64,000 nucleotides of DNA, taken from contig CBDCWI010000002.1 in the NCBI GenBank assembly GCA_965223325.1, positions 3,904,001-3,968,000 on the forward strand. The letters run 5' to 3'. Below the pieces are notes generated by a model. The model saw nothing but the letters and a program-made list of their open reading frames with translations, made no database searches and was not told the origin of the DNA. Positions 1-64,000 of this stretch are shown here, in pieces; within the stretch, counting starts at the first letter, position 1; each line of letters opens with the position of its first letter. The DNA is from Candidatus Multivoradales bacterium. GTDB lineage: Bacteria; Acidobacteriota; Thermoanaerobaculia; Multivoradales; Multivoraceae. Both the position numbers and the translations under genes were made by a program.

Positions 1-1851
1 GGACTGGGAGCACTTCTCGACGCCGACGTTCGAGCCGGCAGCATTGTCTGGAACGCGATGCGTGATGACGACCTGGAGACCGCGCGCTGGGCGGCCATCG
101 CGTTCGCTAGAAGCACCGCTGATGGCACCCGCCTGGCTCAGGCGCTGGCGCAGCGGGCCGAAGGTGTCATTGATCCTGAAGCTCCGCCGAGCGAAGCCGA
201 GATCGACTTCTGGGCGCGGCTGCTGCCGGCCTTGGCGGTGCTCGAGTCGAGCCAGACGAGCCGCGATCTCGCCCGGGCGGCCTATCAGCGTCTCGCTGGT
301 TACGAGGTCGAACTTGCAGGGGTGGCTCTTGCCATTCTTCTCGAAGAAGACCCCGCGGCGAGCGAGCACGCTGAGCACGCACTTTCGTCCAGCGACCCAT
401 GGACCCGCTCTCTGGCCTGGACCTTCATCGGGCGCCATGGACCAGCTTCCACCTCGCTGCGTGAGACCGCCTTGGCGCGACCCGCTACAGAAGACCTGGA
501 TCTCGCCGAAGTGCGCGAAGCCGCCAGCATCGTCGCTGCGTTGGCGCGCCAGGTCGAGCGCGGGGTTGTGGCGCCGGCACCCGAGATCGCGTCGGTGCTC
601 GCGGCGTTGCTCGACCATCCTGCATTGATGGTGCGTTTCGCGGCGCTCGAGGCGGCGCGGTTCTGGCTACCCGAGCCCACGCTCACGGCGGCCTTGAGAG
701 AGCGCGTCGAAGCTGCAGATGCTGGTCTCCCCAAACAGTCGGCGAGTTCGGCGGTGCGGGAAGGGGCCGTGGCGCTCCTCAGCCTCGCGGCCGGCTCGGA
801 CAATCGGGCGGCCGATCTTATCCGTCGTTGTCTACGCAGTGGCCATACCGATCTGCGAGCTGCAGCGGCGGCGGCAGCAGTTCTCACCGCCGACCGAGAA
901 TTGCTCGGGCGACTCGAAGAAGCTCCCGAGCCGCTGGTTCAGGTTGCTCTAATGGAAGCCTGGGTCGAGGCGCTCCTGCGCTACCGGCCGCCTCCTTGGG
1001 ACCCAGCCCTGCGCGAGGCCGTGCAGCTGGTCATCGAGCCGCGGCTCCTGGGGAACGACTCTGGAGTTCGCAGTGCGGCCTGGGCGCTCGCCGCTCGATA
1101 CCCCGTCCTGCCGGTCGAGAGCCTTGCCGCGGGCCTTCAGCGTCTCGCCGGCAACCTCGACGAGACCCTCGAGTCGCGGCTACAAGCGGTTTCCGCTTTC
1201 GACGCCCTCGCGCGGGCCGAGCGGCTCGAGCGCGGCGCCGCGATTGCCAAGCTCGAAGAGCTGGCGGAGGACCCGTCCTGGCCGGTCCGGCGTGCCGCGA
1301 CGGCGGCCCTTCGGGCGCTCGATCGGCAGGTGGACCGGCCGGCGCGGCCCGTGGCTCATGCCCGGCAGCTCTATCGGGAGTGGGCGGAGCGCTTCGGCGG
1401 CCGCCGGATGCTCGAGATGGTGACTGAAGAGGGAGTCCTGCGCTTTGAGCTCGACTGTTCCCTGACCCCGCAGGCCTGCAGTAGCGTCTTTCAGTTGGCT
1501 GCGCAGGGGTACTACGACGACCTGGTGTTCGAGGGTGGCGAGCCGGGACGCATGCCGGCGGACAGCCGGCTCGTGCTCGGCAACAGTGGGGTCGCGGGTT
1601 GGCGGAGTCCCGGATATCGCATTCGGGATGAGCCCACGCCTGAGTTCTTTCTGCGCGCCGGCGTGCTCACTCTCGAGCGCCTGGCCCCAGACGCGGGGGC
1701 CGCTGGGCTCTCCGTCACCCTCGAACCACGACCGCAGGCGACGGCGAGCGAGGTGGCGCTGGGTCGCTTGATGGATAGCGACTTCGCGATTCTTGCCCGG
1801 CTCGGGCAGGGCAGCCGCGTTCACACCGTGCGGGAAGGCCGGAGCCGCTGA
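1..1851 (+). CDS. HEAT/ARM-repeat protein with C-terminal degenerate cyclophilin-like domain (5' end lies outside the window)
   Basis: Frame is open from base 1. Ala/Leu-rich HEAT-like repeats (DPSWPVRRAATAAL, DHPALMVRFAALEA). The C-terminus (VTEEGVLRFELDCSLTPQACSSVFQLAAQGYYDDLVF...SPGYRIRDE) resembles cyclophilin. Confidence 0.75.
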   Translation, partial: GLGALLDADVRAGSIVWNAMRDDDLETARWAAIAFARSTADGTRLAQALAQRAEGVIDPEAPPSEAEIDFWARLLPALAVLESSQTSRDLARAAYQRLAGYEVELAGVALAILLEEDPAASEHAEHALSSSDPWTRSLAWTFIGRHGPASTSLRETALARPATEDLDLAEVREAASIVAALARQVERGVVAPAPEIASVLAALLDHPALMVRFAALEAARFWLPEPTLTAALRERVEAADAGLPKQSASSAVREGAVALLSLAAGSDNRAADLIRRCLRSGHTDLRAAAAAAAVLTADRELLGRLEEAPEPLVQVALMEAWVEALLRYRPPPWDPALREAVQLVIEPRLLGNDSGVRSAAWALAARYPVLPVESLAAGLQRLAGNLDETLESRLQAVSAFDALARAERLERGAAIAKLEELAEDPSWPVRRAATAALRALDRQVDRPARPVAHARQLYREWAERFGGRRMLEMVTEEGVLRFELDCSLTPQACSSVFQLAAQGYYDDLVFEGGEPGRMPADSRLVLGNSGVAGWRSPGYRIRDEPTPEFFLRAGVLTLERLAPDAGAAGLSVTLEPRPQATASEVALGRLMDSDFAILARLGQGSRVHTVREGRSR

Positions 1852-2011
1852 GTATTGCCTCTGCCGGTGGCCCTTCCCGGTACGGTTTCTGCCCGGTACG
1901 ATGCGGGCCCCTGGCGGCTGACCCGAAACCGGGGATCAAACAGCAAGATTCGCGCATTCGCGAGGGTCCTGACGTTAGTTCGCTCGCCCCTTGGGCCCGG
2001 GCCGAAGCCCC

Positions 2012-2039
2012 TGAAACCCTGGTGTTCACCCTCCGTAAA
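2012..2039 (+). promoter_or_regulatory. SigW-type ECF promoter (TGAAAC-N16-CGTAAA), probably autoregulatory
   Basis: TGAAAC at 2012-2017, 16-nt spacer, CGTA at 2034-2037, just upstream of the ECF sigma ATG. Matches the B. subtilis SigW consensus. Confidence 0.7.
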
Positions 2040-2054
2040 AGGTCGCAGAGAGGT

Positions 2055-2627
2055 ATGGCAGAGACCGACGAAGAACTCGTGGCAGCCGTCCTCCAGGGCA
2101 AAGAGGATTGCTTCCGTGAGCTCGTTCTCCGTTACCAGGGTCGGATCGTCAACTATCTCAACCGTTCCCTTCGGGACATTGAGGAGTCGCGCGACCTCGC
2201 CCAGGAAGTCTTCGTTCGCGTCCACCGAGCGTTGGATCGCTTCGATCCGACCTACCGCTTCTCGACTTGGCTCTTCCGGGTCGCGCAGAACGCCGCCATC
2301 GACCGTATTCGAAAGCGACGTCTGCAGACCGTTTCGATGCATCGCTCCGACAAGGACGAAGGTGGGGGCGGTGACTGGGAGTTCGAAAGCCCCGAGCGTG
2401 ACCCCTACGGTGACCTTCGTAACGTCGAGCGCGGCCAGGCGATTCACTCAGCAGTCAATGGTCTTGCCAACGAATACCGAGAACTCATCATGTTGCGCCA
2501 TTTCGGAGAACTCTCCTACGACGAAATCGCCGAGCTGAAGAAAATGCCGCTGGGCACGGTCAAGAACAAGCTCTTCCGCGCCCGCCAGATGCTCAAACAA
2601 GAACTCTCCGACTACCTGACCGACTGA
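2055..2627 (+). CDS. ECF RNA polymerase sigma factor (SigW/RpoE-like)
   Basis: Region 2 DLAQEVFVRV/FSTWLFRVAQNAAID; region 4 LSYDEIAELKKMPLGTVKNKLFRAR; GAGAGG RBS before ATG 2055. Confidence 0.93.
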   Translation: MAETDEELVAAVLQGKEDCFRELVLRYQGRIVNYLNRSLRDIEESRDLAQEVFVRVHRALDRFDPTYRFSTWLFRVAQNAAIDRIRKRRLQTVSMHRSDKDEGGGGDWEFESPERDPYGDLRNVERGQAIHSAVNGLANEYRELIMLRHFGELSYDEIAELKKMPLGTVKNKLFRARQMLKQELSDYLTD

Positions 2628-2708
2628 ACCGAAGCTTTCTCGAACCAACCTTCTAGGCGCCAGAGCCCAATCTGAGTCCCATCGCCCCTCCTCGCCCCGA
2701 GGCCTGCC

Positions 2709-3260
2709 ATGAACAAACCCCGCCAGCCAGCCGACCCAGCCCCATCTGATTCGATCGGAGATCCCGTCGATCGCCGTCTCGATCTTCTCTTGGGTGAGCT
2801 GGTTGTTCCTGTCGAATCAGGCTTCACCGAGCAGGTCATGCGCCGGGTCATGGCTCGGGAGCCGGAGGTCCTGCCTTCGGTCGACTGGTTTGGCGAGTCC
2901 GAAGCGAGTCGCGGTCGATTGTTGGCTCGCCCTGGTTGGCTGGCAGCCGGACTGCTGGCCGCCTTCCTTGGAATCGCCGCTGTACTCGGAGGGTTAGGTG
3001 GCGGCTCGGCCTCCGCCTCGGTGCTCGCTGCGCTGACTGACTTCGCTGGAACCTCACTAGCAGCAGGTGCCGGTCTGCTCGGCGCTTCCTGGCAGGGCAT
3101 AGGCGGTGTGCTCGCGGCCTGGCTCGGTGAGTCGATCTGGAACCTGCTGCTCTTCGGTGGCGTTGTCCTCGGCCTCGACGTCTTGTTCTTCATGATGATT
3201 CGCCGTCGCCGCCACAGCGCTTCGGTTACAGCTTCAACGCGACTGAGCGACCCAGACTGA
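2709..3260 (+). CDS. Putative membrane anti-sigma factor
   Basis: Directly after the ECF sigma. VPVESGFTEQVMRRV resembles the RsiW-type P-x-x-F-x-x-x-VM segment, followed by hydrophobic helices. No HxxxCxxC zinc motif. Confidence 0.6.
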   Translation: MNKPRQPADPAPSDSIGDPVDRRLDLLLGELVVPVESGFTEQVMRRVMAREPEVLPSVDWFGESEASRGRLLARPGWLAAGLLAAFLGIAAVLGGLGGGSASASVLAALTDFAGTSLAAGAGLLGASWQGIGGVLAAWLGESIWNLLLFGGVVLGLDVLFFMMIRRRRHSASVTASTRLSDPD

Positions 3261-3324
3261 GCGACCCAGACTGAGCGACCCAGACTGAGCGACCCAGACT
3301 GAGCGACCGGCACTGAGCGACCCC
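3241..3324. repeat. Tandem repeat, 6 x 14 bp (GACTGAGCGACCCA)
   Basis: Four exact and two variant copies read directly; overlaps the stop codon of the anti-sigma gene. Confidence 0.95.
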
Positions 3325-3478
3325 GTTCGCCGGGCCTGGCACCGTGCCGGGGGGCGGCTTGCGAAGTCAACCAGGAACGAGGCCTCGAGGGTGTAGCGTT
3401 GACACCCTAGGGGTGCCCCCCGGCACCCGTGAGGACGTGAAGGAAACGTTCGCGGTGTACCGCTCGAGGAGAGCAGCT

Positions 3479-4396
3479 TTGACGCCCGAAAACAGTCCAT
3501 TACGGCTCGCTATGTGTGTGATGGTCATGGTGCTTGCGAGTGCCGGCGCTTTTGCCGCCACCGGTCAAGCGCCGGCAATGGTGCTCGAGCAGGGTTCTGT
3601 GACGTTTTCGCAGGTCGTGGCGATGTCACGCGATCTGATCATCGAGGGCGACTGTCGTGCGGGCGCGGCCGTCGTTGGAGGCTCGGCTCGGGTGCGAGGC
3701 ACCGTGGACGGTGATCTCGTAGTCCTCGGCGGGAGCGCAGCGCTCGAGGAGGGTGCGCGCATCAAGGGTGATGTCTTCGTGCTTGGCGGCACCCTAGAGT
3801 CCGCCGGCACCGCCACGGTAGACGGCCAGGCGGTCGCCTATCCAAGTGCACCGTCGACCTGGGTGCTGTTGCTCGAAGGACCGGCGCTCGGGCGCTCGGC
3901 TTTCGACCCGTTCGTTCTCGCCACGCGGCTCACCTTGCTAGCGGCCTGGCTCTTGGTCGGCGTGCTTTTGATGTCGGTGACCGGTCGCCAGATGGTGACG
4001 ACGGCAGACACGGTGGTAAGGGAGCCTGCGCGGTGCTTCTTCGTTGGCTTGACCGGAGTTCTAGCGGTGCTCATGACGATCCTGTTGTTCAGTTCGTTCG
4101 CGGCCGCGGTGGTGGGTGTGCCGATCGTTCTGCTTCTACTTCTGGGTGCCCTTTTGCTCAAGCTCTGGGGTACGGTGGCGGTGGTCTTGGCGTTCGGGCG
4201 CTTTGTCCTTGCGCGCCTGGGCCGCGCGCGAGAACTGCCGCTGACGGCAGTTCTGGCGGGTCTCTTGTCGTTGGGGCTGGTCAAGTTCCTGCCAATGATG
4301 GGAACCTGGGTCTGGACAGTTGTCACCCTGGTTGGGGTCGGCGCTGCCCTTTTGAGTAAATTCGGCCGCCGCGAGCCCTGGTTGATGCCCGCCTAG
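3479..4396 (+). CDS. Membrane protein with polymer-forming cytoskeletal (bactofilin-like beta-helix) domain
   Basis: Signal/TM segment, repeats VRGTVDGDLVVLGGSA / IKGDVFVLGGTL, then several TM helices. TTG start chosen from a GAGGAG RBS (the ORF extends to 3344). Confidence 0.75.
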   Translation: MTPENSPLRLAMCVMVMVLASAGAFAATGQAPAMVLEQGSVTFSQVVAMSRDLIIEGDCRAGAAVVGGSARVRGTVDGDLVVLGGSAALEEGARIKGDVFVLGGTLESAGTATVDGQAVAYPSAPSTWVLLLEGPALGRSAFDPFVLATRLTLLAAWLLVGVLLMSVTGRQMVTTADTVVREPARCFFVGLTGVLAVLMTILLFSSFAAAVVGVPIVLLLLLGALLLKLWGTVAVVLAFGRFVLARLGRARELPLTAVLAGLLSLGLVKFLPMMGTWVWTVVTLVGVGAALLSKFGRREPWLMPA

Positions 4397-4439
4397 CGCG
4401 CCCTTGAGAGGTAAGGAGTCTCGAAGCGTCGTTTGGCTG

Positions 4440-4469
4440 TTGACCGGGCCCTTCGAGGATCGTTAAACT
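4440..4469 (+). promoter_or_regulatory. Possible sigma70 promoter TTGACC-N18-TAAACT
   Basis: Near-consensus hexamers in the intergenic region upstream of the TPR gene. Confidence 0.4.
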
Positions 4470-4563
4470 AGATTTTGTAGAAAACCGGGGCGAGGTGCTT
4501 CGGCCGGGTGCTCGAGCCCTCACAGTCCAAAGGACTGGGGTCGCTCGAAAAGGAGTCAGACGC

Positions 4564-6396
4564 TTGTTCTGTCAGGTTTGTGGAACCCATCAGGCAGATG
4601 ATGTCGATCATTGCGGCAAGTGCGGGCACAAGCTGCTGGTGCTCTCCGGCATGCCCAGCCTGGTCGAGGAAACGATCGATTCCGGCGAGGAGTCGTTCTC
4701 GCTCGAAGAGCATCTCCTCGAACGGGTTTCGATCCTCGAAGAGGTCCTCAAGCGCACCGGCGAAACCGTCCGCAACATCCTGGGCGCCCTGCACAAGCAG
4801 GAAGAGAACATCCTGATCAACCATGCTGGCCTGGTCGCGTTGCGTGACCTGCTCGAGCAGAAGGCGATCATTGGCCGCGATGAGTGGAGCCAGCTCTGGG
4901 AGTCCAAGATGGACTACCAGCTCCTCTGCCTCGAGAAGCGTGAACGTTTCGGTTCGATCAAGGACAAGATCACCGGGCTCTTTCAAGGTGCCAAGCGCAA
5001 GCTCTTCCACCAGTATCTGGAAGAGGCTGAGTACGCACTCTACGCCTTCGACCTCGACAAGGCGATCGTCGGTCTCGAGGCGGCGTTCAAGCTCGACAAA
5101 GAGAACTATGAGCTGGCGCACTTCCTCGGCGAGACCTGGTTCAACCAGGGCCAGACCGAGCGTGCCCTGGGCTACTACCAGAAGGTCCTCGAGGCCAAAC
5201 CAGATCACTACGAAGGCCTCGTCTACAGCGGTGTGATTCACCACCAGCTCGGCAACAACGAACGCGCCAAGCTGCTGCTCGAACGCACCACTCAGCTCTA
5301 TCGCGACAACTTCCTGCCGCACTTCTCACTTGGTGCCGTGCTCGCCAGCGAAGGCCAGTTGGCCAAGGCAGTGGTGTACCTGTCGCGTGCCGTCGAGATC
5401 GACGCGGTTCCCGATGCGCACTACCTGCTTGGTTCCTGCTACTACGAGATGGGCAAACTCGGTCCGGCGTCGGAGGCACTCGCCGAAGCGGTCAAGCTCG
5501 ACCCGGCCTACGAAGAGTGTTACCACCTTCTGGGACTGACCTACCTCGATCGTCGCTGGAACCAGAAAGCCCTCAACGCCTTCCGCCAGGCGCAGCAGCT
5601 CAATCCCAAGAAGATGCACTACGAGCATCTGGTCTCGTACCTCTCAGGCCAGAGCGGCGAACTCCCTGCCCTTTCTGAAGAGGCACAGGTTCACGTTACT
5701 GCGGCCGAGAAGGCGTTGCACGCTGGGGCGCAGAAGAAGGCACTGGCCTGCTACCAGCGTGCTCTGGCGATCGAGCCAGAGAACCCGGCCGTTTTGATGG
5801 CGACGTCGCTGGCGTGCCTGCATCACGATCGCAACCACGAGAGCAAGGCGATCGCTGAGAAGGTCATCGAGCTCGACCCTGGCGAGATGCTGCGCGCCAC
5901 CGCCTACGCCACTCTGGTCGAGATCCTGCGCACCGAGGGTCAGTACCGCGAGGGCAACAGGATCGGCCGTCTGCTGCTCGAAGAAAGCACGACAGACTTC
6001 TCGCGCACCATCGCCTACTACGAACTCGCCTACAACCTCGCCGAGCTCGAGGAAGACCTCGACGAGGCACTCGACCTCGCCCGCCGTTCGCTCGACTCGT
6101 CGCCGGAAGAACTTCGACAGTTCCCGCTGGCGGTGCTCGGTTGGGTGCACTACAAGCGCGGCGAACTCGAGGAAGCCATCGATTTTCTCGAGCGCTCGAC
6201 CGGCCTGGCCGAAAGCTCCACCACCCTCACGCACCTCGGTATGGCTCTGCTCGCCCAGGGCGACGACGAGCGCGCCCGCGAAGCGCTCGATCGGGCGCAC
6301 CGGCTGAGTGACCGCGGTGGCGCTCTCGAGGAGCGCATGATGGAAGTCATGCGGGATTCGGCGAAGGTGCTCGAGCGCGTACGACGACGAGCGTAG
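4564..6396 (+). CDS. Zinc-ribbon + coiled-coil + TPR repeat protein
   Basis: N-terminal CQVCG...CGKCG, then many TPRs (AHYLLGSCYYEMG, CYHLLGLTYL). TTG 4564 follows AGGAG. Confidence 0.8.
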   Translation: MFCQVCGTHQADDVDHCGKCGHKLLVLSGMPSLVEETIDSGEESFSLEEHLLERVSILEEVLKRTGETVRNILGALHKQEENILINHAGLVALRDLLEQKAIIGRDEWSQLWESKMDYQLLCLEKRERFGSIKDKITGLFQGAKRKLFHQYLEEAEYALYAFDLDKAIVGLEAAFKLDKENYELAHFLGETWFNQGQTERALGYYQKVLEAKPDHYEGLVYSGVIHHQLGNNERAKLLLERTTQLYRDNFLPHFSLGAVLASEGQLAKAVVYLSRAVEIDAVPDAHYLLGSCYYEMGKLGPASEALAEAVKLDPAYEECYHLLGLTYLDRRWNQKALNAFRQAQQLNPKKMHYEHLVSYLSGQSGELPALSEEAQVHVTAAEKALHAGAQKKALACYQRALAIEPENPAVLMATSLACLHHDRNHESKAIAEKVIELDPGEMLRATAYATLVEILRTEGQYREGNRIGRLLLEESTTDFSRTIAYYELAYNLAELEEDLDEALDLARRSLDSSPEELRQFPLAVLGWVHYKRGELEEAIDFLERSTGLAESSTTLTHLGMALLAQGDDERAREALDRAHRLSDRGGALEERMMEVMRDSAKVLERVRRRA

Positions 6397-6467
6397 GCTC
6401 CCGAAGCCCCAGGGCGGCTGTGTGAGTATGATCCGGCGACTCGAAAGGCTTGCCAAGGAGCGACCCG

Positions 6468-8180
6468 ATGCGTTGGAGCCAGTACTACCTGCACACCACC
6501 CGTGAAGTGCCTTCAGACGCGGAGGTCACCAGCCACCGCCTGATGATGCGCACCGGCATGCTGCGCAAGCACGCCGCCGGCATCTACACCTACCAGCCCT
6601 TCTTCTGGCGTAGCCTGCGCAAGTTGATGGAGATCGTGCGCACCGAGCTCGACCGCGCCGGCGCGATTGAGCTGGCGATGCCCTTTGTGCAGCCGGCCGA
6701 GCTGTGGCGCGAGTCTGGTCGTTGGCGCGAGTACGGGCCGGAGCTCCGCCGCCTCGAAGATCGACACGAGCGCGACTTCTGTCTCGGCCCGACGCACGAG
6801 GAAATCATTACCGAGATCGTGCGTCGCGACGTACGCAGCTATCGCCAGCTGCCGGTGAACCTGTACCAGATTCAGACCAAGTTCCGCGACGAGGTACGGC
6901 CGCGTTTCGGTGTCATGCGGGCGCGCGAGTTCATCATGAAAGACGCCTACTCGTTCCACACCGACGAGGCGAGTCTCGACGAGGCCTACAGGGCGATGCA
7001 CGATGCCTACTGCAAGATCTTCGAGGCCTGCGGGCTCGACTACATCGTCGTCGAGGCCGACACCGGCTCGATCGGCGGTTCCTCGTCGCATGAGTTCATG
7101 GTGGTCGCCGAAACCGGCGAAGACGCGGTGGTGCGCTGCCCGGGTTGCGACTACGCGGCAAACGTCGAGAAGGCGACTACACGACTCTCTGCTTTTGCCG
7201 GAACAGGTGACGCGGGCGAGACCTACGAGACGGTCGACACGCCGGGCAAGGCAACGGTCACCGACGTTGCGGCGCAGTTGGGCATTGAGCCCTCCCAGAT
7301 GGTCAAGACCCTGATCTACGAGACCGATGCCGGTCTCGTTGCGGTGGCAATCCGCGGCGACCGCGAGATCAACGAGATCAAGCTCAAGAACGAAACCGGC
7401 GCCGAGTGGATCCGCCTCGCCGAGCCAGCTCAGGTAAAGCGCGCCACCGGCGCCCCCGTAGGCTTCGCCGGCCCCGTAGGTCTCGCAGACGACGTCCGCC
7501 TGCTTGCCGACCTGTCGACCGAAACCGACAAGAGCTTCGCCTGCGGCGCCAATGCCAACGACCAGCACCTCACCGGCGTGCAGTGGAAGCGCGACGCAAG
7601 TCCAGAGAAGTTCATCGACGTACTGCTGGTAGGCGCCGGCGACCTTTGCCCGAAGTGCGGCGAGCACCCTCTGGAGCTCTTCCGTGGCATAGAAGTCGGT
7701 CATATTTTCAAGCTCGGCACCAAGTACTCAGAAGCCATGGGTTGCAACTTCGCCGACGAAGACGGCCAGGACAAGCCGATGCTGATGGGCTGCTATGGCC
7801 TAGGGGTTACCCGCACGATCGCTGCGGCAATAGAGCAGGGAAACGACGACAACGGCATCATCTGGCCCCTGCCCCTGGCCCCCTTCCAGATCACCCTCCT
7901 GTCACTCAACGCCTCAAAAGACGAAGCAGTGCGCGAAGCCGCCGACGACCTGTACGAGACCTTGAAGGCGGCCAACTGGGAGGTGTTGTATGACGACCGT
8001 CCTGAGCGTCCAGGCGTCAAGTTCAAAGATGCCGATCTACTCGGAATCCCGCTGCGGTTGGTTGTTGGTGGGCGCTCGTTGGCTGAAGGCAACGTTGAGT
8101 TGGTGGAGCGTCGAGGCGGCGAGAAGGAGATGGTCGCTGTCGGTGATGTCTTGGCCGAAGCGGAACGTCGTTTGGGCTGA
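6468..8180 (+). CDS. proS: Proline--tRNA ligase (bacterial type with INS editing domain)
   Basis: LGPTHEE, YQIQTKFRDEVRPRFGVMRAREFIMKDAYSF, GIEVGHIFKLG, MGCYGLG; AAGGAG RBS. Confidence 0.98.
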   Translation: MRWSQYYLHTTREVPSDAEVTSHRLMMRTGMLRKHAAGIYTYQPFFWRSLRKLMEIVRTELDRAGAIELAMPFVQPAELWRESGRWREYGPELRRLEDRHERDFCLGPTHEEIITEIVRRDVRSYRQLPVNLYQIQTKFRDEVRPRFGVMRAREFIMKDAYSFHTDEASLDEAYRAMHDAYCKIFEACGLDYIVVEADTGSIGGSSSHEFMVVAETGEDAVVRCPGCDYAANVEKATTRLSAFAGTGDAGETYETVDTPGKATVTDVAAQLGIEPSQMVKTLIYETDAGLVAVAIRGDREINEIKLKNETGAEWIRLAEPAQVKRATGAPVGFAGPVGLADDVRLLADLSTETDKSFACGANANDQHLTGVQWKRDASPEKFIDVLLVGAGDLCPKCGEHPLELFRGIEVGHIFKLGTKYSEAMGCNFADEDGQDKPMLMGCYGLGVTRTIAAAIEQGNDDNGIIWPLPLAPFQITLLSLNASKDEAVREAADDLYETLKAANWEVLYDDRPERPGVKFKDADLLGIPLRLVVGGRSLAEGNVELVERRGGEKEMVAVGDVLAEAERRLG

Positions 8181-8232
8181 TTCGGGTTGTAGCGTTGATG
8201 TGGCGTGCCGTTGGCGTGGAGGTGTGCCAGGT

Positions 8233-8670
8233 CGCCGGGTGAGAACGGGGGACGTGCGCCTTCCGCGCCGCTCCAAGGCTGGTGTCGCGATGCAGTTCAG
8301 GTTGCTGACTGGGATCGTGTCATCGGCTTCGCCCTGATGGGAAGCGGCTGACCGCTCCCTGGACGCACGTCCCCCGCCCTCACCCTCTCGGTGTGATTCA
8401 CGGCCGTCAATGTGGTGGGGGGGGTGCACGCTCGTGCTTCGCACATCGCACTTGCTCTTCTGGGTAGTGGCGGCGACCCGGAGCCTGGGTGTTTGTACTT
8501 GTGGTCTGAAGTCGACGTTCGGTGAGCCCATCGAGTTAGCCGACTCGGTCTCGAGAATGCAGGTATGTCTCCAGCTTGGCCGCGGGCGCGATGTGCGAAG
8601 CACGAGCGTGCACCCCCCTCACCACACCCGGGGGGCAGCTCGGACAGCCCTGAGGGTTTCTCACCCGGCG
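8233..8670. repeat. Intergenic palindromic repeat element, related to the repeats at 14668-15046
   Basis: 39-bp inverted repeat 8411-8449 / 8588-8626 (1 mismatch) and 13-bp outer IR 8233-8245 / 8658-8670. 8240-8457 aligns by eye with 14670-14890. Confidence 0.8.
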
Positions 8671-8920
8671 CACGCCTAACCGCACCCCAATCCCGCCACC
8701 GTTCCACCAAGAGAATCCATCAAGAAAACAACCAACACCCTGATAACCTAAGAAACCCGTGATGGACGAATCCTCTGAATCCGCCTCCGAACCACCGTCT
8801 AGAAACACCTACGACGGCCAGCACGCGACTGAGTCCCCACGGATCGCAGCCACGCAGCGCGCGCTAGAACCAGTCCCGCCGCTCGCTAGAGCCTGCTCGC
8901 CGGACTAGTTCCCTGTCCTG

Positions 8921-10312
8921 ATGAGTCAAACCTGGCTGGCTCTTGCCAGCAATCATGTTGAGACGGGGATGAGTCCCTGGGTGAGCGTTCTGCTTGCCGG
9001 CGTGTTGATCTTGATCAACGGCTTCTTCGTGGCGGCGGAGTTCGCGCTCGTCAAGGTGCGCTCGACCCAGCTCGAGCCCATGCGCGGAACCAAGCGCGGC
9101 GACCTGGCGCTCAAGATGCTCGACAACATCGACGCCTACCTCTCGGCATCGCAGTTGGGGATCACGCTTGCCAGTCTGGCGCTGGGTTGGATCGGTGAGC
9201 CGGCCTTTGCGTGGATTTTCGAGTCGATGTTTGGTGGGCTCGAGCTTCCGGAGCCCACCAGCCGGCTGCTGAGCGTTGTGTTGGCTTTCGTGACCATCAC
9301 CGCGTTACATATCGTCATCGGCGAGCAGGCGCCAAAGGCGATGGCGATTCGTCGGCCACGGCGCACTTCGGTCTTCGCTACCGTTCCGCTCTACGTCTTC
9401 TACATCGTCACCTACCCTGCGATCTGGCTCCTGAACGGAATGGCCAACGGCTTCCTGATGCTGTTCGGGGTCAAACCGGCGCGCGAGGGTGAGTTGGCGG
9501 TCAGCGAAGAGGAGATCCGTCAGATTCTCGCCGACGAGCACGAGAGCCGCCTGACCGAGGAGAAGCGCGAACTGCTCGACAACGTGTTCGAGCTCTCCGA
9601 TCGCATTGCTCGACACGTCATGGTGCCGCGTTCGGAGGTTGTCTTCCTCGACATCATGCTCTCGGTCGAAGAAAACCTCGAGACCGCCCGCGCCAGCGGT
9701 CACACCCGCTTTCCGCTTTGTGAAGAAGATCTCGACCATGTGCTCGGCATCGTGCACATCAAAGATCTCTTCCGAGCCAACAATCCACCCGCCGCGCTCG
9801 AAGACGTGCGGCGCGACACGTTCTTCGTGCCCGAAACCCAGTCGCTCGACGAGGTGCTCAGGCGCATGCGCACAGAACGCATTCACATGGCGGCCGTGCT
9901 CGATGAGTACGGCGGCATCAGCGGCATCATCACGCTCGAGAACATCATCGAAGAGATCGTTGGCGAGATTCAAGACGAGTTCGATTACGAGCTTCCCGAG
10001 GTCGTCAAAGAGTCCGAGGGGGTGTTCGAGGTCCAAGGCTCGACGTTGATCCGCGACCTCGAAGACGTGATTGGTGTCGACATCGCCTCCGGTGAGCGCG
10101 AAGAAGACACGGTCGCCGGCGCCGTTCTCTCCGAGCTCGGCCGTCGCGGTCAGGTAGGCGACAAGGTCGATGTCGGTCCGCTGTCGATCGTGGTGCGTGA
10201 GATCGACCACAACCGCATCGCCGCCGTGCAGGTGACGGTCAAAGACGCGATGGGCGAGGAGCTCGAGGAAAAGGTCGTCGAAGGTCTGGGGCCGGGGCGC
10301 GGCGCGCTTTAG
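8921..10312 (+). CDS. Hemolysin-family CNNM(DUF21)-CBS-CorC protein (Mg/Co transport related)
   Basis: NGFFVAAEFALVKVR, QLGITLASLALGWIGEP, SGHTRFPL, VLDEYGGISGIITLENIIEEIVGEIQDEFD. Confidence 0.93.
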   Translation: MSQTWLALASNHVETGMSPWVSVLLAGVLILINGFFVAAEFALVKVRSTQLEPMRGTKRGDLALKMLDNIDAYLSASQLGITLASLALGWIGEPAFAWIFESMFGGLELPEPTSRLLSVVLAFVTITALHIVIGEQAPKAMAIRRPRRTSVFATVPLYVFYIVTYPAIWLLNGMANGFLMLFGVKPAREGELAVSEEEIRQILADEHESRLTEEKRELLDNVFELSDRIARHVMVPRSEVVFLDIMLSVEENLETARASGHTRFPLCEEDLDHVLGIVHIKDLFRANNPPAALEDVRRDTFFVPETQSLDEVLRRMRTERIHMAAVLDEYGGISGIITLENIIEEIVGEIQDEFDYELPEVVKESEGVFEVQGSTLIRDLEDVIGVDIASGEREEDTVAGAVLSELGRRGQVGDKVDVGPLSIVVREIDHNRIAAVQVTVKDAMGEELEEKVVEGLGPGRGAL

Positions 10313-10323
10313 GGGGCCGGACG

Positions 10324-10680
10324 GTGACTGAGGAGCATCACCAGTTCCGCGGCGGTCGCAAGCTGACGTGGCGGGTCGCCCGCTTGATCGAGTTGGCGCG
10401 TGAACTTCCCGTAGGAGAGAAGGCGCTCGCAGAGATCGACGAGTTCGACTCGGTCTATTGGTTCGACGACTCCTGGAAGCCGACTTGTCGCGCGGTCACG
10501 GAGCACGCGCTGCGCATCGAGCGCGCCAATCTCGACGCTCCGATCATCCTCTCCGAGCGTGGCCTGGTCATGGACGGCATGCACCGGGTCGCAAAGGCCC
10601 ATCTGCTCGGTCACCAAACGATCAAAGCGGTCCAGTTCCCTGTCGACCCGGATCCGGACGCTGAGGCAGAGATTCGATGA
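10324..10680 (+). CDS. Small stand-alone ParB/sulfiredoxin-like N-terminal domain protein
   Basis: PIILSERGLVMDGMHRVAKA matches the ParB-N DGxHR motif; no HTH domain. Confidence 0.65.
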   Translation: MTEEHHQFRGGRKLTWRVARLIELARELPVGEKALAEIDEFDSVYWFDDSWKPTCRAVTEHALRIERANLDAPIILSERGLVMDGMHRVAKAHLLGHQTIKAVQFPVDPDPDAEAEIR

Positions 10681-10699
10681 CCGGGTCGCGAGTCTGTCG

Positions 10700-10783
10700 A
10701 AGCGCGCTCGAAACGGAACCCGGCATTCGGTGACGGTGTTTCCGATCTCGTCGAAGTGGTCCCAGCCGCGGGTCTCGAGCGTG
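10700..10783 (-). pseudogene. Frameshifted duplicate of the ilvA 3' end
   Basis: 10726-10783 matches 11935-11992 at 54/58 nt, with a 34-nt identical core. Translates TLETRGWDHFDEIGNTVTE then, after a 1-nt insertion, AGFRFERA (ilvA has AGFSFKRA). Confidence 0.85.
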
Positions 10784-11007
10784 GGACAACAGCCACCCGC
10801 TCGTTCCATTCCTCCAAGGCATGTGCTGGCGGTACGACGGAAAGCGACTCGAGGTCGTCTGGATCCGGCCAGGAGTTGGGAGTTGGCAGTTGGGCGAGGG
10901 AGTTTCGCGATGGCGGCGAGGACGACATCGACCTCGAGGAGAACGCCCAACTGACTGTCCCCTTACGAGCCTGAAACCAAGAGGGGAGACCAGGCCCAAC
11001 AAGAGGC

Positions 11008-11403
11008 TCACCAGATCAACGACAACCCGAACGTTTCAAGGGGGGCATCACGGCTGACCAGCGGCATGTTCTCAATGGAACTCTGTGCAGCGAGCATCCG
11101 GTCAAACGGATCGCGATGCGGCTGCGACCAATGTCCCGCTCTCTCTGCGTGTTGGATCGTGACAGCAAGCTCGCTGAGACCTGCACGGGACACCCAGCCA
11201 GCGATGTCCTGGACCAGCGTGTCAGCGCTCGGAAGCTTCCCGATCCTATGTTTGGTGCTGATCTCCCAGGCACTGGCGCTGGAGACAAAGATCTGGTTCG
11301 CCGGATCCTCAATGATCCGATAGGCCTTCTTCGAGAGCCTTGAGTCGTCGAACAACCACCACAAGAGAGTGTGCGTGTCGAGCAGGAACTTCAGCTTTCC
11401 CAC
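11008..11403 (-). CDS. vapC: PIN-domain type II toxin (VapC family)
   Basis: LLDTHTLLW, VSSASAWEI, HRDPFDRML, LVSRD acidic PIN motifs. Confidence 0.93.
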   Translation of the reverse strand: MGKLKFLLDTHTLLWWLFDDSRLSKKAYRIIEDPANQIFVSSASAWEISTKHRIGKLPSADTLVQDIAGWVSRAGLSELAVTIQHAERAGHWSQPHRDPFDRMLAAQSSIENMPLVSRDAPLETFGLSLIW

Positions 11404-11615
11404 GCCGCCAACTCCTCCTCGGGCAGCGGGTCAAAGAAGCTGTCATCGAGAGTCCCCACGAGAAGTCCGGGCTGGCGTTTCTCGGGAGGCGCCAGTGGGC
11501 AGAGCCTCGCGTAAGGCTTCCCGTTCTTTGAAATGACCACCTCTTCGCCTGCCTTCGCCCGTTCGAGCAGCCGGGAGAGGTGCGTCTTCGCTTCGTGGAC
11601 ATTGATCGTCTTCAT
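11391..11615 (-). CDS. Phd/YefM-family antitoxin
   Basis: MKTINVHEAKTHLSRLLERAKAGEEVVISKNGKPYARL; overlaps the toxin start. Confidence 0.93.
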   Translation of the reverse strand: MKTINVHEAKTHLSRLLERAKAGEEVVISKNGKPYARLCPLAPPEKRQPGLLVGTLDDSFFDPLPEEELAAWES

Positions 11616-11621
11616 CCAACG

Positions 11622-11650
11622 AGATTAGTCCACAAGAAAGACTAAGTCAA
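11622..11650 (-). promoter_or_regulatory. TA promoter TTGACT-N17-TAATCT with overlapping operator TTAGTC-N9-GACTAA
   Basis: Read directly. The -10 box ends 6 nt before the antitoxin ATG and there is no RBS, suggesting a leaderless mRNA. Confidence 0.75.
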
Positions 11651-11907
11651 CCAGATCTCTCCTGCGCCGGCCTCGGCTGGTAGGGAGCGGGGCCTCGCCG
11701 TTCCAGAGGACCTATTCGAGCTCTCCGACGCGCTCAGAGGATTCGACGGTGCGGAAGGTGCGCCACAGGTGAACCCAACGCAGAAGCGACTGCCTCAGGT
11801 TCCTGAATAGTGACGACGAGGCGTATGAAGTTGTTGTTCTTGCAGCCGCGACCAGGCGCACCTGTCGAAGTGGGTGGGTGGATACCGAGGCGTCAGGGCC
11901 GCGGAGC

Positions 11908-13116
11908 CTAAGCACGCTTGAAGCTGAAGCCAGCTTCGGTGACGGTACTTCCGATCTCGTCGAAGTGGTCCCAGCCGCGGGTTTCGAGGGTGAGCTCGAC
12001 GACGACGTCGCCGAGAGCGGCGTTTCCGAAGGTGCGTTGGTGGTGAACTTCGATGACGTTGGCTTCTGTGTCGGCTACCAGTTGGAGCAGTGACGCGAGG
12101 GCGCCGGGGCGGTCGCGGATCGTGACCTCGACTTGGATCATGCGGCCGTCTTTGGCCAGGCCGCGTTCGATGATCCGCGACAGGACGTTGACGTCGATGT
12201 TGCCGCCGCCAAGCACCATGGCGACGTTCTTGCCCTCGATGTCACCGAGGCGGCCGTTCATGACGGCGGCGAGTGCGGCGGCGCCGGCGCCCTCGGCGAC
12301 GGTCTTTTCTCGCTCGAGCAGCAGCAGAATCGCGTTGGCGATTTCTTCTTCGCCGACGGTGACGATCTCGTCGACGTGTTTGGCGACCATTTCGAGCGTC
12401 AACTGGCCGGGTTGCTTGACCGCGATGCCGTCGGCGAGGGTAACCGCGGGTTCCAGGCGCGTCGGTCTACCGGCCTCGACGCTCCGTTTCATCGACGGCA
12501 GCACGCGGGCCTCGACGCCGACGATGCGCACCTTGGGGCGCAGCGACTTGTAAGCGGCGGCGATGCCGGCAATCAAGCCACCGCCGCCGATCGGGACGAC
12601 GACCACGTCGAGTGCTGGCTGCTGCTCCATCATTTCGAGCGCGATGGTGCCCTGACCGGCGATGATCATCGGGTCGTCGAAGGGGTGCACGAAGGTGAAG
12701 CCATGCTCCTCCTCGAGCTCGCGGGCGCGGGCGTAGGCTTCGTCGAAGTCGGTGCCCTCGAGGCGTACGTCGGCCCCGAAGCTACGTGTGTTCGACACCT
12801 TGATAAGCGGCGTGCTCTCGGGCATCACGATGACCACCGGAAGGCCGAGGACGCCGGCGTGATAGGCGACGGCCTGGGCGTGGTTGCCGGCCGAGGCGCA
12901 GATCAGGCCGGCGGCGCGCTCTTTGTCGCCGAGGGTAGCGAGGCGGTTGAGGGCGCCGCGCTCCTTGAACGATCCAGTGCGTTGCAGGTTCTCGAGTTTG
13001 AGGAAGGCGTTCAGGCCGCAGGTCTTCGAGAAGTACTCGGAGCGCGGGCACGGCGTCAGGTAGACCGCATCGCCCAGCCGCTCGCGCGACTGCATGATCT
13101 CTTCGAGTCCAACCAT
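11908..13116 (-). CDS. ilvA: Threonine ammonia-lyase with C-terminal ACT domain
   Basis: KLENLQRTGSFKERGA PLP lysine, SAGNHAQ, PIGGGGLI, ACT domain DRPGALASLL. Confidence 0.92.
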   Translation of the reverse strand: MVGLEEIMQSRERLGDAVYLTPCPRSEYFSKTCGLNAFLKLENLQRTGSFKERGALNRLATLGDKERAAGLICASAGNHAQAVAYHAGVLGLPVVIVMPESTPLIKVSNTRSFGADVRLEGTDFDEAYARARELEEEHGFTFVHPFDDPMIIAGQGTIALEMMEQQPALDVVVVPIGGGGLIAGIAAAYKSLRPKVRIVGVEARVLPSMKRSVEAGRPTRLEPAVTLADGIAVKQPGQLTLEMVAKHVDEIVTVGEEEIANAILLLLEREKTVAEGAGAAALAAVMNGRLGDIEGKNVAMVLGGGNIDVNVLSRIIERGLAKDGRMIQVEVTIRDRPGALASLLQLVADTEANVIEVHHQRTFGNAALGDVVVELTLETRGWDHFDEIGSTVTEAGFSFKRA

Positions 13117-13145
13117 TGGCGGATGCTATCCCGCCGGCTTTCTCG

Positions 13146-14351
13146 TTACGGGTTGCGTTGGGCCAGAACGGGGGCGGTTGCCGCGAAGCGAGCGGTGTGA
13201 GTCTGATTCGCTGCGTTTCTCAGGCGGTGCAAGCGGCGAAACTCCGCATACGCCTCGCGCGCGAGGTCACCGTCGCCGCGCGCGGCGAGAGCTGAGCGGC
13301 GACGCAGCCAGGCGGTGGGGAACCCCGGGTTGAGCGCGATGGCGCGATTGGCCGATTCGAGTGCGTCGTCCAGCTGCCCGGCCAACAACTGCACGCTGGC
13401 GAGGTTCGAATGCACGATCGGTTCGGTGTCTTTGGTGTCGAGGGCAAGCAGAAAGGTCGCGCGAGCGGCGTCGAGATGACCGAGCTCGCGCTGTGCCAGG
13501 CCGAGGTTGTTGAGCGCGCCGAGACTTCGCGGGGTGATCTGGAGGGCCTGCTGCGCATAGAAGAGCGCATCGTTTGGGCGACCGGCATGGATCAGTCGTG
13601 CCGAGGCGAGCTCCCAGGTGTTGGCCAGAATCTCTCGCCAGCCGCCAAGGAGCGTCGCTCGCTCGTGGCGCTCGGCTTCGAGCGCTCGGGCATAGCGCTC
13701 TGCGTCGTGCCACTGCAGGCTGGTGCGTTTTCCGGTGCGCGCCGGAACGTTCATGTCGGCGATGCGCAGAGTGCCACCTTGTCGGATGGCGAGTGCCATG
13801 TGGTCGGAGTGGCTGACCGCGAAGGTGTTCTCGATGAGGGACGCTGCCGGATCGCGTTGATCAATCGCTTCGAGCGTTGCGTACACCGCCAGGACGGCGG
13901 CATCGCAGTCGAGCTCGATGGGTGCCTGATCGAACGGAACGCCGAGGTGGCGTGAGAAGAGGTCGATGAACAGGTGGTTGTTGCCGGTTCCGCGAAGCAT
14001 CCGGACTCCGGCTTTTGTCCAGCCGGCCTGGACTTGTTCGATGATCTGGGCGAGTTCGATCTCCTGCGTGACCACTTCGGCTGCAACCTGGTCGCGTAGG
14101 GAGGTGAATGTCTCCCAGGCTAGCTGGGCACGATCAGCGGCCTCGGGTTCGTCGGAGAGGCTTTTCTCGATCCAGAATTTGGCTTTGAGGCCCTGGTCGG
14201 CGTCGAGCAGTCGCTGGACTTCGGCCACCAGGGTTCGATGCGCTGGTGGCAAGGGGACTTCTGGAGCGGCGGCGTTGAGAGGCGCTAGCGGCAGAAGGGT
14301 GAGGGCACTGATGAGAGCAAGAGATGAGAAAGCAGCCGAATGGGTGGTCAT
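13146..14351 (-). CDS. Secreted protein with transglutaminase-like domain and C-terminal TPRs
   Basis: Signal peptide; LDCD...HMALAI...IAD putative Cys-His-Asp; TPRs (ALNNLGLAQRELG, VHSNLASVQL). Confidence 0.6.
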   Translation of the reverse strand: MTTHSAAFSSLALISALTLLPLAPLNAAAPEVPLPPAHRTLVAEVQRLLDADQGLKAKFWIEKSLSDEPEAADRAQLAWETFTSLRDQVAAEVVTQEIELAQIIEQVQAGWTKAGVRMLRGTGNNHLFIDLFSRHLGVPFDQAPIELDCDAAVLAVYATLEAIDQRDPAASLIENTFAVSHSDHMALAIRQGGTLRIADMNVPARTGKRTSLQWHDAERYARALEAERHERATLLGGWREILANTWELASARLIHAGRPNDALFYAQQALQITPRSLGALNNLGLAQRELGHLDAARATFLLALDTKDTEPIVHSNLASVQLLAGQLDDALESANRAIALNPGFPTAWLRRRSALAARGDGDLAREAYAEFRRLHRLRNAANQTHTARFAATAPVLAQRNP

Positions 14352-14599
14352 TGGGTGCCGGCGACAACCGACTTAAGGGTGGGTGGGCCTCGCGGTCGCG
14401 GCGTCGTACCTCCGTTTCTTTGAATGTCTTGGGCCCGGTATTGGGCGGCGATGACCTATAGAAGCAAGATGTATACCAGTTATACGAGATAATGGATTGG
14501 TGGATTCAAGCTGTTGGAGTGCCAAGAATCGGGAGTTCGTGCCGGCTGTCTTGCCGTCTTTTGGTTGTTTCTGGATGTTGGATGGGTGGATGGTTGGTC

Positions 14600-14642
<43 letters not shown>

Positions 14643-14667
14643 GGTGGGGGGGTGTGGGTCTGGAAGG

Positions 14668-15046
14668 GCGCCGGGTTCGAAACCTGGGGCGTGCGCCTTC
14701 CGCGACGGTCCTCGGCTGGTTCTTGGGTGCTGGTTCGGTATGGGGCTGCAGGTCTTTTGGGCGTCGCCTTGATGGTTGCCGCCTGACTGCTCCCTGGCGC
14801 ACGCCCCAGGCTCCGAACCCTCTCGTTGTATGCCCCGCCCGCTCAGTTTGAGGGGGGGTGTGCGCTCGTGCTCCGCACATCGCGCTTGCTGGTTCTTGGG
14901 TGCTGGTTCGGTATGGGGCTGCAGGTCCTTTCGGCGTCGCCTTGATGGTTGCCGCCTGACTGCTCCCTGGCGCACGCCCCAGGCTCCGAACCCTCTCGTT
15001 GTTTGCCACGCCCGCTCAGTTGAGGGGGGGTGGGCGCTCGTGCTTC
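14668..15046. repeat. Tandem ~173-bp repeat (two copies, starting 14715 and 14888) with internal inverted repeat
   Basis: Near-identical units. 14673-14697 is the inverted complement of 14796-14820 (2 mismatches). Confidence 0.9.
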
Positions 15047-15053
15047 AGGCAAA

Positions 15054-15082
15054 TTGACACCCCAGAACGGCTCTGCTAATTT
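15054..15082 (+). promoter_or_regulatory. Sigma70 promoter for tRNA-Val/thrS (TTGACA-N17-TAATTT, with extended TG)
   Basis: Perfect -35, 17-nt spacer, TGcTAATTT. Confidence 0.7.
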
Positions 15083-15184
15083 GCGCGTTCTTCGGTGACA
15101 GCCGCCACTTGAATCTGGGGTTCTTCGGATCTCCTCGGTTCGAGTACCCCTCCAGGACGTCCCAGGCTTTGGTTGCCGATGAAT

Positions 15185-15261
15185 AGGCCCGTAGCTCAGC
15201 TGGTTAGAGCGCTACGTTGACATCGTAGAGGTCAGCGGTTCGAGTCCGCTCGGGCCTACCA
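15185..15261 (+). tRNA. tRNA-Val(GAC)
   Basis: Acceptor AGGCCCG/CGGGCCT-ACCA, anticodon arm CTACG-TTGACAT-CGTAG, T-loop GGTTCGAGTCC. Confidence 0.97.
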
Positions 15262-15351
15262 GTGCGCGATCCAGGTGGGTCGGCTACTTGTTCAGGGCAG
15301 TCAGGCTTGGGTGTTGCTCGGGTCTTTTGCCCTTCTTTGGTGTCCGTACAG

Positions 15352-15428
15352 AGGCGCTTAGCTCAGCTGGTTAGAGCGCTACCTTCACACGGTAGAGGTC
15401 AGCGGTTCGAGTCCGCTAGCGCCTACCA
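15352..15428 (+). tRNA. tRNA-Val(CAC)
   Basis: Acceptor AGGCGCT/AGCGCCT-ACCA, anticodon arm CTACC-TTCACAC-GGTAG. Confidence 0.97.
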
Positions 15429-15480
15429 GGCCGCCTGTGGGCCTGGCGTGCGGCCCCTACGCTCCCTTCCGTTTTCCGTC

Positions 15481-17415
15481 ATGACCACCAACCAAGCCAT
15501 CGCTCTCACGCTGCCTGACGGCTCGGTGCGTGAGGTTCCTGCCGGTTCGTCGCCGGCGGATGTTGCGGCGTCGATTGGGCCGGGTCTGGCGAAGGCTTCT
15601 GTTGGGGCTTCTCTGAACGGGGAGGTCGTTGACTTGCGCACGCCGCTTCATGAGGGCGGTGACTTTGCGTTGTTTACGACGAAGAGTCCCGAGGCGGGGG
15701 ATTTCGTGCGCCATACGGCTGAGCATGTTCTGGCCGATGCGGTGCAGCGCTTGTGGCCCGGTACGGAGATCGATGCGGGTCGCCAGGATCACTCGGAGAA
15801 GTTTCAGTACGACTTCCGCTTCGCGCGCCCTTTCACGGCTGAGGATCTCGAGAAGATCGAGAAGAAGATGCGCGAGATCGTCAAGGAGAAGCTGCCACTC
15901 GAGCGTCTCGAGGTGACGCGCGAGGAGGCTCGTGAGTTGATGAAGGAGCGCGGCGAGAACCTCAAGCTCGAGCGCCTCGACGACATTCCCGAGGGCGAGG
16001 CGATTACGCTCTATAAGCACGGCGAGTTCGTTGACCTGTGTCGGGGGCCGCATGCGCAGACAACGGGACAGATCGGGGCGCTCAAGCTGCTCGAGAGCTC
16101 GGTGGTGTACTTCCGGGGCGACGAGGCGAATGAGCGCCTGCAGCGCATCTACGGCACGGCGTTTCTCACCAAGCAGGAGATGGCCGACTACGAGGAGCGC
16201 ATGGAACTGGCGCGGGCGCGGGACCATCGGCGGCTTGGGCCGGAGCTCGATCTCTTCAGTTTCAGCGAGCACGCGCCGGGCAGTCCGTTCTTCCATCCCC
16301 GGGGGACGGTGGTCTACAACTTGTTGGTCGGGTACATCCGCGAGCTGCTTTTGCGGGGCGGCTACGGCGAGGTGCGGACGCCCTTGATTCTCGATGAGGA
16401 GCTTTGGCACCGCTCGGGCCATTGGGACAACTATCGCGACAATATGTACTTCGTCGACATCGACGAGCGGCGCTACGCGGTCAAGCCGATGAACTGCCCG
16501 ACGCACTGTTTGATCTTCGGTACCCGCCTGCGCTCCTACCGCGACCTACCGATTCGTTACGCTGACTTCGGTCACCTGCATCGGTACGAACGGAGCGGCG
16601 TGATCTCAGGCCTGACGCGGGTGCGTACCTTTTGCCAGGACGATGCGCACGTGTTCTGCACCGAGGAGCAGATCGAGAGCGAAGTGCTGGGGTTGATTGG
16701 CACGATTCAGGAGATCTACGACACGTTCGGCTTCGGCGAGGTCGGGATCGAGCTGTCGACTCGCCCGGAGAAGGCGATCGGCACGGCCCAGATGTGGGAT
16801 CGCGCCGAGGCTGCCCTCTCTGCGGCGCTCGAGAGCGCTGGCATCGACTATGTGGTCAATGAGGGTGACGGTGCCTTCTATGGCCCGAAGATCGACTTCC
16901 ACATCCACGACACGCTGGGACGCTCCTGGCAACTGGGTACCGTCCAGCTCGACTACCAGATGCCTGAGCGCTTCGATCTCGACTACGTCGGTGCGGATGG
17001 CTCGGGTCACCGCCCGGTGATGATCCATCGCGCCATGTTGGGTTCGGTCGAGCGCTTCATGGGCATTCTCATCGAGCACGCCGGCGGCGCCTTTCCGCTG
17101 TGGCTGGCGCCAGTGCAGGCGATGATTCTACCGGTGTCGGACAAGTTCCAGGACTATGCCGCCACCGTCCGTGATCAGCTCATCGCCAAGGGCCTGCGGG
17201 CAGAGGTCGATGAGCGCTCGGAGAAGCTGGGCTACAAGATTCGCGAAGCCCAACTCCAGAAGATCCCCTACATGTTGATCGTCGGTGCGCGAGAGGCCGA
17301 GGAGGCGACGATCTCGGTGCGGTTGCGGGCGGGAGAGGAGCTCGGCGGCATGTCGGTCGATGACTTCGCGGAGCGCACGCGACCGCTAGTCGAAAGCCGC
17401 AGCCTGGAGCTCTAG
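15481..17415 (+). CDS. thrS: Threonine--tRNA ligase
   Basis: TGS domain (LTLPDGS), DLCRGPH, KPMNCP, GAFYGPKID, IHRAMLGSVERF. The longer ORF call overlaps the tRNA genes, so ATG 15481 is used. Confidence 0.98.
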   Translation: MTTNQAIALTLPDGSVREVPAGSSPADVAASIGPGLAKASVGASLNGEVVDLRTPLHEGGDFALFTTKSPEAGDFVRHTAEHVLADAVQRLWPGTEIDAGRQDHSEKFQYDFRFARPFTAEDLEKIEKKMREIVKEKLPLERLEVTREEARELMKERGENLKLERLDDIPEGEAITLYKHGEFVDLCRGPHAQTTGQIGALKLLESSVVYFRGDEANERLQRIYGTAFLTKQEMADYEERMELARARDHRRLGPELDLFSFSEHAPGSPFFHPRGTVVYNLLVGYIRELLLRGGYGEVRTPLILDEELWHRSGHWDNYRDNMYFVDIDERRYAVKPMNCPTHCLIFGTRLRSYRDLPIRYADFGHLHRYERSGVISGLTRVRTFCQDDAHVFCTEEQIESEVLGLIGTIQEIYDTFGFGEVGIELSTRPEKAIGTAQMWDRAEAALSAALESAGIDYVVNEGDGAFYGPKIDFHIHDTLGRSWQLGTVQLDYQMPERFDLDYVGADGSGHRPVMIHRAMLGSVERFMGILIEHAGGAFPLWLAPVQAMILPVSDKFQDYAATVRDQLIAKGLRAEVDERSEKLGYKIREAQLQKIPYMLIVGAREAEEATISVRLRAGEELGGMSVDDFAERTRPLVESRSLEL

Positions 17416-17476
17416 TACGTCGTACCAGTGAAACGGCCAGCGTCTGCCACGATCCGATCCAGGTACGGGGCACTGG
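17412..17476. mobile_element. Degenerate, internally deleted MITE-like element (same family as 43825-43990)
   Basis: CTAGTACGTCGTACCAGTGAAA matches that element's left end at 19/22; GGTACGGGGCACTGG matches its right end at 13/15. Starts on the thrS TAG. Confidence 0.55.
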
Positions 17477-17577
17477 CGCGAGGCATTGAGGGGCCCTGGG
17501 TTCTCTGTTACGCTCACCAATTCGGAAACTCGAACACCTTCGGGCTCAGCTCGCCCGAAATCGATAGGCAGGAAACA

Positions 17578-17772
17578 ATGCCAAAGCTCAAGACTCACAA
17601 GGGTGCCGCCAAGCGCTTCAAGACCACCGCCTCGGGCAAGGTCAAGCGCAACCACGCCGGCAAGAACCACATCCTCACCAAGAAGTCGCAGAAGCGCAAG
17701 CGCAAGCTGCGTGACTCGACGCTGGTCGAGGGCAAGTTCGCCCGCAACATCAAAGAAATGATCGGCGGCTAG
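17578..17772 (+). CDS. rpmI: 50S ribosomal protein L35
   Basis: [36 protein letters not shown]. Confidence 0.98.
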
Positions 17773-17946
17773 CCGAAGCCTCCGATTCCAGATCCCCCGT
17801 GGAGCTGTCGCGACGCGCGTCGCGATAGATGACCTGGGAGGCGGCGCACCGGTGGAACGAACCTGTCCATCCCGTCGCGAATCTGAGACGAGCCGTACGA
17901 GGCTCTCTACTCAGGCTCCCGTAGTTTCGAACACAACGAGGTTCTC

Positions 17947-18300
17947 ATGAGAGTTAGAAGAGGCACCAAGCGCGTCCAGCGCCGCCGCAAGATTCTGAAG
18001 CGTGCCAAGGGCTACTACGGCACCAAGTCGAAGGCCCATCGAGTTGCGAAACTCGCGGTCCAGAAGTCCCTTCAATACGCCTATCGCGACCGGCGTCAAA
18101 GAAAGCGCGAAATGCGCAAGCTCTGGATCGTCCGCATCAACGCGGCGGCCCGGCTTTCGGGCATCTCCTACAACCGCTTCATCTCTGGCCTGAAGTTGGC
18201 CGGGGTTGAAGTGAACCGCAAGGTCCTCGCTGACCTCGCGGTTCATGACGAGGATGGTTTTAGGGCTCTCGCCGAGAAAGCCAAAGCAGCTCTCGCCTAG
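17947..18300 (+). CDS. rplT: 50S ribosomal protein L20
   Basis: [39 protein letters not shown]. Confidence 0.98.
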
Positions 18301-18390
18301 GGCGTTCCGGTGGGCGGGAGCCTTCCGGAAACCCAGAGAGAGCACGAATGAAACCGTTGGGGAAACGCGCGCTCCGCCGTTTGCCTGGAG

Positions 18391-19467
18391 GTGAGCATGG
18401 TTGAGCTTCCATCCGAACTCACCGAGGCGATGGTGCGTTTCGAGAACGAGGCGGCAAGCGCTTCTGATCGCGCTGGCTGGGAGACCCTGCGGGTCACCTG
18501 GGTGGGGCGCAAGAAGGGTCTGGTGCGAGACTTCGAGCAACGCATCCGTGAGGCGCCTAAAGAGGAGCGCCGGGCCTGGGGTCAAGGGGTCAACCAACTC
18601 AAGACCCTGGTCGAGCGCCGTCTCGAAGAGATCGATCAGGAACTGTCACGATCGGAGCGCGCCAAAGAGCACGCTGCGGCCGCTGTCGACGTCACCCTGC
18701 CGGGCCGGCGACCACAGGTCGGCGGGTTGCACCCGGTGACGGTGGTCAACCGCGAGTTGACGCGCATCTTCCGCGGCCTCGGTTACAGCGTCGCAGAAGG
18801 CCCCGAGATCGAAGATGACTTCCACAACTTCGAAGCGCTCAACCTGCCACCCGATCACCCCGCACGAGATGAGCAGGACACTTTCTTCGTCGAGGGCGGT
18901 TCGCTTCTGCGAACCCACACCTCGCCCGTACAGGCGCGCATCATGCTGTCGCGCAAGCCGCCGATTCGGGTGATCTGCCCGGGGCGGGTGTACCGGGTCG
19001 ACAACGACCTGCGCCACTCACCGATGTTTCATCAGGTCGAGGCGCTGTGCGTTGACGAGGGGATTACCTTCGGGCATCTCAAGGGGACCCTCGAGGCGTT
19101 CTCGAAGGCGCTGTTCTCAGAGGACACCGAGGTGCGCTTGCGCCCGAGCTTCTTCCCCTTCACCGAACCGTCGGCTGAGGTCGACGTATCGTGCCCGTTC
19201 TGTAAAGGCACGGGCGCGCTCTCAGATGACAAACCCTGCGGAACCTGTTCGGCCACCGGCTGGATGGAGATCATGGGCTGCGGCATGGTGGACCCGCGGG
19301 TGCTCGAGAAGTGCGGTATCGATCCCGACCGTTACAGCGGCTGGGCGTTCGGGCTCGGCATCGATCGAGTGGCGATGATTCTCTATGGCTTCCCCAACAT
19401 CCGTGCGCTGTTCGAGAACGACCAGCGGCTGCTCGGCCAGCTCGAGGGTGGAGGGCCGGCACGATGA
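18391..19467 (+). CDS. pheS: Phenylalanine--tRNA ligase alpha subunit
   Basis: HPARDEQDTF, LRTHTSPVQ, FHQVE, RPSFFPFTEPS, GWAFGLGIDR. Confidence 0.98.
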   Translation: MSMVELPSELTEAMVRFENEAASASDRAGWETLRVTWVGRKKGLVRDFEQRIREAPKEERRAWGQGVNQLKTLVERRLEEIDQELSRSERAKEHAAAAVDVTLPGRRPQVGGLHPVTVVNRELTRIFRGLGYSVAEGPEIEDDFHNFEALNLPPDHPARDEQDTFFVEGGSLLRTHTSPVQARIMLSRKPPIRVICPGRVYRVDNDLRHSPMFHQVEALCVDEGITFGHLKGTLEAFSKALFSEDTEVRLRPSFFPFTEPSAEVDVSCPFCKGTGALSDDKPCGTCSATGWMEIMGCGMVDPRVLEKCGIDPDRYSGWAFGLGIDRVAMILYGFPNIRALFENDQRLLGQLEGGGPAR

Positions 19468-21563
19468 AGTTCTCCTATCGTTGGTTGAGCGATCGCGCCG
19501 ACCTTTCAGGTCTCGCTGCCGAGGACGTCGCCCAGGCACTGACCCGCGTGGGCATGGCGGTCGAGTTGGTCGAAGAGCACCAGCGCGCCGACGGGGAGCT
19601 CGACCATGTCTTCGAGGTCGAGGTCACGACCAACAGGGTCGATGCGATGAACCATCTCGGTCTGGCGCGCGAAGCGGCGGTCGCACTCGAGCGCCAGCTC
19701 ACACCGGGTGACCCCGGCCCGGCGGGAGACCCAGGGAAGGCCGGCGACCTCGGGGCCACCGTCGAGGTCAGCTGCCCGGAGCTCTGCTCGCGTTTCACCG
19801 CGCGAGTGATCGAGGGCGTGACGGTCGGCCCCAGCCCGGGCTGGCTGGTCGAGTATCTCGAGGCGATTGGGCTGCGCTCGATCAACAACGTCGTCGATAT
19901 CACCAACTTCATTCTTCAGGACCAGGGCCAGCCGCAGCATGCCTACGATCTGGCAACCCTCGCCGAGAAGCGATTGATCGTGCGGCGCGCCGAGGCGGGT
20001 GAGAAGCTCACCACTCTCGACGGCCAGGAGCGCACCCTCGAAGAGGGGCAATGCCTGATCTGTGACCCCAAGGGAGCAGTCGGTATCGGTGGTGTCATGG
20101 GTGGTCTCGAAACCGAGGTCACCGAGAAGACGAAGACCGTGCTGCTCGAAAGTGCCTGGTTCGACCCGGTTTCGGTGCGCAAGACCTCGCGTGCGGTGGG
20201 TCTCCACACCGATGCCAGTCACCGCTTCGAGCGTGGCGTCGACTGGAGTGCGGCGCTTTCGGCCAATGACCGCGCCTGCCAGATGATTGTCGACCTCTGT
20301 GGTGGCGAGATCCTGCCCGGCGTCATCGATCTGCGCGCGGAGGAGTTCTTGCCGCAGCCGAGCCCGATCGACGTACGGACCGGTCAGATCTCCCGCTTCG
20401 CAGGAACTGAGATCAACCATGACAATGCCGTTCGCTGGCTGTCGGCTCTCGGGTTCAACGTCGAAGCTGGTGCCGATGACCAGATCACGGTGACACCGCC
20501 TTCCTGGCGGACAGAAGATGTCGAGCGCTCGGCAGACGTCTATGAAGAGGTCATCAGGGTCTTTGGCTTCGACAACGTTCCGGCGGAGCTGCCGGCGATT
20601 GCCGGCTCGGACGCCCCCGAAACCGAGATGCAGCAGTTGCTGCGGCGCCTTCGCGATCGCCTGGTCGCCGCGGGCTATCTCGAGGCCATCGATTGGTCGT
20701 TCCACGATGACGCCACCGACCAGGCATTCGGCGCGTTACCGCTGGGAGACGGTGCGAACCAGCCGGTACGTCTGGTCAATCCGCTGTCTGAGCTCTACAA
20801 CGTCATGCGGCGGTCTCTCTTGCCGGGTCTGGTCGCGAGCGCGCGTTTCAACCAGCGGCGCGGCGCTGAGGCGGTGCGGCTGTTCGAAGTCGGGCACATC
20901 TTTGGCCGTTATGGGAAGGCCCCAGAAGGGGCGCGCGCCGAAGTCGAGGTCGAAGCGCTCGGCTGGATCGGCGGTGGAAACGACCCGTCGCCATGGCAGC
21001 GCAAGAGCGCCTACGACTTCTTCGATGCCAGGGGGGTACTGGATGCGCTGTTCGATGTCATTCGGCTGCCGTTCGAGGTCAGGCCTGGCGAGTTCGCCGG
21101 CATGGTGGCCGGCACCGTCGCCGAGGTCTACGTCGAAGGCGAGAAGGTCGGGGTCCTCGGCCAGATCGACGACGGTGACGAGACCTACGCCTACCCGGTG
21201 TTTGCGGCCGAGCTCCTGATCGAGCCCCTGGTGCGCGCGAGCGACTCGCTCGGGCTGCGAGTCGACGCCCCGTCGCGCTATCCCAGCATCGAGGCCGATC
21301 TGACGCTGACGCACGCGCACGAGGTCTCGTGGAACCAGATCACCGCGGCGATCGAGGGCCAGGAGGCGGCTGGCAAGCTGCCGGGCCTCGAAGCGTTCTG
21401 GCTGCGCGACCGTTACCAGGGCAAGGGCGTGCCCGACGGAGCGGTCAACAGCACGTTGTCGTTCCGCTACGGCTCGACCGAGCGCTCTTTGACCCAGGAC
21501 GAGGTCAATGAGCAGCACGAAGCACTCCGTGGTGCGTTGCAAGAAGCCTTCGGTTGGGGGTAG
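19464..21563 (+). CDS. pheT: Phenylalanine--tRNA ligase beta subunit (short form without the B2 OB domain)
   Basis: ATGA overlap with pheS; INNVVDITNF, TDASHRFERGVD, NPLSE..MRRSLLPGL, C-terminal FDX-ACB domain. Confidence 0.96.
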   Translation: MKFSYRWLSDRADLSGLAAEDVAQALTRVGMAVELVEEHQRADGELDHVFEVEVTTNRVDAMNHLGLAREAAVALERQLTPGDPGPAGDPGKAGDLGATVEVSCPELCSRFTARVIEGVTVGPSPGWLVEYLEAIGLRSINNVVDITNFILQDQGQPQHAYDLATLAEKRLIVRRAEAGEKLTTLDGQERTLEEGQCLICDPKGAVGIGGVMGGLETEVTEKTKTVLLESAWFDPVSVRKTSRAVGLHTDASHRFERGVDWSAALSANDRACQMIVDLCGGEILPGVIDLRAEEFLPQPSPIDVRTGQISRFAGTEINHDNAVRWLSALGFNVEAGADDQITVTPPSWRTEDVERSADVYEEVIRVFGFDNVPAELPAIAGSDAPETEMQQLLRRLRDRLVAAGYLEAIDWSFHDDATDQAFGALPLGDGANQPVRLVNPLSELYNVMRRSLLPGLVASARFNQRRGAEAVRLFEVGHIFGRYGKAPEGARAEVEVEALGWIGGGNDPSPWQRKSAYDFFDARGVLDALFDVIRLPFEVRPGEFAGMVAGTVAEVYVEGEKVGVLGQIDDGDETYAYPVFAAELLIEPLVRASDSLGLRVDAPSRYPSIEADLTLTHAHEVSWNQITAAIEGQEAAGKLPGLEAFWLRDRYQGKGVPDGAVNSTLSFRYGSTERSLTQDEVNEQHEALRGALQEAFGWG

Positions 21564-21616
21564 CTTCGAGGTAACCCAACAAACCCCTGGAACCGTGCCA
21601 CTGCTGGAGAGCGACC

Positions 21617-22168
21617 ATGGCGAAGAGCCCATCCCCCAAGAAGAAAGCCTCCAAGAAGGGTGCTGCCAAAAAGAAGGCCGCAGCCCGGACGGCGTCCTCC
21701 GGCGGGGCCCCTTCGGGCGGCGCCACCTCCGGAGTGGCCCGCCTCCGGAAGGCAATCAAACGGACGGTGACGGAGCTCGATACCCTGCGCACCCGCAACC
21801 ACGAGCTCGAGGAAGAAGTCCGAGCTCTTGGGAAGGCGAATGCCGCAAAGAGTGCACCTGCTCCTGATGAGGCGACCTTGGCACAGCTCGAGAAGGCGCG
21901 CACCAAACTCGAGGAAGAAAACGTCGCCCTCAGGCGCCGCGCGGCTGAACTCGAAAAGGCCTCGAAGGCGCTCGAAGCCGAGAAGTTGGCGGCTCTCGAG
22001 GCCGGCGATGAGGCGCGGTCGGCCTTGGCGGAGCTCGAAGGCGGCAGTGGTTCTAGAGAGCAGGAGCTCGCGTGGCAGGACGAGAGGCGCGAGCTACGTC
22101 AGCGGGTCGAAAGCCTGGTGGCCGGGCTTGAAAAGGTGGCCAGTCGGGTGGCCGAAGCCAGCCGGTAG
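21617..22168 (+). CDS. Coiled-coil protein, ZapB-like, with Lys/Ala-rich N-terminus
   Basis: Follows pheT; heptad coiled coil ending WQDERRELRQRVESLVAGLE. Confidence 0.6.
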   Translation: MAKSPSPKKKASKKGAAKKKAAARTASSGGAPSGGATSGVARLRKAIKRTVTELDTLRTRNHELEEEVRALGKANAAKSAPAPDEATLAQLEKARTKLEEENVALRRRAAELEKASKALEAEKLAALEAGDEARSALAELEGGSGSREQELAWQDERRELRQRVESLVAGLEKVASRVAEASR

Positions 22169-23496
22169 TGGCTGCAGGAGCAGCGGCCGCCTCTACCCGG
22201 CGGTGGGTCGACACGATCCTGCGAACCTATGGCGGGCATGGCCTGCCGCCGACCGCCGGGTCGGTTGACCGCGGGAGTGTTCCCCGAGCCGTGCATCGCG
22301 ACGACGAGATGCTGCTCGAGGCCATCGAGACCTCCGGGGGCGACCGTCGCGCCGGCGTGCTCGCCTACTTTCTGACCGGTTGTCAGGTGGCCGGCCTTGT
22401 CCGTCAGTTGGCAGAGCGCCAACGCGGCCCCGATGGTGGCGCGCCGCGTCTGCTCGACATGGGGTGCGGGTACGGTCGGCTGGGGCGTCATCTCACCGCG
22501 GCTGCCGGTGTGCCGCCGACCTTGATCCATCCTGACCGAGTCTGGGTTTCGGACCTGCTCGAAGGCGCCTTGCGCTTCCAGGCGGAGTGCTTCGGGTTCC
22601 ACGCCTTCGCCTCGACAACCGACCCGGCGTCTTTTGAAGCCCCAAGCGACTTCGATTTGATCTGGGTGGGCTCCCTCTTCACTCATCTCCGAGAGGAACG
22701 CTTCGGCGCCTGGCTCGAGGTCTTGTTCGCCTGCCTGGCCCCGGGCGGCATGCTCGCGTTCACGGTGCACGACAAGGCGCTCGTTCCCACTGGCTACCGG
22801 CCGGGCGACGCCGGCATGCTGCACCTCCCGAGCAGCGAGACGCGCACCCTGAACAGCGACGACTATGGCACCAGCTGGGTCTCGTGGGAATTCGTCGAGA
22901 GGCTGCTCGAACTGCTACCTGGTCCACCGTATCGCCGCCTCAGGCCGCGCGCCGTCGCCGGATACCAGGACATGTGGGTGGTCAAGAAGGACCTCGAGGA
23001 AGGGGCGATCGACCCTGCAGCCGTCGAGGTCGGCCCGCGCGGAATGCTCGAGTGGCTGGCCATCGATCGAGCGGGCGAGCTCGAGGTCTCGGGGTGGGCC
23101 TGGCATCCGACTCGTGAAGTCGGGGTGGCAGCGGTCGAAGTGGCAATCGACGGTCAGGTCAGAGCGACCATCGATGAGTTCGCTGACCGCCGGGATGTCA
23201 CCGGCGCGACCTGGGTGCCGGCCGGGTTTGCGGCCACAGTGCCCGTGCCGGCTCGTCTGGACCGCAGTGAGGTGCTGCTCGAGGTGCGGATGCGCTCGCA
23301 CGACGGCCAGCTCTGGCCCCTACGGGTGGGGTCGCTCGAGAGTCTTCTCGGTGCCGTTGCACGCGAGCGCCTGGAGGCCGAACGCCTACGGGCCTTTTCT
23401 CTCGAGCGCGAGATCGACTGGATGCGCCAGAGCAGGTTCTGGCGCCTGCGTGAGCGCTGGTTCAAGTTCAAGCAGAAGTTTGGCGGCTCGACTTGA
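22168..23496 (+). CDS. Class I SAM-dependent methyltransferase with C-terminal Ig-like domain and coiled tail
   Basis: LLDMGCGYGRL, FDLIWVGSLFTHL, LAPGGMLAFT; tail MRQSRFWRLR. Confidence 0.8.
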   Translation: MAAGAAAASTRRWVDTILRTYGGHGLPPTAGSVDRGSVPRAVHRDDEMLLEAIETSGGDRRAGVLAYFLTGCQVAGLVRQLAERQRGPDGGAPRLLDMGCGYGRLGRHLTAAAGVPPTLIHPDRVWVSDLLEGALRFQAECFGFHAFASTTDPASFEAPSDFDLIWVGSLFTHLREERFGAWLEVLFACLAPGGMLAFTVHDKALVPTGYRPGDAGMLHLPSSETRTLNSDDYGTSWVSWEFVERLLELLPGPPYRRLRPRAVAGYQDMWVVKKDLEEGAIDPAAVEVGPRGMLEWLAIDRAGELEVSGWAWHPTREVGVAAVEVAIDGQVRATIDEFADRRDVTGATWVPAGFAATVPVPARLDRSEVLLEVRMRSHDGQLWPLRVGSLESLLGAVARERLEAERLRAFSLEREIDWMRQSRFWRLRERWFKFKQKFGGST

Positions 23497-23987
23497 GTGC
23501 CGGGCGCCGTGCGTTGGACGGAGCGGCTCTCATCTCTACGGCGCTCGCCGTCCTGGCGCTGGTTCTGGCAGTCAATGAGGCACGAAAACGGCCGGAGACA
23601 GCGCCCGAGCTTCTGCCGGTGCAGTGGCAACTCGGTGGTCCGCAGCCAGAGCGCTTAGCGGAGTGGTTGGGGCGAGTCGATCGTCGTGTGCCCTACCAGT
23701 CGACGCTTCTGCTCGAAGCACCACGCCGCTCGCGCGACGACCTGTTGGCACTGCTTTCCTGGACCTCGTACTACCTGCCGAGGCAGCGCGTGTTGCTCGC
23801 GAGCGAGAGACCGGGTTCCGGGCGTCCGCTGTACCTCTTGATGATCGGGGCGGGTGTTGAAGACCATCCGGAAGCGCGTGGTGAACTCCTCGAGCTGGAC
23901 TCGGTGGGTGCGCTGGTGCGCATTCCCGCGTCAGCAGCCGACCCCGACGCGCTGCTCTCGCTCGGGACGGCCGAGGTGTCGAGGTGA
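23493..23987 (+). CDS. Hypothetical membrane-anchored protein
   Basis: 4-nt overlaps with both neighbours; N-terminal TM segment. Confidence 0.55.
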   Translation: MSAGRRALDGAALISTALAVLALVLAVNEARKRPETAPELLPVQWQLGGPQPERLAEWLGRVDRRVPYQSTLLLEAPRRSRDDLLALLSWTSYYLPRQRVLLASERPGSGRPLYLLMIGAGVEDHPEARGELLELDSVGALVRIPASAADPDALLSLGTAEVSR

Positions 23988-25381
23988 CGGTTTTCGAAGG
24001 CCTGGTGCTGCTTGCGTTTGTCGCGCTGGTGTTGGCCGCAGGAAGGGTGGCCGCTGGAGCGGCGGTCTCGGTACGCCCGGCCTACGCACTGGCCGCCGGT
24101 TGGTTGGTCTTGCACACAGCGATGCTGCAGCTCGACTTTTTCGGTTTCAACTGGACCCGAAGCTCGCTCTTCTTCGCTACCGCTTTCCTGGCGCTGGGGT
24201 TGGCGATCGGCCGCCGGCGTGCCGAGGACCTTGTCCCGTCGTTGGCCACCGACCAGGAGTCTGTACCGGAAGACAGACAAAACCGTCGCCTGGGTCTCGG
24301 CGACCTGGTGGCGGCAGTTTCGGTTGTGGCGTTGTTCTGGGCCGCTCTGGCTCTCAAGGCGCCGCACTCCGACTTCGTCTATCACTGGGGGGTCAAAGCG
24401 CGCCATTTCGTCGAAGCGCAGCAGATCGATCGTGACTTGTTGAGTTACTCCTTGCCTGACCACATGCATCCGGACTACCCGCAGGGTCTGCCGGACCTCC
24501 TGGCTGCCGAAGCCTTCATGCAGGGGAGAGTCGCCGAGGGTGCCTGGCTGGCGATCTCGGCGTTTCTGTTGCTCGGCATCGTCCTGGCCGCTCGTCGGTG
24601 CCTGTGCAACGTGGGCGCAGACCGCACCGTCGTGCAGTGCGCTGTCGCAACCGTCGCAGCGAGCACCGCTGCCTTCTCGATTCAGTACTTCCAGGCCGGC
24701 GGACCGGACCTACCACTGGCCCTCGCTGTCACCCTTGGCATCGCCAGTATCGCCGAGACTGCTTTTCGCAGCGCGCCTGGAGAGACCCGAGGGGTACCGC
24801 TTTCGGCCGATGTGCGCCTTGGCCTGGCGGCGGCGCTGGCGGCCGCTCTCAAGGTCGAAGGAGTGGTGTTTTCGGGAGTCCTGCTCCTCTTGTGGTGGAT
24901 GGCGCCGTTCGGGCCTTTCCGAGGCGGGCGCAGCCTTGCCGAACGCAGTGTACGCCTGGGTGCGACGATCGGTCCATGGATGTTGGTGGTCACCCCCTGG
25001 CTGGCGATGACCGTCGCCCTCGATCTCTGGCCGGCGCGCGGCGGTCTGGCCGATCCCTCTCGGCTGAGCGAGGTCCTCGCCGTCGCCGTGCCGCAGTTCT
25101 TTGGCCGTGCCTGGATGGGGCTTGACCTGGTGTTGATCCTCGTGCCGGTATTTGTCGTGCGGCGCGCCACTCGCTGGATGGCGTTGCCGCTCCTTCTACA
25201 GGCGGCCTTCTATCTCTGGGTCTACCTGAGCACACCGCTCGACATCTCGCGCGTCGTGGCGACGACCTTCCCGCGCTTGTTGTTGCACCTCGTGCCAGCC
25301 GCCTGGCTGTTGGCCTTCATCGGGCTCGCTCAGGTCACGGCAACACGGCCGGGATCCGCAACGATTCCCGCTAGGGTCTAG
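23984..25381 (+). CDS. Polytopic membrane protein, possibly a GT-C-fold glycosyltransferase
   Basis: About 11-12 TM helices; DFVYHWGVKA, HPDYP, DLPLA and KVEG motifs. Confidence 0.6.
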   Translation: MTVFEGLVLLAFVALVLAAGRVAAGAAVSVRPAYALAAGWLVLHTAMLQLDFFGFNWTRSSLFFATAFLALGLAIGRRRAEDLVPSLATDQESVPEDRQNRRLGLGDLVAAVSVVALFWAALALKAPHSDFVYHWGVKARHFVEAQQIDRDLLSYSLPDHMHPDYPQGLPDLLAAEAFMQGRVAEGAWLAISAFLLLGIVLAARRCLCNVGADRTVVQCAVATVAASTAAFSIQYFQAGGPDLPLALAVTLGIASIAETAFRSAPGETRGVPLSADVRLGLAAALAAALKVEGVVFSGVLLLLWWMAPFGPFRGGRSLAERSVRLGATIGPWMLVVTPWLAMTVALDLWPARGGLADPSRLSEVLAVAVPQFFGRAWMGLDLVLILVPVFVVRRATRWMALPLLLQAAFYLWVYLSTPLDISRVVATTFPRLLLHLVPAAWLLAFIGLAQVTATRPGSATIPARV

Positions 25382-25383
25382 AC

Positions 25384-26379
25384 ATGAGCGATTCCGTGGC
25401 CCCTCCCGAAGACCTCCCCGTGCCTGCCGACGTCGAAAGAGCAGCCGAGCGTTTGGCGGGGCGCATACATCGCACGCTGGTGGCGCGCTCGCGGACGCTC
25501 AATGAGCGGCTCGGTGCCGAGGTGTTCGTCAAGTGCGAGAACCTCCAACGCACCGGTGCGTTCAAGATCCGCGGTGGCCTCAACGCGCTCGATCGCTACG
25601 CCTCAGGCGAGACGCGGTCTGAAGGAAGCCGCGGCGTCCTCGCGTACTCCTCGGGCAACCACGCCCAGGCGGTTGCCCTGGCGGGTTCGCTGCTCGATGT
25701 GCCAACGACGATTCTGATGCCGAGCGATGCTCCCGAAGCCAAGTTGGAGGCGACCCGCGGTTACGGAGCGGAAGTGATCATCTATGACCGTAGCGAAGCA
25801 ACGCGAGAAGAACTGGCCGCCCAACTCGCCCCCGAACGGCAGCTGTGTCTCATTCCGCCCTACGATCATCCCGACGTTATTGCCGGCCAGGGCACCGCCG
25901 CACTCGAGTTGTTCGACGAAGTTGGTCCGTTGGACTATCTGCTCACACCGCTCGGTGGTGGGGGTCTGGTGTCGGGTTCGGCGCTTGCCTGTGCCCTCTT
26001 GTCGCCGCAGTGTCGGGTCATCGGAGTGGAGCCCGAGGCCGGCGACGACGCGGCTAGAACCTTTAGAACCGGCGTTCTTCAAACGGTGCGTGACCCAGAG
26101 ACCATCGCCGACGGGGCGCGCACGCCCTCACTCGGTCGGTTGACGATGCCGCTGGTCCTCGAACATCTACACGACGTGGTGACGGTTCCCGATCGCGCCC
26201 TGGTCGATGCCATGCGCTTCGTATGGCAGCGCATGAAGCTGGTCGTCGAACCGACGGGTGTCCTGGCGCTCGCCGCGTTGCTCGAGAAGCGCGTCGACGT
26301 GCGCGGTGCGCGGGTCGGCGTCGTGTTTTCGGGCGGCAACGTCGATCTCGAGCGAGCCGCCAGCCTCTTTTCGCCGTGA
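25384..26379 (+). CDS. PLP-dependent serine/threonine dehydratase family (threo-3-hydroxyaspartate ammonia-lyase-like)
   Basis: KCENLQRTGAFKIRG, SSGNHAQA, PLGGGGL, SGGNVD; no ACT domain. Confidence 0.88.
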   Translation: MSDSVAPPEDLPVPADVERAAERLAGRIHRTLVARSRTLNERLGAEVFVKCENLQRTGAFKIRGGLNALDRYASGETRSEGSRGVLAYSSGNHAQAVALAGSLLDVPTTILMPSDAPEAKLEATRGYGAEVIIYDRSEATREELAAQLAPERQLCLIPPYDHPDVIAGQGTAALELFDEVGPLDYLLTPLGGGGLVSGSALACALLSPQCRVIGVEPEAGDDAARTFRTGVLQTVRDPETIADGARTPSLGRLTMPLVLEHLHDVVTVPDRALVDAMRFVWQRMKLVVEPTGVLALAALLEKRVDVRGARVGVVFSGGNVDLERAASLFSP

Positions 26380-26381
26380 CG

Positions 26382-26414
26382 TCTCTGAGGTGGGCAGCTC
26401 GCCCACCCCAGAGA
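26382..26414. terminator. Hairpin between convergent genes
   Basis: TCTCTG-a-GGTGGGC / AGCTC loop / GCCCACC-c-CAGAGA. No U-tract. Confidence 0.45.
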
Positions 26415-26429
26415 GTCAAAGTGCAGACC

Positions 26430-27062
26430 TCAGTCCGCGGGGCCGAGTTCTTCCGGCTGGAAGTAGCGGAAGAGGCCGGCCGCGATTGCCCCACCGAGCA
26501 GCGGGCCGATCCAGTACAGCGCCAGGTTGGCCAGACCGCCGGTTCCCTGAATCGTCTGCCAGAGCAGCGGGCCAGTTCCAACCGCCGGGTTGAAGGCGCC
26601 GCCCGAGATGCCGCCCGCGCAAATCGCGGCTGCGGTCACCGTCAGGCCGATTGCGAAGCCATAGATGTAGTTGCCCTTGAGTGCTTTGGTGGTCGCAGTG
26701 TTGAGAACCACCGAGGCGAGCACGAAAGTAAACAGCACCTCTGCGCCGAGCGCCTGGGCGAAGCCAACGCCTTCGCCGGGTGCCGGGCCGAAGATCGTAC
26801 CGGCGACGAACTGGACGGTGGCTGCGGCGGCGAGTGCACCAAGCACTTGCGCAACCCAGTACTGAACCATTTCGGCGGGTGTCATACGGCCGCGTGCCCA
26901 GACTGCCAGTGAGACGGCGGGGTTGTAGTGAGCTCCACTGACGTGGCCACCGACGTAGATCATCACCGCCAGGGTGAGACCGATGGCGAGCGGGTTGCCC
27001 GACAATCCGACAGCCAGCACGAGAAAGAACGTGCCGACGAATTCCATAACCAGGTTGCGCAT
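26430..27062 (-). CDS. MIP-family channel (aquaporin-like)
   Basis: EFVGTF, GHVSGAHYNPAVS, GGISGGAFNPAV; GAGGAG RBS before ATG 27062. Confidence 0.92.
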   Translation of the reverse strand: MRNLVMEFVGTFFLVLAVGLSGNPLAIGLTLAVMIYVGGHVSGAHYNPAVSLAVWARGRMTPAEMVQYWVAQVLGALAAAATVQFVAGTIFGPAPGEGVGFAQALGAEVLFTFVLASVVLNTATTKALKGNYIYGFAIGLTVTAAAICAGGISGGAFNPAVGTGPLLWQTIQGTGGLANLALYWIGPLLGGAIAAGLFRYFQPEELGPAD

Positions 27063-27352
27063 TCTCAACTCCTCGTTTTCGCCGCTTGCGCCATGCTGCC
27101 ACCGACAAGGACGTTGAGCAGGCGGAATTCCGCGCGCTCACGACCCAGGGTGGGAATGCCCGGCGGGCGGCGAGAGTTTCTTCAGTCGATCTGTGGGTGG
27201 GACGGACTGAACTCTCTCACAGGCCGCCGGTGGTTCCCAAGAACCCTCAAGATGCGTCGTGGTGAGCCGCCTCTCCCCGAGCGACCGACCACCGCTACAA
27301 TGTCCATCCACCCTTTCGAATTCACCCTCGGACCAACTCGGAAGCCCTCGCC

Positions 27353-28567
27353 ATGAAGACTCCTGATCTGCGCCGCGCGGCGCTCGCGCTTTCCCTGTTC
27401 GCACTCACTGCGCTCCTCAGTTTCCCGCTCTCCGCTCAGAAGAAGGTGCCGGTCGAGGGCGAGGTGCAGAACACGCAAGGCAAGGCGGTTGGCAAGGTCT
27501 CGTGGACCCTGGTGGCTGCGGACGGGACGGTAGCTGCCAGCGGTGCGGCCGACAAGAAGGGGCGCTTCAAAGCCACTGTGCTTCCTGGTTCCTACACCTC
27601 GCAGCTCGCACACCCGGACTACGCCACGACCGAGAAGACACTCGAGATCGGCGAGAACGGTTCGAAGTTGGGCCTCAAGATTCTCACCGGCCCCGAACTC
27701 GCCGGGAACACCTTCAACGATGGCGTCGGTCTTTTGCAGTCCGGTGAGCCCGACGCAGCGCTCGAGAAGTTTCTGAAAGCTCGCGAGCTCGATCCCACCC
27801 TGCCGCAGGCGCCGCTTGGAATCGCCCTGGTCAAGCACGGCAAGCAAGAGTGGGATCAAGCGGCGCAGGCGGTCGATAAGGTGATGGAGCTGGCACCGGG
27901 GCAACCGATGGTTCCTCCCGTAGTGCTCTATGACATCGCGCTCAATACGGATCGCCAGGATTGGCGCGACCAGGCCAAAGCACAGCTCGTCGGGACCCCA
28001 GCGGCAACCGACGCTGCCAAGGGGGTCTACAACAAAGGCGTCAGGGCGGCTAACGCGGAAGACGACGAGGCCGCGGTTGCGGCTTTCACGGAGGCCCTCG
28101 AGCTCGACCCGAAGCTGCCGGCCGCACACCAGTCACTGGCCGCCATCTACTTCAACAAGGGCGAGCACGCCAGAGCACTGCCGTTCATCGACAGCCTGCT
28201 GGCGGTCGCACCTACCAACGCGGCGGGTCAGCGCATGGCCTTCTTCAGTCACATGGAACTGGGCGATACCCAGAAGGCCGGCAAGGCCTTTGGCGTTTGG
28301 TCAGGTGAGGCTTCGAGTGCCGCCGGCGAGGTCCTCGAGCAGGCAGAGAACCTGTTCAAGGCGAACCAGCAAGACAAGGCGCTTTCCTATGCCGAGGCGA
28401 TGCTGATCGGAGCCCCCGACAACGCGCGAGCGCACTACCTCAAGGGCCGCGTACTGGCGGCCACGGGTCAGGTCGCTGCAGCCAAAAGCGCCTTGCAGAG
28501 ATTCCTCGACCTGGCGCCTGACGACGCGGAGGCTGCGGCAGCGCGCCAGATGATGGAAGGGCTGTAG
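27353..28567 (+). CDS. Secreted protein with carboxypeptidase-regulatory-like domain and TPRs
   Basis: Signal peptide, beta domain (VEGEVQN...PGSYT), TPRs ending FLDLAPDDAEAAAARQM. Confidence 0.8.
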   Translation: MKTPDLRRAALALSLFALTALLSFPLSAQKKVPVEGEVQNTQGKAVGKVSWTLVAADGTVAASGAADKKGRFKATVLPGSYTSQLAHPDYATTEKTLEIGENGSKLGLKILTGPELAGNTFNDGVGLLQSGEPDAALEKFLKARELDPTLPQAPLGIALVKHGKQEWDQAAQAVDKVMELAPGQPMVPPVVLYDIALNTDRQDWRDQAKAQLVGTPAATDAAKGVYNKGVRAANAEDDEAAVAAFTEALELDPKLPAAHQSLAAIYFNKGEHARALPFIDSLLAVAPTNAAGQRMAFFSHMELGDTQKAGKAFGVWSGEASSAAGEVLEQAENLFKANQQDKALSYAEAMLIGAPDNARAHYLKGRVLAATGQVAAAKSALQRFLDLAPDDAEAAAARQMMEGL

Positions 28568-28703
28568 ATGAGAGAGGGTAGGGCCGCTTCCGTTGCCGCG
28601 GCCCAGTCGGCCTATCTCCTGTGGAATGAAGCCTTTGCGCCTATTCAAATAGGCCCGCGTCGGTTAGGCTGGCGAATTCACCGGATTCTCTGGTTGGTTC
28701 GTC

Positions 28704-30059
28704 ATGAAGCGCACGGTTCACCAATTCGCAGCCTGGAAGAGGAGCGCAGTTTGCGCGCTCGTCCTGTCGTGGGCAGGTCTGGGTGCGCTCTCGTCGCAAG
28801 TGGTGTGGTCGAACCGGGTCGAGGTCGAAGGTGCCTTTCAGCCTGACGGTGAGGTCTATCAGAAGGGCGAAGTGGTCTGGGAGCCGCGCATCCAGGCGCC
28901 TCTCGGTCGCCATTGCTCGGCAACCTTCGAAGCACGACTGCGCGCCGACACCGAAGACATCATCGAGCCCGGGGTTCCAGACCAGCGAACCCGCTCGGCT
29001 GCCAACGAACGCTGGTTCATTGGCACGCAGATCGATAGTGCGGTACGCGAAGCCTGGGTTCGCTGTGCGAGCGGTGGCTTCCAGATCGACGTCGGCAAGC
29101 AGCAGACCGTCTGGGGCAAGGCCGATGGCCTCAAACTGCTCGACGTGGTCAACCCACAGTCATTCCGCGAGTTCATCCTCGACGACTTCGCGGACTCGCG
29201 CATTCCACTGTGGACGGTGTCGGCAAGCTACTCCTTCGGTCCCAGCAGTCTGCAGGTGCTGTGGATTCCCGACACGACCTACCATGAGCTACCCGCGAGT
29301 GGCTCCCCGTTCGCGTTCACTTCGCCGCTTCTCGCACCGAGGGTGTCGACCGCCGTTCCGGTTGAGCTCCTCGCCGTTTCCAAGCCGGGCGATGCCTTCG
29401 ACGACGCGGACTGGGGGGCGCGGTTTGCGACCTTCCTGGGTGGGTGGGATCTCTCGGCGGTGTACCTGCATCACTACGATGATCTACCAGTTTTCCGTCA
29501 ACAGGTGGTTGCTGATGGGCTGGGCTCACGGGTTGTCGTCGAGCCGACCTACGAACGGACCGATCTCTACGGCGGGAGTTTCAGCAACGCTTTCGGCAAG
29601 TTGACCGTACGCGGCGAGATCGGTCTGTCGGACGACAAGGCCTTTACCTCGAACGATCTCTTCCACGCCCGTTCTGACTCCTTCGGCCTGGTTCGTTCCG
29701 ATGAGCTCGGCTGGGTCCTCGGACTCGACTGGTACGGCATGCCTCAGTCGATGCTGAGTTTTCAGTACTTCGAGAGTCGCGTCGACGACGACCTGCCCCT
29801 CGATCGCGAAACCGTCGAGAGGAACGTCACCGGCTTCTACCGCTGGTGGAGCCGCAGTGAGAAGCTCGAGGCGCGCTTGATGTGGATGCACAATCTCGAG
29901 CGCAACGACGGTCTCGTACGGCCGGAGGTCCGCTATCAGTGGTTGGACATGACCCGGCTATGGATCGGCTATGACCACTTCTACGGAACGCGCCTCGGGC
30001 TGTTTGGCCAGTTTCGTGATCAGAGCCGCCTACGCATGGGCCTCGGCCTGCAATGGTGA
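28704..30059 (+). CDS. DUF1302-like outer-membrane beta-barrel
   Basis: Signal peptide; VREAWV, VGKQQTVWGKADGLKLLDVVNP, SRIPLW, GLFGQFRDQSR; C-terminal Trp. Confidence 0.8.
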   Translation: MKRTVHQFAAWKRSAVCALVLSWAGLGALSSQVVWSNRVEVEGAFQPDGEVYQKGEVVWEPRIQAPLGRHCSATFEARLRADTEDIIEPGVPDQRTRSAANERWFIGTQIDSAVREAWVRCASGGFQIDVGKQQTVWGKADGLKLLDVVNPQSFREFILDDFADSRIPLWTVSASYSFGPSSLQVLWIPDTTYHELPASGSPFAFTSPLLAPRVSTAVPVELLAVSKPGDAFDDADWGARFATFLGGWDLSAVYLHHYDDLPVFRQQVVADGLGSRVVVEPTYERTDLYGGSFSNAFGKLTVRGEIGLSDDKAFTSNDLFHARSDSFGLVRSDELGWVLGLDWYGMPQSMLSFQYFESRVDDDLPLDRETVERNVTGFYRWWSRSEKLEARLMWMHNLERNDGLVRPEVRYQWLDMTRLWIGYDHFYGTRLGLFGQFRDQSRLRMGLGLQW

Positions 30060-30068
30060 GCAAGGGCC

Positions 30069-33000
30069 TCAGGGTTGTTCCAACGCCTCCTGCTGGAACA
30101 TGCCGGTTGATAGATCCGTGTCATAGGCGACGTCGCTGAAACGGAAGGTCGTCGAACCGCCGGTCGCGTGATTGATGCACTCGAGACGGTGCACGGTGTC
30201 GATGCCGTCGACCTTCCTGATGTCGTGAGCGGTGATGGTGCGCTCGAGCGTCTGGCCGGTCCAGTACTCGACTCGTCGAGTGAGCCAGGTCTCACTGTCG
30301 ACCCAGCGCGTCGCCCGCTCGTGACCGAGCACCTTGGCCAACCGGCGACTCTTCACCAGGCCGTCAACGACAATGCACTGGCAGTCGTCGAGGGTCTGCC
30401 AGCCGACGGTCTGCCAGTTGTAGTCATCGAGCTCGACCTTCATCTCGTTCTTGATGTTCTCGTAGGTGAAGTCGGTGCCAAGGAAAGACTCGCCGCGGTT
30501 GGAAGCAGAGATGCGCCGGACGCGCCGGTACTCCGGCAGGTAGAGCCACTGGTCGTCGGCTTTACCGTCGCCGTAGTCCCAGGTGAGAAACGCAGTGCCC
30601 CGAACGGAAACCGGCTCGACGTAGCGGATGAGGCTCTGCTTGCGGTCGCCGTCGTAGCGTCGGAACACGGATGCCTTGCGGTGACGCTCGCGCCCGCGGG
30701 CGTCACGGACAGTGATCTCTAGAGATTCGCGCAGAGTCTCGCCATCCGAGCGCGCATTGACGAGCTGGGCGACGCGTAGGCCCTCGATCTTTGTTCCCGG
30801 TGCGAGGGCGGAGTCGGCTTCGGTGGAGGTGCCACGCGAGTGGCCGGTGCCGAGGGCGACAGAGAGCCCGAGCAACAAAACGACCAGCGTCGCCGGGGAG
30901 CCGACCCCGGCCTGGGCGCGCCGTCTCGCCTCGAGCTGGCGCGCAATCGCGGCGGGGGCGCTTTCGCTGCGTTCCTTCTCTGGCACATGTTCGTGGAGCT
31001 CGGCTTCGTGAAGCGGCCAGCCGACCAGCCGCAAAAGGCTCGGAAGCAGGAAGAGGTCAGCGGCAAGCGCGACGACCAGGGTTATCGCGGTTGCCAGACC
31101 CATATGGGCGATCGGTTGAAAGTCCGAGAACAAGAGCACCAGAAAGCCGAGTCCGAGGCAGACAGTGGTCACCAGGAGCGCCGGGCCAACGCGTTCGTAG
31201 ATCGCGGAAAGCGCCTGCCGTGGGTGATGGTTCCCCTTACCGCCGAGATGACCGAGGACGTGGGCGGTGTCGTCGACGGCCAGGCCCAGCGCCAGGCAAC
31301 CAGTGATACTGGTGACGAAAGACAGCGGAATTCCGGTCCAACCCATCAGCCCGAGGCAGGTTGCGATCGGGACGACGTTCGGAATCATCGAGAGTAGACC
31401 CAGTTTGAACGAGCGCAGGGAGGCCATCATCAGGAGTGTGATGAGAGCCACGGCTACGGCCAGGCCACGCAGCATGTTGCGCACGATCCCGTCCATTGCT
31501 TTGGGAAACAAGAGCCAGGTACCGAGGACTTCGACATCCAGGTTCGCCGGTCGGGTCGGGGTCTCGGCAGCAAAGCCGAGCAACCGCTGGCGCAGATCGA
31601 GCACTGCCTTCGACGAGCGGCTGTCGACCTTGAGGAAGACGTTGAGCGCTGAGCGGTCGAAGTTGACGTAGTACTCGAAGTCTTCTGGGCTGCCGCTACT
31701 CTCGTAGAGCACCATGTACTGCGCGGCGAGTGCCGGAGAGGTGAAGTAGCGTCGTTCGCTGTCGGGCTCGCCGGGCGGTTCGGGGTTCATCGCGTCGTCG
31801 ATGAGCGCCAAGTAGTCGAGCAGTGAGACTGAGCGGGTGACGATCGGATCCGCCATTGCGGTTTCGATGGCGCCGTGCGCGAAACGCAGCACCGACGGGG
31901 CGAGGGCTCCTTCGCCCTCCTCGGTCGACAGAACCAGGTTGACCCATAACGAACCGTCGAAGCGGTCGCTGAGGAACCCATCGCTCAGGCGATGAAAGCT
32001 GTCGGCCTTCCAGTAGGTGATCGGGTCACTCTCGAGCCGCAAGCGAAAAACCCCGCCGACCACGACCGCGACGAGGAGCAGGGTGACCAGGACCGCTCGC
32101 CAGGGTCGCTCGGCTCGTTCCACGCCGTACTGGGCGATCTGCGAGAGCAGTTGGATCCGGCGCGGGGGTGGAGGCTCGAAGCCGAAAACCTGAGCCAGTG
32201 CGGGCAGCAGGAGGAGGCTGGCAGCCAGAGCTCCGAGAATCCCGACGGCGAGGCCGGCGCCGAGGTGCTTGAGCACCTCGATAGGCATCAAGGTCAGGGA
32301 CAGGAACCCAGCGCTGGTCGACAGAGCCGAGATCGTGCAAGGTCTTGCCAACCGCGCGACCAGACGTGCACCGGGTGACAGGTCGAAAAACGGATCCTCT
32401 GCTCCTGCGCTTCGGAGGAGGGCGAAAGCGTAGAGACCGTAGGCGCCGGCGGTGGCGACCAGGATGGTCGGCAGAGTCGCAGACACAGCGGTAAACGGTG
32501 CGCCAACCAGAGACAGCCAGGCCGTTGCCAGAACATTGGACCAGGCTGCCAACACGCCCACAAAAAGCACGACGCCCCAGTGCCTGAGGATCGTGACCGC
32601 GAGGATGAGGACCAACACCAGGGCAGCCGATGTCAGGACTCCGAGGTCGCGCAGGCCGATGCGGGTACTGTCGACCTCGGCCGCCGGGTAGCCACCAACC
32701 CAGGTCGCCCAGGGCGCGCGCTCGAGAATGCGCGCGGTATCCGTGACCACTTCCTGGTTGATCGCACCGCTCGCCCGATCACCCTCCAGGGTGGGAACGA
32801 TGAACATCGAGACGGCGCGGCGATCGTCCGCAATGAGGTTGCCGTCGACGAGACGATGGCCGTCGATTCGCGCCAGCAGTCGCTCGAAGGAGGCCGCGAG
32901 TTCTTCCGGGGTGGCCGTGCCGGCAAGGAGCTCCTCTCCCACCAGACCCGAGGTGTCGAGAAAGCCCTGCTCGTCGGCGCGCACGTCCTCGACGGAAGTC

Positions 33001-33311
33001 AGATCGATGACATCAGAAACGCTGGGTAGAGATTCGATCTCGCGACGGAGGGAGGCCAGGAGCGCCAGGTCGCTGGCGGTCAAAGGTCGCCCGAGGTCGA
33101 TGCCGACCATCAGCATCTCGTCGTTCTTGAACTCGGCCTTGATCTCCTGGTTGCGGGCGCGGTCGGGATCGTTCTGGAGCAGAAAGTAGTCCAGTCCGGG
33201 ATGGATCTGGATCTTCGTTGCCGGCACGAGACCGATTACGAACGCCAGCCCGAAGAGCAAGATGATCAGGCGAGGGTACGTCTGAACCAACTTCTGCAGA
33301 ACACTGATCAT
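30069..33311 (-). CDS. MMPL/RND transporter fused to a LolA-like lipoprotein-sorting domain
   Basis: Two MMPL repeats (SMIPNVVP, GLAVDDTAH), an internal hydrophobic segment, then VRGTAFL..DDQWLYLPEYRRVRRIS..FLGTDFTYE. ATG 33311 is used because the longer ORF overlaps the kinase. Confidence 0.85.
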   Translation of the reverse strand: MISVLQKLVQTYPRLIILLFGLAFVIGLVPATKIQIHPGLDYFLLQNDPDRARNQEIKAEFKNDEMLMVGIDLGRPLTASDLALLASLRREIESLPSVSDVIDLTSVEDVRADEQGFLDTSGLVGEELLAGTATPEELAASFERLLARIDGHRLVDGNLIADDRRAVSMFIVPTLEGDRASGAINQEVVTDTARILERAPWATWVGGYPAAEVDSTRIGLRDLGVLTSAALVLVLILAVTILRHWGVVLFVGVLAAWSNVLATAWLSLVGAPFTAVSATLPTILVATAGAYGLYAFALLRSAGAEDPFFDLSPGARLVARLARPCTISALSTSAGFLSLTLMPIEVLKHLGAGLAVGILGALAASLLLLPALAQVFGFEPPPPRRIQLLSQIAQYGVERAERPWRAVLVTLLLVAVVVGGVFRLRLESDPITYWKADSFHRLSDGFLSDRFDGSLWVNLVLSTEEGEGALAPSVLRFAHGAIETAMADPIVTRSVSLLDYLALIDDAMNPEPPGEPDSERRYFTSPALAAQYMVLYESSGSPEDFEYYVNFDRSALNVFLKVDSRSSKAVLDLRQRLLGFAAETPTRPANLDVEVLGTWLLFPKAMDGIVRNMLRGLAVAVALITLLMMASLRSFKLGLLSMIPNVVPIATCLGLMGWTGIPLSFVTSITGCLALGLAVDDTAHVLGHLGGKGNHHPRQALSAIYERVGPALLVTTVCLGLGFLVLLFSDFQPIAHMGLATAITLVVALAADLFLLPSLLRLVGWPLHEAELHEHVPEKERSESAPAAIARQLEARRRAQAGVGSPATLVVLLLGLSVALGTGHSRGTSTEADSALAPGTKIEGLRVAQLVNARSDGETLRESLEITVRDARGRERHRKASVFRRYDGDRKQSLIRYVEPVSVRGTAFLTWDYGDGKADDQWLYLPEYRRVRRISASNRGESFLGTDFTYENIKNEMKVELDDYNWQTVGWQTLDDCQCIVVDGLVKSRRLAKVLGHERATRWVDSETWLTRRVEYWTGQTLERTITAHDIRKVDGIDTVHRLECINHATGGSTTFRFSDVAYDTDLSTGMFQQEALEQP

Positions 33312-33336
33312 GGGTGCGGTTACTCGGATGGATGGG

Positions 33337-36102
33337 TCAAGAAGCGGTGTCGTGCCGGAGGTTGTTTTGCAGCGCGGCCTCAACCGCCGCTTGGTCCATC
33401 TCGTGGTCGAGCGGAATCGTGATGCGAAAAGTCGCACCGCCCAGGCGGCCGTTGGCGATGGCCTCGATCGTACCGCCGTGGGCGCGGACGAGGTTGCGTA
33501 CGGTAGCGAGGCCGAGGCCGGTGCTTCGTTTCCCTGAGTGGAAGGGCTCGAAGATGCTCGGTAGCCGCGCGACGGGAATGCCGGGGCCGTTGTCTTGAAT
33601 CTCGACGAGCAGAGTGCGCCCCTCGTCAGCTCCGGCCTGGTCGATCTGCGCCTCGAGTCTGACGGTGCGGGGTTCGTCCTCACCGGCCAGGGCGTCGCGG
33701 GCGTTGTGGATCAGGTTCTCGATGACTCGCGCCAGCGCCACCGTGTCGAGGCTTCCCCTGGCGCTCGCATCGATGGCGATCTCGAGCTCGAGGTCAATGG
33801 AGCGACGCTCCAACTCACCGCGCAGACCCTCTGCGACGTCTCGTAGAAGCTCGGCTACGGTGGTCTGTTCACGCGCCAGCTGGGGCGTGCCTCCGCGGGC
33901 GAAGTTGAGCATCTCTTCGGTCATCCGACCGAGTCGATCGACGGCGGTGCCGATTTGTTTGAGTGGCTCTGCGACCGCGTTGCCGTCTCCGTTCTCGGCC
34001 GAGCGCTCGGCGAAGTGGCCGGCCAACTCAGCGTAGCCCTTGACCACGGTGAGCGCGTTGCGCAGGTCGTGGGCGATGGCGCTCGACATCTGGCCAATCG
34101 CCGCAAGGCGCGTGTCGCGTTCAGAGAGCTGCTCCTCAGCGGCCTTGCGGCGCAACAACGCACCAACGCGAGCGACGAGTTCGCGGGGAACGAAAGGCTT
34201 CACGAGGTAGTCGTCGGCGCCGTACTCCAAGCCCTCGACAATGGCACCGGCGCCGGCGCGCGCGGTCACCATGATGATCGGGATGGAGGCCAGGGCGGAA
34301 TCGGCGCGGATCTCCTTGCACAGCTGTTCGCCGTCCATGCGCGGCATCATGACGTCCGAAACCACCAGGTCGATTCGCGCGCTTTGCAGTGCCTCGAGGG
34401 CCTCGACGCCGTCGGCTGCTCGCACGACGCGATACTTCTCGAGCAGCGCTCGTGCCATGAAGTGCCGAAGGTCCTGGTTGTCGTCGACCACCAGCACGAT
34501 CGGCGCGTCCTCGGGTGGTTGGTAGTCGGGTTGGTCCTCACCGGGCGGGCGCAGGGTGGTCGGCGCAACATCCGCGAGAGCAGTGTCGCGCAGTGCGCGG
34601 CGATACTCCTGGGCGGCGAGCGCCGAGCGTCGGGCCTCAGCCATGCGATCCTGGCGACGGCGAGGCTGGCTGCGCCGATCTTCGACATGCTGCTGACGGG
34701 CCGGCAGGGTGGCGCGAAACGTCGAGCCCACTCCCACTTCGGAGTGCACCACGAGGTCGCCGCCATGCAGGCGTGCCAGTTCGCGCGCGAGCGCCAGACC
34801 AACGCCCGTTCCTTCGTGGGTGCGCGCGCTCGAACTGTCGACCTGATAGAAGCGATCGAAGACCTTTTCGAGTTCGCTCTCTGGGATTCCTGAGCCGGTG
34901 TCTTCGACCTCGAAAACGACCTTCTCGGGTTCTTCATTGCGCACGCGGACGGTGATGTGGCCCTTCTTTGTGAACTTGAGGGCGTTCGAAACCAGGTTCG
35001 CCGCAATGACCCAGATCTTGTCGACGTCGAGTTCGGCAGGTCGGAGCTTCTCTTGCTCGAAGCGCAGCTCGAGCCCCCGGGACTCCGCCAGGGGCCGCGC
35101 CGACTGAACCACCTCTCCAATCAGCTCGCCGACATCGACTCTCTCTGTGGCCAGGTCAAGCGATCCAGATTCGAGCTTCGCGATGTCGAGCAGGGCATTG
35201 ACCTGTCGTAGCAGGCGGGTGGCGTTGGTGCGCATCGAGGCCAACAGCTCGCTGTGCCCTGGGTCGCTGATCTGGCCGCGCAGGGTGTCGATAGGGCCGA
35301 GAAGAAGCGTAAGCGGTGTTCGCAGCTCGTGACTGACGTTGGCGAAGAAGCGTGTCTTGGCTTCGTCGAGCGCGAGCAGGTCCTGGTTGGCCTTCTCGAG
35401 TTGCAGGCGCAAGGAGAGGTCGCGCCACAAGGTCCTCCTGGCAGCGAATGTTCCGAGGGCGGTGAATGCCGCTGCGCAGACGAGAAAGAAGAAGTGCGCC
35501 ACCATCTCGCGCGAGGTCCCGGCGCTGGGAATGGTGAGCGCCAGGTGGAGAACCGCGGTGGCGGTTCCGAAGGCGAGCATCAAGAGCGGGTGAATGGGCA
35601 TGGAGAGCCCCAGCCCACCGATGACCAGCATGATGCCGACGAAGTAGGTGCTCTGCCAGCCGGCCATCAGTGCGCCGAGGAGTGAGATCACCGCTGCGCA
35701 GAGTAGGCCGTTGCCAATGACCAGCTTCTCGGCCCAGCGCGCGGCACCAGGGCGTCGCACGATCAACCAGGCCACCAGGCACGAAGCGGCGACCCCCAGT
35801 CTCAGGCCCAGGGCGAGATAGGCGAGACGGGGTTCGATGACCACATCCAGAAACCAGAACGCGGCGAAGAGAAAGGCCGTCGCGCCCAGCAGGCGTCGAC
35901 CCCGGTCGCGCAGCAACGCTTCGAGCTCGCGATCGAACTCGCGTGCCAGGGAAGGCTGGCTATCGCCCACGGGATGGGTTCCCGTCCAAGAAGTATCCAA
36001 AACCGGCGGTCGCCCCGTCTCGGTATGTGTTGGGCAATGGCAAGAGAAGAGCGAGTTGTTGAAAATACTAGAGTTGTGCCGTTCTCCCAAGCCCGACGAC
36101 AT
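33337..36102 (-). CDS. Membrane hybrid histidine kinase: TM sensor-HisKA-HATPase-REC-HisKA-HATPase
   Basis: H-box 1 NVSHELRTPL, NLVSNALKFT, DTGSGI, GTGVGL; REC VVDD/SDVMMP/KPF; H-box 2 IAHDLRNAL, NLIHNARDA, DNGPGI, TGLGL. The true start may be ~36000. Confidence 0.92.
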   Translation of the reverse strand: MSSGLGERHNSSIFNNSLFSCHCPTHTETGRPPVLDTSWTGTHPVGDSQPSLAREFDRELEALLRDRGRRLLGATAFLFAAFWFLDVVIEPRLAYLALGLRLGVAASCLVAWLIVRRPGAARWAEKLVIGNGLLCAAVISLLGALMAGWQSTYFVGIMLVIGGLGLSMPIHPLLMLAFGTATAVLHLALTIPSAGTSREMVAHFFFLVCAAAFTALGTFAARRTLWRDLSLRLQLEKANQDLLALDEAKTRFFANVSHELRTPLTLLLGPIDTLRGQISDPGHSELLASMRTNATRLLRQVNALLDIAKLESGSLDLATERVDVGELIGEVVQSARPLAESRGLELRFEQEKLRPAELDVDKIWVIAANLVSNALKFTKKGHITVRVRNEEPEKVVFEVEDTGSGIPESELEKVFDRFYQVDSSSARTHEGTGVGLALARELARLHGGDLVVHSEVGVGSTFRATLPARQQHVEDRRSQPRRRQDRMAEARRSALAAQEYRRALRDTALADVAPTTLRPPGEDQPDYQPPEDAPIVLVVDDNQDLRHFMARALLEKYRVVRAADGVEALEALQSARIDLVVSDVMMPRMDGEQLCKEIRADSALASIPIIMVTARAGAGAIVEGLEYGADDYLVKPFVPRELVARVGALLRRKAAEEQLSERDTRLAAIGQMSSAIAHDLRNALTVVKGYAELAGHFAERSAENGDGNAVAEPLKQIGTAVDRLGRMTEEMLNFARGGTPQLAREQTTVAELLRDVAEGLRGELERRSIDLELEIAIDASARGSLDTVALARVIENLIHNARDALAGEDEPRTVRLEAQIDQAGADEGRTLLVEIQDNGPGIPVARLPSIFEPFHSGKRSTGLGLATVRNLVRAHGGTIEAIANGRLGGATFRITIPLDHEMDQAAVEAALQNNLRHDTAS

Positions 36103-36128
36103 GATTTCTTGCGAAACAGCGAGGGAGC

Positions 36129-39100
36129 CTACGAAGGGGCGTCCCAGCTGCCTCCCCAGCTGCCGAGCTTGACCGCGCGCCCGATCACGGCTGTAGCGGG
36201 GCTTCCCAGTCCCTCGAACAGGTTGACCCGTGCAAAACCTGCTTCATGCAGGAGGTCACGAAGCTCCTCGCGCCCAAAGAAGCGGAATCGGCCGTCTTCT
36301 TCGAGCTCGATGAGCCTGCTCATCATGTTGGCAAAGCCCCGCAGCGCTTCGAGTTGGTGGGCTGCCTCAGGGTCGCCCTTCTCGACTCGCGCGCGCAGCA
36401 GCTCACTTTCCTCGCGGTACTGCTTTGACGGATCCCAGTTGGGCTGTAGGGATGACACCACCAAAACGCCGCCCGGCCGCAGGATGCGATGCATCTCGCG
36501 GATGGCAACCAGGGGGTCGGCGAGGTAGGAAACCACGAGCGAGCAGCCGATCCGGTCGAGGCTTTCGTCCGGGAAGTCGAGTGTCGCGCCAGGGCGAGCA
36601 TCGGCGAAGCTGAGATGCTCGAACTCGAGGTCGAGCGCGGTGGTCGCCTTCTCGCGACCGGGCCGAAGGTCCGTTGGGAGCACTTTACCGTGGCAGAACC
36701 TGGCCGCTCGGCCGATCTCCTCGATGACGTCCAGCTCGGTGCGCTCGAGATCGGGGCAGATCGTGCTGAGGCGCGCGCGGGTGAGGGGAGCGCCGCGCAG
36801 TGCTTTGTGCAGCGCCTTGCCGTAACACTCCTGAATCCGTGCTGCGGTCAGTGCTTCGAGCCCCCCGATGCGACCGGCGAGCTCTTCGACACCGTACGCT
36901 CTTCCCTCGAGGAAATCCTCGATCGGTCGCAGGCGACTGACCTCGAGGTCGGCGTTTACCTGGAGGCAGGGAAACTCACCGAGCTTGCGGGCGATCCTGG
37001 TCTCTTCGACCTTCGTTGCGGTGCGCTCGAGCGCTTCGGGCACCAGGTCCAGAATCGTGTACGAAGCCGGAGCCTGATCCTCAGTGAGAGTGCTCAAGAT
37101 GGCTCGCGACAGGTTGCCCGTTCCGCACCCGAAATCGGCGAGGTCTTCATCAGGTTGTGGATCCAGGAGTCCGACCTGGTGTTCCAGGAACTGTGGATAG
37201 TCGGGGTGCTCGAGCAACACGTCGTAGGCCAGGTCGTCGCCCCCGGAGCCGAACAGGTGCTGGTGCCAGAAGGTTCGGGCATCTCCGAGTCTGTACCGCT
37301 TGACGCGCGCCCATTCGGCGCGTGATTGCTCGCCGAACTTGCGCAGGTCCGGGTCGGTCGCCGGTCGATCTTCGCCGAAGATGTGTTTTGCCACCGACTC
37401 ACTGACCAGCTTGAAGACCTCGATCGCCTCGGGCCCCTCTTTCAAAACATGACCGGTGGCGCACTCGAAGACCTCGCGGATGCCGCTTCCCGGTGCCTCG
37501 AGCATCTGCTGGACGCGGCTGCGGGTGACCCAGTGGTCGTAGGTGCCGACGATCCAGGTGATCGGCGTGGTGATGGCTGCGATGTCCCGGCGCGCCTCGG
37601 CCAGGTAGGCCAGGTCGAGTTCCGCGGCCTTCGCGAACCAGTTGTCGACCAACACCGGGCGCCCATGGACGTGCATGCGTTCGGGTGCCTCCCCCTTTTC
37701 CCACAGCGGAAAGAGGTCGAGGCCCGCGAAGTAGTTGCGCATCATGTCCTGGGCATCGGGACAGCCGAAGGGTGCAACCCAGGCGTCGATTCGTGGCCCA
37801 GCGTCGTCCACCACCCGGCGCGCTGCGATCGCCGAGAAGGATACCGAGACCAGGGCACACTTCTGGGGGTTGAATCGCTGTTCGACGTAGCGCAGCGAAG
37901 CGTTGATGTCGTCGACCAGGTTTGACAGGTCCCACTCCAGGTAGGGCTGGTTCTGTTCAACCAACTTCGGGTTCATGGTGCTTTCACCGACGAGGTGACA
38001 GAGATCGAAACGAAGGACAACGACACGCCGACCTCCGCGTCCGAGGTCGTCGACCAGCGTTCGGGCCTGCAAGCCGAAGACCTCCTTGCGTTTCAACAGC
38101 GCGGGCGCAACGAGAACGGCGACATCGGGTCTGAGACTGGGGTCACTTGTATCGAAGTTGGCATCGATGAGACCGACGACGGACTCGCCGCGCCGATTGC
38201 GGTACTGCACGACTTCGACGCCGCTTTCGATCCGCGACCGTTGGCGCCCGAGAACTTGCGACACGCGGCTGCGCAGGAGGGCAAAGGTGCGCCGTAGGCG
38301 ATTACCCCGGGTGGACTCGAGCGAACGGCTGCTGCGGTCTTCGAAGACCGAAGGTTGACCGGGTTCATCGTCGAAGTGCAGTCCAACGCGCAGTGTCTGG
38401 TCGTCGTAGCGCGTCAAGTAGCGGATGGTCGCTCCGGAGACCGGTCGCTCGTAGCCGTTCTGGCTGACCATGAAGTGCGGCAGCCGCGTCCCGACCAGGA
38501 ACGGCGTGTTCAGAGGAACGCACATCGAGGCGCCGCCTTCGGCAAGGTCGAGGAGCTCGAAGCGCGTGAAGCCGCCGGTGAGGTGGGGAGCGCGGAACTC
38601 ACAGTAGCCCGCCGCCTCGCTCCGACGGTTGGTCCGGCGTTCGGTGACGTAGAGCCGTTGCGGTGCGAGCAACACGGGGCGTTGCCCAGGTACGAGCAGA
38701 ACGCCCTCGAAGGCGTAGAACAGGCTACCGTCTGAGAACACGATGTAGACGACACGGCTGGTCGTGTCCTCGACCAGCTCGACGCCGTCGAGGGTGAGGG
38801 TCGAGCGCGTCGGGTCGTCGTTGAGTGTCAAGCCAGCGAGTGTCGCCTCGTCGATCTGGAACCCGCGTTGAGCCAGGACGCTGATCGGGTAGCGGCCGGC
38901 AATGGCGGTCCGGAGGATCGCTTCGACTCCCTCTGGATCGGCAACCGGCAACAGGTTGCTGGGTAACAGGTCGCCTAGTCGTTGCTGCACGCGCACGATG
39001 GCGTCGTCCATCTCGAGAAAGCCGGCGTGACTTCGCAGGCGTGCACGGTCGCGCGCCGCGAGCTCTTCGAAGCGCACGCCGAAACCAGCCGGGCTGGTCC

Positions 39101-39389
39101 GCACCACACGTGCCGCGACCTCGATAGGTCGCGAGTCGGTGGGCAGGGTCAACCGCAAGGCGAGCCTTTCGCCCGGCTCGAGTTTCGTCGTTGTACGAAC
39201 GAAGGCTCCATCGGCACTCAGGTCGGAGGCGATTGCTGGTCCAGCCAGCTGCTCGCCCGAGTCGATGCGCACTGCGATATAGGTCGCCCGCCGAGGTGCA
39301 AGGCGGGCTTCCGACTCGCTGCTGCGAGCAGTCGGTGAAGGCATGGCGGTTTGTGGCCCGGGCTGCGAAGGCAGCCAGCTGGTCGTCAC
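36129..39389 (-). CDS. PilZ / YcgR-N-like / PilZ / LuxD-type thioesterase / SAM methyltransferase fusion
   Basis: PilZ1 RLAPR+DLSADG; PilZ2 RRTNRR+DLAEGG; LRFDLCHLVGES, VSVSFSA, GTYDHWV, TGHVL; DFGCGTGN, ILDL, HRILRPGG; GGAG RBS before the GTG. Confidence 0.8.
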   Translation of the reverse strand: MTTSWLPSQPGPQTAMPSPTARSSESEARLAPRRATYIAVRIDSGEQLAGPAIASDLSADGAFVRTTTKLEPGERLALRLTLPTDSRPIEVAARVVRTSPAGFGVRFEELAARDRARLRSHAGFLEMDDAIVRVQQRLGDLLPSNLLPVADPEGVEAILRTAIAGRYPISVLAQRGFQIDEATLAGLTLNDDPTRSTLTLDGVELVEDTTSRVVYIVFSDGSLFYAFEGVLLVPGQRPVLLAPQRLYVTERRTNRRSEAAGYCEFRAPHLTGGFTRFELLDLAEGGASMCVPLNTPFLVGTRLPHFMVSQNGYERPVSGATIRYLTRYDDQTLRVGLHFDDEPGQPSVFEDRSSRSLESTRGNRLRRTFALLRSRVSQVLGRQRSRIESGVEVVQYRNRRGESVVGLIDANFDTSDPSLRPDVAVLVAPALLKRKEVFGLQARTLVDDLGRGGRRVVVLRFDLCHLVGESTMNPKLVEQNQPYLEWDLSNLVDDINASLRYVEQRFNPQKCALVSVSFSAIAARRVVDDAGPRIDAWVAPFGCPDAQDMMRNYFAGLDLFPLWEKGEAPERMHVHGRPVLVDNWFAKAAELDLAYLAEARRDIAAITTPITWIVGTYDHWVTRSRVQQMLEAPGSGIREVFECATGHVLKEGPEAIEVFKLVSESVAKHIFGEDRPATDPDLRKFGEQSRAEWARVKRYRLGDARTFWHQHLFGSGGDDLAYDVLLEHPDYPQFLEHQVGLLDPQPDEDLADFGCGTGNLSRAILSTLTEDQAPASYTILDLVPEALERTATKVEETRIARKLGEFPCLQVNADLEVSRLRPIEDFLEGRAYGVEELAGRIGGLEALTAARIQECYGKALHKALRGAPLTRARLSTICPDLERTELDVIEEIGRAARFCHGKVLPTDLRPGREKATTALDLEFEHLSFADARPGATLDFPDESLDRIGCSLVVSYLADPLVAIREMHRILRPGGVLVVSSLQPNWDPSKQYREESELLRARVEKGDPEAAHQLEALRGFANMMSRLIELEEDGRFRFFGREELRDLLHEAGFARVNLFEGLGSPATAVIGRAVKLGSWGGSWDAPS

Positions 39390-39714
39390 GGCGGTGCTCC
39401 GGAGAAGTACCTCGTTTGCGAACTAGAACTTGCGACCAGGGGTGTGTACCTGGCGGGCCTGAGAAGGAGTGAACGTTGAGGAAAACGCGAATTATATGGG
39501 AGGCAGTCGCTCGTTGCTCTATGTCACGTTGTCTGTCGCTCTATGCTGAGCTGCGACTTCTCGTCCAGGCCTGGAATCGACCTTCGGGCGAGGAATCGAA
39601 GATGCGGGTTGTGCTATATTGGACCCTAGTTTTCCGAGTTTCTAGTACTCCTGAGAGTGCGCTGAACGAGCTGGAAAGCAACACCAAACCGCCGTGTTCG
39701 TAGCGGAGACCTGA

Positions 39715-40032
39715 ATGACGACCGAACCGCAAGAAGTGCTCGAGTCCAACATGCCCGAGAGTCTCGAAGTCGAGATCTACGGCGGGACGTACCGAGTACG
39801 TGGCGGTGACGCCGAGGAGCTCCGGGAGCTGGCGGGCTACGTAGACAAGAAAATGAAGGAGGTCGCGACACATCTCGCGACAGTCGATACGACGAAGATT
39901 GCGATCCTCGCCGCGCTGAATATTGCCGATGAACTGCGCAGCGGGAGTCGAGAGAGCCAGCCCGGGGTCGAGCGTCAGCTCGACCTGATGGCCGGTGCTT
40001 TAGAAGAGGCGCTCGGAGAATCGGTGGGCTAG
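39715..40032 (+). CDS. zapA: Cell division protein ZapA
   Basis: VEIYGGTY, LAGYVDKKMKEV, KIAILAALNIADEL; lies upstream of 6S RNA and rny. Confidence 0.9.
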   Translation: MTTEPQEVLESNMPESLEVEIYGGTYRVRGGDAEELRELAGYVDKKMKEVATHLATVDTTKIAILAALNIADELRSGSRESQPGVERQLDLMAGALEEALGESVG

Positions 40033-40109
40033 AGGGAACCGGGAGAATCGAGATCCCCTCAGGCTCCGAATGATGAGTGCGAGCGCCCAATACGAAGATC
40101 GAAGAATGT

Positions 40110-40299
40110 TGCACCCCCTGCGCGGTACGTGATGGCCCAACCACTGTTAGAACCTACGCTTCTTTTCCGGGAGTCCTATATCCACGTGGCCTGTGCCAGC
40201 CTCGCTCGTACGAGGACGCTGATGGCTCGAGGCGCGGACACCCACCTGGTCATGCCAGGTTCTAAGCCGGACGGGTCACACGGTCGGGCGGGGGGTGCC
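40110..40299 (+). ncRNA. ssrS: 6S RNA
   Basis: Canonical zapA-ssrS-rny position. Rod pairing GCACCCCCTGC(40111)/GCGGGGGGTGC(40288) and TTAGAACCT/AGGTTCTAA flanking a central bubble. Ends are approximate. Confidence 0.8.
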
Positions 40300-40421
40300 A
40301 CCCTTCGTTTCGCTGGCAGCGGTCGCCAACTTGCCGCGACCGCCGGGGGTGTGAACCCCTAAGGGAAGTCGGTTCTCTCGCCGAAGGTGTCGTGCCTCTT
40401 GCCATATAGGCGGAGGTACCA

Positions 40422-41987
40422 ATGGACACGAATGTTGTACTAGCTGCGCTGGCGCTAGTGGCCGCTGCGTCCATGCCTGTGGTTTGGCTCCTGTTCGTGC
40501 GACGTGCTGCACGGCAGATCACCATCCAGGCGCGCCGCAAGGCGACGCGGCTTCTCGAAGAGGCCGACCGCGAGCGCGACGCCAAGCGTCGCGAGGACGA
40601 GCTCGCGGCACGGGAAAGAACGCTGCAGCGCCGCGCTGAGTTCGAAGCGGAGGCTTCGAAACACCGCGCCGAACTCGATGAGCGGGCTCGCGAACTGGCC
40701 GACGAGCGCCGCGAGTACACGGAGCAGGCGGCGCAACTCGAGCGTCGACTCCTCGAACAGGAAGAAAGAGAACAGGCACTCGCTGCGACAGAGGCGAATG
40801 TCGAGGCCAGAGGGCAGCGTTACGCGAGGCTGTTGGAGGACGAACGCCACCGGCTCGAGCGCGTCGCCGGGCTGACCGCTCAGCAAGCGCGCGAAGAGCT
40901 CGTTCGCAGCCTCGAGGCCGAGGCACGCATCGAAGCCGCTCACCTGATCAAGAAGATCGAAGACGAAGCGCGTGAGCGCGCTCTTCCCGAAGCGCAACGG
41001 ATCATCTCGATGGCGATCGAGCGCTCGGCAGCGGACTACATCAATGAAACCACGGTTTCGGTGGTGATGTTGCCCAGCGACGACATGAAGGGTCGCATCA
41101 TCGGCCGTGAGGGACGCAACATCCGCGCGCTCGAAATGGCGACGGGCGTCGACTTGATCGTCGACGATACCCCCGAGGCCGTGATTGTTTCGGGCTTCGA
41201 TCCCTACCGGCGGGAGATCGCTCGCGTCAGCCTCGAGCGCTTGATCGCCGATGGGCGCATTCACCCTGCCCGGATCGAAGAGGTGACCGAGAAGACGCGC
41301 GCCGAATTCGAGCAACGAATTCAGAGTGACGGCCAGGAGGCGCTGCTCGAGCTCAACCTTTCGAATGTGCACGCTGAGTTGGTGAAGCTGCTGGGGCGGT
41401 TGCGCTATCGCACCAGCTACGGTCAGAACGTCTTGCAACACAGCAAGGAGGTCGCCTTTCTGGCGGCCAACATGGCGGGCGAGCTGCGTGCTGACGTGCA
41501 CGTTGCCAAACGTGCGGGCCTCTTCCATGACATTGGCAAGGCGGTTGATCGCGAGATGGAAGGCACCCACCTCGAGGTGGGGATCGACCTCTTGCGCAAG
41601 TACGGCGAAACGGAAGAAGTTGTGCACGCCATGGCGTGTCACCACGGTGACTACGATCCTGAGACCGTGGAGGCTGTCCTGGTGACTTCTGCCGATGCGC
41701 TGTCGGCCGCGCGCCCAGGCGCGCGGCGCGAGATTCTCGAGACCTATATGCGACGACTCGAGAAGCTCGAGGAGCTCGCCTCGAGTTTCGACGGTGTCAA
41801 CAAGAGCTACGCGATTCAGGCCGGTCGCGAGGTCCGCATCATCGTCGACTGCGACAAGCTGAGCGACGAGGAGGCCATTTGGCTGTCGAAGGATGTCGCC
41901 AAGAAGATCGAGAAGGAACTGACCTATCCCGGGCATATCAAGGTCACCGTGATTCGGGAGTCGCGAGCGGTTGACTATGCCCGCTGA
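40422..41987 (+). CDS. rny: Ribonuclease Y
   Basis: N-terminal TM, coiled coil, KH ([13 protein letters not shown]), HD (HSKEVA, HDIGK), [12 protein letters not shown]. Confidence 0.97.
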
Positions 41988-42062
41988 TCGCGCGCGTCAG
42001 CTCTATACGGTGACTGCTCGCTGACTGACGTAGAGTCCGGTCAACAAACGCGGAGATCAACC

Positions 42063-42860
42063 TTGAAACTTCTGTTCGTCGGCGACGTCATCGGCCGCCC
42101 CGGTCGGCGTGTTCTGCGCCTCTTGCTCGAGCGGCTGATCGAGAAGCACGCCATCGACTACACGATTGTCAACATCGAGAATGCAGCCGGCGGCTTTGGC
42201 GTCAACGCGAGTGTGATTGCCGAGCTCGCTCCGCTTCCGATCGATTGCATGACGAGCGGCAACCACATCTGGGACAAGAAGGAGGGCGTTGCCTTTCTCG
42301 ACCAGCGCCCCAGCCTACTTCGCCCTGCGAACTATCCCGCTGGAACGCCAGGCAAAGGACTGTTCATCGGAGAAACAGCGGCCGGAGTCAAGGTCGCGAC
42401 GATCAACCTAGAAGGTCAGGTCTTCATGAAGGCCCTGCCCTCCCCCTTCCAGGAGGTCGATCGCCTACTCGCTGGTCTGCCCTCGGACGTCCGCGTCGTC
42501 GTCGTCGACTTCCACGCCGAAGCCACCAGCGAAAAACAGGCGATGGGCTTCCACCTCGACGGCCGCGCGAGTGCCGTTCTCGGTACTCACACCCACGTGC
42601 CAACGGCCGACGGGCGGGTGCTCCCGGGGGGCACCGCTCTGCAGACCGACGTCGGCATGACCGGCCCCTATGAATCCATCATCGGCTTCCGCGCGGACAA
42701 GGTGCTGCAGCGGTTCTACACCCACCAGCGGGCGCCTTTCGAGGTTGCCAAGCGGGATGTCCGCCTTTCGGCGGCGGTTGTCGACATCGATGAAGCGACC
42801 GGCCGGGCGCGTTCTATCGACCACCTGTGGGAGCCCGAGGAGCGACCCGCCGGGATCTGA
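42063..42860 (+). CDS. ymdB: YmdB/TIGR00282-family metallophosphoesterase
   Basis: GDVIG, NIENAAGG, TSGNHIWD, DFHAEATSEK, GTHTHV, TDVGMTGP. Confidence 0.93.
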   Translation: MKLLFVGDVIGRPGRRVLRLLLERLIEKHAIDYTIVNIENAAGGFGVNASVIAELAPLPIDCMTSGNHIWDKKEGVAFLDQRPSLLRPANYPAGTPGKGLFIGETAAGVKVATINLEGQVFMKALPSPFQEVDRLLAGLPSDVRVVVVDFHAEATSEKQAMGFHLDGRASAVLGTHTHVPTADGRVLPGGTALQTDVGMTGPYESIIGFRADKVLQRFYTHQRAPFEVAKRDVRLSAAVVDIDEATGRARSIDHLWEPEERPAGI

Positions 42861-42901
42861 ACGTCTCCCTGAGCTCCCGACGCGAGGGGCACTCGGATAG
42901 C

Positions 42902-43828
42902 ATGGAAGCTCACATGAAAGACGACGAGAAGGTGGCTCGAGAGGCCGCAGGCGCGAGCTCCGTTGTAGAGCGGATTCCGGTCTCGGCGATCGTGACAACG
43001 TTCAACGAAGAACGCCACATCGCTGAGTGTCTGGAGTCTCTCTTGTGGTGCGACGAGGTCTTGGTCGTCGACTCATTCTCGACCGATCGTACCCCCGAGA
43101 TCGCACGCTCCTATCCGGAAGTGCGTTTCCTCCAGCGCACGTACTACGGCTCTGCTTCGCAGAAGAACTGGGCGATGGATCAGGCGAAGCACGACTGGAT
43201 TCTCATTCTTGACGCCGACGAGCGCATCACCCCAGCTCTCAGAGCGGAGCTCGAAGAGGTGCTTGCCAGCGACCCCCAGTACAGCGCCTACACAATCCAG
43301 CGTACGGTCTACTTCCTGGGCAAGGTCATTCGTTTCTCGGGCTGGCAAAGAGATCGTGTAGTGCGCTTGCTCGACCGGTCGTTTGGCCGCTACCCGAACC
43401 GGCGGGTGCATGCCGACATGGTGACCCGGGGGCCGGCTCCCGTACTGCGCAACCCGATGCTGCACTACATGGTCGAGGACTTTCCCTCATACGCCAAGCG
43501 CATCCACAAGTACTCGTGGTGGGGCGGTGCACAAGCCTGGATGGAGGGTAAGCGAGCCGGTGTTGCCGAGGTCCTCGGGCGCTCGGTGTGGCGGTTCATT
43601 CGCACCTACTTCGTCCAGCTCGGGTTTCTCGATGGCATGCGGGGCCTGGTCTTCTGCCTCCTTCAGGCTGCTGGTACCTTCATGAAATGGTCGTTCGTCT
43701 GGTCGTGGCGCGAAGGTGAGCGCCATGGCCTGAAGCCGAACCTTCCCGACTTCGATGAGAGTGAGTCGACCTGGGAGGGCCTGAGCGACCTGGCCGAGCC
43801 CGCGCAGCCGGCGCGCGCGGAACTCTAG
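42902..43828 (+). CDS. Glycosyltransferase family 2 (LPS-core WaaE-like)
   Basis: TFNEE, VVDSFSTDRT, DWILILDADER, GFLDG. Start uncertain. Confidence 0.88.
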   Translation: MEAHMKDDEKVAREAAGASSVVERIPVSAIVTTFNEERHIAECLESLLWCDEVLVVDSFSTDRTPEIARSYPEVRFLQRTYYGSASQKNWAMDQAKHDWILILDADERITPALRAELEEVLASDPQYSAYTIQRTVYFLGKVIRFSGWQRDRVVRLLDRSFGRYPNRRVHADMVTRGPAPVLRNPMLHYMVEDFPSYAKRIHKYSWWGGAQAWMEGKRAGVAEVLGRSVWRFIRTYFVQLGFLDGMRGLVFCLLQAAGTFMKWSFVWSWREGERHGLKPNLPDFDESESTWEGLSDLAEPAQPARAEL

Positions 43829-43990
43829 TACCCCGTACCATTGAAAGGGATAGTGGCTGAGCGGATGATCGTGCTCGAGATCAAGGCGTCACGACAGAGG
43901 CATATTGGTGATCTGTCGAGGAGTGACAACACAGAGATCGAGCGCGAGGACCGCGCAGACGCTGTGCGTTTCAATGGTACGGGGTACTAG
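43825..43990. mobile_element. 166-bp MITE-like element with perfect 22-bp terminal inverted repeats, CTAG ends included
   Basis: CTAGTACCCCGTACCATTGAAA (43825-43846) / TTTCAATGGTACGGGGTACTAG (43969-43990). Confidence 0.75.
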
Positions 43991-43999
43991 GAAGCCTCC

Positions 44000-44554
44000 A
44001 TGTTGGTTGCTTTTCCTGTTCATGGGAGGCGGAGGCGAGTCTCGTGTCGCGCCGTTTCGAGCGGACTGCTGCTGGTCGCCTTGGCACCTCCTGCGCTCGG
44101 CCAGTCGGCTGACCAGAGTGTCGGCCGCAGTCTCGGGATAAGCCTGGGGGTCTGGGACCTTGGCGACGAAGAGGCGACTCTTCTCGGTCTCGACTACGGT
44201 TTTCGCCCACGCCGCTGGGGCCTCGAGCCTCACATTGGCGTGGCGGCGACCGAAGACTCTACTTTCTACGGCTATGCGGGAGTTCGTCGTCATTACCGTC
44301 TCGGGGGGAGGTTTGTGGCCACGCCGAGCTTTGCGATCTCGCTCTGGGAACAGGGCGACGGGAAAGACCTGGGGCACGTCGTGGAATTCAGGAGCGGCCT
44401 GGCGATCTCCCGTCAGTTGGCCAGTGGTGCACGAATCGGCGTGGGCATCTATCATTTATCCAACTCCAGTCTCGCGAGCCGCAACCCGGGTTCGAACGAG
44501 CTGTTGTTTCGCCTGGTCCTACCCACCGCACGCAACCGAAGAGGTGCGCCATGA
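44000..44554 (+). CDS. PagL-like acyloxyacyl hydrolase / lipid A deacylase beta-barrel
   Basis: Signal peptide, EFRSGL, YHLSNSSLASRNPGSN (HxSN motif). Confidence 0.75.
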   Translation: MLVAFPVHGRRRRVSCRAVSSGLLLVALAPPALGQSADQSVGRSLGISLGVWDLGDEEATLLGLDYGFRPRRWGLEPHIGVAATEDSTFYGYAGVRRHYRLGGRFVATPSFAISLWEQGDGKDLGHVVEFRSGLAISRQLASGARIGVGIYHLSNSSLASRNPGSNELLFRLVLPTARNRRGAP

Positions 44555-44835
44555 GCGTTCCCGCTGACCTTCTCGAGATCCTCGTTTGCCCCAAGAGTCA
44601 CGGGTCGCTCGAGCTCGTCGACCTTCCGGACGACACCCGCAAGCAGCTCGCAGACAAGTATCGCGAGCACTTTCGCGACGAAGAGCCCGTCATCGAGCAG
44701 GGTCTGTGGTGCGCCGAGTCGGGGCTCTTGTACCCCGTGGTCTCGGACGTTCCGGTGATGCTCATCGAAGATGCCCTTCCCGGGTCTGCGATTGGGCGGG
44801 CAGCCGACGATCCGGACGACAGTGGCTCAGCTTGA
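44551..44835 (+). CDS. Trm112/YcaR-family protein
   Basis: LLEILVCPKSHGSL...LYPVVSDVPVMLIEDA. Confidence 0.85.
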   Translation: MSVPADLLEILVCPKSHGSLELVDLPDDTRKQLADKYREHFRDEEPVIEQGLWCAESGLLYPVVSDVPVMLIEDALPGSAIGRAADDPDDSGSA

Positions 44836-44880
44836 GCCTCATCCTCGATCTTTCGCCTGAGCCCACCCGCAGTGATCTGA

Positions 44881-45786
44881 GTGTGTAGCTCCGAGTCGTC
44901 GCGCGGCTTTAGATCCTGGTTCGACGCGGTCATTCCCGATGTCGAGTCGGCTCTCGATCGTTTTCTGCCGTCAGCAGACGCGGCGCCAACGAGACTGCAC
45001 GAAGCCATGCGCTATGCGGTCTTCGCGGGAGGCAAGCGGGTGCGCCCGGCTCTCGTTCTTCTCGGCGGCGAGCTCTGGGGTGGTGCACGCGCTGATCTCC
45101 TGCCGGCCGCCGCGGCCCTCGAAATGGTTCACTGCTTCAGCCTGATCCACGACGATCTTCCGGCGCTCGACGACGACGAACTGCGGCGCGGGCGCCCGAC
45201 GGTCCATCGCCAGTTCGACGAAGCGACCGCTGTTCTCGCTGGCGACGCCCTGCTCAACCTGGCCTACGAAGTGCTGGCTCGGGAACCCGAAGGAGCGCAG
45301 GCGAAACGGCGGGAGCGTGCTCAGGCGATTCTTGCTGCTGGGGTGGCAGAGATGATTCGTGGGCAGGCGGGCGACCTGGCCGCCGAGGGGGTCTGGCCCG
45401 ACGACCCGGTTGCGGAGCTCGAGTGGATCCATCGCCGCAAGACCGGTGCTTTGCTGGCCGCGTCGCTGCGTCTTGGGGCGATCTACGCTGGTGCAAGCGA
45501 GGCCGAGGATGCGCAGCTGCTGGCGTTGGGCCATTCGATCGGCCTCTTGTTTCAGATCGCCGATGATATTTTGGACCTGGAGGGGTCGACAGCAACGCTC
45601 GGCAAGACGGCCGGCAAAGATCAGGAGGCCGACAAGTTGACCTACCCACGCGTCCACGGGCTCTCTGGAGCCAAGACCCGCCTCATCGAAACCCGTGATC
45701 TTGCCCTCCTGCAGGCTGCCGAGTTGCCTCGGGGCGGCGGTGTTCTCCCCGACATGCTGCACTACCTGACAGAACGCGACCGGTGA
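44881..45786 (+). CDS. ispA: Farnesyl/geranylgeranyl diphosphate synthase
   Basis: GGKRVRP, SLIHDDLPALDDDELRRGRPT, FQIADDILD, GKTAGKD. Confidence 0.92.
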   Translation: MCSSESSRGFRSWFDAVIPDVESALDRFLPSADAAPTRLHEAMRYAVFAGGKRVRPALVLLGGELWGGARADLLPAAAALEMVHCFSLIHDDLPALDDDELRRGRPTVHRQFDEATAVLAGDALLNLAYEVLAREPEGAQAKRRERAQAILAAGVAEMIRGQAGDLAAEGVWPDDPVAELEWIHRRKTGALLAASLRLGAIYAGASEAEDAQLLALGHSIGLLFQIADDILDLEGSTATLGKTAGKDQEADKLTYPRVHGLSGAKTRLIETRDLALLQAAELPRGGGVLPDMLHYLTERDR

Positions 45787-46574
45787 GTATCGTGTCGGCT
45801 TCCCGTTCGACTCGCTCTCGCCTCGACCTCCTCCTGGTTGAACGTGGCCTGTTCGAGAGTCGCGAGAAGGCACGTCGTGCCGTGATGGCCGGCCTGGTTC
45901 ACGTCGACGGGCAGCGGGTCGACAAGGCTGGTACCCAGATTGCTGCAACTGCGGCGCTCCACGTTAAAGAGCGCGAGCCTTACGTCTCTCGAGCGGGTCG
46001 CAAGCTGGCCGCGGCGCTCGACCATTTCGAGGTCGATCCCCAGAACCTGATCTGCCTGGACATCGGTGCCTCGACGGGTGGCTTTACCGACTGTCTGCTC
46101 CAGCGCGGAGCCCGGCGGGTCTACGCGGTCGACGTTGGCTACGGCCAACTCGATGCGCGCTTGCGCTCTGACCCTCGGGTCATCGTGATGGAGAGAGTCA
46201 ACGCGCGACGGCTTGACCCCGCTGATTTCCCCGAACAGGCCGAACTCGCGGTTCTCGACGTCTCCTTCATCTCGTTGGTCAAGATACTGCCCGCGGTGAC
46301 CCCACTTCTCATTCCCGGGTCACGGTTGCTGCCGATGATCAAGCCGCAGTTCGAGGGCGAGCGTCATCAGGTCGGCAAAGGGGGCATCGTGCGAGACGAA
46401 GAAGTGAGACGCTCCATCATCGACCGTCGACTGGCTGACTTCGAGTCCTTGGGGCTGGAGGTCAAAGCGGTAGTCGACAACCAGCTCACGGGCGCTGGCG
46501 GAAATCGCGAAGCGTTTGCGCTCCTTGAACACCCAGCTTCGCCCATCACAGTCCCACCAGAGGCGTCGTCGTGA
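45783..46574 (+). CDS. tlyA: TlyA-family rRNA 2'-O-methyltransferase
   Basis: S4 domain RLDLLL, YVSRAGRKL, LDIGASTGGFTD, DVSFISL, KPQFE. Confidence 0.95.
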   Translation: MSIVSASRSTRSRLDLLLVERGLFESREKARRAVMAGLVHVDGQRVDKAGTQIAATAALHVKEREPYVSRAGRKLAAALDHFEVDPQNLICLDIGASTGGFTDCLLQRGARRVYAVDVGYGQLDARLRSDPRVIVMERVNARRLDPADFPEQAELAVLDVSFISLVKILPAVTPLLIPGSRLLPMIKPQFEGERHQVGKGGIVRDEEVRRSIIDRRLADFESLGLEVKAVVDNQLTGAGGNREAFALLEHPASPITVPPEASS

Positions 46575-47494
46575 CCTCCGTACCTTCCGATTCGATGCGG
46601 GCTGGCCGCCTGGTGCGCGACGGCCGCAAGATCAAGACGGTTGGCATTGCCGCTAAAGGTCGGAGCCGCGAGTCGGTCCACCTTGCCGACGAGTTGAGCG
46701 AGTGGCTCAAACGGCGAGGTCTCGAAGTTCTGGTCGAAGAGTCAGTGATTCGCGCCCGATCGCTCGAGGGCGTCAGGCCGTTGCTGACCAACGGCGAAGC
46801 GGGCGCGGCGACCCGCTGTGATCTGGTGATCGTTCTCGGAGGTGACGGCACGCTGCTCTCGGTTGCCCGTGACCTTCCGCCGGCAACGCCGATCCTGGGC
46901 GTCAACCTAGGGCATCTCGGTTTCATGACCGAGGTCAACCGCGGCGAGCTCTACCCATCTCTCGTACAGTTGCTCGGGGGTACCTTCGAAACCGAAGAGC
47001 GGTCGTTACTCGACGTCGAGATGGTGCGTGCCACCGGTGGCCGGCAGTCCTTTCGAGCTCTCAACGATGTGGTGATTACCAAGAGCGCTCTGGCGCGCAT
47101 GATTCGCCTGGGTGTCGAGATCAGTGGCCACCGCATCGCCGACTACCGTTCCGATGGGCTGATCGTTTCGACCCCGACCGGGTCGACGGCTTACAACCTG
47201 TCGGCTGGCGGCCCGATCATCTACCCGGCGCTGCCCGTTGTCGTTTTGACTCCGATCTGTCCCCATACCCTGACCATGCGACCGCTGGTCGTTTCTGAGT
47301 CGAGCGATATCGAGATCGTGCTCGACAGTGCGCAAGAAGAGGTCTACCTGACGCTCGATGGCCAGGAGGGCACGACCCTTTCTCACCACGATCGGGTGTG
47401 TGTGACGTCGAACGGTGACCCGGTACAGCTGGTCAAGGTCAGCGGGCGTACCTTCTTCGATGCCCTGCGCGGCAAACTGCGCTGGGGGGAGTGA
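46571..47494 (+). CDS. nadK: NAD kinase
   Basis: LGGDGTLL, ALNDVV, DGLIVSTPTGSTAYNLSAGGP. Confidence 0.96.
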   Translation: MTSVPSDSMRAGRLVRDGRKIKTVGIAAKGRSRESVHLADELSEWLKRRGLEVLVEESVIRARSLEGVRPLLTNGEAGAATRCDLVIVLGGDGTLLSVARDLPPATPILGVNLGHLGFMTEVNRGELYPSLVQLLGGTFETEERSLLDVEMVRATGGRQSFRALNDVVITKSALARMIRLGVEISGHRIADYRSDGLIVSTPTGSTAYNLSAGGPIIYPALPVVVLTPICPHTLTMRPLVVSESSDIEIVLDSAQEEVYLTLDGQEGTTLSHHDRVCVTSNGDPVQLVKVSGRTFFDALRGKLRWGE

Positions 47495-47497
47495 AGC

Positions 47498-50400
47498 ATG
47501 GCCGGGGCCGCCGCCCCGACGGGGCGCCACCGCCGGTGGCGACGGATGCTTCGGACGTTCGTGTGGTCGGCGACGCTGCTGCTCATTTTCGTAGCGATCA
47601 CCGTCCTCTACCTGCGGTCGATCAGCTTCGAAAACCGCCTCACCGACCGGCTGATTCGCGAGGCCGAGGTTCGCCTCGAGCGCGACGTCGAGATCGACCG
47701 CGCGCGGGTCGAGTTCTTTCCACCCGGAGTGACCTTCGAGAATCTGCGGGTTGCCGGTCCTGATCGCGACGCGCAGCCGCTCTTTTCCGCCCGTCGGTTG
47801 GAGGTTGGAGTCGTTGGACTCGTTGACGCAGGCACTCTCTACCGGAGGTCGGTGGGAATCGGTCGCATCGTCGCCGAAGAACCGCGGATTCGCCTGGTCA
47901 TCGATGAGAACGGCGAGCTGCTTCTGCCACGGATCTTGCGTGGCGGTGGGGGAGAGGGTGCGATCCGGCAGGAGATACCCGTTGCCGGTGTTCTGATCAC
48001 CGACGGCTTGATCGAGCTCGACGGCAACTCGATACCTCTGAACATCCAGACCGGAGGCTTGCGGGTTCTGCTCGAACGCACTCCGCGCGGGCATCTGGTT
48101 GGCGAGGCGGCCGCGGAGCGCGTGCGGCTCATCGTTCCGAACGGACGCTCGGAAGGTGGCGAACTCCAGGGCACGGTACCGATCATTGGCAGTCTTCGCA
48201 CCCGTCTCGATCTCTCGACCGAGGCGGTCGCGATTGAGCGATTACGCTTGACTCGCCCTGATTTCGACCTGCGTGCTGACGGCCTCGTCTCCTGGGGATC
48301 GGAGGCGGCGCGAGTCGAGATGACCCTCTTGGCCGATGGAGACTTCGCGCAGTGGACCGAGTGGACTTTCCTCGAGCCGCTGGCGTCTGGTGCACCACTG
48401 CTCTCGGGGCCGTATGCCTGGAACGGAACGCTCGCCTGGGTCGGAGCGGAGAGTTCCGAGAGCGGCGCTCAGACCGCGGAGCCGAGTACCTGGAGCGTGG
48501 CGGGAAAACTGACAACGCCGCGCATGGCCGTCGAAAGGCTGGCCGTCCGTGCTGTCCTGGCCGACGTGGAGGTCGATCCTCAGCGCGTTGGCGTACGCCT
48601 CGTCGAGGCCTCCCTCCTGGGTGGCCGGGTCGTCGGTCAGGCCGAGATCGATCTGCGTGAGGTCTCCGAGACCGCCCGCACCGGTCGTGTCGACCTCCAG
48701 GCTTCGTCGGTCGATGCACGGCAGGTTATCCAGACGATCGTGTCCGACGTCGACCTGGCGGTCGGCGGCAGTCTCGAGGGACCTCTCCAGTACCGCTTCA
48801 GTCTCGACGATCCGTTGGCTGGCAATGGTCGTGCCGATCTGGTGGTAGACGCCGGAGTCGAACAAGGGAGCGGCCTTCGCCCGATGCGCGGCGAGTTGCC
48901 GCTCTTGATCGAGGCCGGAGTTCTCTCGAGTGAGGCACTGAAGGTCAACTTGCCTGGTCAGCGTGTAACCAGCCGCTTGCACGTCGATCTGCGCAACCTC
49001 GAGACGAGGTTGCAGGCGAACGTTCAAAGCTACGACCTTGCGGCGCTTGTTGCGCTGGCTCTCCCGCTTGCCAATGACGCTTCGGGTGAGGATCTGGCGG
49101 CCGCCGCGCCAGATGATCCACTGATCGGCTTTCGGCCCGTTGCGGGCCGCGGTGGGTTTGACGTCGATCTCCAGGTCTCCGAAAGAGCGACCCGAGTTGA
49201 CGTAGCGTTCGAACTCGACCAGCCGATGGCAGACCGCCTGGTTCTGGACCAGGCCAGCGGCACGGTGGCCCTCGCCAGTGCCGCCGACGGCAGGTTGGAA
49301 ATGCAGGGGCTCGAGGCAAGACTCGAACGCGGCGCCGGCGCGGCGCTCTTCATTGCCCGGCCAAGGCCTGCCGAAGCCCTCTCGCCAAGCCTTGACGAGG
49401 TATCGAGAGTCCATGACTTCGGCCTCGATCTCGAGGCCTGGCCGCTGCAGTCGCTGGTGCGCGCCATCACCGGGCGGCCGGCGGCGGGCAGCCTTGCGCA
49501 GCTCGACGGACAGGTTGGTGGTCACCTCAGGTGGCTGTTGCCGGCAAGCGGTCTCGCCGATTCTGCGGGCGAGATGAACGCCCGCGTCGAAGAGCTCAGC
49601 TATGGCGATCGCATTCAACTCGGAGCGGCCGAAGTGGTGGGAACCTTCGGTCAAAGCGACAGAGTTCCAGAGGGAACCCTCGGACTCAACATCCAGAGGG
49701 CGGTGCTCGACAGCGCGGCCGGTGCCGTCGAAGTTGCGGGGAGCATGGCCCTTTCGATCGGCGATGGCGGAGATCCGTCGGTCGGGCAAACCCCGGGGCA
49801 GGTCGATCTCTCCCTGGTGGGGAAGAACCTCGATCTCCAGGCTTCCCCGTTCGCGGAACTCCTTGGGCTCGATAGTGAACCACGCTGGCTGTCGATCACG
49901 GGCGTCGTTGACGGTTCGTTGACCGCGCCTGATGCCAACCTCGAGTTGTCGGTCACTCCAGACCTCGACTCAGTTGCCCTGGCCTCCGAGGAGTCGGCCT
50001 TGCGCGTGGACTGGCAGGGTAGCGACGGAGCCCTCCATGTCGAGGGGGCGCTACTCGACCTGGTGCGTCTCGAGGGTGGGGGGATCGCCAATCGGAACGG
50101 AGTGCACCTACGTGCGGAGGTTGGGGGTGCCACGCTAGGAGCGGTGGTGCGTGCCGCCCTTCTGCGCGCCGACTGGAACTCCGAAGACGACCTGGGAGTG
50201 CCAGGAGAGGATCCGCTCGACCGCATCGCGAGGGGTGAGCTCGAGGGTGAGTACCGCGCGACGCTCGAGCTGCGCGGCGGTCCGAGCGCGCCGACGGAAG
50301 CCTCTCTGCGCTTCGATGCACTGCGCGCTCGTCTTCCCGCGCCTGTCGACAGCAGCTCGGAAGAGGGCGCCCTGCAGCTGTCGGCCGAAGAGCCGTTTAC

Positions 50401-51877
50401 GGTTCGTTGGCGTGCGGCCGAAGCCGATGCTGGGGATCGACTTTCACTCGAGGGCTTGTGGCTGCGCGATGAGGCGAGTGGTGCCGAGGTCATTGTCGTC
50501 GGGTCAGCCGAGAGTAGTGCCTCGCCCGGCTCCTCTGGCGCCGGCCTGCCCGCAGTGTGGGCGCTCGACTTCGGCGTGCAGGGCACGATACCGGCCCGGT
50601 GGATTGAAGGGTTCGCTCCAGCGGTCGATCTTGACGGTCGCATCGAACTGCTGGCCGTTCTCGAAGGCACTTCGGTGGTGCCTGAGTTCGACGGTCAGAT
50701 GCGCATGGCCGATGGCGAAGCGCGTATCGATGGCTTTCCACATGCATTCGAGGACCTCGACTGGACGGCGCTGCTCTATCCCGATCGGGTGGTTCTCGAC
50801 CGCCTCAGTGGGCGTCTCGGTGACGGCCCCCTGCGCGCTTCGGGCGACGTCCAGTTCGTTCGCGACCCGCCGACACCGCCGGCGGTTGCCATGCCGCGGG
50901 TCCGCCTGGACGCACGCGTCGAGAACGCTTCACTGCGCTGGCCGGAAGGGTGGAGCATGCGCGGCGGCGCGGAGATCGCCTTCCGGCAGAGTGAAGCCGG
51001 AGATCGGGTCGTCGTCGGTGAAGCAAAGCTCGATCGCGCGCGCTCACTTTCGCAGCTTGACTTGAGCCTTCCGCAGCTTCTGCGTGGCATGTTCGAGCGT
51101 CGGCGACTCCAGGTACAGGATACCGACCCACTGCTCGACACTGTGCGTCTCAACGTCGAGATCGAGGGCAGTGAGGCACTGCGCATCGAGAACGACGTAG
51201 CGAGGCTCTCGGGATCGATCGATCTCATCGCTCAGGGCACGCTCGGACGCCCGGTTGTTTTCGGTGAGGTTGGACTCGACGCCGGCGGCACAGTCAGCTG
51301 GGGCGGCGAGGACTATGAACTGACCCGTGGCGTTCTCACGTTCTCGAACCCCTATGAAATCGACCCCTTGATCGACATCGTGGCGGTCACCAAGCGGCGC
51401 GACTACGACGTCGTGTTGGCGCTGTCGGGTGACCGCGAGCGACTCGAGGCTAATCTCACTTCCGACCCGCCGCTGCCAGAGCTCGAGGTCCTCAGTCTGT
51501 TGGCGGCTGGTGGCACCACCCCGGGCAGCGATACCGGTCTCGGACCGCAAAGGGCGGGCTCTCGGAGCGTCGACGCGGCCGATCTTCTCTACTCTCAGGC
51601 CTCGACGTTGGTTGGCGATCGCTTCACCCGCCTCTTTGGGCTCGACCGCTTCCGCCTCGACCCCCTGACGACCGGTGACACCTTGTCGAGCGCTCGCGTG
51701 ACGCTTGGGAAACGGCTTTCTTCAGATGTGTTTGTGACCTACTCGGCGGATCCTTCGTCGAGTGAGAACTCGATTCTCGAGGTCGAGTGGGAGGTCGACG
51801 ACAACGTGGTCCTCGTTCTGCGGCAGAACGCCGATGGAACCTATTCGGCTGATCTACGGGTGGAGCACGTCTTCTGA
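47498..51877 (+). CDS. TamB/AsmA-like translocation and assembly module protein
   Basis: N-terminal TM anchor, long beta-rich body, C-terminal LTSDPPLPELEVLSLL and TLGKRLSSDVFVTY. Confidence 0.85.
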   Translation: MAGAAAPTGRHRRWRRMLRTFVWSATLLLIFVAITVLYLRSISFENRLTDRLIREAEVRLERDVEIDRARVEFFPPGVTFENLRVAGPDRDAQPLFSARRLEVGVVGLVDAGTLYRRSVGIGRIVAEEPRIRLVIDENGELLLPRILRGGGGEGAIRQEIPVAGVLITDGLIELDGNSIPLNIQTGGLRVLLERTPRGHLVGEAAAERVRLIVPNGRSEGGELQGTVPIIGSLRTRLDLSTEAVAIERLRLTRPDFDLRADGLVSWGSEAARVEMTLLADGDFAQWTEWTFLEPLASGAPLLSGPYAWNGTLAWVGAESSESGAQTAEPSTWSVAGKLTTPRMAVERLAVRAVLADVEVDPQRVGVRLVEASLLGGRVVGQAEIDLREVSETARTGRVDLQASSVDARQVIQTIVSDVDLAVGGSLEGPLQYRFSLDDPLAGNGRADLVVDAGVEQGSGLRPMRGELPLLIEAGVLSSEALKVNLPGQRVTSRLHVDLRNLETRLQANVQSYDLAALVALALPLANDASGEDLAAAAPDDPLIGFRPVAGRGGFDVDLQVSERATRVDVAFELDQPMADRLVLDQASGTVALASAADGRLEMQGLEARLERGAGAALFIARPRPAEALSPSLDEVSRVHDFGLDLEAWPLQSLVRAITGRPAAGSLAQLDGQVGGHLRWLLPASGLADSAGEMNARVEELSYGDRIQLGAAEVVGTFGQSDRVPEGTLGLNIQRAVLDSAAGAVEVAGSMALSIGDGGDPSVGQTPGQVDLSLVGKNLDLQASPFAELLGLDSEPRWLSITGVVDGSLTAPDANLELSVTPDLDSVALASEESALRVDWQGSDGALHVEGALLDLVRLEGGGIANRNGVHLRAEVGGATLGAVVRAALLRADWNSEDDLGVPGEDPLDRIARGELEGEYRATLELRGGPSAPTEASLRFDALRARLPAPVDSSSEEGALQLSAEEPFTVRWRAAEADAGDRLSLEGLWLRDEASGAEVIVVGSAESSASPGSSGAGLPAVWALDFGVQGTIPARWIEGFAPAVDLDGRIELLAVLEGTSVVPEFDGQMRMADGEARIDGFPHAFEDLDWTALLYPDRVVLDRLSGRLGDGPLRASGDVQFVRDPPTPPAVAMPRVRLDARVENASLRWPEGWSMRGGAEIAFRQSEAGDRVVVGEAKLDRARSLSQLDLSLPQLLRGMFERRRLQVQDTDPLLDTVRLNVEIEGSEALRIENDVARLSGSIDLIAQGTLGRPVVFGEVGLDAGGTVSWGGEDYELTRGVLTFSNPYEIDPLIDIVAVTKRRDYDVVLALSGDRERLEANLTSDPPLPELEVLSLLAAGGTTPGSDTGLGPQRAGSRSVDAADLLYSQASTLVGDRFTRLFGLDRFRLDPLTTGDTLSSARVTLGKRLSSDVFVTYSADPSSSENSILEVEWEVDDNVVLVLRQNADGTYSADLRVEHVF

Positions 51878-54756
51878 TGTTGCTCACCTGTCGGGGTTTC
51901 GTGGTCGCTGCCCTTCTTGCCCTCCTGGTGGTTCCGGTTGCCGCACAGGACGAGGACGGTTTGGTGACCGCGATCGAAGTGCGCACGGATTCACGCTCGG
52001 CGGACCGGCGGGCGCTTTCCGACGCGATCGAAATCAACCTCGGCCAAGCGCTCGACCGAACCCTCGCGGCACGGACGATCGAGAACCTCTACGGGCTTGG
52101 CCTGGGCTCCGACATTCGCCTTTCACTGGTCCCTGCCCCAGAGGGCGACGGGCTGGTTGCCGTGTTCGAGATTCACTCCGACGTACGGCTCGAGTCCGTC
52201 GAGATCGCCGGTGTTCGGAGTCTTTCGCGTGGCGAGCTGTTCTCGGTCATCGAGGCACGCGCCGGCGAGCGCTTGCTGGAAGACAGGCTCTTGCGCTCAG
52301 TTTTTTCGCTGCGCGATCTATACGACGATGCGGGCTACCGCGACGCCCGAGTACGTCTTGCGGTGGATATAGACGAGACCTCGCGACTCGCAGCGGTGAC
52401 CTTTCATCTCGATTCAAGAGAGCGTGCCCAGGTCGCCGAGGTCATCTTCGACGGCGCCGTGACCGGCCTGCCCTACAGCACGCTCTTAGAACCGCTCGAG
52501 CTGGTTCCAGGGAGCGACTTCAGTCGCCGAGCGCTGCGCGAGGACGCCGATCGCCTCCGACGTCACCTGCAGGGGCTAGGCTACCGGCGGGTGCGCGTCG
52601 AAGCTTCGCGGGTCGTCGAGGGCGACGGTGGGTCCGCCCGGGGCGTCGAGATCCACCATCGGGTTTTCCTGGGGCCGCTGGTCGAGGTGGTCTTCGATCT
52701 ACCGGACGCCGATGACCGCAAACGTCTGGAGCAGAAAGGCATGTTGCCGTTTCTCGGCGAAGCCGGGCTCGATCAGGGCCTGCTCCAGGAGTCTGTCCAG
52801 CGCGTGCGAGCCGAGTATCAGCGGCGTGGCTACTACGATGTTTCAGTGACCGCCGAAACCGCGGTGCAGGAGGCTCTCCCCCATACCCCTCCGAGCGAGC
52901 GGGTGGGCGAGGTGGAGCAGGTGACCTTCACGGTCAGAGCGGGAGAACGCTACCGACTGGTTGGACTCGAGCTCGAAGGCAATACGAGCTATGCGGACTC
53001 CGTCCTGTTACCACTCTTTGAAACCGCGCCTGGGCGCGGTTTGGGGGGAAGCGGTCGCCTGGTGAGCGATGCCTTCGACGCCGATCTCGACAACCTGCGC
53101 GCCTGGTACGCCCTGCAGGGTTTCAGTGAGGCGCAGATCGGTCCTGCTGAGATCGAGCGCCGGCCACCCCAGCGCCAAGGGGAGCGCGGCGAGCTCGCGG
53201 TCGTTGTGCCGATTCTCGAGGGGCCCAGACAGCTGGTCTCTGGCCTGAGCCTGCAAATCGGCGCCGAAGGACCGGGCGCTCTCCAGGGCCGGCAGCTGCC
53301 GACCGCCGCCGAACTCGAAGCGGAGCTGCCGCTCGAAGTGGGCGGGCCCTTTCATACGCAGCGTCTCGAGCAGGCAGAACAGCGCATCCGCGCGGTTTTC
53401 GAGGCGGCCGGTTTCGATCGCGCGCTGGTTTCTTCGGACGTTGATTGGGGCACCGATGGCCAGCTTGCAGACGTTCATCTCGAGATCGAGCCCGGCGTTC
53501 GACGAGTGGTGGGTGGCGTCATCGTAAGAGGCAATCTGCTGACCCGCGAGTCACTGATTCGGCGCTCGATGGGTCTCGAGCGTGGCCAACCGTTCCACCG
53601 GGCACGGCTGCTCGAAGCGCAGCGGGCGCTCTACCGGCTCGGGGTTTTCTCGCGCGTCACCGTCGAACCGGGACCGCGTCGACTCAAAGGCGACGCTCTA
53701 GGCCTGGCCGCGGGAGAGGTCTCCCAGGAGGTCATCGTGCGCCTTGTCGAAGCGCGACGTTGGCGCCTTTCGTATGGCGCGAGCTGGAACTCGGAGGATG
53801 GCTTCGGCGGCCTGTTCGCCGCGTCGCGCTCAAACCTCTTCGGGCGGGGAGGCGCCCTGCAACTTGATACGCGTGTGAATCAACGCGAGGAGCGCTTCCG
53901 CCTGTTGTACGTCGACCGCCGCCCTGGGCGTGGAGCGACGACTCTGAACTATGCGCTCTATCGGATCTCAGAGGAGCTGTCGGAGTTTCAGTCCGAGCGC
54001 TTCGGCCTGCAGCTCGAAGCACAGCGCATTCTCGGAGGCGTGCGAGCGAGCGCCTTCTTCGACTACCGCAACGTTGATCTCGAGCTCGGCAGTGGCATCG
54101 ACCCCGATACCTCGGTCATTGGCCTGGTCGATCGCGAGCTAGCCGAAGTGGAGATCGCCAGTGTGACCGCGACGCTCTCGATCGACCGTCGCGATGATCC
54201 GTTCGAACCGCGGCGCGGCTACTCCGGGACCGTGCAACTCGAACAGGCCTTCAGCCTCTTTTCGGCCAAGGAAGAGTTCACCAAGCTCTTCGTTCAGGGT
54301 ACCGGGGCTTTCGACCTCGCGCCCGTCGGCGTTGTAGCGGCTAGCGTTCGTGTAGGTGGCATCGAGCGCGGTGGTGACGAGGCGGTGCCGATTTCGGAGC
54401 GCTTTTTCGCCGGTGGACGCACCACACATCGTGCGTTCGCGCGCGACGAACTCGGTTTCGTGGGAGAAACGATTCGCGAGGGGATTTCGGTGGGTGGCGA
54501 AGGACTGTTGCTCGGCAATCTGGACTTTCGCTTCCCGATCGCTGGGGCGTTTGGAGGCACCATCTTCTTCGACACAGGTGGCGTGTGGTCGGAATGGACG
54601 GACGTCGATCCTTCCGAGCTCCGCCATGGTGCCGGAGTCGGGGTTCGCTACCTGTCGCCAGTTGGACCGATCCGGTTGGAGGTAGGCTGGAAGCTCGACC
54701 CGGATGTAGACGAAAGCCGCAGCGTCGTTTTCTTGAGCTTTGGTAACGCGTTCTAG
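51877..54756 (+). CDS. Omp85-family (BamA/TamA) protein with multiple POTRA domains
   Basis: POTRA motifs (YQRRGYYDVSV, LYRLGVFSRV), ERFFAGG..HRAF, SPVGPIRL, C-terminal FGNAF. Confidence 0.9.
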   Translation: MLLTCRGFVVAALLALLVVPVAAQDEDGLVTAIEVRTDSRSADRRALSDAIEINLGQALDRTLAARTIENLYGLGLGSDIRLSLVPAPEGDGLVAVFEIHSDVRLESVEIAGVRSLSRGELFSVIEARAGERLLEDRLLRSVFSLRDLYDDAGYRDARVRLAVDIDETSRLAAVTFHLDSRERAQVAEVIFDGAVTGLPYSTLLEPLELVPGSDFSRRALREDADRLRRHLQGLGYRRVRVEASRVVEGDGGSARGVEIHHRVFLGPLVEVVFDLPDADDRKRLEQKGMLPFLGEAGLDQGLLQESVQRVRAEYQRRGYYDVSVTAETAVQEALPHTPPSERVGEVEQVTFTVRAGERYRLVGLELEGNTSYADSVLLPLFETAPGRGLGGSGRLVSDAFDADLDNLRAWYALQGFSEAQIGPAEIERRPPQRQGERGELAVVVPILEGPRQLVSGLSLQIGAEGPGALQGRQLPTAAELEAELPLEVGGPFHTQRLEQAEQRIRAVFEAAGFDRALVSSDVDWGTDGQLADVHLEIEPGVRRVVGGVIVRGNLLTRESLIRRSMGLERGQPFHRARLLEAQRALYRLGVFSRVTVEPGPRRLKGDALGLAAGEVSQEVIVRLVEARRWRLSYGASWNSEDGFGGLFAASRSNLFGRGGALQLDTRVNQREERFRLLYVDRRPGRGATTLNYALYRISEELSEFQSERFGLQLEAQRILGGVRASAFFDYRNVDLELGSGIDPDTSVIGLVDRELAEVEIASVTATLSIDRRDDPFEPRRGYSGTVQLEQAFSLFSAKEEFTKLFVQGTGAFDLAPVGVVAASVRVGGIERGGDEAVPISERFFAGGRTTHRAFARDELGFVGETIREGISVGGEGLLLGNLDFRFPIAGAFGGTIFFDTGGVWSEWTDVDPSELRHGAGVGVRYLSPVGPIRLEVGWKLDPDVDESRSVVFLSFGNAF

Positions 54757-54820
54757 TGAGAGGCACGACGCGCTGCCGTTCCCGTGGATGGGCGTACGCT
54801 CCAGGCTCGCTGCCGCGCGC

Positions 54821-55390
54821 CTACTCGAGTCGTTGGTGGCGCCCGCGGCTGTAGAGGGTCCAGGTCTTGCCCTCGTCACGAGAGATCTCCATCAACACGA
54901 CGTGTGAGTCAGGGCGGATCTCCTGGTATGTCCGTCGATACATCATCGTGCCGCCGTCTGGCCATGGGTGGGGTTCGATCTCCGTGAGTACCAGGTGACC
55001 GTCCTCGAAGCCACCGCGCAGGTGGTCGAAGTGCCCCATTTGGTCGACGGCGACCCATACGAACTGTTTCTCGAGCGGGCGGTAGGTGTACCAGATGCGG
55101 CCGACGTCACTGCCGGCTCCCGCTTCGAGCACCAACCCGCCGAGAATCGGTTCGGTCAGGAATGGCTCGAACCCCGCCTCTTTCGTGGAGGTGCGGCGGG
55201 TGACATTGCCCTCCGGGTCGAGAATCTCCCCCTCACTGGTCCAGCGGCCGAGCAGGAAGTTCAGCTGGTCCATCTCGGGCGGCCGCGGTGCGGATTGGAG
55301 CGGGGATTGTGCCGCCAGCGGCGTTGTGGCAGCGAGCGTCAGAAGGGCGGCGAGGACTCTCTGGCGAACACGGATAGGGACGGGCTTCAT
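54821..55390 (-). CDS. Secreted DUF1579-like beta protein
   Basis: Signal peptide, QLNFLLGRW, EISRDEGKTW. Confidence 0.65.
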   Translation of the reverse strand: MKPVPIRVRQRVLAALLTLAATTPLAAQSPLQSAPRPPEMDQLNFLLGRWTSEGEILDPEGNVTRRTSTKEAGFEPFLTEPILGGLVLEAGAGSDVGRIWYTYRPLEKQFVWVAVDQMGHFDHLRGGFEDGHLVLTEIEPHPWPDGGTMMYRRTYQEIRPDSHVVLMEISRDEGKTWTLYSRGRHQRLE

Positions 55391-55518
55391 TTGCGATCCT
55401 CCAAGGAAGGGTGTCTCCTGATCGAGCGACCTGGAGTCCCGCATACCTACGATGGATCGCGACCTTCTTCCATCACATTAGACTAAGAGGTTCATACATT
55501 AGCTCCAGGAACCTCACG

Positions 55519-56970
55519 GTGGACCCACGCCAAACACGCCGGGCAGAAGGCTCGGCTGCACACAGCCAGCGCTTCGGGAAGGACGGAGAGTTCGTTCTCG
55601 ATCTCGACTCGCATGAGCTCACGTGGAGGGGGAGGCGGCTCGCGCTCCGGCAGCAGCCGGCACGGCTTCTCTCCCTCCTCCTGGAGCGAGCCGGCACCGT
55701 GGTCACGCGTGAGGACATCCGTCGACATCTGTGGGGTGCTGGTCACCACGTCGACGCGAATCAGGGCATCAACAACGCCATCCGAGAGCTGCGAATGGTC
55801 CTGGGAGACAATGCCCAGGAGCCGCTCTTCGTGCAAACGGTCGCCCGGGTCGGCTACCGCTTCATCTCGCCGATCACACCGTCGCGGACGCACGACGCGG
55901 CACCCTCTCGCAGGTGGCTGCCGAACCAGCCAGTGGCAGCGCTGATCGCGACTCTCGGGCTCGCGACGTTGGTTCTCCTGGCCATCAATCTTCGGCAGCA
56001 GGGATCCGCGGCCACCCTTCCGACCGATGGGTCGGTGCGTGAAGCCTTCCTCAAGGGGCGCTACCTTCTCCAGCGCGGAACGCGCGAGGATGCCATCAGG
56101 AGTCTCGAGCACTTCGAGCTCGTCGTCGACCAGGAGCCCTCTTTCGCACCGGCCCATGCAGCTCTTGCCGAAGCGTACATTGCGACCCGAAATGGGGTTC
56201 CTAACGCTCGTCGCCTCGCTCGCCGAGCAGTTCGCGAGGCACTGGCTCGAGATGACTCTCTCTCGATCGCGCACGCTCTGGACGCAGAACTGATGCTCTT
56301 CGGTGACTGGGATCTCGACGGTGCCCGTACGGCCTTCGAGCACGCTATAGACCTCGACCCCTCGCTGGTGAGAGCGTGGCTCGGTCTGGCCCTGATCTCT
56401 TCGCTCGAGGCGCGTCATGACGATGCACTGGCCGAGCTGGCGCAGGCGCGCCAAATCGACCCGGTCTCCCCTCTCCTGCGCGGGGAACTGGGATGGTTCC
56501 TGTTTCGCGCTCGGCAGTTTGAGAGGGCCGCGAGTCGCAGTCGAGAAACGCTCGAGCTCGACCCCACCAACCTTCACGCGTCGTTGTGTCTGCTCGAGTC
56601 GTCGTTGCGGCTCGGTCATCTCGAGCAGGCCGCAGCCGAAGCATTGCGCTCGATGCGACTCGAGGGAGCAGCCTCCCCGTTCCTCGAGCGCCTGGCCGAT
56701 GCCGAAGCTGCGACCATCGTCGACGAGTTTCGTCGATGGCGGCTGAAACGCTTCAGTCAAGACGGCGAGCCACCGAGTTCCCAGCTCGCGATTGCCAATG
56801 CCGCACTCGGAGACGCCGAAGCCGTCCATGCGGCTCTCGAGAGTGCATATCGGGAGCGCTCTGCCTTCCTTCTCTACGTGCGGGTCGACCCACGTTTCGA
56901 TGCTTTCGCGAGCGACGCCCGATTCCAGAACCTGATGCGGCAGGTGGGAGAGCGCGTGTCGCACTCCTGA
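55519..56970 (+). CDS. CadC/OmpR-type winged-helix regulator with TM segment and TPR domain
   Basis: VVTREDIRRHLW, INNAIRELRMVLGD, TVARVGYRF; TM; TPRs; VDPRFD. Start approximate. Confidence 0.88.
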   Translation: MDPRQTRRAEGSAAHSQRFGKDGEFVLDLDSHELTWRGRRLALRQQPARLLSLLLERAGTVVTREDIRRHLWGAGHHVDANQGINNAIRELRMVLGDNAQEPLFVQTVARVGYRFISPITPSRTHDAAPSRRWLPNQPVAALIATLGLATLVLLAINLRQQGSAATLPTDGSVREAFLKGRYLLQRGTREDAIRSLEHFELVVDQEPSFAPAHAALAEAYIATRNGVPNARRLARRAVREALARDDSLSIAHALDAELMLFGDWDLDGARTAFEHAIDLDPSLVRAWLGLALISSLEARHDDALAELAQARQIDPVSPLLRGELGWFLFRARQFERAASRSRETLELDPTNLHASLCLLESSLRLGHLEQAAAEALRSMRLEGAASPFLERLADAEAATIVDEFRRWRLKRFSQDGEPPSSQLAIANAALGDAEAVHAALESAYRERSAFLLYVRVDPRFDAFASDARFQNLMRQVGERVSHS

Positions 56971-57069
56971 ATGCCGGGCGCTCCAGACCCTTCAGGGGAA
57001 AGGTGACCATGGAGAGATATGCAGAGTTGTCGGATCTTGGGTGACTGGAAGCTTGTATAGTCAGTTGAT

Positions 57070-58290
57070 ATGCCCGATTCGAAGAACAATGCTTTCGCCA
57101 GCGTGCCCGATGCGGTCGAGGCGATTCGCTGCGGGGAGATGGTCATCGTCGTTGACGACGAGGATCGTGAGAACGAAGGGGATCTGGTGCTGGCGGCTGA
57201 GAAGGTTTCCGCCGAAGCGATCAACTTCATGGCCCGACATGCGCGCGGGTTGATTTGCCTGGCGTTGACAGAGGAGCGTTGCGATGCGCTCGAGCTGCCA
57301 TTGATGGTCGAGGACAACACCGCTCCGCTTGGCACGGCGTTCACAGTCTCGATCGAGGCACGTGGCAAAGTCACGACGGGAATCTCGGCGGCCGATCGGG
57401 CGGCGACTGTGGCAGCCGCGATCGACCCGGCGACTGGGCCGAAGGATCTGCAGCGGCCGGGACATGTCTTTCCGCTGCGGTCGATGCCTGGCGGTGTGCT
57501 GAAGCGAACCGGGCATACCGAAGCCTCGGTTGATCTGGCACGTATGGCCGGCCTCCATCCCTCGGGCGTGGTTTGCGAGATCATGAACGAAGACGGTTCG
57601 ATGGCGCGCGTACCTGACCTGATTCCCTACGCGCGTGAGCACGGTCTCTTGATGATCACCGTTGCTGACCTGATTCAGTACCGGTTACGAACCGAGACCC
57701 TGGTCGAACGCTTCGCTGCGCCGCGCATTCCTACCCACTACGGCGAGTTCGTCGTCCACGCCTATCGCTCCCAGATCACCGGCGAGGAAAACATCGCCCT
57801 CGTCCGTGGAGAGATCGACTCCACGAAGCCGGTCCTCGTGCGGGTGCACTCACAAGACCTGATTGGCGATGTGTTCGGTTCATCGCGGGCGGATTCGGGA
57901 GGCCAGCTGCATACCGCCCTCGAGCGCATTGACTCCGAGGGCGCGGGCGTTCTGCTCTACCTCCTGCAGGAGGGTCGTGGGATTGGCCTTCTGAACAAAC
58001 TCAAAGCACTTGAGTTGCAAGAGGCCGGGCATGACACGGTGGAGGCGAACGAGCAGCTCGGTTTTGCTGCCGACCAACGCGACTACGGCATCGGCGCGCA
58101 GATTCTTCGCGATCTGGGTGTGAGGCGTATGCGTTTGATGACCAACAACCCGAGCAAGTACGTAGCACTCGATGGCTACGGTCTCGAAATCGTCGAACGC
58201 CTGCCGCTCGAACTTCCGCCCTCGGATGATAGTCGGGCGTACTTGAAGACCAAGCGCGAGAAGATGGGGCACCTGCTCAAGTTGATCTAG
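57070..58290 (+). CDS. ribBA: DHBP synthase fused to a GTP cyclohydrolase II-like domain (zinc Cys lost; RibBX-like)
   Basis: RibB: DDEDRENEGD, TAFTVS, RPGHVFPL, GHTEA, CEI. RibA-like: VRVHSQDLIGDVFGSSRADSG, QEGRGIG, MTNNP. Confidence 0.9.
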   Translation: MPDSKNNAFASVPDAVEAIRCGEMVIVVDDEDRENEGDLVLAAEKVSAEAINFMARHARGLICLALTEERCDALELPLMVEDNTAPLGTAFTVSIEARGKVTTGISAADRAATVAAAIDPATGPKDLQRPGHVFPLRSMPGGVLKRTGHTEASVDLARMAGLHPSGVVCEIMNEDGSMARVPDLIPYAREHGLLMITVADLIQYRLRTETLVERFAAPRIPTHYGEFVVHAYRSQITGEENIALVRGEIDSTKPVLVRVHSQDLIGDVFGSSRADSGGQLHTALERIDSEGAGVLLYLLQEGRGIGLLNKLKALELQEAGHDTVEANEQLGFAADQRDYGIGAQILRDLGVRRMRLMTNNPSKYVALDGYGLEIVERLPLELPPSDDSRAYLKTKREKMGHLLKLI

Positions 58291-59500
58291 TGAGAGGCGT
58301 GATTTTTCGGCCCTGGTAGCGCTTTCCGCGTTGGTGTTGAGCGGTACGGTTGGGTCGTGGTCCTCGCGCTTCTGGTAGGTCGTTATCACGCCTCTCACTA
58401 GACGTCTTCCCACCCCCTGGCCCCTCAAGGGGCCGGCGCAAGCGGTCCGTCGTGCGTGCCTTGTGCGGTTGGCGTTCGCCCTGTAGTTGTGGCGGTGGCC
58501 TTCGGTTCGCTTGTCGCGCGCCTTACACCTCAGTTCGCTGGTGGTAGGCGCGTCGTCGTCGAGCCGCGTGTTTCGGGGTGAGAGGCGTGATTCGTGCTAG
58601 TGAGAGGCGTGATTGTTCGGCGTCTGGTAGCGCTTCCCGCGTTGGTGTTGAGCGGTGGGGTTGGATTGTGGTCGTCGCGCTTCTGGTAGGTCGTTATCAC
58701 GCCTCTCACTAGACGTCTTCCCACCCCCTGGCCCCTCAAGGGGCCGGCGCAAGCGGTCCGTCGTGCTTGCCTTGTGCGGTTGGCGTTCGCCCTGTAGTTG
58801 TGGCGGTGGCCTTCGGTTCGCTTGTCGCGCGCCTTACACCTCAGTTCGCTGGTGGTAGGCGCGTCGTCGTCGAGCCGCGTGTTTCGGGGTGAGAGGCGTG
58901 ATTCTTCAGTGAGAGGCGTGATTGTTCGGCCCTGGTAGCGTTTTCCGCGTTGGTGTTGAGCGGTACGGTTGGGTCGTGGTCCTCGCGCTTCTGGTAGGTC
59001 GTTATCACGCCTCTCACTAGACGTCTTCCCACCCCCTGGCCCCTCAAGGGGCCGGCGCAAGCGGTCCGTCGTGCTTGCCTTGTGCGGTTGGCGTTCGCCC
59101 TGTAGTTGTGGCGGTGGCCTTCGGTTCGCTTGTCGCGCGCCTTACACCTCAGTTCGCTGGTGGTAGGCGCGTCGTCGTCGAGCCGCGTGTTTCGGGGTGA
59201 GAGGCGTGATTCGTGCTAGTGAGAGGCGTGATTGTTCGGCGCCTGGGAGCGCTTCCCGCACTGGTGCTGAGCGGTGGGGTTGGATTGTGGTCGTCGCGCT
59301 TCTGGTAGGTCGTTATCACGCCTCCCACTAGACGTCTTCCCACCCCCTGGCCCCTCAAGGGGCCGGCGCAAGCGGTCCGTCGTGCGTGCCTTTGCGTTTG
59401 GCGTTCGCCCTGTAGTTGTGGCGGTGGCCTTCGGTTCGCTTGTCGCGCGCCTTACACCTCAGTTCGCGGTTGGTGCGCGAGTCGTCTTCGAGCCGCGTGG
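58287..59500. repeat. Tandem array of 4 x ~310-bp non-coding units
   Basis: Units start at ~58289, 58599, 58908 and 59218. Unit 1 has the perfect IR CTAGTGAGAGGCGTGAT/ATCACGCCTCTCACTAG; later units carry the same IR with small variants. Confidence 0.95.
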
Positions 59501-59733
59501 TTCGGTTCGCGAGTGACGTCCTCGTTGTTCGATTCGGGTGACGTGGCGTTTCGTCCTCTTGTGCGCGTCATCGGCTACGACTCGCTTTGCAGTGGGGATC
59601 GCCAGGAGGGATCCGGCGCGGGGCTCGTTCGTTACACTGGTAGGCGGCAGTCGTTCTCGGAACCCACGCCTCATCCTCGTCATCTCTCCTCCAGCGCAAC
59701 TCGTGGGGTAGTAGAGAGATCAGCCGTCCGGAG

Positions 59734-62700
59734 GTGTTGATGCGACGAACAGACCATAAGAATGACGGTGCGCGAACCCTGGTAGGGCTCGCCTTGGTGG
59801 CGGCAGTTTGCGTGCTTTGGAGGGTGCCCCTGATCGCCCAGGAGGTGCGACTCTCCGGTTCGGTGGTCGACGTCGATGGCCAACCGCTCGAGCAGGTGCA
59901 GGTCGTTCTCGCGCCGATGCCACTTCGTCACGCCGCGGGGACGGCACTTCTCGAGGGACGCGATCCTCGCTTCCCCGATGGCCCGGGCGCGGGAGCTGTG
60001 TCAACCGATGCCGAGGGCCGTTTCGAGATCACAGTCAGGCCGGGCAACCATCGCCTGCATCTGAGCCAGGGCGGCTATGTCGATGCGGCCCTCGATCTCC
60101 TGGCCCTGTTCGACGATCGAGGGCTTCAACCCATCGCCCTTGATGCCGCGGAAACCCTGCTAGTCGATGTCCAGGATGGCGATGGCCAGGCAGTCCCGGG
60201 TGCGGTGGTCGAGGTTTTCGGTCAACGCCCCAGCGCTTGGCGGCGGGGACGTGAGTTTGCTGGCGCCGTTCCGGGGACCGCTACGACCAACGCCCAGGGG
60301 CGAGCGACCTTCGACATCGTCGCGGGTGCCGAGTACAGCCTGGCGGTGCGTAGCGAGGGGCATTCATTGTCGGTGCTCCGGGGCGCTACCGGCGATCGAC
60401 AGATGGTGAGGCTCGAGGTGGGGTCGCCCGTCGTTTTCCGAGCGCTGGTCGGGACCGACCGGGTGGCGGCGGGCGCTCTGGTTCGGCTGGGTGGAGTGGC
60501 CGTGGGGGTCACCGACGACCAGGGCCTCGCCGTTGTCCACATCGCCAGCGAGACGTCACGGGCCTGGACAGTCGAGACCGCCGAGCTCGCGATGGCTTCT
60601 GGCGAGCTCGAAGCTGGACCTCTCGGGCCGGACACCGTCATCAAAGCGAAGGTCGAGGTGCACCACGCGCGCGGTCAGGTGATCGATCAGGCAGGTCGCC
60701 TGCCGATCGCCAACGCCTGGGTCTGGCATTCGCGCGACCCGGGGCGCGTTGTCACCAGCGGTCCGCGCGGCGCGTTCGACCTTCCTCTTCCCTCGAAAGG
60801 AGGGGGGCGGGTCTTTGCGGCTCTGCCGGGATACCGGATGGCCGAGCGGCGGCTCCAGGGCCAGAACACCGATGACCTGATCCTCGAGGTCGAACAAAGC
60901 CAGGCGCTCACCGGCAGGACAATCGACGCCGAAGGGCGACCGATTGCCGCTGCACGGCTCACCGTGACGCCCCACATGTCTGCCCGTGGTTCGCACCGTG
61001 CCCAGGTCGCAACCTCGGACGCCGATGGCGGCTTCGAAATCGGCGAGCTCGACGACCAGATCCCCTACACGCTTTCGGTCTACGCCCCGACCTGGAAGCG
61101 CAAGACGCTGCAGCTTCCTCCGGGCATCGTCGAGCCTCTCGAAATCGTTCTCGAGCCCGGGGTCGCAGCGCGCGGCTTTGTCGTGGATGCGTCGGGAGCG
61201 CCAGTTGCCAACGCCGAGGTCACTGCGACGATCGAGCCGCCGGAGTCGGCGACCTTCGAAGAGGTCGCCCAGTTCTCGATCCTCAACCGTTCTGGAATCA
61301 CGGCTGAAACTGACGGCGAGGGCGCCTTCACCTTCGCCGATCTCGAACCCGCAACCTATGAACTCGAGGCTCGTGCTCCGGGCTTCGCACCCTTGACCGT
61401 GCCGCGCGTGGAAATGGGCGCCGAGGAGGGGCAAGACATCGGAACCCTCGAGTTGGTTCCGGGGGCCACTCTCCAAGGACGTGTCGTCGACAGCGAAGGA
61501 GAGGGCGTCTCAGGTGCTCGCCTGATACTCAAGCGCACTGCCCAGCGACAGTTCAACTTTGCGGGGCGGAACGAAAAGGAAGCCGAGGCCACGAGCGACA
61601 GCGAGGGACGGTTCGACATCGTTGACCTCGCACCCGAGGGGACCTACACCCTCGTGGCGATGGCGACTGGCTTCGCCCCTCGGACTCTGGCGAACGCCAA
61701 AGCCGGGCGGGCCGAGGTGCGCCTCCTGCTCCGTCGCGAGGCGGCGATCGAAGGTCGAGTCACCGGCCGCGATGGTAAGCCGGTGCCGCAAGGGTGGGTC
61801 ATGGTCGAGAACGAGAACCTGCGCGCCGCTGGGACCTTCACTTTTCCTGGGCGGGAGAACGTCGGCGAAGACGGCACCTTTCGGGTCGGGGCCCTCGAGC
61901 CCGCTACCTACACCCTCCTCGCCAGCGCTGAAGGCCTGGCTGCTCAAACCCGCGCAGGGCTCACTCTCGAGGAGGGGCAGGTCCTCAGTGGAGTCGAGAT
62001 GGTTCTGGGAGAAGGCGCCGTACTTTTTGGTGTCGTCCTCGCTGGCGACCGCGTCCCGGTGCCCAACGCAAGAGTCCGAATCGAGCCCGACTTCCAGTCC
62101 ACGCGTGGCTCGCTCGCGATCCAGGCGGCCAGCAAGATCGCGATTTCCTCAGGCGACGGAAGCTACCGCCTCGCGGGCCTCCGTCCCGGACCGCAGACCG
62201 TGGTCGTACAAAGCGAAGACCATCCCGATCTCACGCTGTCGGTGAACCTCGAAGAGGGTGAGACCCGCCGCGATCTCGAGCTTCCAAGTGGCTATCGCAT
62301 CTCGGGTGTGGTCCTCGACCCCGAAGAGTCGCCGGCTCCGGGTGTCGACATTCGCGTTGTTCGCGGCAGCGGCAACCAGATGATGCGCGGCATGATGAGT
62401 AAGAACCAGAGCCGCGCCGACGGAACTTTCGAGACGGAGCCCCTGGCAGAGGGGAGCTGGGCGGTCATCGCCGAAGGTCGCGGCTTCGCTCCAGCCCGGA
62501 CCGACCCTCCGATTGAACTTCGAAGTGACGTTTCAGGCATCGAGCTTCGGCTCGAGCGGGGCGGTCGCCTCGAAGGCCTCGTCCTTGGGCTCGCTCTCGA
62601 CGATCTCCAGCGTCTCTCAGTGACCCTCATCCAGCAGAGCACGATGACCTTCCGGCAGGCTCAACCAGATCACGAGGGTCGCTTCGCGGTCGACGGGCTT

Positions 62701-63837
62701 CTCGCCGGAAGCTGGCAGGTCAATGCGCAAGTCGGACAGGGAGAGCGCTCGCTGCGGGAAACGGTCGACGTCGAGGTCGGATCTCCAACCGAGCTCACCC
62801 TCCGTTTCGAGGCCGGGTTTACAGTCGCCGGGACTGCAACGCGCGGCGGCCAGCCGGCTGCGAATGAGAGACTCCTGTTGACCGGGGGTCGTGAGGGGCA
62901 GAGGCAGGTGGTCACCGACCAGGCCGGGCGATTCTCCCTTGCGGGCGTCGCGGCGGGAGAGTACATCCTCCAGTCGGCGAGTGGAGTTGGGCGGCGCGAG
63001 ACGGTGCTGGTCGAGGCCGATCTCGATCTCGAGTGGCCCCTCGACGGGTCCATCGTGGAAGGCCGAGTCCTCACGAATGACGATCATCCTCTGTCCGGAG
63101 CGACCGTCTCGCTTTCGCTCGTCGGTTCCAGCCAGCTACGTCGCTTCGGTGGTGTCACCTCGCGCGCTGATGGCGGTTTCGTCTTCCAGGACGTCGCTCC
63201 CGGCGACTACCGCCTCCAAGCGACGGCCCCTGGTCGCGCGGCAGCAACCGTCGTCGTGACGGTCGACGAGACGGGCGTGATCGCTCCTGTCTTTGGCCCG
63301 GTTGACCTTGTGATGTCGCCGGCCGGTGCCCTGACGCTGGCGATCACCCGGGTCGACGGGACAGTCGTCGATCAGGTCACGCTGATCGCCCGGGACCTGG
63401 ATGGGCATCTCGTCTCGACTGCTTTCTTACAGGCTGGCAGCAATGGCCTGACGAAAGTCGACGGTCTAGGACAGGGGCGCTTTGACCTGACGCTCCTTAC
63501 CTTCGCGGATGCAGAGCGAGTCCGTGTCGACATTCCTAGTAGCGAACCCGTTCCGGTAGTGCTTGCTCCCACTGCCCGAGTCACGGTTCGGGTCCCGGAA
63601 CTCGAAGAGACGCCAACTCCTGCGAGTGCGGTCCTCTACGACCAGAACGGGGACTTGTCTCGGTTCACCTACGCCACCGACCTCGTACAGGGGTGGCCGG
63701 TGCTAGCGGGCGGCCTGTCCTTTACCCTTCCTGCCGGCTCGTACTCCGTTCTAGTGCGTGCGGCGAACGGCGACCGAGTGTGGAGGAAGGCCTTCACCGT
63801 TGCTACCGGAACTCCGCTCGAGGTGGTTCTCGAGTGA
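59734..63837 (+). CDS. Large secreted protein made of carboxypeptidase-regulatory-like (beta-sandwich) repeats
   Basis: Signal/TM segment; about a dozen repeats of G-x-V-x-D-x-x-G-x-P...TD-x-x-G-x-F...G-x-Y...GFA. Confidence 0.85.
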   Translation: MLMRRTDHKNDGARTLVGLALVAAVCVLWRVPLIAQEVRLSGSVVDVDGQPLEQVQVVLAPMPLRHAAGTALLEGRDPRFPDGPGAGAVSTDAEGRFEITVRPGNHRLHLSQGGYVDAALDLLALFDDRGLQPIALDAAETLLVDVQDGDGQAVPGAVVEVFGQRPSAWRRGREFAGAVPGTATTNAQGRATFDIVAGAEYSLAVRSEGHSLSVLRGATGDRQMVRLEVGSPVVFRALVGTDRVAAGALVRLGGVAVGVTDDQGLAVVHIASETSRAWTVETAELAMASGELEAGPLGPDTVIKAKVEVHHARGQVIDQAGRLPIANAWVWHSRDPGRVVTSGPRGAFDLPLPSKGGGRVFAALPGYRMAERRLQGQNTDDLILEVEQSQALTGRTIDAEGRPIAAARLTVTPHMSARGSHRAQVATSDADGGFEIGELDDQIPYTLSVYAPTWKRKTLQLPPGIVEPLEIVLEPGVAARGFVVDASGAPVANAEVTATIEPPESATFEEVAQFSILNRSGITAETDGEGAFTFADLEPATYELEARAPGFAPLTVPRVEMGAEEGQDIGTLELVPGATLQGRVVDSEGEGVSGARLILKRTAQRQFNFAGRNEKEAEATSDSEGRFDIVDLAPEGTYTLVAMATGFAPRTLANAKAGRAEVRLLLRREAAIEGRVTGRDGKPVPQGWVMVENENLRAAGTFTFPGRENVGEDGTFRVGALEPATYTLLASAEGLAAQTRAGLTLEEGQVLSGVEMVLGEGAVLFGVVLAGDRVPVPNARVRIEPDFQSTRGSLAIQAASKIAISSGDGSYRLAGLRPGPQTVVVQSEDHPDLTLSVNLEEGETRRDLELPSGYRISGVVLDPEESPAPGVDIRVVRGSGNQMMRGMMSKNQSRADGTFETEPLAEGSWAVIAEGRGFAPARTDPPIELRSDVSGIELRLERGGRLEGLVLGLALDDLQRLSVTLIQQSTMTFRQAQPDHEGRFAVDGLLAGSWQVNAQVGQGERSLRETVDVEVGSPTELTLRFEAGFTVAGTATRGGQPAANERLLLTGGREGQRQVVTDQAGRFSLAGVAAGEYILQSASGVGRRETVLVEADLDLEWPLDGSIVEGRVLTNDDHPLSGATVSLSLVGSSQLRRFGGVTSRADGGFVFQDVAPGDYRLQATAPGRAAATVVVTVDETGVIAPVFGPVDLVMSPAGALTLAITRVDGTVVDQVTLIARDLDGHLVSTAFLQAGSNGLTKVDGLGQGRFDLTLLTFADAERVRVDIPSSEPVPVVLAPTARVTVRVPELEETPTPASAVLYDQNGDLSRFTYATDLVQGWPVLAGGLSFTLPAGSYSVLVRAANGDRVWRKAFTVATGTPLEVVLE

Positions 63838-64000
63838 AGGTTTTTCGTGACGGTCCTCGACCAGGCCGTAGTTCACGCGGCCTGTCGAGACCGGCTGAGG
63901 TGTAGAGCCAGGTGTGAGCTGGCCCCTTCTCTGGCTGGTAGGCATTCTTCGGGTGATCGCGCTATCCTCGGCGACTATGCCTGAAACCAAACGAGCGTTC

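Follow-up and report, generated by a model that had tools for sequence, protein, structure and literature searches.

A PilZ–hydrolase–methyltransferase fusion enzyme and its partner kinase in Candidatus Multivoradales: a candidate c-di-GMP-linked acyl/methyl circuit next to an exporter module

Introduction

The phcBSRQ genes of Ralstonia encode the methyltransferase PhcB, the sensor kinase PhcS, and PhcR, in which a receiver is joined to a kinase domain. In the operon, the gene for the SAM methyltransferase precedes those for the sensor kinase and the receiver–kinase module (PMC8578825). The rpfBFCG/DSF system of Xanthomonas consists of RpfF, which makes a fatty-acid signal and has acyl-ACP thioesterase activity, the membrane hybrid kinase RpfC, the REC-HD-GYP phosphodiesterase RpfG, and RpfB, of the acyl-CoA-ligase type (PMC3749722, PMC13660987). 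In Pseudomonas aeruginosa, the SAM methyltransferase CheR1, which modifies proteins, is controlled in trans and in response to c-di-GMP by a separate single-domain PilZ protein, MapZ (10.1101/814665).

LuxD, a single-domain myristoyl-ACP thioesterase/acyltransferase of the lux operon, supplies the synthesis of aldehyde. Enzymes that are known to be gated by PilZ domains are mainly polysaccharide synthases. Engineered E. coli pathways to fatty acid methyl esters (FAMEs) combine a thioesterase with a bacterial fatty-acid O-methyltransferase, the same two steps that we propose here, although they are artificial pairs of separate enzymes, without regulatory domains or a partner kinase.

Clusters of DUF1302, DUF1329, BNR, and RND genes, including AmeABCD of Castellaniella defragrans, have also been described and have been associated with hydrophobic compounds, among them monoterpenes and fatty esters (PMC6394551, 10.1101/072470, 10.1101/2020.07.04.188060). 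We have analyzed a locus of Candidatus Multivoradales in which components of several of these kinds are found side by side. The window, which is the whole stretch of 64 000 nucleotides that was analyzed, contains a fusion enzyme gene, a hybrid kinase gene, and two genes of an exporter. An initial annotation had joined all four in a single system for the synthesis, sensing, and transport of a methyl-ester signal. We regard the chances as evenly balanced that the stretch instead holds two separable modules, namely, module A, the enzyme and kinase as a c-di-GMP-linked acyl/methyl circuit, and module B, an Ame-type exporter.

Results

The open reading frames and Pfam matches support all four genes as initially annotated. 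The fusion enzyme gene (36129..39389, − strand, 1086 aa) encodes two PilZ domains, a LuxD-like hydrolase, and a SAM methyltransferase, and starts with GTG at 39389, with an alternative ATG at 39344. After a 26-nt gap, it is followed by the hybrid kinase gene (33337..36102, − strand, 921 aa), with two HisKA, two HATPase_c, and one Response_reg match. The MMPL-LolA-like pump gene (30069..33311, − strand, 1080 aa; Pfam MMPL, and LolA_like with E = 1e-43) has an open frame that extends to 33683, and the ATG at 33311 was chosen, 25 nt past the kinase stop. The gene for the DUF1302-type outer-membrane protein (28704..30059, + strand, 451 aa; Pfam DUF1302, E = 5e-18) encodes a signal-peptide-like N-terminus and is convergent with the pump gene, the stops being 9 nt apart. 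The arrangement of three genes about 25 nt apart that converge on DUF1302 is thus accurate for the window, but it does not hold in a sister species of the genus, where DUF1302 is co-directional with the others. Housekeeping genes flank the locus (thrS, pheST, zapA, 6S RNA, rny, and ymdB). An Rfam scan of 27000–41000 gave no riboswitch, the 6S RNA being the sole match, and a promoter and terminator scan gave no promoter-like sites and nine terminator-like sites, with 8.2 expected, which is at chance level.

PilZ domains bind c-di-GMP through RxxxR and [D/N]xSxxG motifs. The first PilZ domain of the fusion (residues 29–120; 39030..39305, − strand) matches PF07238 with 69.2 bits, compared with a curated cutoff of 22.5 (E = 4e-19), and has both RxxxR (R29 and R33) and DxSxxG (D56, S58, and G61). 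Both motifs are retained in 13 of 13 aligned loci, which span 27–55% identity; in 24 sequences, S58 is invariant, and R29, R33, and G61 are at least 90% conserved. A second PilZ-like domain at about residues 246–345 (38355..38654, − strand), seen as a second PilZ stretch in the domain scan and in the motif columns, has an RRxxxR motif. Its RxxxR is retained, but DxSxxG is degenerate in the branch of the window (DLAEGG) and canonical (DISxGG) in a distant branch. The family profile gave weak matches of this domain to YcgR among PDB chains (E = 0.12–0.14). PilZ was correctly recognized in the initial annotation, although as one domain rather than two. From these motifs, the N-terminal PilZ domains are predicted to bind c-di-GMP.

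The central part of the protein (residues 385–690; 37320..38237, − strand) is a LuxD-type α/β-hydrolase domain with a Ser-Asp-His triad, as in LuxD, consisting of Ser517 in the elbow S-V-S-F-S-A, Asp618, and His647. All three residues are invariant in the aligned relatives, including the 13 loci that span 27–55% identity. Among the 13 family members in the alignment, 8 match the LuxD family model PF02273 (Acyl_transf_2), with a best E of 7.6e-8, and P0136 (1e-21) and P0139 (7e-26) match it above cutoff. With E ≤ 5 as the limit, PF02273 does not match the window copy itself, and Abhydrolase_6 matches the full-length fusion only at E = 6e-5, under its cutoff. The profile search of PDB chains likewise gave no match to the hydrolase part, returning only methyltransferases and the weak YcgR/PilZ matches. 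The AF2 model of the domain has a pLDDT of 87.4, and LuxD (1THT) takes ranks 1 and 2 in the PDB fold search with this model (E = 2.7e-17, TM 0.75–0.79), with an E-value about four orders of magnitude better than that of the next PDB entry. The domain is only 14–15% identical to LuxD. Judged by the model, the hydrolase is closest in fold to the LuxD thioesterase/acyltransferase. The assignment as LuxD-like is therefore upheld by fold and triad but not by a PF02273 match of the window copy itself. Since LuxD-family enzymes are acyltransferases, an acceptor other than water is possible.

The C-terminal part (residues 690–1080; 36150..37322, − strand) is a class I SAM methyltransferase domain, in which motif I reads DFGCGTG and a helical insertion accounts for about 120 residues. 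Five Pfam methyltransferase families match the fusion above cutoff, and SAM motif I (D-x-G-x-G-T-G) is retained in 13 of 13 loci. The AF2 model (pLDDT 85.5) gave only generic class I matches with Foldseek (Coq5, LahSb, and CmoA, TMq about 0.4), so that O-, C-, and N-methylation are indistinguishable by fold. Relatives of the domain are mostly fragments with generic names, and there is no PhcB-named protein among them. Proteins with LuxD and methyltransferase domains and no PilZ also exist (PF02273 at E = 1e-21 to 1e-26), which argues that the two catalytic domains form one unit. In one genome, the hydrolase and methyltransferase parts are split into neighboring genes. Pfam matches, conserved motifs, triad, and fold all agree with the three-part composition first read from the sequence.

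Next to a membrane sensor kinase, a methyltransferase joined to a hydrolase of the esterase type is reminiscent of an adaptation pair, and the fusion might methylate and demethylate the kinase or another signaling protein, as CheR and CheB do, with PilZ gating as in MapZ–CheR1. PilZ control of a methyltransferase has a precedent there (10.1101/814665). However, the hydrolase is LuxD-type rather than CheB-type, no CheR family is found among the methyltransferase matches, and genes for acyl-AMP ligases are inserted in three loci, one of which has a confirmed ACP. We consider protein methylation very improbable. A BioC/BioH-like route, in which the methyltransferase caps an ACP-bound dicarboxylate for elongation and the hydrolase subsequently cleaves this ester or the thioester to give a dicarboxylic or modified acid, is likewise highly improbable. 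The methyltransferase does have a weak match to BioC (TIGR02072, E = 4e-10), and some loci have ACP-linked neighbors. The match is far under cutoff, however, and is confined to some 50 residues in the common SAM-binding core, the nearest hydrolase fold is the LuxD thioesterase and not BioH, and the linked genes include none for biotin or for fatty-acid elongation.

A search for relatives of the fusion enzyme found 458 representatives (at 50% identity) with E ≤ 1e-30. At least 75 full-length relatives of the fusion, with 39–56% identity, are among the 120 proteins listed. The source names carry labels of the Acidobacteriota, Myxococcota, Thermodesulfobacteriota, Spirochaetota, Planctomycetota, and Nitrospirota. 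Relatives in genome contigs were found by an alignment-based scan; a single-protein scan found none. The distribution is patchy, with the enzyme present in 1 of 201 genomes of the class of the window and 10 of 401 of its phylum. Horizontal transfer, raised by the class count, was set aside given the sister species, which has the same gene order at a syntenic locus, with proteins 50–55% identical, and an enzyme that pairs with that of the window as its sister in a quick tree (SH-aLRT 98). A literature search, with supplementary files outside its scope, found no description of a PilZ–hydrolase–methyltransferase protein or of this enzyme family, in agreement with the earlier statement that the combination is undescribed.

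The kinase has a membrane-embedded sensor with 5–6 TM helices (about residues 60–225), followed by HisKA-HATPase, REC (536–646), and a second HisKA-HATPase. The sensor consists of 5–6 hydrophobic helices with no large loop and no periplasmic domain, and contains residues that are invariant across the homologues. Compared with known families, it has only a sub-threshold match to MASE8 (E = 0.033). The prediction that the kinase travels with the enzyme was borne out: in every one of the 15 loci where the sequence extends far enough, a homologous kinase, sensor part included, adjoins the enzyme, and in 13 of these it is directly downstream. The exceptions, L007 and L054, have inserted genes.

Of the 16 loci that can be assessed, 13 have a linked REC-HD-GYP c-di-GMP phosphodiesterase, which is part of the kinase in nine and, in the other four, has a separate gene beside the enzyme, directly upstream. 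The c-di-GMP connection is stronger in this respect than the PilZ domain alone had suggested. HD and GYP motifs are present in six of the six HD-GYP sequences checked, and HHE is present in four of the six. The linkage in most loci points to a conserved logic in which the kinase would act on c-di-GMP hydrolysis, and thereby on PilZ and the enzyme. The three loci without a linked HD-GYP are the window, the sister species, and L003. An HD-GYP query of the genome of the window found no REC-HD-GYP protein; it returned two HAMP-HD-GYP proteins and many unrelated receivers. As the two HD-GYP proteins have HAMP and not REC, the c-di-GMP loop is not demonstrable in this genome. A complex prediction of enzyme residues 20–690 and two c-di-GMP molecules with the kinase receiver gave a score of 0.00, which counts neither way.

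An acyl-AMP ligase (AMP-binding) gene is inserted in three loci. In L007, it sits between the enzyme and kinase genes. L054 has AMP-binding, ACP, and B12 radical-SAM genes in the same position and is the sole locus with a confirmed ACP, and L051 has an AMP-binding and radical-SAM insert that runs to the contig end. These inserts support an ACP-bound acyl group as the substrate.

The same neighbors may be read in another way. The enzyme might remodel envelope lipids under c-di-GMP, by acyl transfer or cleavage and lipid methylation, without a diffusible signal, while the kinase monitors the membrane and the pump of this genus carries the lipid on to the outer membrane. The B12 radical-SAM neighbors are nearest to lipid and hopanoid radical-SAM families, although under cutoffs, the kinase sensor has no periplasmic domain, and LuxD-family enzymes are acyltransferases by Pfam name. 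Furthermore, HAE3/MMPL pumps move envelope lipids, as in hopanoid transport by HpnN, cited in PMC6394551, and export of a cell-wall component was proposed by Price et al. (10.1101/072470). However, the conserved partner is the kinase, in 15 of 15 loci, with the phosphodiesterase in 12 of 15 plus L006, rather than lipid-synthesis genes, and signaling fits this better. Lipid-biosynthesis genes are also absent from the flanks of the window locus. We consider lipid remodeling a doubtful explanation.

The pump is an HAE3/MMPL-type RND protein, with an extra TM helix at about residues 802–820 that is followed by a periplasmic LolA-like/DUF1329-like domain. Its best NCBIfam match is HAE3 (TIGR00921, E = 5e-37, under its cutoff), and the periplasmic part fits LolA_like (PF17131) better than DUF1329. 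In the sister species and other relatives, the MMPL and LolA-like parts are encoded by separate adjacent genes. L070 and L071 both have the MMPL/LolA-like/DUF1302 trio, with DUF1302 co-directional behind the LolA-like gene. MMPL/LolA-like matches were found in 20 of 31 relatives (G000 counted), in several of which the MMPL and LolA-like genes are adjacent.

If the four genes formed one dedicated system, the methyl-ester signal would have to leave the cell through MMPL-LolA-DUF1302. Gaps of 25–26 nt separate the enzyme, kinase, and pump genes of the window, which share one strand, and all five genes of the sister species (enzyme, kinase, MMPL, LolA-like, and DUF1302) are co-directional. However, of the 18 loci with the enzyme, just 2 have the trio next to it, and both belong to this genus; at the remaining 16, the retrieved flanks gave no match to MMPL, LolA-like, or DUF1302. 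Since synteny between the two species of the genus extends over the whole region, the retained adjacency carries little weight by itself. The set also occurs without the enzyme, in G571. There, the gene immediately before MMPL-LolA-DUF1302 encodes another class I methyltransferase, and this type of pump may be tied to methylated substrates. That methyltransferase has no similarity to the methyltransferase domain of the enzyme by tblastn, and no counterpart of it was found at the other short MMPL loci, within flanks of only about 1.5 kb. We therefore think it unlikely that the four genes are one dedicated system, and the earlier proposal that the transporter belongs to a conserved system is contradicted by its restriction to one genus, by its presence without the enzyme in relatives, and by its being an exporter of a known kind.

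By gene content and distribution, MMPL-LolA-DUF1302 appears to be a separate, known Ame-type exporter module and not a conserved part of the enzyme system. In the Ame clusters, the genes for an HAE3 RND pump, a periplasmic protein of the LolA superfamily, and a DUF1302 protein lie together, and the trio of the window is the same (PMC6394551, 10.1101/072470, 10.1101/2020.07.04.188060). It differs in that the pump and the LolA-like protein are fused and in that no AmeC/BNR (Ycf48-like) gene was found in the four genes or the scanned flanking genes. The join of the enzyme and kinase to the pump appears, from the comparison of the two species, to be old within the genus.

Discussion

We return to the reading of the stretch as two modules. 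Module A would be a signaling or biosynthetic pair whose conservation extends over several phyla. Most likely, Ser517, Asp618, and His647 of the LuxD-type domain serve to release an acyl chain from ACP. The SAM methyltransferase would then methylate the released product, most simply by converting the carboxylate to a methyl ester. Through its two PilZ domains at the N-terminus, the enzyme would depend on c-di-GMP for its activity. In most relatives, the phosphorelay from the kinase with the membrane-buried sensor probably ends in the REC-HD-GYP phosphodiesterase, so that the kinase would set the c-di-GMP level that is read by PilZ. Sensing of the hydrophobic product by the kinase, if it occurs, would turn this into a closed feedback loop. 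The lineage of the window has the kinase-REC-kinase form and may have lost the linked HD-GYP gene; in this lineage, the relay would have to end on an unlinked regulator.

The enzyme and kinase look like a new lipid-signal circuit that resembles both Phc and DSF. The order of the methyltransferase and kinase genes in the window is like that in Phc, and the window kinase (sensor-HK-REC-HK) combines the domain content of PhcS and PhcR, a likeness at the level of domains. The Phc signals are acyl methyl esters, the same class of product that we propose for the window enzyme. Unlike Phc, the enzyme has two PilZ domains and a LuxD-type hydrolase, and most relatives have an HD-GYP phosphodiesterase. 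The four roles of the Rpf/DSF system also recur around this enzyme family. However, RpfF is a crotonase without methyltransferase or PilZ domains, whereas the window enzyme is an α/β-hydrolase with a methyltransferase and has no crotonase domain. In Rpf, c-di-GMP acts on downstream effectors, whereas in this family PilZ is on the putative synthase itself; the PilZ of the window is fused to its enzyme, in contrast to MapZ. Rpf has REC-HD-GYP, which the locus of the window does not. The combined logic would be that of Ralstonia Phc, with its methyl-ester signal, and Xanthomonas Rpf/DSF, with its fatty-acid signal, hybrid kinase, and HD-GYP.

Module B would be an envelope exporter of hydrophobic compounds, which follows module A at 25-nt spacing only in this genus. 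It is plausible that it exports the product of module A here, as a local addition. This cautions against taking a transporter for a system component on the strength of close linkage, which can be specific to one lineage.

We suggest, tentatively, and as a possibility rather than an expectation, that the family forms a widespread, undescribed autoinducer circuit in which a PilZ-gated methyl-ester synthase, a sensing kinase, and HD-GYP make up a closed loop, with an exporter captured in this genus. The constant association of the enzyme with the kinase, and mostly with HD-GYP, suggests a self-contained loop that joins lipid-type signaling to c-di-GMP. As the family comprises hundreds of representatives, one biochemical characterization would annotate many genes. 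If the proposal is true, a PilZ-gated enzyme that both releases and methylates an acyl chain would be a new class of c-di-GMP output.

Results

The fusion enzyme (1086 amino acids; 36129–39389, minus strand) is followed by the hybrid kinase (33337–36102, minus strand), with 26 nt between the enzyme stop and the kinase start. Next on this strand is a gene for an MMPL pump with a fused LolA-like domain (30069–33311, minus strand); its open frame extends to 33683, and the ATG at 33311 sits 25 nt behind the kinase stop. The DUF1302-family gene (28704–30059, plus strand) is convergent with the pump gene, the two stops being 9 nt apart. Third-position GC is high in all four large genes, and Pfam recognizes PilZ together with several methyltransferase families, a receiver flanked by two HisKA/HATPase pairs, MMPL with LolA_like, and DUF1302. 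Open frames, spacing, and Pfam domains thus agree with the four genes described in the initial annotation. The locus sits among housekeeping genes. One flank carries thrS, pheST, a PLP enzyme, an aquaporin, and a TPR protein; the other carries zapA (39715–40032, plus strand), 6S RNA, rny, and ymdB. The 6S RNA gene (RF00013, 80.8 bits, full-length model match; 40112–40298, plus strand) separates zapA from rny; it is on the opposite strand to the fusion enzyme gene, 723 nt upstream of that gene's start. Between pheT and the PLP enzyme are genes for a 442-residue methyltransferase-domain protein (22168–23496, plus strand) and a 465-residue protein without a Pfam match (23984–25381, plus strand), whose sister-species copies are 41% and 34% identical, respectively.

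The comparison covered 18 enzyme-bearing loci, namely the window, L070 (the sister species, same-genus genome G563), L001–L007, and L046–L054. A homologue of the window kinase, aligned from the membrane sensor onward, adjoins the enzyme in all 15 loci with enough downstream sequence, as had been predicted for this pair; L005, L006, and L051, where the sequence ends too early, were left out of the count. The kinase is directly downstream of the enzyme in 13 loci. At L007 (9581–17276), a gene for an AMP-binding enzyme separates the two; at L054 (9045–18349), such a gene is accompanied by others for an acyl carrier protein and a B12-binding radical-SAM enzyme. L051 (2–6111) has the AMP-binding and B12 radical-SAM insert, as in L054, before the contig ends. 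The L054 enzyme is itself split into two genes, one for PilZ and hydrolase and one for the methyltransferase. The best-scoring models are those of long-chain fatty-acid-CoA ligases for the inserted ligases and of hopanoid and lipid radical-SAM families for the radical-SAM enzymes, with all of these scores below the curated cutoffs. The locus might serve to remodel envelope lipids instead of making a signal, which we consider rather unlikely.

A predicted phosphodiesterase domain is also linked to the enzyme at most loci. Partner kinases of the distant branch have the layout sensor-HisKA-HATPase-REC-HD-GYP, recognized by Pfam HD_5 in eight loci and by similarity in L048. In the window's branch, L001, L002, L004, and L006 have a separate REC-HD-GYP gene directly upstream of the enzyme. 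Where their contigs extend into the kinase, it shows the sensor-HK-REC-HK layout of the window kinase. The HD and GYP motifs are present in 6/6 sequences checked, and HHE in 4/6. Since HD-GYP is fused in the distant branch and adjacent in these four loci, a predicted c-di-GMP phosphodiesterase under two-component control is linked to the PilZ enzyme in 13 of the 16 assessable loci. No linked HD-GYP is present at the window locus, L070, or L003, and a REC-HD-GYP query of the window genome found just two HAMP-HD-GYP proteins. Three tblastn pieces, each in a different frame, make up the L002 enzyme gene (10001–13060), which points to frameshifts or assembly errors in the record of this MAG.

The transporter genes do not follow the enzyme in this way. 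MMPL, LolA-like, or DUF1302 matches lie beside the enzyme in the window and L070 only (2/18 loci); the flanking sequence examined at the remaining 16 loci has none. MMPL/LolA-like matches occur in 20 of 31 relatives (G000 counted), several of which have adjacent separate MMPL and LolA-like genes. In genome G571, MMPL, LolA-like, and DUF1302 are co-directional, and neither the enzyme nor the kinase was found there by this query. The co-occurrence of transporter and fusion enzyme expected at the outset therefore fails at most of these loci, and a four-gene system with an obligatory pump is unlikely. The L070 genes run ymdB, rny, enzyme, kinase, MMPL, LolA-like, DUF1302, with the five system genes co-directional and 50–55% identical to those of the window, and a quick tree pairs the window and L070 enzymes as sisters (SH-aLRT 98). 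Thus, the junction of the enzyme–kinase pair with the transporter genes is old within the genus. The neighbouring genes are syntenic too, and because the whole region is so, retention alone is no proof that the two modules are coupled.

The window trio corresponds to described clusters of HAE3 RND pumps with DUF1302 and LolA-superfamily/DUF1329 proteins. AmeABCD is an HAE3 RND/DUF1302/LolA-superfamily cluster in monoterpene tolerance (PMC6394551), co-fitness clusters join DUF1302, DUF1329, and RND proteins (10.1101/072470), and such HAE3 RND clusters are tied to fatty-ester phenotypes in P. putida (10.1101/2020.07.04.188060). Unlike Ame, the window version has no BNR/AmeC component, and its pump and LolA-like domain form a single frame (30069–33311), joined by an additional predicted helix that precedes the LolA-like part. 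MMPL and LolA-like are two adjacent genes in the sister species (L070, 8944–12155) and in several relatives; the set at L071, the trio locus of G571, is at 7649–10801. At L070 (12272–13564) and L071 (6124–7605), the DUF1302 gene comes after the LolA-like gene and shares its strand, whereas the window copy has the opposite orientation. Directly upstream of the G571 trio is a 339-residue class I methyltransferase (L071, 10808–11827, minus strand), a single case, unrelated by tblastn to the methyltransferase of the fusion enzyme.

Motif conservation in the fusion enzyme was read from two alignments, one of 24 full-length relatives and one of 13 loci spanning 27–55% identity. The first PilZ domain keeps RxxxR (R29, R33) and DxSxxG (D56, S58, G61) in 13/13 loci. 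A second PilZ stretch, at about residues 246–345, keeps RRxxxR, and its DxSxxG is degenerate in the window's branch and canonical in the distant branch. Ser517, Asp618, and His647 of the alpha/beta-hydrolase domain are invariant in the alignments. In the window protein, Abhydrolase_6 is the sole Pfam match to this domain, below its cutoff; PF02273, the LuxD family, is matched by 8 of the 13 aligned members (best E 7.6e-8). When the domain was modelled with AlphaFold2 (pLDDT 87.4), the best PDB match was 1THT, the LuxD myristoyl-ACP thioesterase (E 2.7e-17, TM 0.75–0.79), with the next entry at 5.8e-13. The family matches and predicted fold support the domain as a remote homologue of LuxD, and the earlier LuxD-like call stands in that sense. 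CheR/CheB-like protein methylation, in which the methyltransferase and hydrolase would act on a protein, is very improbable, being disfavoured by the LuxD fold and by the ligase neighbours (with an acyl carrier protein in one locus). Motif I of the methyltransferase domain reads DFGCGTG, and some 120 residues of this domain form a helical insert. Structural matches to the domain model (pLDDT 85.5) are generic class I enzymes only, so the methyl acceptor cannot be read from the predicted structure. Capping of the BioC/BioH kind, which gave weak generic matches only, is likewise highly unlikely.

A word-indexed protein search with the fusion enzyme gave 135 proteins at E ≤ 0.001; among the matches listed, most are full length and 39–56% identical, with source names that include Thermoanaerobaculia, Myxococcales, Thermodesulfobacteriota, and Planctomycetota. 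An exhaustive profile search gave 8298 proteins at E ≤ 0.001, 790 at 1e-10, and 458 at 1e-30, the best 150 of the 8298 all being at or below about 1e-107. Variants include PilZ-less LuxD plus methyltransferase proteins (about 560–590 residues), forms of about 830 residues in the profile search, and hydrolase and methyltransferase parts as adjacent separate genes in one genome. Many representatives of the P0244–P0294 group of profile matches have about 815–845 residues and match the profile from about position 144 to 795 only, which suggests a shorter architecture, probably without the first PilZ domain and with a methyltransferase free of the insert. The distribution is patchy: of 201 genomes sampled in the class of the window, only the window's own has the enzyme, and of 401 from its phylum, 10 have it, the other nine at 25–31% identity.

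Discussion

What does the enzyme–kinase pair do? In the best-supported reading, the LuxD-type domain would release or transfer an ACP-bound acyl chain and the methyltransferase would methylate the product, a methyl ester being the simplest case that we infer. PilZ would make the activity c-di-GMP-dependent, and the membrane-embedded kinase would control c-di-GMP via the HD-GYP module. The kinase sensor consists of five to six hydrophobic helices, lacks a large loop, and has invariant residues. Such a sensor would suit a hydrophobic ligand, making it plausible that the kinase senses the product and that the circuit is a closed loop.

Two known systems are similar in design. Xanthomonas rpfBFCG encodes a ligase, a synthase with acyl-ACP thioesterase activity, a hybrid kinase, and a REC-HD-GYP protein (PMC3749722; PMC13660987), and its gene roles parallel those seen here. 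Ralstonia phcBSRQ encodes a methyltransferase, a sensor kinase, and a receiver-plus-kinase protein (PMC8578825); the domains of PhcS and PhcR, taken together, are those of the window kinase, which is a likeness of design. Full-text literature searches gave no published description of the PilZ-hydrolase-methyltransferase fusion or of its pairing with the kinase and HD-GYP, and neither did surveys of PilZ and of HD-GYP proteins or a paper on c-di-GMP in Leptospira. We rate the fusion–kinase locus as a putative new form of a known kind, in which lipid-derived signalling goes with a cognate membrane kinase and an enzyme gated by PilZ.

What the first reader, a model, noticed from the sequence alone, without database searches (positions are those of the whole stretch)
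36129..39389. LuxD-type thioesterase outside a lux operon, fused to two PilZ domains and a methyltransferase
Residues ~390-670 track Vibrio LuxD motif by motif (LuxD recalled from memory): LRFDLCHLVGES ~ FRYDSLHHVGLS, LVSVSFSAIAA ~ LIAASLSARVA, GTYDHWV ~ ANNDDWV, TGHVLKE ~ SSHDLGE. This gives an intact predicted triad S517/D618/H647, matching LuxD S114/D211/H241. No luxCABE genes are nearby. Both PilZ domains keep RxxxR (PilZ1 DLSADG, PilZ2 variant DLAEGG). The methyltransferase has an insertion of over 100 aa after motif II that may bind a lipid substrate.
Basis: partly seen in the sequence, partly recalled or inferred. Interest (0 to 1): 0.85.

Follow-up and report, generated by a model that had tools for sequence, protein, structure and literature searches.

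The report
c-di-GMP-gated LuxD-like acyl hydrolase–methyltransferase
This gene encodes a large, conserved but unstudied enzyme that joins two c-di-GMP-sensing PilZ modules to a LuxD-like fatty-acyl hydrolase and a methyltransferase, always sits beside a membrane sensor kinase, and probably makes or modifies an exported lipid under second-messenger control.

Summary
Window 36129-39389 (-) encodes a 1086-aa cytoplasmic protein. Its parts are PilZ, a YcgR-like PilZN-PilZ pair, an alpha/beta hydrolase, and a class I SAM methyltransferase with a conserved ~125-aa insert.

The family is large (294 clusters at E<=1e-30), and sources name it only generically. A six-helix hybrid histidine kinase lies next to the gene in 40 of 40 assessable loci. 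An HD-GYP c-di-GMP phosphodiesterase is present in 18 of 49 loci and an MMPL lipid exporter in 17 of 49, this window included.

Best reading (0.45): a c-di-GMP-gated enzyme frees a fatty acid from an acyl thioester and methylates it. The lipid is exported and sensed by the partner kinase, as in PhcB/PhcS or Rpf circuits. No activity has been tested. I found no publication on this fusion.

The parts
36129..39389 (-). Whole gene, 1086 aa: PilZ / PilZN-PilZ / LuxD-like hydrolase / SAM methyltransferase. No predicted membrane helix.
   Evidence: 135 homologues at E<=1e-3, most of them full length.
39030..39305 (-). PilZ domain 1 (res 29-120), with R29xxxR33 and D56-L-S58-A-D-G61
   Evidence: Pfam PF07238 69.2 bits against a cut-off of 22.5, two stretches. 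Motif positions. S58 invariant, and R29, R33, R34 and G61 at >=90% in A1.
38355..39017 (-). YcgR-like module (res 125-345): PilZN-like domain plus PilZ domain 2, with R251-R252-xxx-R256 and D281-L-A-E-G-G286
   Evidence: Family profile against PDB sequences hits YpfA at 241-337 (E 0.0014) and YcgR/MrkH at 149-286 (E 0.16-0.18). Foldseek on the full model hits MrkH, YcgR and PP4397 at E 6e-11 to 6e-9. R251, R252, R256 and G286 are invariant. RRxxxR is kept in 21 of 21 short-subfamily members.
38235..38354 (-). Low-confidence linker (res 346-385)
   Evidence: pLDDT below 50 for 342-385
37311..38234 (-). LuxD-like alpha/beta hydrolase or acyltransferase domain (res 386-693)
   Evidence: AlphaFold pLDDT 90.8. 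1THT is the top match in Foldseek and VIA-align. The domain alone scores 28.5 bits on Abhydrolase_6, above the 26.3 cut-off.
37839..37841 (-). Ser517 codon: predicted nucleophile, in the elbow S515-V-S517-F-S519
   Evidence: Invariant. Codon checked.
37536..37538 (-). Asp618 codon: predicted triad acid
37449..37451 (-). His647 codon: predicted triad base
36165..37292 (-). Class I SAM-dependent methyltransferase domain (res 700-1075). Motif I is DFGCGTG at 752-758, and D781 ends strand 2.
   Evidence: Methyltransf_11, _12, _23, _25 and _31 all score above their cut-offs. G754, C755, G756, T757, G758 and D781 are invariant.
36570..36944 (-). Conserved helical insert in the methyltransferase (res ~816-940), between strands 3 and 4
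   Evidence: Split Pfam matches. Helices at high pLDDT. Invariant R819, F826, G829, R840, G843, H861, G866 and R897. The insert is absent from the ~800-850-aa subfamily.
33337..36102 (-). Partner gene, 26 nt downstream: hybrid histidine kinase with about 6 membrane helices (res 70-222), then HisKA-HATPase, REC, and a second HisKA-HATPase
   Evidence: An orthologue lies next to the enzyme gene in 40 of 40 assessable loci.
30069..33308 (-). MMPL/RND (HAE3-like) transporter fused to a LolA-like domain. The likely start is at 33308, 28 nt after the kinase stop.
   Evidence: An MMPL gene lies next to the enzyme gene in 17 of 49 loci.
28704..30059 (+). Convergent DUF1302 gene. That this family forms outer-membrane barrels is my recollection. 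It probably belongs with the transporter.
   Evidence: The arrangement is the same in the same-genus genome G001.

Best explanation
The gene encodes a cytoplasmic, second-messenger-gated lipid enzyme.

Proposed steps (all inferred; none was assayed):
1. c-di-GMP binds the RxxxR and D/NxSxxG sites of the N-terminal PilZ and the YcgR-like PilZN-PilZ module. This switches the catalytic core on or off.
2. [quoted passage not shown] It then releases the free acid, as LuxD does.
3. The fused SAM methyltransferase methylates that product. The simplest chemistry is carboxyl O-methylation, which would give a fatty acid methyl ester.
4. The hydrophobic product leaves through the adjacent MMPL-LolA-like transporter and DUF1302 protein.
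5. The neighbouring six-helix hybrid kinase senses the product, or the state of the membrane, inside the bilayer.
6. In most relatives the kinase controls an HD-GYP c-di-GMP phosphodiesterase, either fused to it or encoded next door. That would feed back on the PilZ gate. In this genome the HD-GYP partner is not in the locus.

What is shown: the domain make-up, the invariant catalytic and binding motifs, LuxD as the nearest solved fold, and the gene neighbourhoods.
For: Domains: Pfam and AlphaFold models.

LuxD likeness:
- PF02273 scores over its cut-off in relatives: the L004 ORF at 35.5 bits, and 5 of 44 sampled family representatives. Eleven of those 44 match at E<=0.01.
- Five PilZ-less 563-584-aa proteins score 80-92 bits on PF02273. 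One of them, P0280, aligns with the window protein over both catalytic domains. That is 29% identity over 392-758 (E 1e-23) and 37% over 864-1074.

Invariant residues: the triad and the SAM motif. RRxxxR is kept in 21 of 21 short-subfamily members.

Lipid context:
- MMPL transporter adjacent in 17 of 49 loci.
- A long-chain-fatty-acid-CoA-ligase-like gene and a B12 radical-SAM gene lie between enzyme and kinase in L002-L004. The same two genes follow the enzyme in L069, whose contig ends before any kinase.

Signalling context:
- Kinase adjacent in 40 of 40 assessable loci, with a conserved membrane sensor region.
- HD-GYP in 18 loci.

Precedents:
- LuxD forms an acyl-Ser114 intermediate, and a partner protein speeds release of the acid (PMC6279958, passages).
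- PhcB methyltransferase makes 3-hydroxy fatty acid methyl ester signals that the kinase PhcS senses (abstracts).
- A thioesterase plus a carboxyl methyltransferase gives FAME in engineered E. coli (PMC4823748, abstract).
Against: - The window protein itself does not match the LuxD HMMs.
- Nothing tells O-methylation from N-, C- or S-methylation. The methyltransferase matches only generic families.
- No PhcB-named protein appeared among 21 shorter homologues.
- By my own reasoning, an MMPL/LolA-like/DUF1302 route looks heavier than a small volatile ester should need.
- PilZ2 has Ala in place of the canonical Ser (DLAEGG).
- The HD-GYP partner is missing from this window and from G001.
- Flanks beyond the core module vary.
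Confidence: 0.45

Rival explanations
1. Membrane-lipid remodelling effector. The hydrolase acts as a (lyso)phospholipase or monoacylglycerol lipase on membrane lipids. The methyltransferase modifies a lipid head group or acyl chain, for example N-methylating phosphatidylethanolamine or making cyclopropane-type changes. The kinase senses the membrane state and adjusts the enzyme through c-di-GMP. This would be homeostasis rather than cell-to-cell signalling.
For: - The family profile hits a phosphatidylethanolamine N-methyltransferase (8ys9, E 5.7e-5) and a depositor-named cyclopropane-fatty-acyl-phospholipid synthase entry (3ccf, E 1.3e-4).
- JGI labels some relatives 'lysophospholipase'.
- The kinase sensor is buried in the membrane, and MMPL transporters carry bulky lipids.
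- L058 has a fatty acid desaturase gene directly upstream.
Against: - LuxD stands 3.7 Z units above the lipases and covers more residues.
- The PDB methyltransferase hits are generic and cover only the SAM-binding segments.
- The protein has no membrane helix.
- Fatty-acid-CoA-ligase-like neighbours in 4 loci fit free fatty acid chemistry.
Confidence: 0.22
2. BioC/BioH-like methyl ester masking. The methyltransferase methylates the free carboxyl of a malonyl- or dicarboxyl-ACP, so that fatty acid synthase extends it. The hydrolase later removes the methyl ester or cleaves the thioester, releasing a dicarboxylate or its monoester.
For: - BioC is the best specific NCBIfam match (TIGR02072, E 4.3e-10).
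- JGI names several relatives 'pimeloyl-ACP methyl ester carboxylesterase'.
- The conserved insert carries three invariant arginines, R819, R840 and R897. By my inference it could dock acidic ACP.
- On-line methyl esterification has a polyketide precedent (PMC8302727, abstract).
Against: - The BioC score is 39.8 bits against a cut-off of 184.95, and it covers only 935-982.
- The JGI names are generic COG labels.
- No biotin or polyketide genes lie in the module.
- This reading explains neither the kinase nor the MMPL partners.
Confidence: 0.1
3. Protein methylation and demethylation device. This would be a CheR/CheB-like or LCMT/PME-1-like pair fused in one chain. It would write and erase carboxyl methyl esters on the partner kinase or another protein, as an adaptation system under c-di-GMP control.
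For: - The enzyme is strictly adjacent to one kinase (40 of 40 assessable loci).
- PCMT-type Pfam matches appear in 12 of 31 family members at E<=1.
- From my own knowledge, PME-1 is an alpha/beta hydrolase and LCMT-1 is a class I methyltransferase with a lid insert.
- MapZ shows that PilZ proteins can control a methyltransferase, CheR1 (bioRxiv 2020.02.11.943704, passages).
Against: - The PCMT matches are weak (best E 1.6e-4) and lie on the generic SAM fold.
- No PME-1 or CheB entry is among the 50 VIA-align rows shown.
- The MMPL, fatty-acid-CoA-ligase-like and radical-SAM neighbours point to small-molecule chemistry.
Confidence: 0.08

Closest known systems
LuxD, myristoyl-ACP thioesterase/acyltransferase of Vibrio harveyi (PDB 1THT; Pfam PF02273 Acyl_transf_2)
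   Different: Only 15-16% identity. The window protein itself gets no PF02273 or NCBIfam LuxD match. There is no luxCABE context. The domain is fused to PilZ modules and a methyltransferase rather than working with LuxE and LuxC.
PhcB-PhcS-PhcR quorum sensing of Ralstonia (methyl 3-hydroxymyristate or 3-hydroxypalmitate)
   Same: A SAM methyltransferase that makes a fatty acid methyl ester signal is encoded next to its membrane sensor kinase (abstracts; PMC6989110 passages). From recall only: PhcR is a response regulator with a kinase-like output, which resembles the kinase-REC-kinase order seen here.
   Different: Homology to PhcB could not be tested, because I had no PhcB sequence. No PhcB-named hit appeared. 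The papers I read describe no PilZ or hydrolase domain in PhcB. Here c-di-GMP would gate the synthase directly.
Rpf/DSF system of Xanthomonas (RpfF, RpfB, RpfC, RpfG)
   Same: A fatty-acid signal, a hybrid membrane kinase, a REC-HD-GYP c-di-GMP phosphodiesterase and a fatty acyl-CoA ligase occur in one cluster (search listing and abstracts). RpfF has acyl-ACP thioesterase activity (PMC13660987, abstract). The same cast of parts appears in relatives of this locus.
   Different: By the PMC13660987 abstract, RpfF pairs enoyl-ACP dehydratase and thioesterase activities in one active site; that it is crotonase-fold with no methyltransferase or PilZ is my recollection. Here the messenger would feed back on the synthase itself. 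No sequence relationship was tested.
PilZ-gated enzymes and effectors (BcsA cellulose synthase, YcgR, MrkH, PP4397)
   Same: Canonical PilZ with RxxxR and D/NxSxxG, plus a YcgR-like two-domain module. The idea that c-di-GMP binding gates an attached catalytic domain also matches BcsA (bioRxiv 814665, passage on PilZ packing against the glycosyltransferase).
   Different: The output is a hydrolase-methyltransferase pair. That combination is not mentioned in the two PilZ survey preprints I searched for the words methyltransferase, hydrolase, and esterase or enzymatic.
BioC/BioH (malonyl-ACP O-methyltransferase and pimeloyl-ACP methyl ester esterase)
   Same: A class I methyltransferase and an alpha/beta hydrolase acting on acyl-ACP carboxyl or ester groups. 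BioC is the best specific NCBIfam match.
   Different: The score is far below the cut-off (39.8 against 184.95 bits). There is no biotin context. BioC and BioH are, as far as I recall, not fused to PilZ.

Membership tests
LuxD / Acyl_transf_2 (Pfam PF02273) | Match to the family HMM above the curated cut-off (20.3 bits) | tested here: not met
   The window protein has no match at E<=1. The domain alone has none at E<=10. A six-frame scan of the own genome found none at this locus. Relatives do pass: the L004 ORF at 35.5 bits, 5 of 44 family representatives, and five PilZ-less relatives at 80-92 bits.
LuxD / Acyl_transf_2 (Pfam PF02273) | Alpha/beta hydrolase fold closest to the LuxD structure | tested here: met
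LuxD / Acyl_transf_2 (Pfam PF02273) | Ser-Asp-His catalytic triad | tested here: met
   S517, D618 and H647 are invariant in 31 of 31, 61 of 61 and 7 of 7 sequences. They sit at the canonical loops of the model.
LuxD / Acyl_transf_2 (Pfam PF02273) | Works within a luxCDABE operon with LuxE and LuxC | tested here: not met
   Neighbours are a kinase, MMPL, DUF1302 and RNase Y. The adjacent LuxC- and LuxE-family pair lies about 104 kb away, outside the window. No Bac_luciferase match falls in the window.
LuxD / Acyl_transf_2 (Pfam PF02273) | Acyl-ACP/CoA acyltransferase-thioesterase activity | not testable with these tools
   Needs enzyme assays.
NCBIfam LuxD equivalog (NF052253) | Score above 420 bits | tested here: not met
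   No match for the window protein at E<=1. The bridging relative P0280 scores 88.8 bits.
PilZ c-di-GMP receptor (PF07238) | HMM match above cut-off | tested here: met
   69.2 bits against 22.5, in two stretches. All 31 of 31 family members match.
PilZ c-di-GMP receptor (PF07238) | [quoted passage not shown] | tested here: met
   PilZ1 has R29xxxR33 and D56-L-S-A-D-G61. PilZ2 has R251-R252-xxx-R256. PilZ2's second motif is DLAEGG, with Ala in place of Ser. That position varies among S, A, G and T in the family and is mostly Ser in the short subfamily.
PilZ c-di-GMP receptor (PF07238) | Binds c-di-GMP | not testable with these tools
   Needs ITC or DRaCALA.
YcgR-like PilZN-PilZ module | Two-domain fold like YcgR, MrkH or PP4397 | tested here: inconclusive
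   Foldseek gives E 6e-11 to 6e-9, but TM is only 0.31-0.40 and rmsd is high. Profile hits are YpfA at E 0.0014 and YcgR at E 0.16. No Pfam PilZN family matched at E<=1.
Class I SAM-dependent methyltransferase | Family HMMs, glycine-rich motif I, and an acidic residue at the end of strand 2 | tested here: met
   Methyltransf_11 (49.2 bits), _23, _12, _25 and _31 all score above their cut-offs. DFGCGTG 752-758 and D781 are invariant.
BioC malonyl-ACP O-methyltransferase (TIGR02072) | Score above 184.95 bits | tested here: not met
   39.8 bits; the best stretch covers only 935-982.
PhcB-type fatty acid methyl ester synthase | Sequence homology to PhcB | not tested
   I could not obtain a PhcB sequence with the tools. 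No PhcB-named protein was among the 21 shorter homologues of the methyltransferase domain. The resemblance is functional and contextual only.

The most novel reading that the evidence does not exclude
This family is the signal synthase of an undescribed lipid-based cell-cell signalling circuit. c-di-GMP directly gates production of a fatty acid methyl ester (or related lipid) autoinducer. An MMPL transporter exports it. A dedicated six-helix hybrid kinase senses it. The kinase drives an HD-GYP phosphodiesterase that resets c-di-GMP. That would close a loop between quorum sensing and second-messenger signalling within one three- or four-gene module, found in several phyla.
Probability: 0.25. 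Interest if true: 0.9.

Novelty: new variant of a known kind. Interest (0 to 1): 0.72.

Why it matters
PilZ domains are the commonest c-di-GMP receptors. The enzymes they are known to gate directly, as far as I recall, are mostly polysaccharide synthases. This would add lipid chemistry to the outputs that c-di-GMP controls directly.

The family is large and sources name it only generically:
- 294 clusters at 50% identity with E<=1e-30.
- 34 of 301 sampled genomes in one phylum.

It comes with a fixed sensor-kinase partner and frequent HD-GYP and MMPL partners. That pattern suggests a self-contained circuit linking a lipid product, a membrane sensor and c-di-GMP turnover. Such a link is known in outline from Rpf/DSF, but with quite different enzymes.

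The prediction is cheap to test. Express one gene and look for methyl esters by GC-MS, with and without c-di-GMP. A natural fused thioesterase-methyltransferase would also interest people who make fatty acid methyl esters in microbes.

Tried and rejected
- Direct sequence link to LuxD. phmmer of the hydrolase domain against PDB sequences gave 0 hits at E<=10. The family profile gave no hydrolase among the 60 rows shown, out of 97 hits. The link had to come from fold and bridging relatives.
- Closest solved relatives of the methyltransferase. Foldseek with the full-length model listed only hydrolase, peptidase and PilZ entries in the rows shown. The ESM Atlas look-alikes of residues 700-1086 were generic methyltransferases. 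The substrate class of the methyltransferase, and the fold and role of its insert, stay open.
- PhcB homology. No PhcB-named protein appeared. This search relies on a word index, so a distant relative would be missed.
- Plasmid carriage. tblastn of residues 385-1086 against 72,556 plasmids found nothing.
- Faster divergence of the enzyme-kinase pair than of its flanks, as a sign of signal-receptor co-evolution. Enzyme and kinase are both 55% identical between G000 and G001, against 70-75% for RNase Y and YmdB. That difference is not striking, so I dropped the idea.
- Promoter and terminator scan of 29800-40500. It found 0 promoter-like sites, and 7 terminator-like sites against 6.4 expected. 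This is uninformative.
- Conserved biosynthetic genes beyond the core module. The 24 flanking ORFs I scanned from six metagenome loci were varied.
- Earlier scan notes by sequence. None were found.
- Literature. Searches, and term look-ups in two PilZ survey preprints, found no description of a PilZ-hydrolase-methyltransferase or LuxD-methyltransferase fusion. Supplements of those bioRxiv preprints were not seen and might list such architectures.


Full report
**The gene**

Window 36129-39389 on the minus strand is one open frame of 1086 codons starting at GTG. An ATG at codon 16 is an alternative start. The protein has no hydrophobic segment long enough for a membrane helix. It is clearly a real gene. 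A word-indexed search of 5.8 billion proteins gave 135 homologues at E<=1e-3. Most are 1050-1100 aa and cover 95-99% of the query at 39-56% identity. They come mainly from Thermoanaerobaculia-labelled metagenome bins, with some labelled Myxococcales, Thermodesulfobacteriota and Planctomycetota. Their only names are 'PilZ domain-containing protein', 'methyltransferase domain-containing protein' or JGI's generic COG labels.

**Domain anatomy**

Pfam finds the following:
- PilZ, 69.2 bits in two stretches.
- A weak alpha/beta hydrolase match (Abhydrolase_6). It scores 24.2 bits in the whole protein and 28.5 bits, above the 26.3 cut-off, for the domain alone.
- Five class I methyltransferase families above their cut-offs, with matches split into 745-800 and 921-1053.

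A profile of 31 family members searched against PDB sequences hit YpfA over positions 241-337 and YcgR/MrkH over 149-286. The full-length AlphaFold model (pLDDT 79.1, pTM 0.71) matched MrkH, YcgR and PP4397 in Foldseek at E 6e-11 to 6e-9, though with low TM-scores.

I therefore read the N-terminal third as a single PilZ (29-120) followed by a YcgR-like PilZN-PilZ pair (about 125-345). This second assignment is less certain. A disordered linker (346-385) leads to the hydrolase (386-693) and then the methyltransferase (700-1075). The methyltransferase carries a helical insert of about 125 residues between strands 3 and 4. The insert is modelled at pLDDT 86-96 and holds eight invariant residues, three of them arginines and one a histidine.

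Every quoted motif is at the stated position. S517, D618 and H647 are invariant in all three alignments. That is 31 of 31 sequences, 61 of 61, and 7 of 7, the last set including homologues only 26-31% identical. In the domain model (pLDDT 90.8, pTM 0.92) they occupy the canonical nucleophile elbow and the loops after the last two strands. The elbow reads S-V-S517-F-S, a small-x-Ser-x-small pattern without glycines.

PilZ1 has R29xxxR33 and DLSADG. PilZ2 has R251-R252-xxx-R256, all invariant, and DLAEGG, where the usual Ser is Ala. That position varies among S, A, G and T in the family.

There are no lux genes in the window. The genome's only LuxC- and LuxE-family matches at E<=0.01 lie outside the window, the adjacent pair about 104 kb from the gene. 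None of its 18 luciferase-family matches is in the window.

**Is the hydrolase LuxD-like?**

By the family HMM, the window protein fails. It has no PF02273 match at E<=1. The domain alone has none at E<=10, and a six-frame scan of the genome finds none at this locus. It has no NCBIfam LuxD match either.

Relatives, however, bridge the gap:
- A 1174-aa homologue in locus L004 scores 35.5 bits on PF02273, against a cut-off of 20.3.
- Of 44 family representatives that I picked from the 150 listed by the profile search, 11 match PF02273 at E<=0.01 and 5 exceed the cut-off. No other hydrolase family reaches its own cut-off in them.
- Five PilZ-less proteins of 563-584 aa score 80-92 bits on PF02273 and carry a homologous methyltransferase.
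- One of these, P0280, aligns with the window protein over both catalytic domains. That is 29% identity over 392-758 (E 1e-23) and 37% over 864-1074. P0280 also matches NCBIfam's LuxD model at 88.8 bits, far below the equivalog cut-off of 420.

So the domain is a divergent offshoot of the LuxD family, not a LuxD orthologue. The LuxD-like domain plus methyltransferase is an evolutionary unit that exists with and without PilZ.

**Size and spread of the family**

A profile of seven hydrolase domains was scored against 1.84 billion cluster representatives. It found 712 proteins at E<=1e-3, 493 at E<=1e-10 and 294 at E<=1e-30. The 150 listed proteins fall into three groups:
- A long class of about 1050-1200 aa, with two PilZ and the methyltransferase insert.
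- A short class of about 800-850 aa, with one PilZ and no insert.
- Fragments.

Two of the sampled long proteins have a receiver domain in front of a PilZ domain. The RRxxxR motif of the YcgR-like PilZ is kept in 21 of 21 short-class members I aligned, and D/NxSxxG in most of them.

The distribution is patchy:
- 3 of 61 genomes among the window's relatives, at E<=1e-20.
- 5 of 301 in a sample of its phylum, at E<=1e-30.
- 34 of 301 in the phylum of locus L005's genome, at E<=1e-25 with the profile.

**Neighbourhood**

In the window the gene is followed by two genes on the same strand. After 26 nt comes a hybrid histidine kinase. It has about six membrane helices (res 70-222), then HisKA-HATPase, a receiver domain and a second HisKA-HATPase. 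After 28 more nt comes an MMPL/HAE3-type RND transporter fused to a LolA-like domain. A DUF1302 gene converges on them. RNase Y and YmdB lie upstream on the other strand.

I examined 49 loci in all:
- The window and its same-genus relative G001.
- Five loci from species-representative genomes.
- Sixteen metagenome contigs.
- Six loci from searches among the window's relatives and its own phylum.
- Twenty loci from the other phylum.

L052/L053 and L058/L059 are near-duplicates. The results are:
- An orthologous kinase lies next to the enzyme gene, or within three genes on the same strand, in 40 of 40 loci that have enough DNA on that side. The other 9 loci end too soon to tell.
- The kinase's membrane region shares invariant residues from this window to the 30%-identical loci.
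- An HD-GYP c-di-GMP phosphodiesterase belongs to the module in 18 loci. In 12 it is a REC-HD-GYP gene directly upstream. In 6 it is fused to the kinase's C-terminus. I did not find it in the window, G001, L005, L058, L059, or (at 90 bits or more) the 20 loci of the other phylum.
- An MMPL gene is adjacent in 17 loci: the window, G001, L005 and 14 of those 20.
- In four loci a long-chain-fatty-acid-CoA-ligase-like gene and a B12 radical-SAM gene follow the enzyme.
- Beyond this core the flanks vary.

**How it most likely works**

Shown here: the domain order, the invariant catalytic and ligand-binding motifs, LuxD as the nearest fold, and the fixed kinase partner with frequent HD-GYP and MMPL partners.

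Inferred: c-di-GMP binds the PilZ modules and gates the catalytic core. [quoted passage not shown] LuxD does this, and its release step is speeded by a partner protein (PMC6279958, passages). The fused methyltransferase methylates the product, most simply to a fatty acid methyl ester. The lipid is exported by the MMPL route and sensed in the membrane by the kinase. In most relatives the kinase controls HD-GYP and so the c-di-GMP that gates the enzyme.

The logic has three parallels:
- PhcB/PhcS, a methyltransferase-made 3-hydroxy fatty acid methyl ester and its kinase (abstracts; passages).
- Rpf/DSF, with a fatty-acid signal, a hybrid kinase, REC-HD-GYP and an acyl-CoA ligase (listing and abstracts).
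- The engineered thioesterase plus carboxyl methyltransferase route to FAME (abstract).

I put this at 0.45.

The main rival, at 0.22, is a membrane-lipid remodelling effector under the same control. BioC/BioH-like ester masking (0.10) and protein methylation/demethylation (0.08) are less likely. The remaining probability covers chemistry I have not thought of.

The evidence against the main reading is stated in full in the Best explanation section. In short:
- No activity data exist.
- The methyltransferase's substrate class is unknown.
- An MMPL/LolA-like/DUF1302 route seems heavy for a small ester.
- PilZ2 lacks the canonical Ser.
- This genome lacks the local HD-GYP.

**Novelty**

All the parts are known kinds. 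The combination, and the family, are not described in anything I could find. Searches for PilZ with methyltransferase and hydrolase, and for LuxD with methyltransferase, returned nothing relevant. Two PilZ survey preprints mention methyltransferases only as CheR partners; I did not see their supplements.

Another first-stage note of this scan, on an overlapping stretch of the same genome (e1-6746379), is titled as a c-di-GMP-gated synthase, sensor kinase and MMPL exporter operon. I saw only its title, after I had recorded the same idea. It is not independent evidence.

I rate this a new variant of a known kind, with interest 0.72.

Noticed in passing
own genome G000:C2:4046923-4048595 (outside the window, about 104 kb from the gene): Adjacent LuxC-family (PF05893, 103.2 bits) and LuxE-family (PF04443, 37.6 bits) genes. 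This is an acyl-protein synthetase/reductase pair with no luciferase match listed beside it; the nearest of the 18 Bac_luciferase matches ends about 29 kb away. Whether it works with the LuxD-like domain is unknown.
   Followed up: no
window 28704-33308: An MMPL/HAE3 transporter fused to a LolA-like domain (a DUF1329-like region also matches) converges on a DUF1302 gene. This looks like an envelope-spanning lipid export set. G001 has the same order, but there the tblastn match is broken between the MMPL and LolA-like parts, and the MMPL ORF I scanned is only 792 aa.
   Followed up: partly
window 30069-33683: The longest ORF for the transporter begins 375 nt upstream of the likely start. It overlaps the end of the kinase gene with an Arg/Ser/Pro-rich stretch of 125 residues. 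The Met at 33308 is the probable start.
   Followed up: partly
proteins P0238 and P0242: These family members have an N-terminal receiver (REC) domain in front of a PilZ domain. Phosphorylation may therefore replace or add to c-di-GMP as the input.
   Followed up: no
loci L005 and L101-L116: A short subfamily of about 800-850 aa has one PilZ and a methyltransferase without the insert. It is usually arranged as enzyme-MMPL-kinase, or with MMPL divergent upstream. It is present in about a tenth of sampled genomes of that phylum.
   Followed up: partly
L002 12240-15217; L003 12240-15211; L004 12178-14864; L069 2-2560: A fatty-acid-CoA-ligase-like gene and a B12-binding radical-SAM gene follow the enzyme gene; in L002-L004 they lie between it and the kinase-HD-GYP gene, while L069's contig ends first. 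The radical-SAM gene's best NCBIfam match is HpnJ, far below its cut-off. They may tailor the product in these lineages.
   Followed up: partly
L058 7538-8629 (-) and 5138-6223 (+): A fatty acid desaturase gene lies directly upstream of the enzyme gene, divergently. An acetyl-CoA carboxylase carboxyltransferase-like gene is nearby.
   Followed up: no
L054 17558-18418 (+): A small cNMP-binding plus PilZ protein is encoded about 3 kb downstream of the kinase.
   Followed up: no
window 39390-40421: About 1 kb without a convincing gene lies between the enzyme gene and the divergent RNase Y gene. The two ORFs there (39626-40144 and 40262-40720, minus strand) have no Pfam match, and their translations are rich in Arg, Ser and Ala. 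They are probably not genes.
   Followed up: partly
hydrolase domain, residues 540-548 (window 37746-37772): The motif PFGCPDAQD, with invariant C543, D545, Q547 and D548 in the long Thermoanaerobaculia-type subfamily, is not kept in the spirochaete-labelled or PilZ-less relatives. Its role is unexplained.
   Followed up: no
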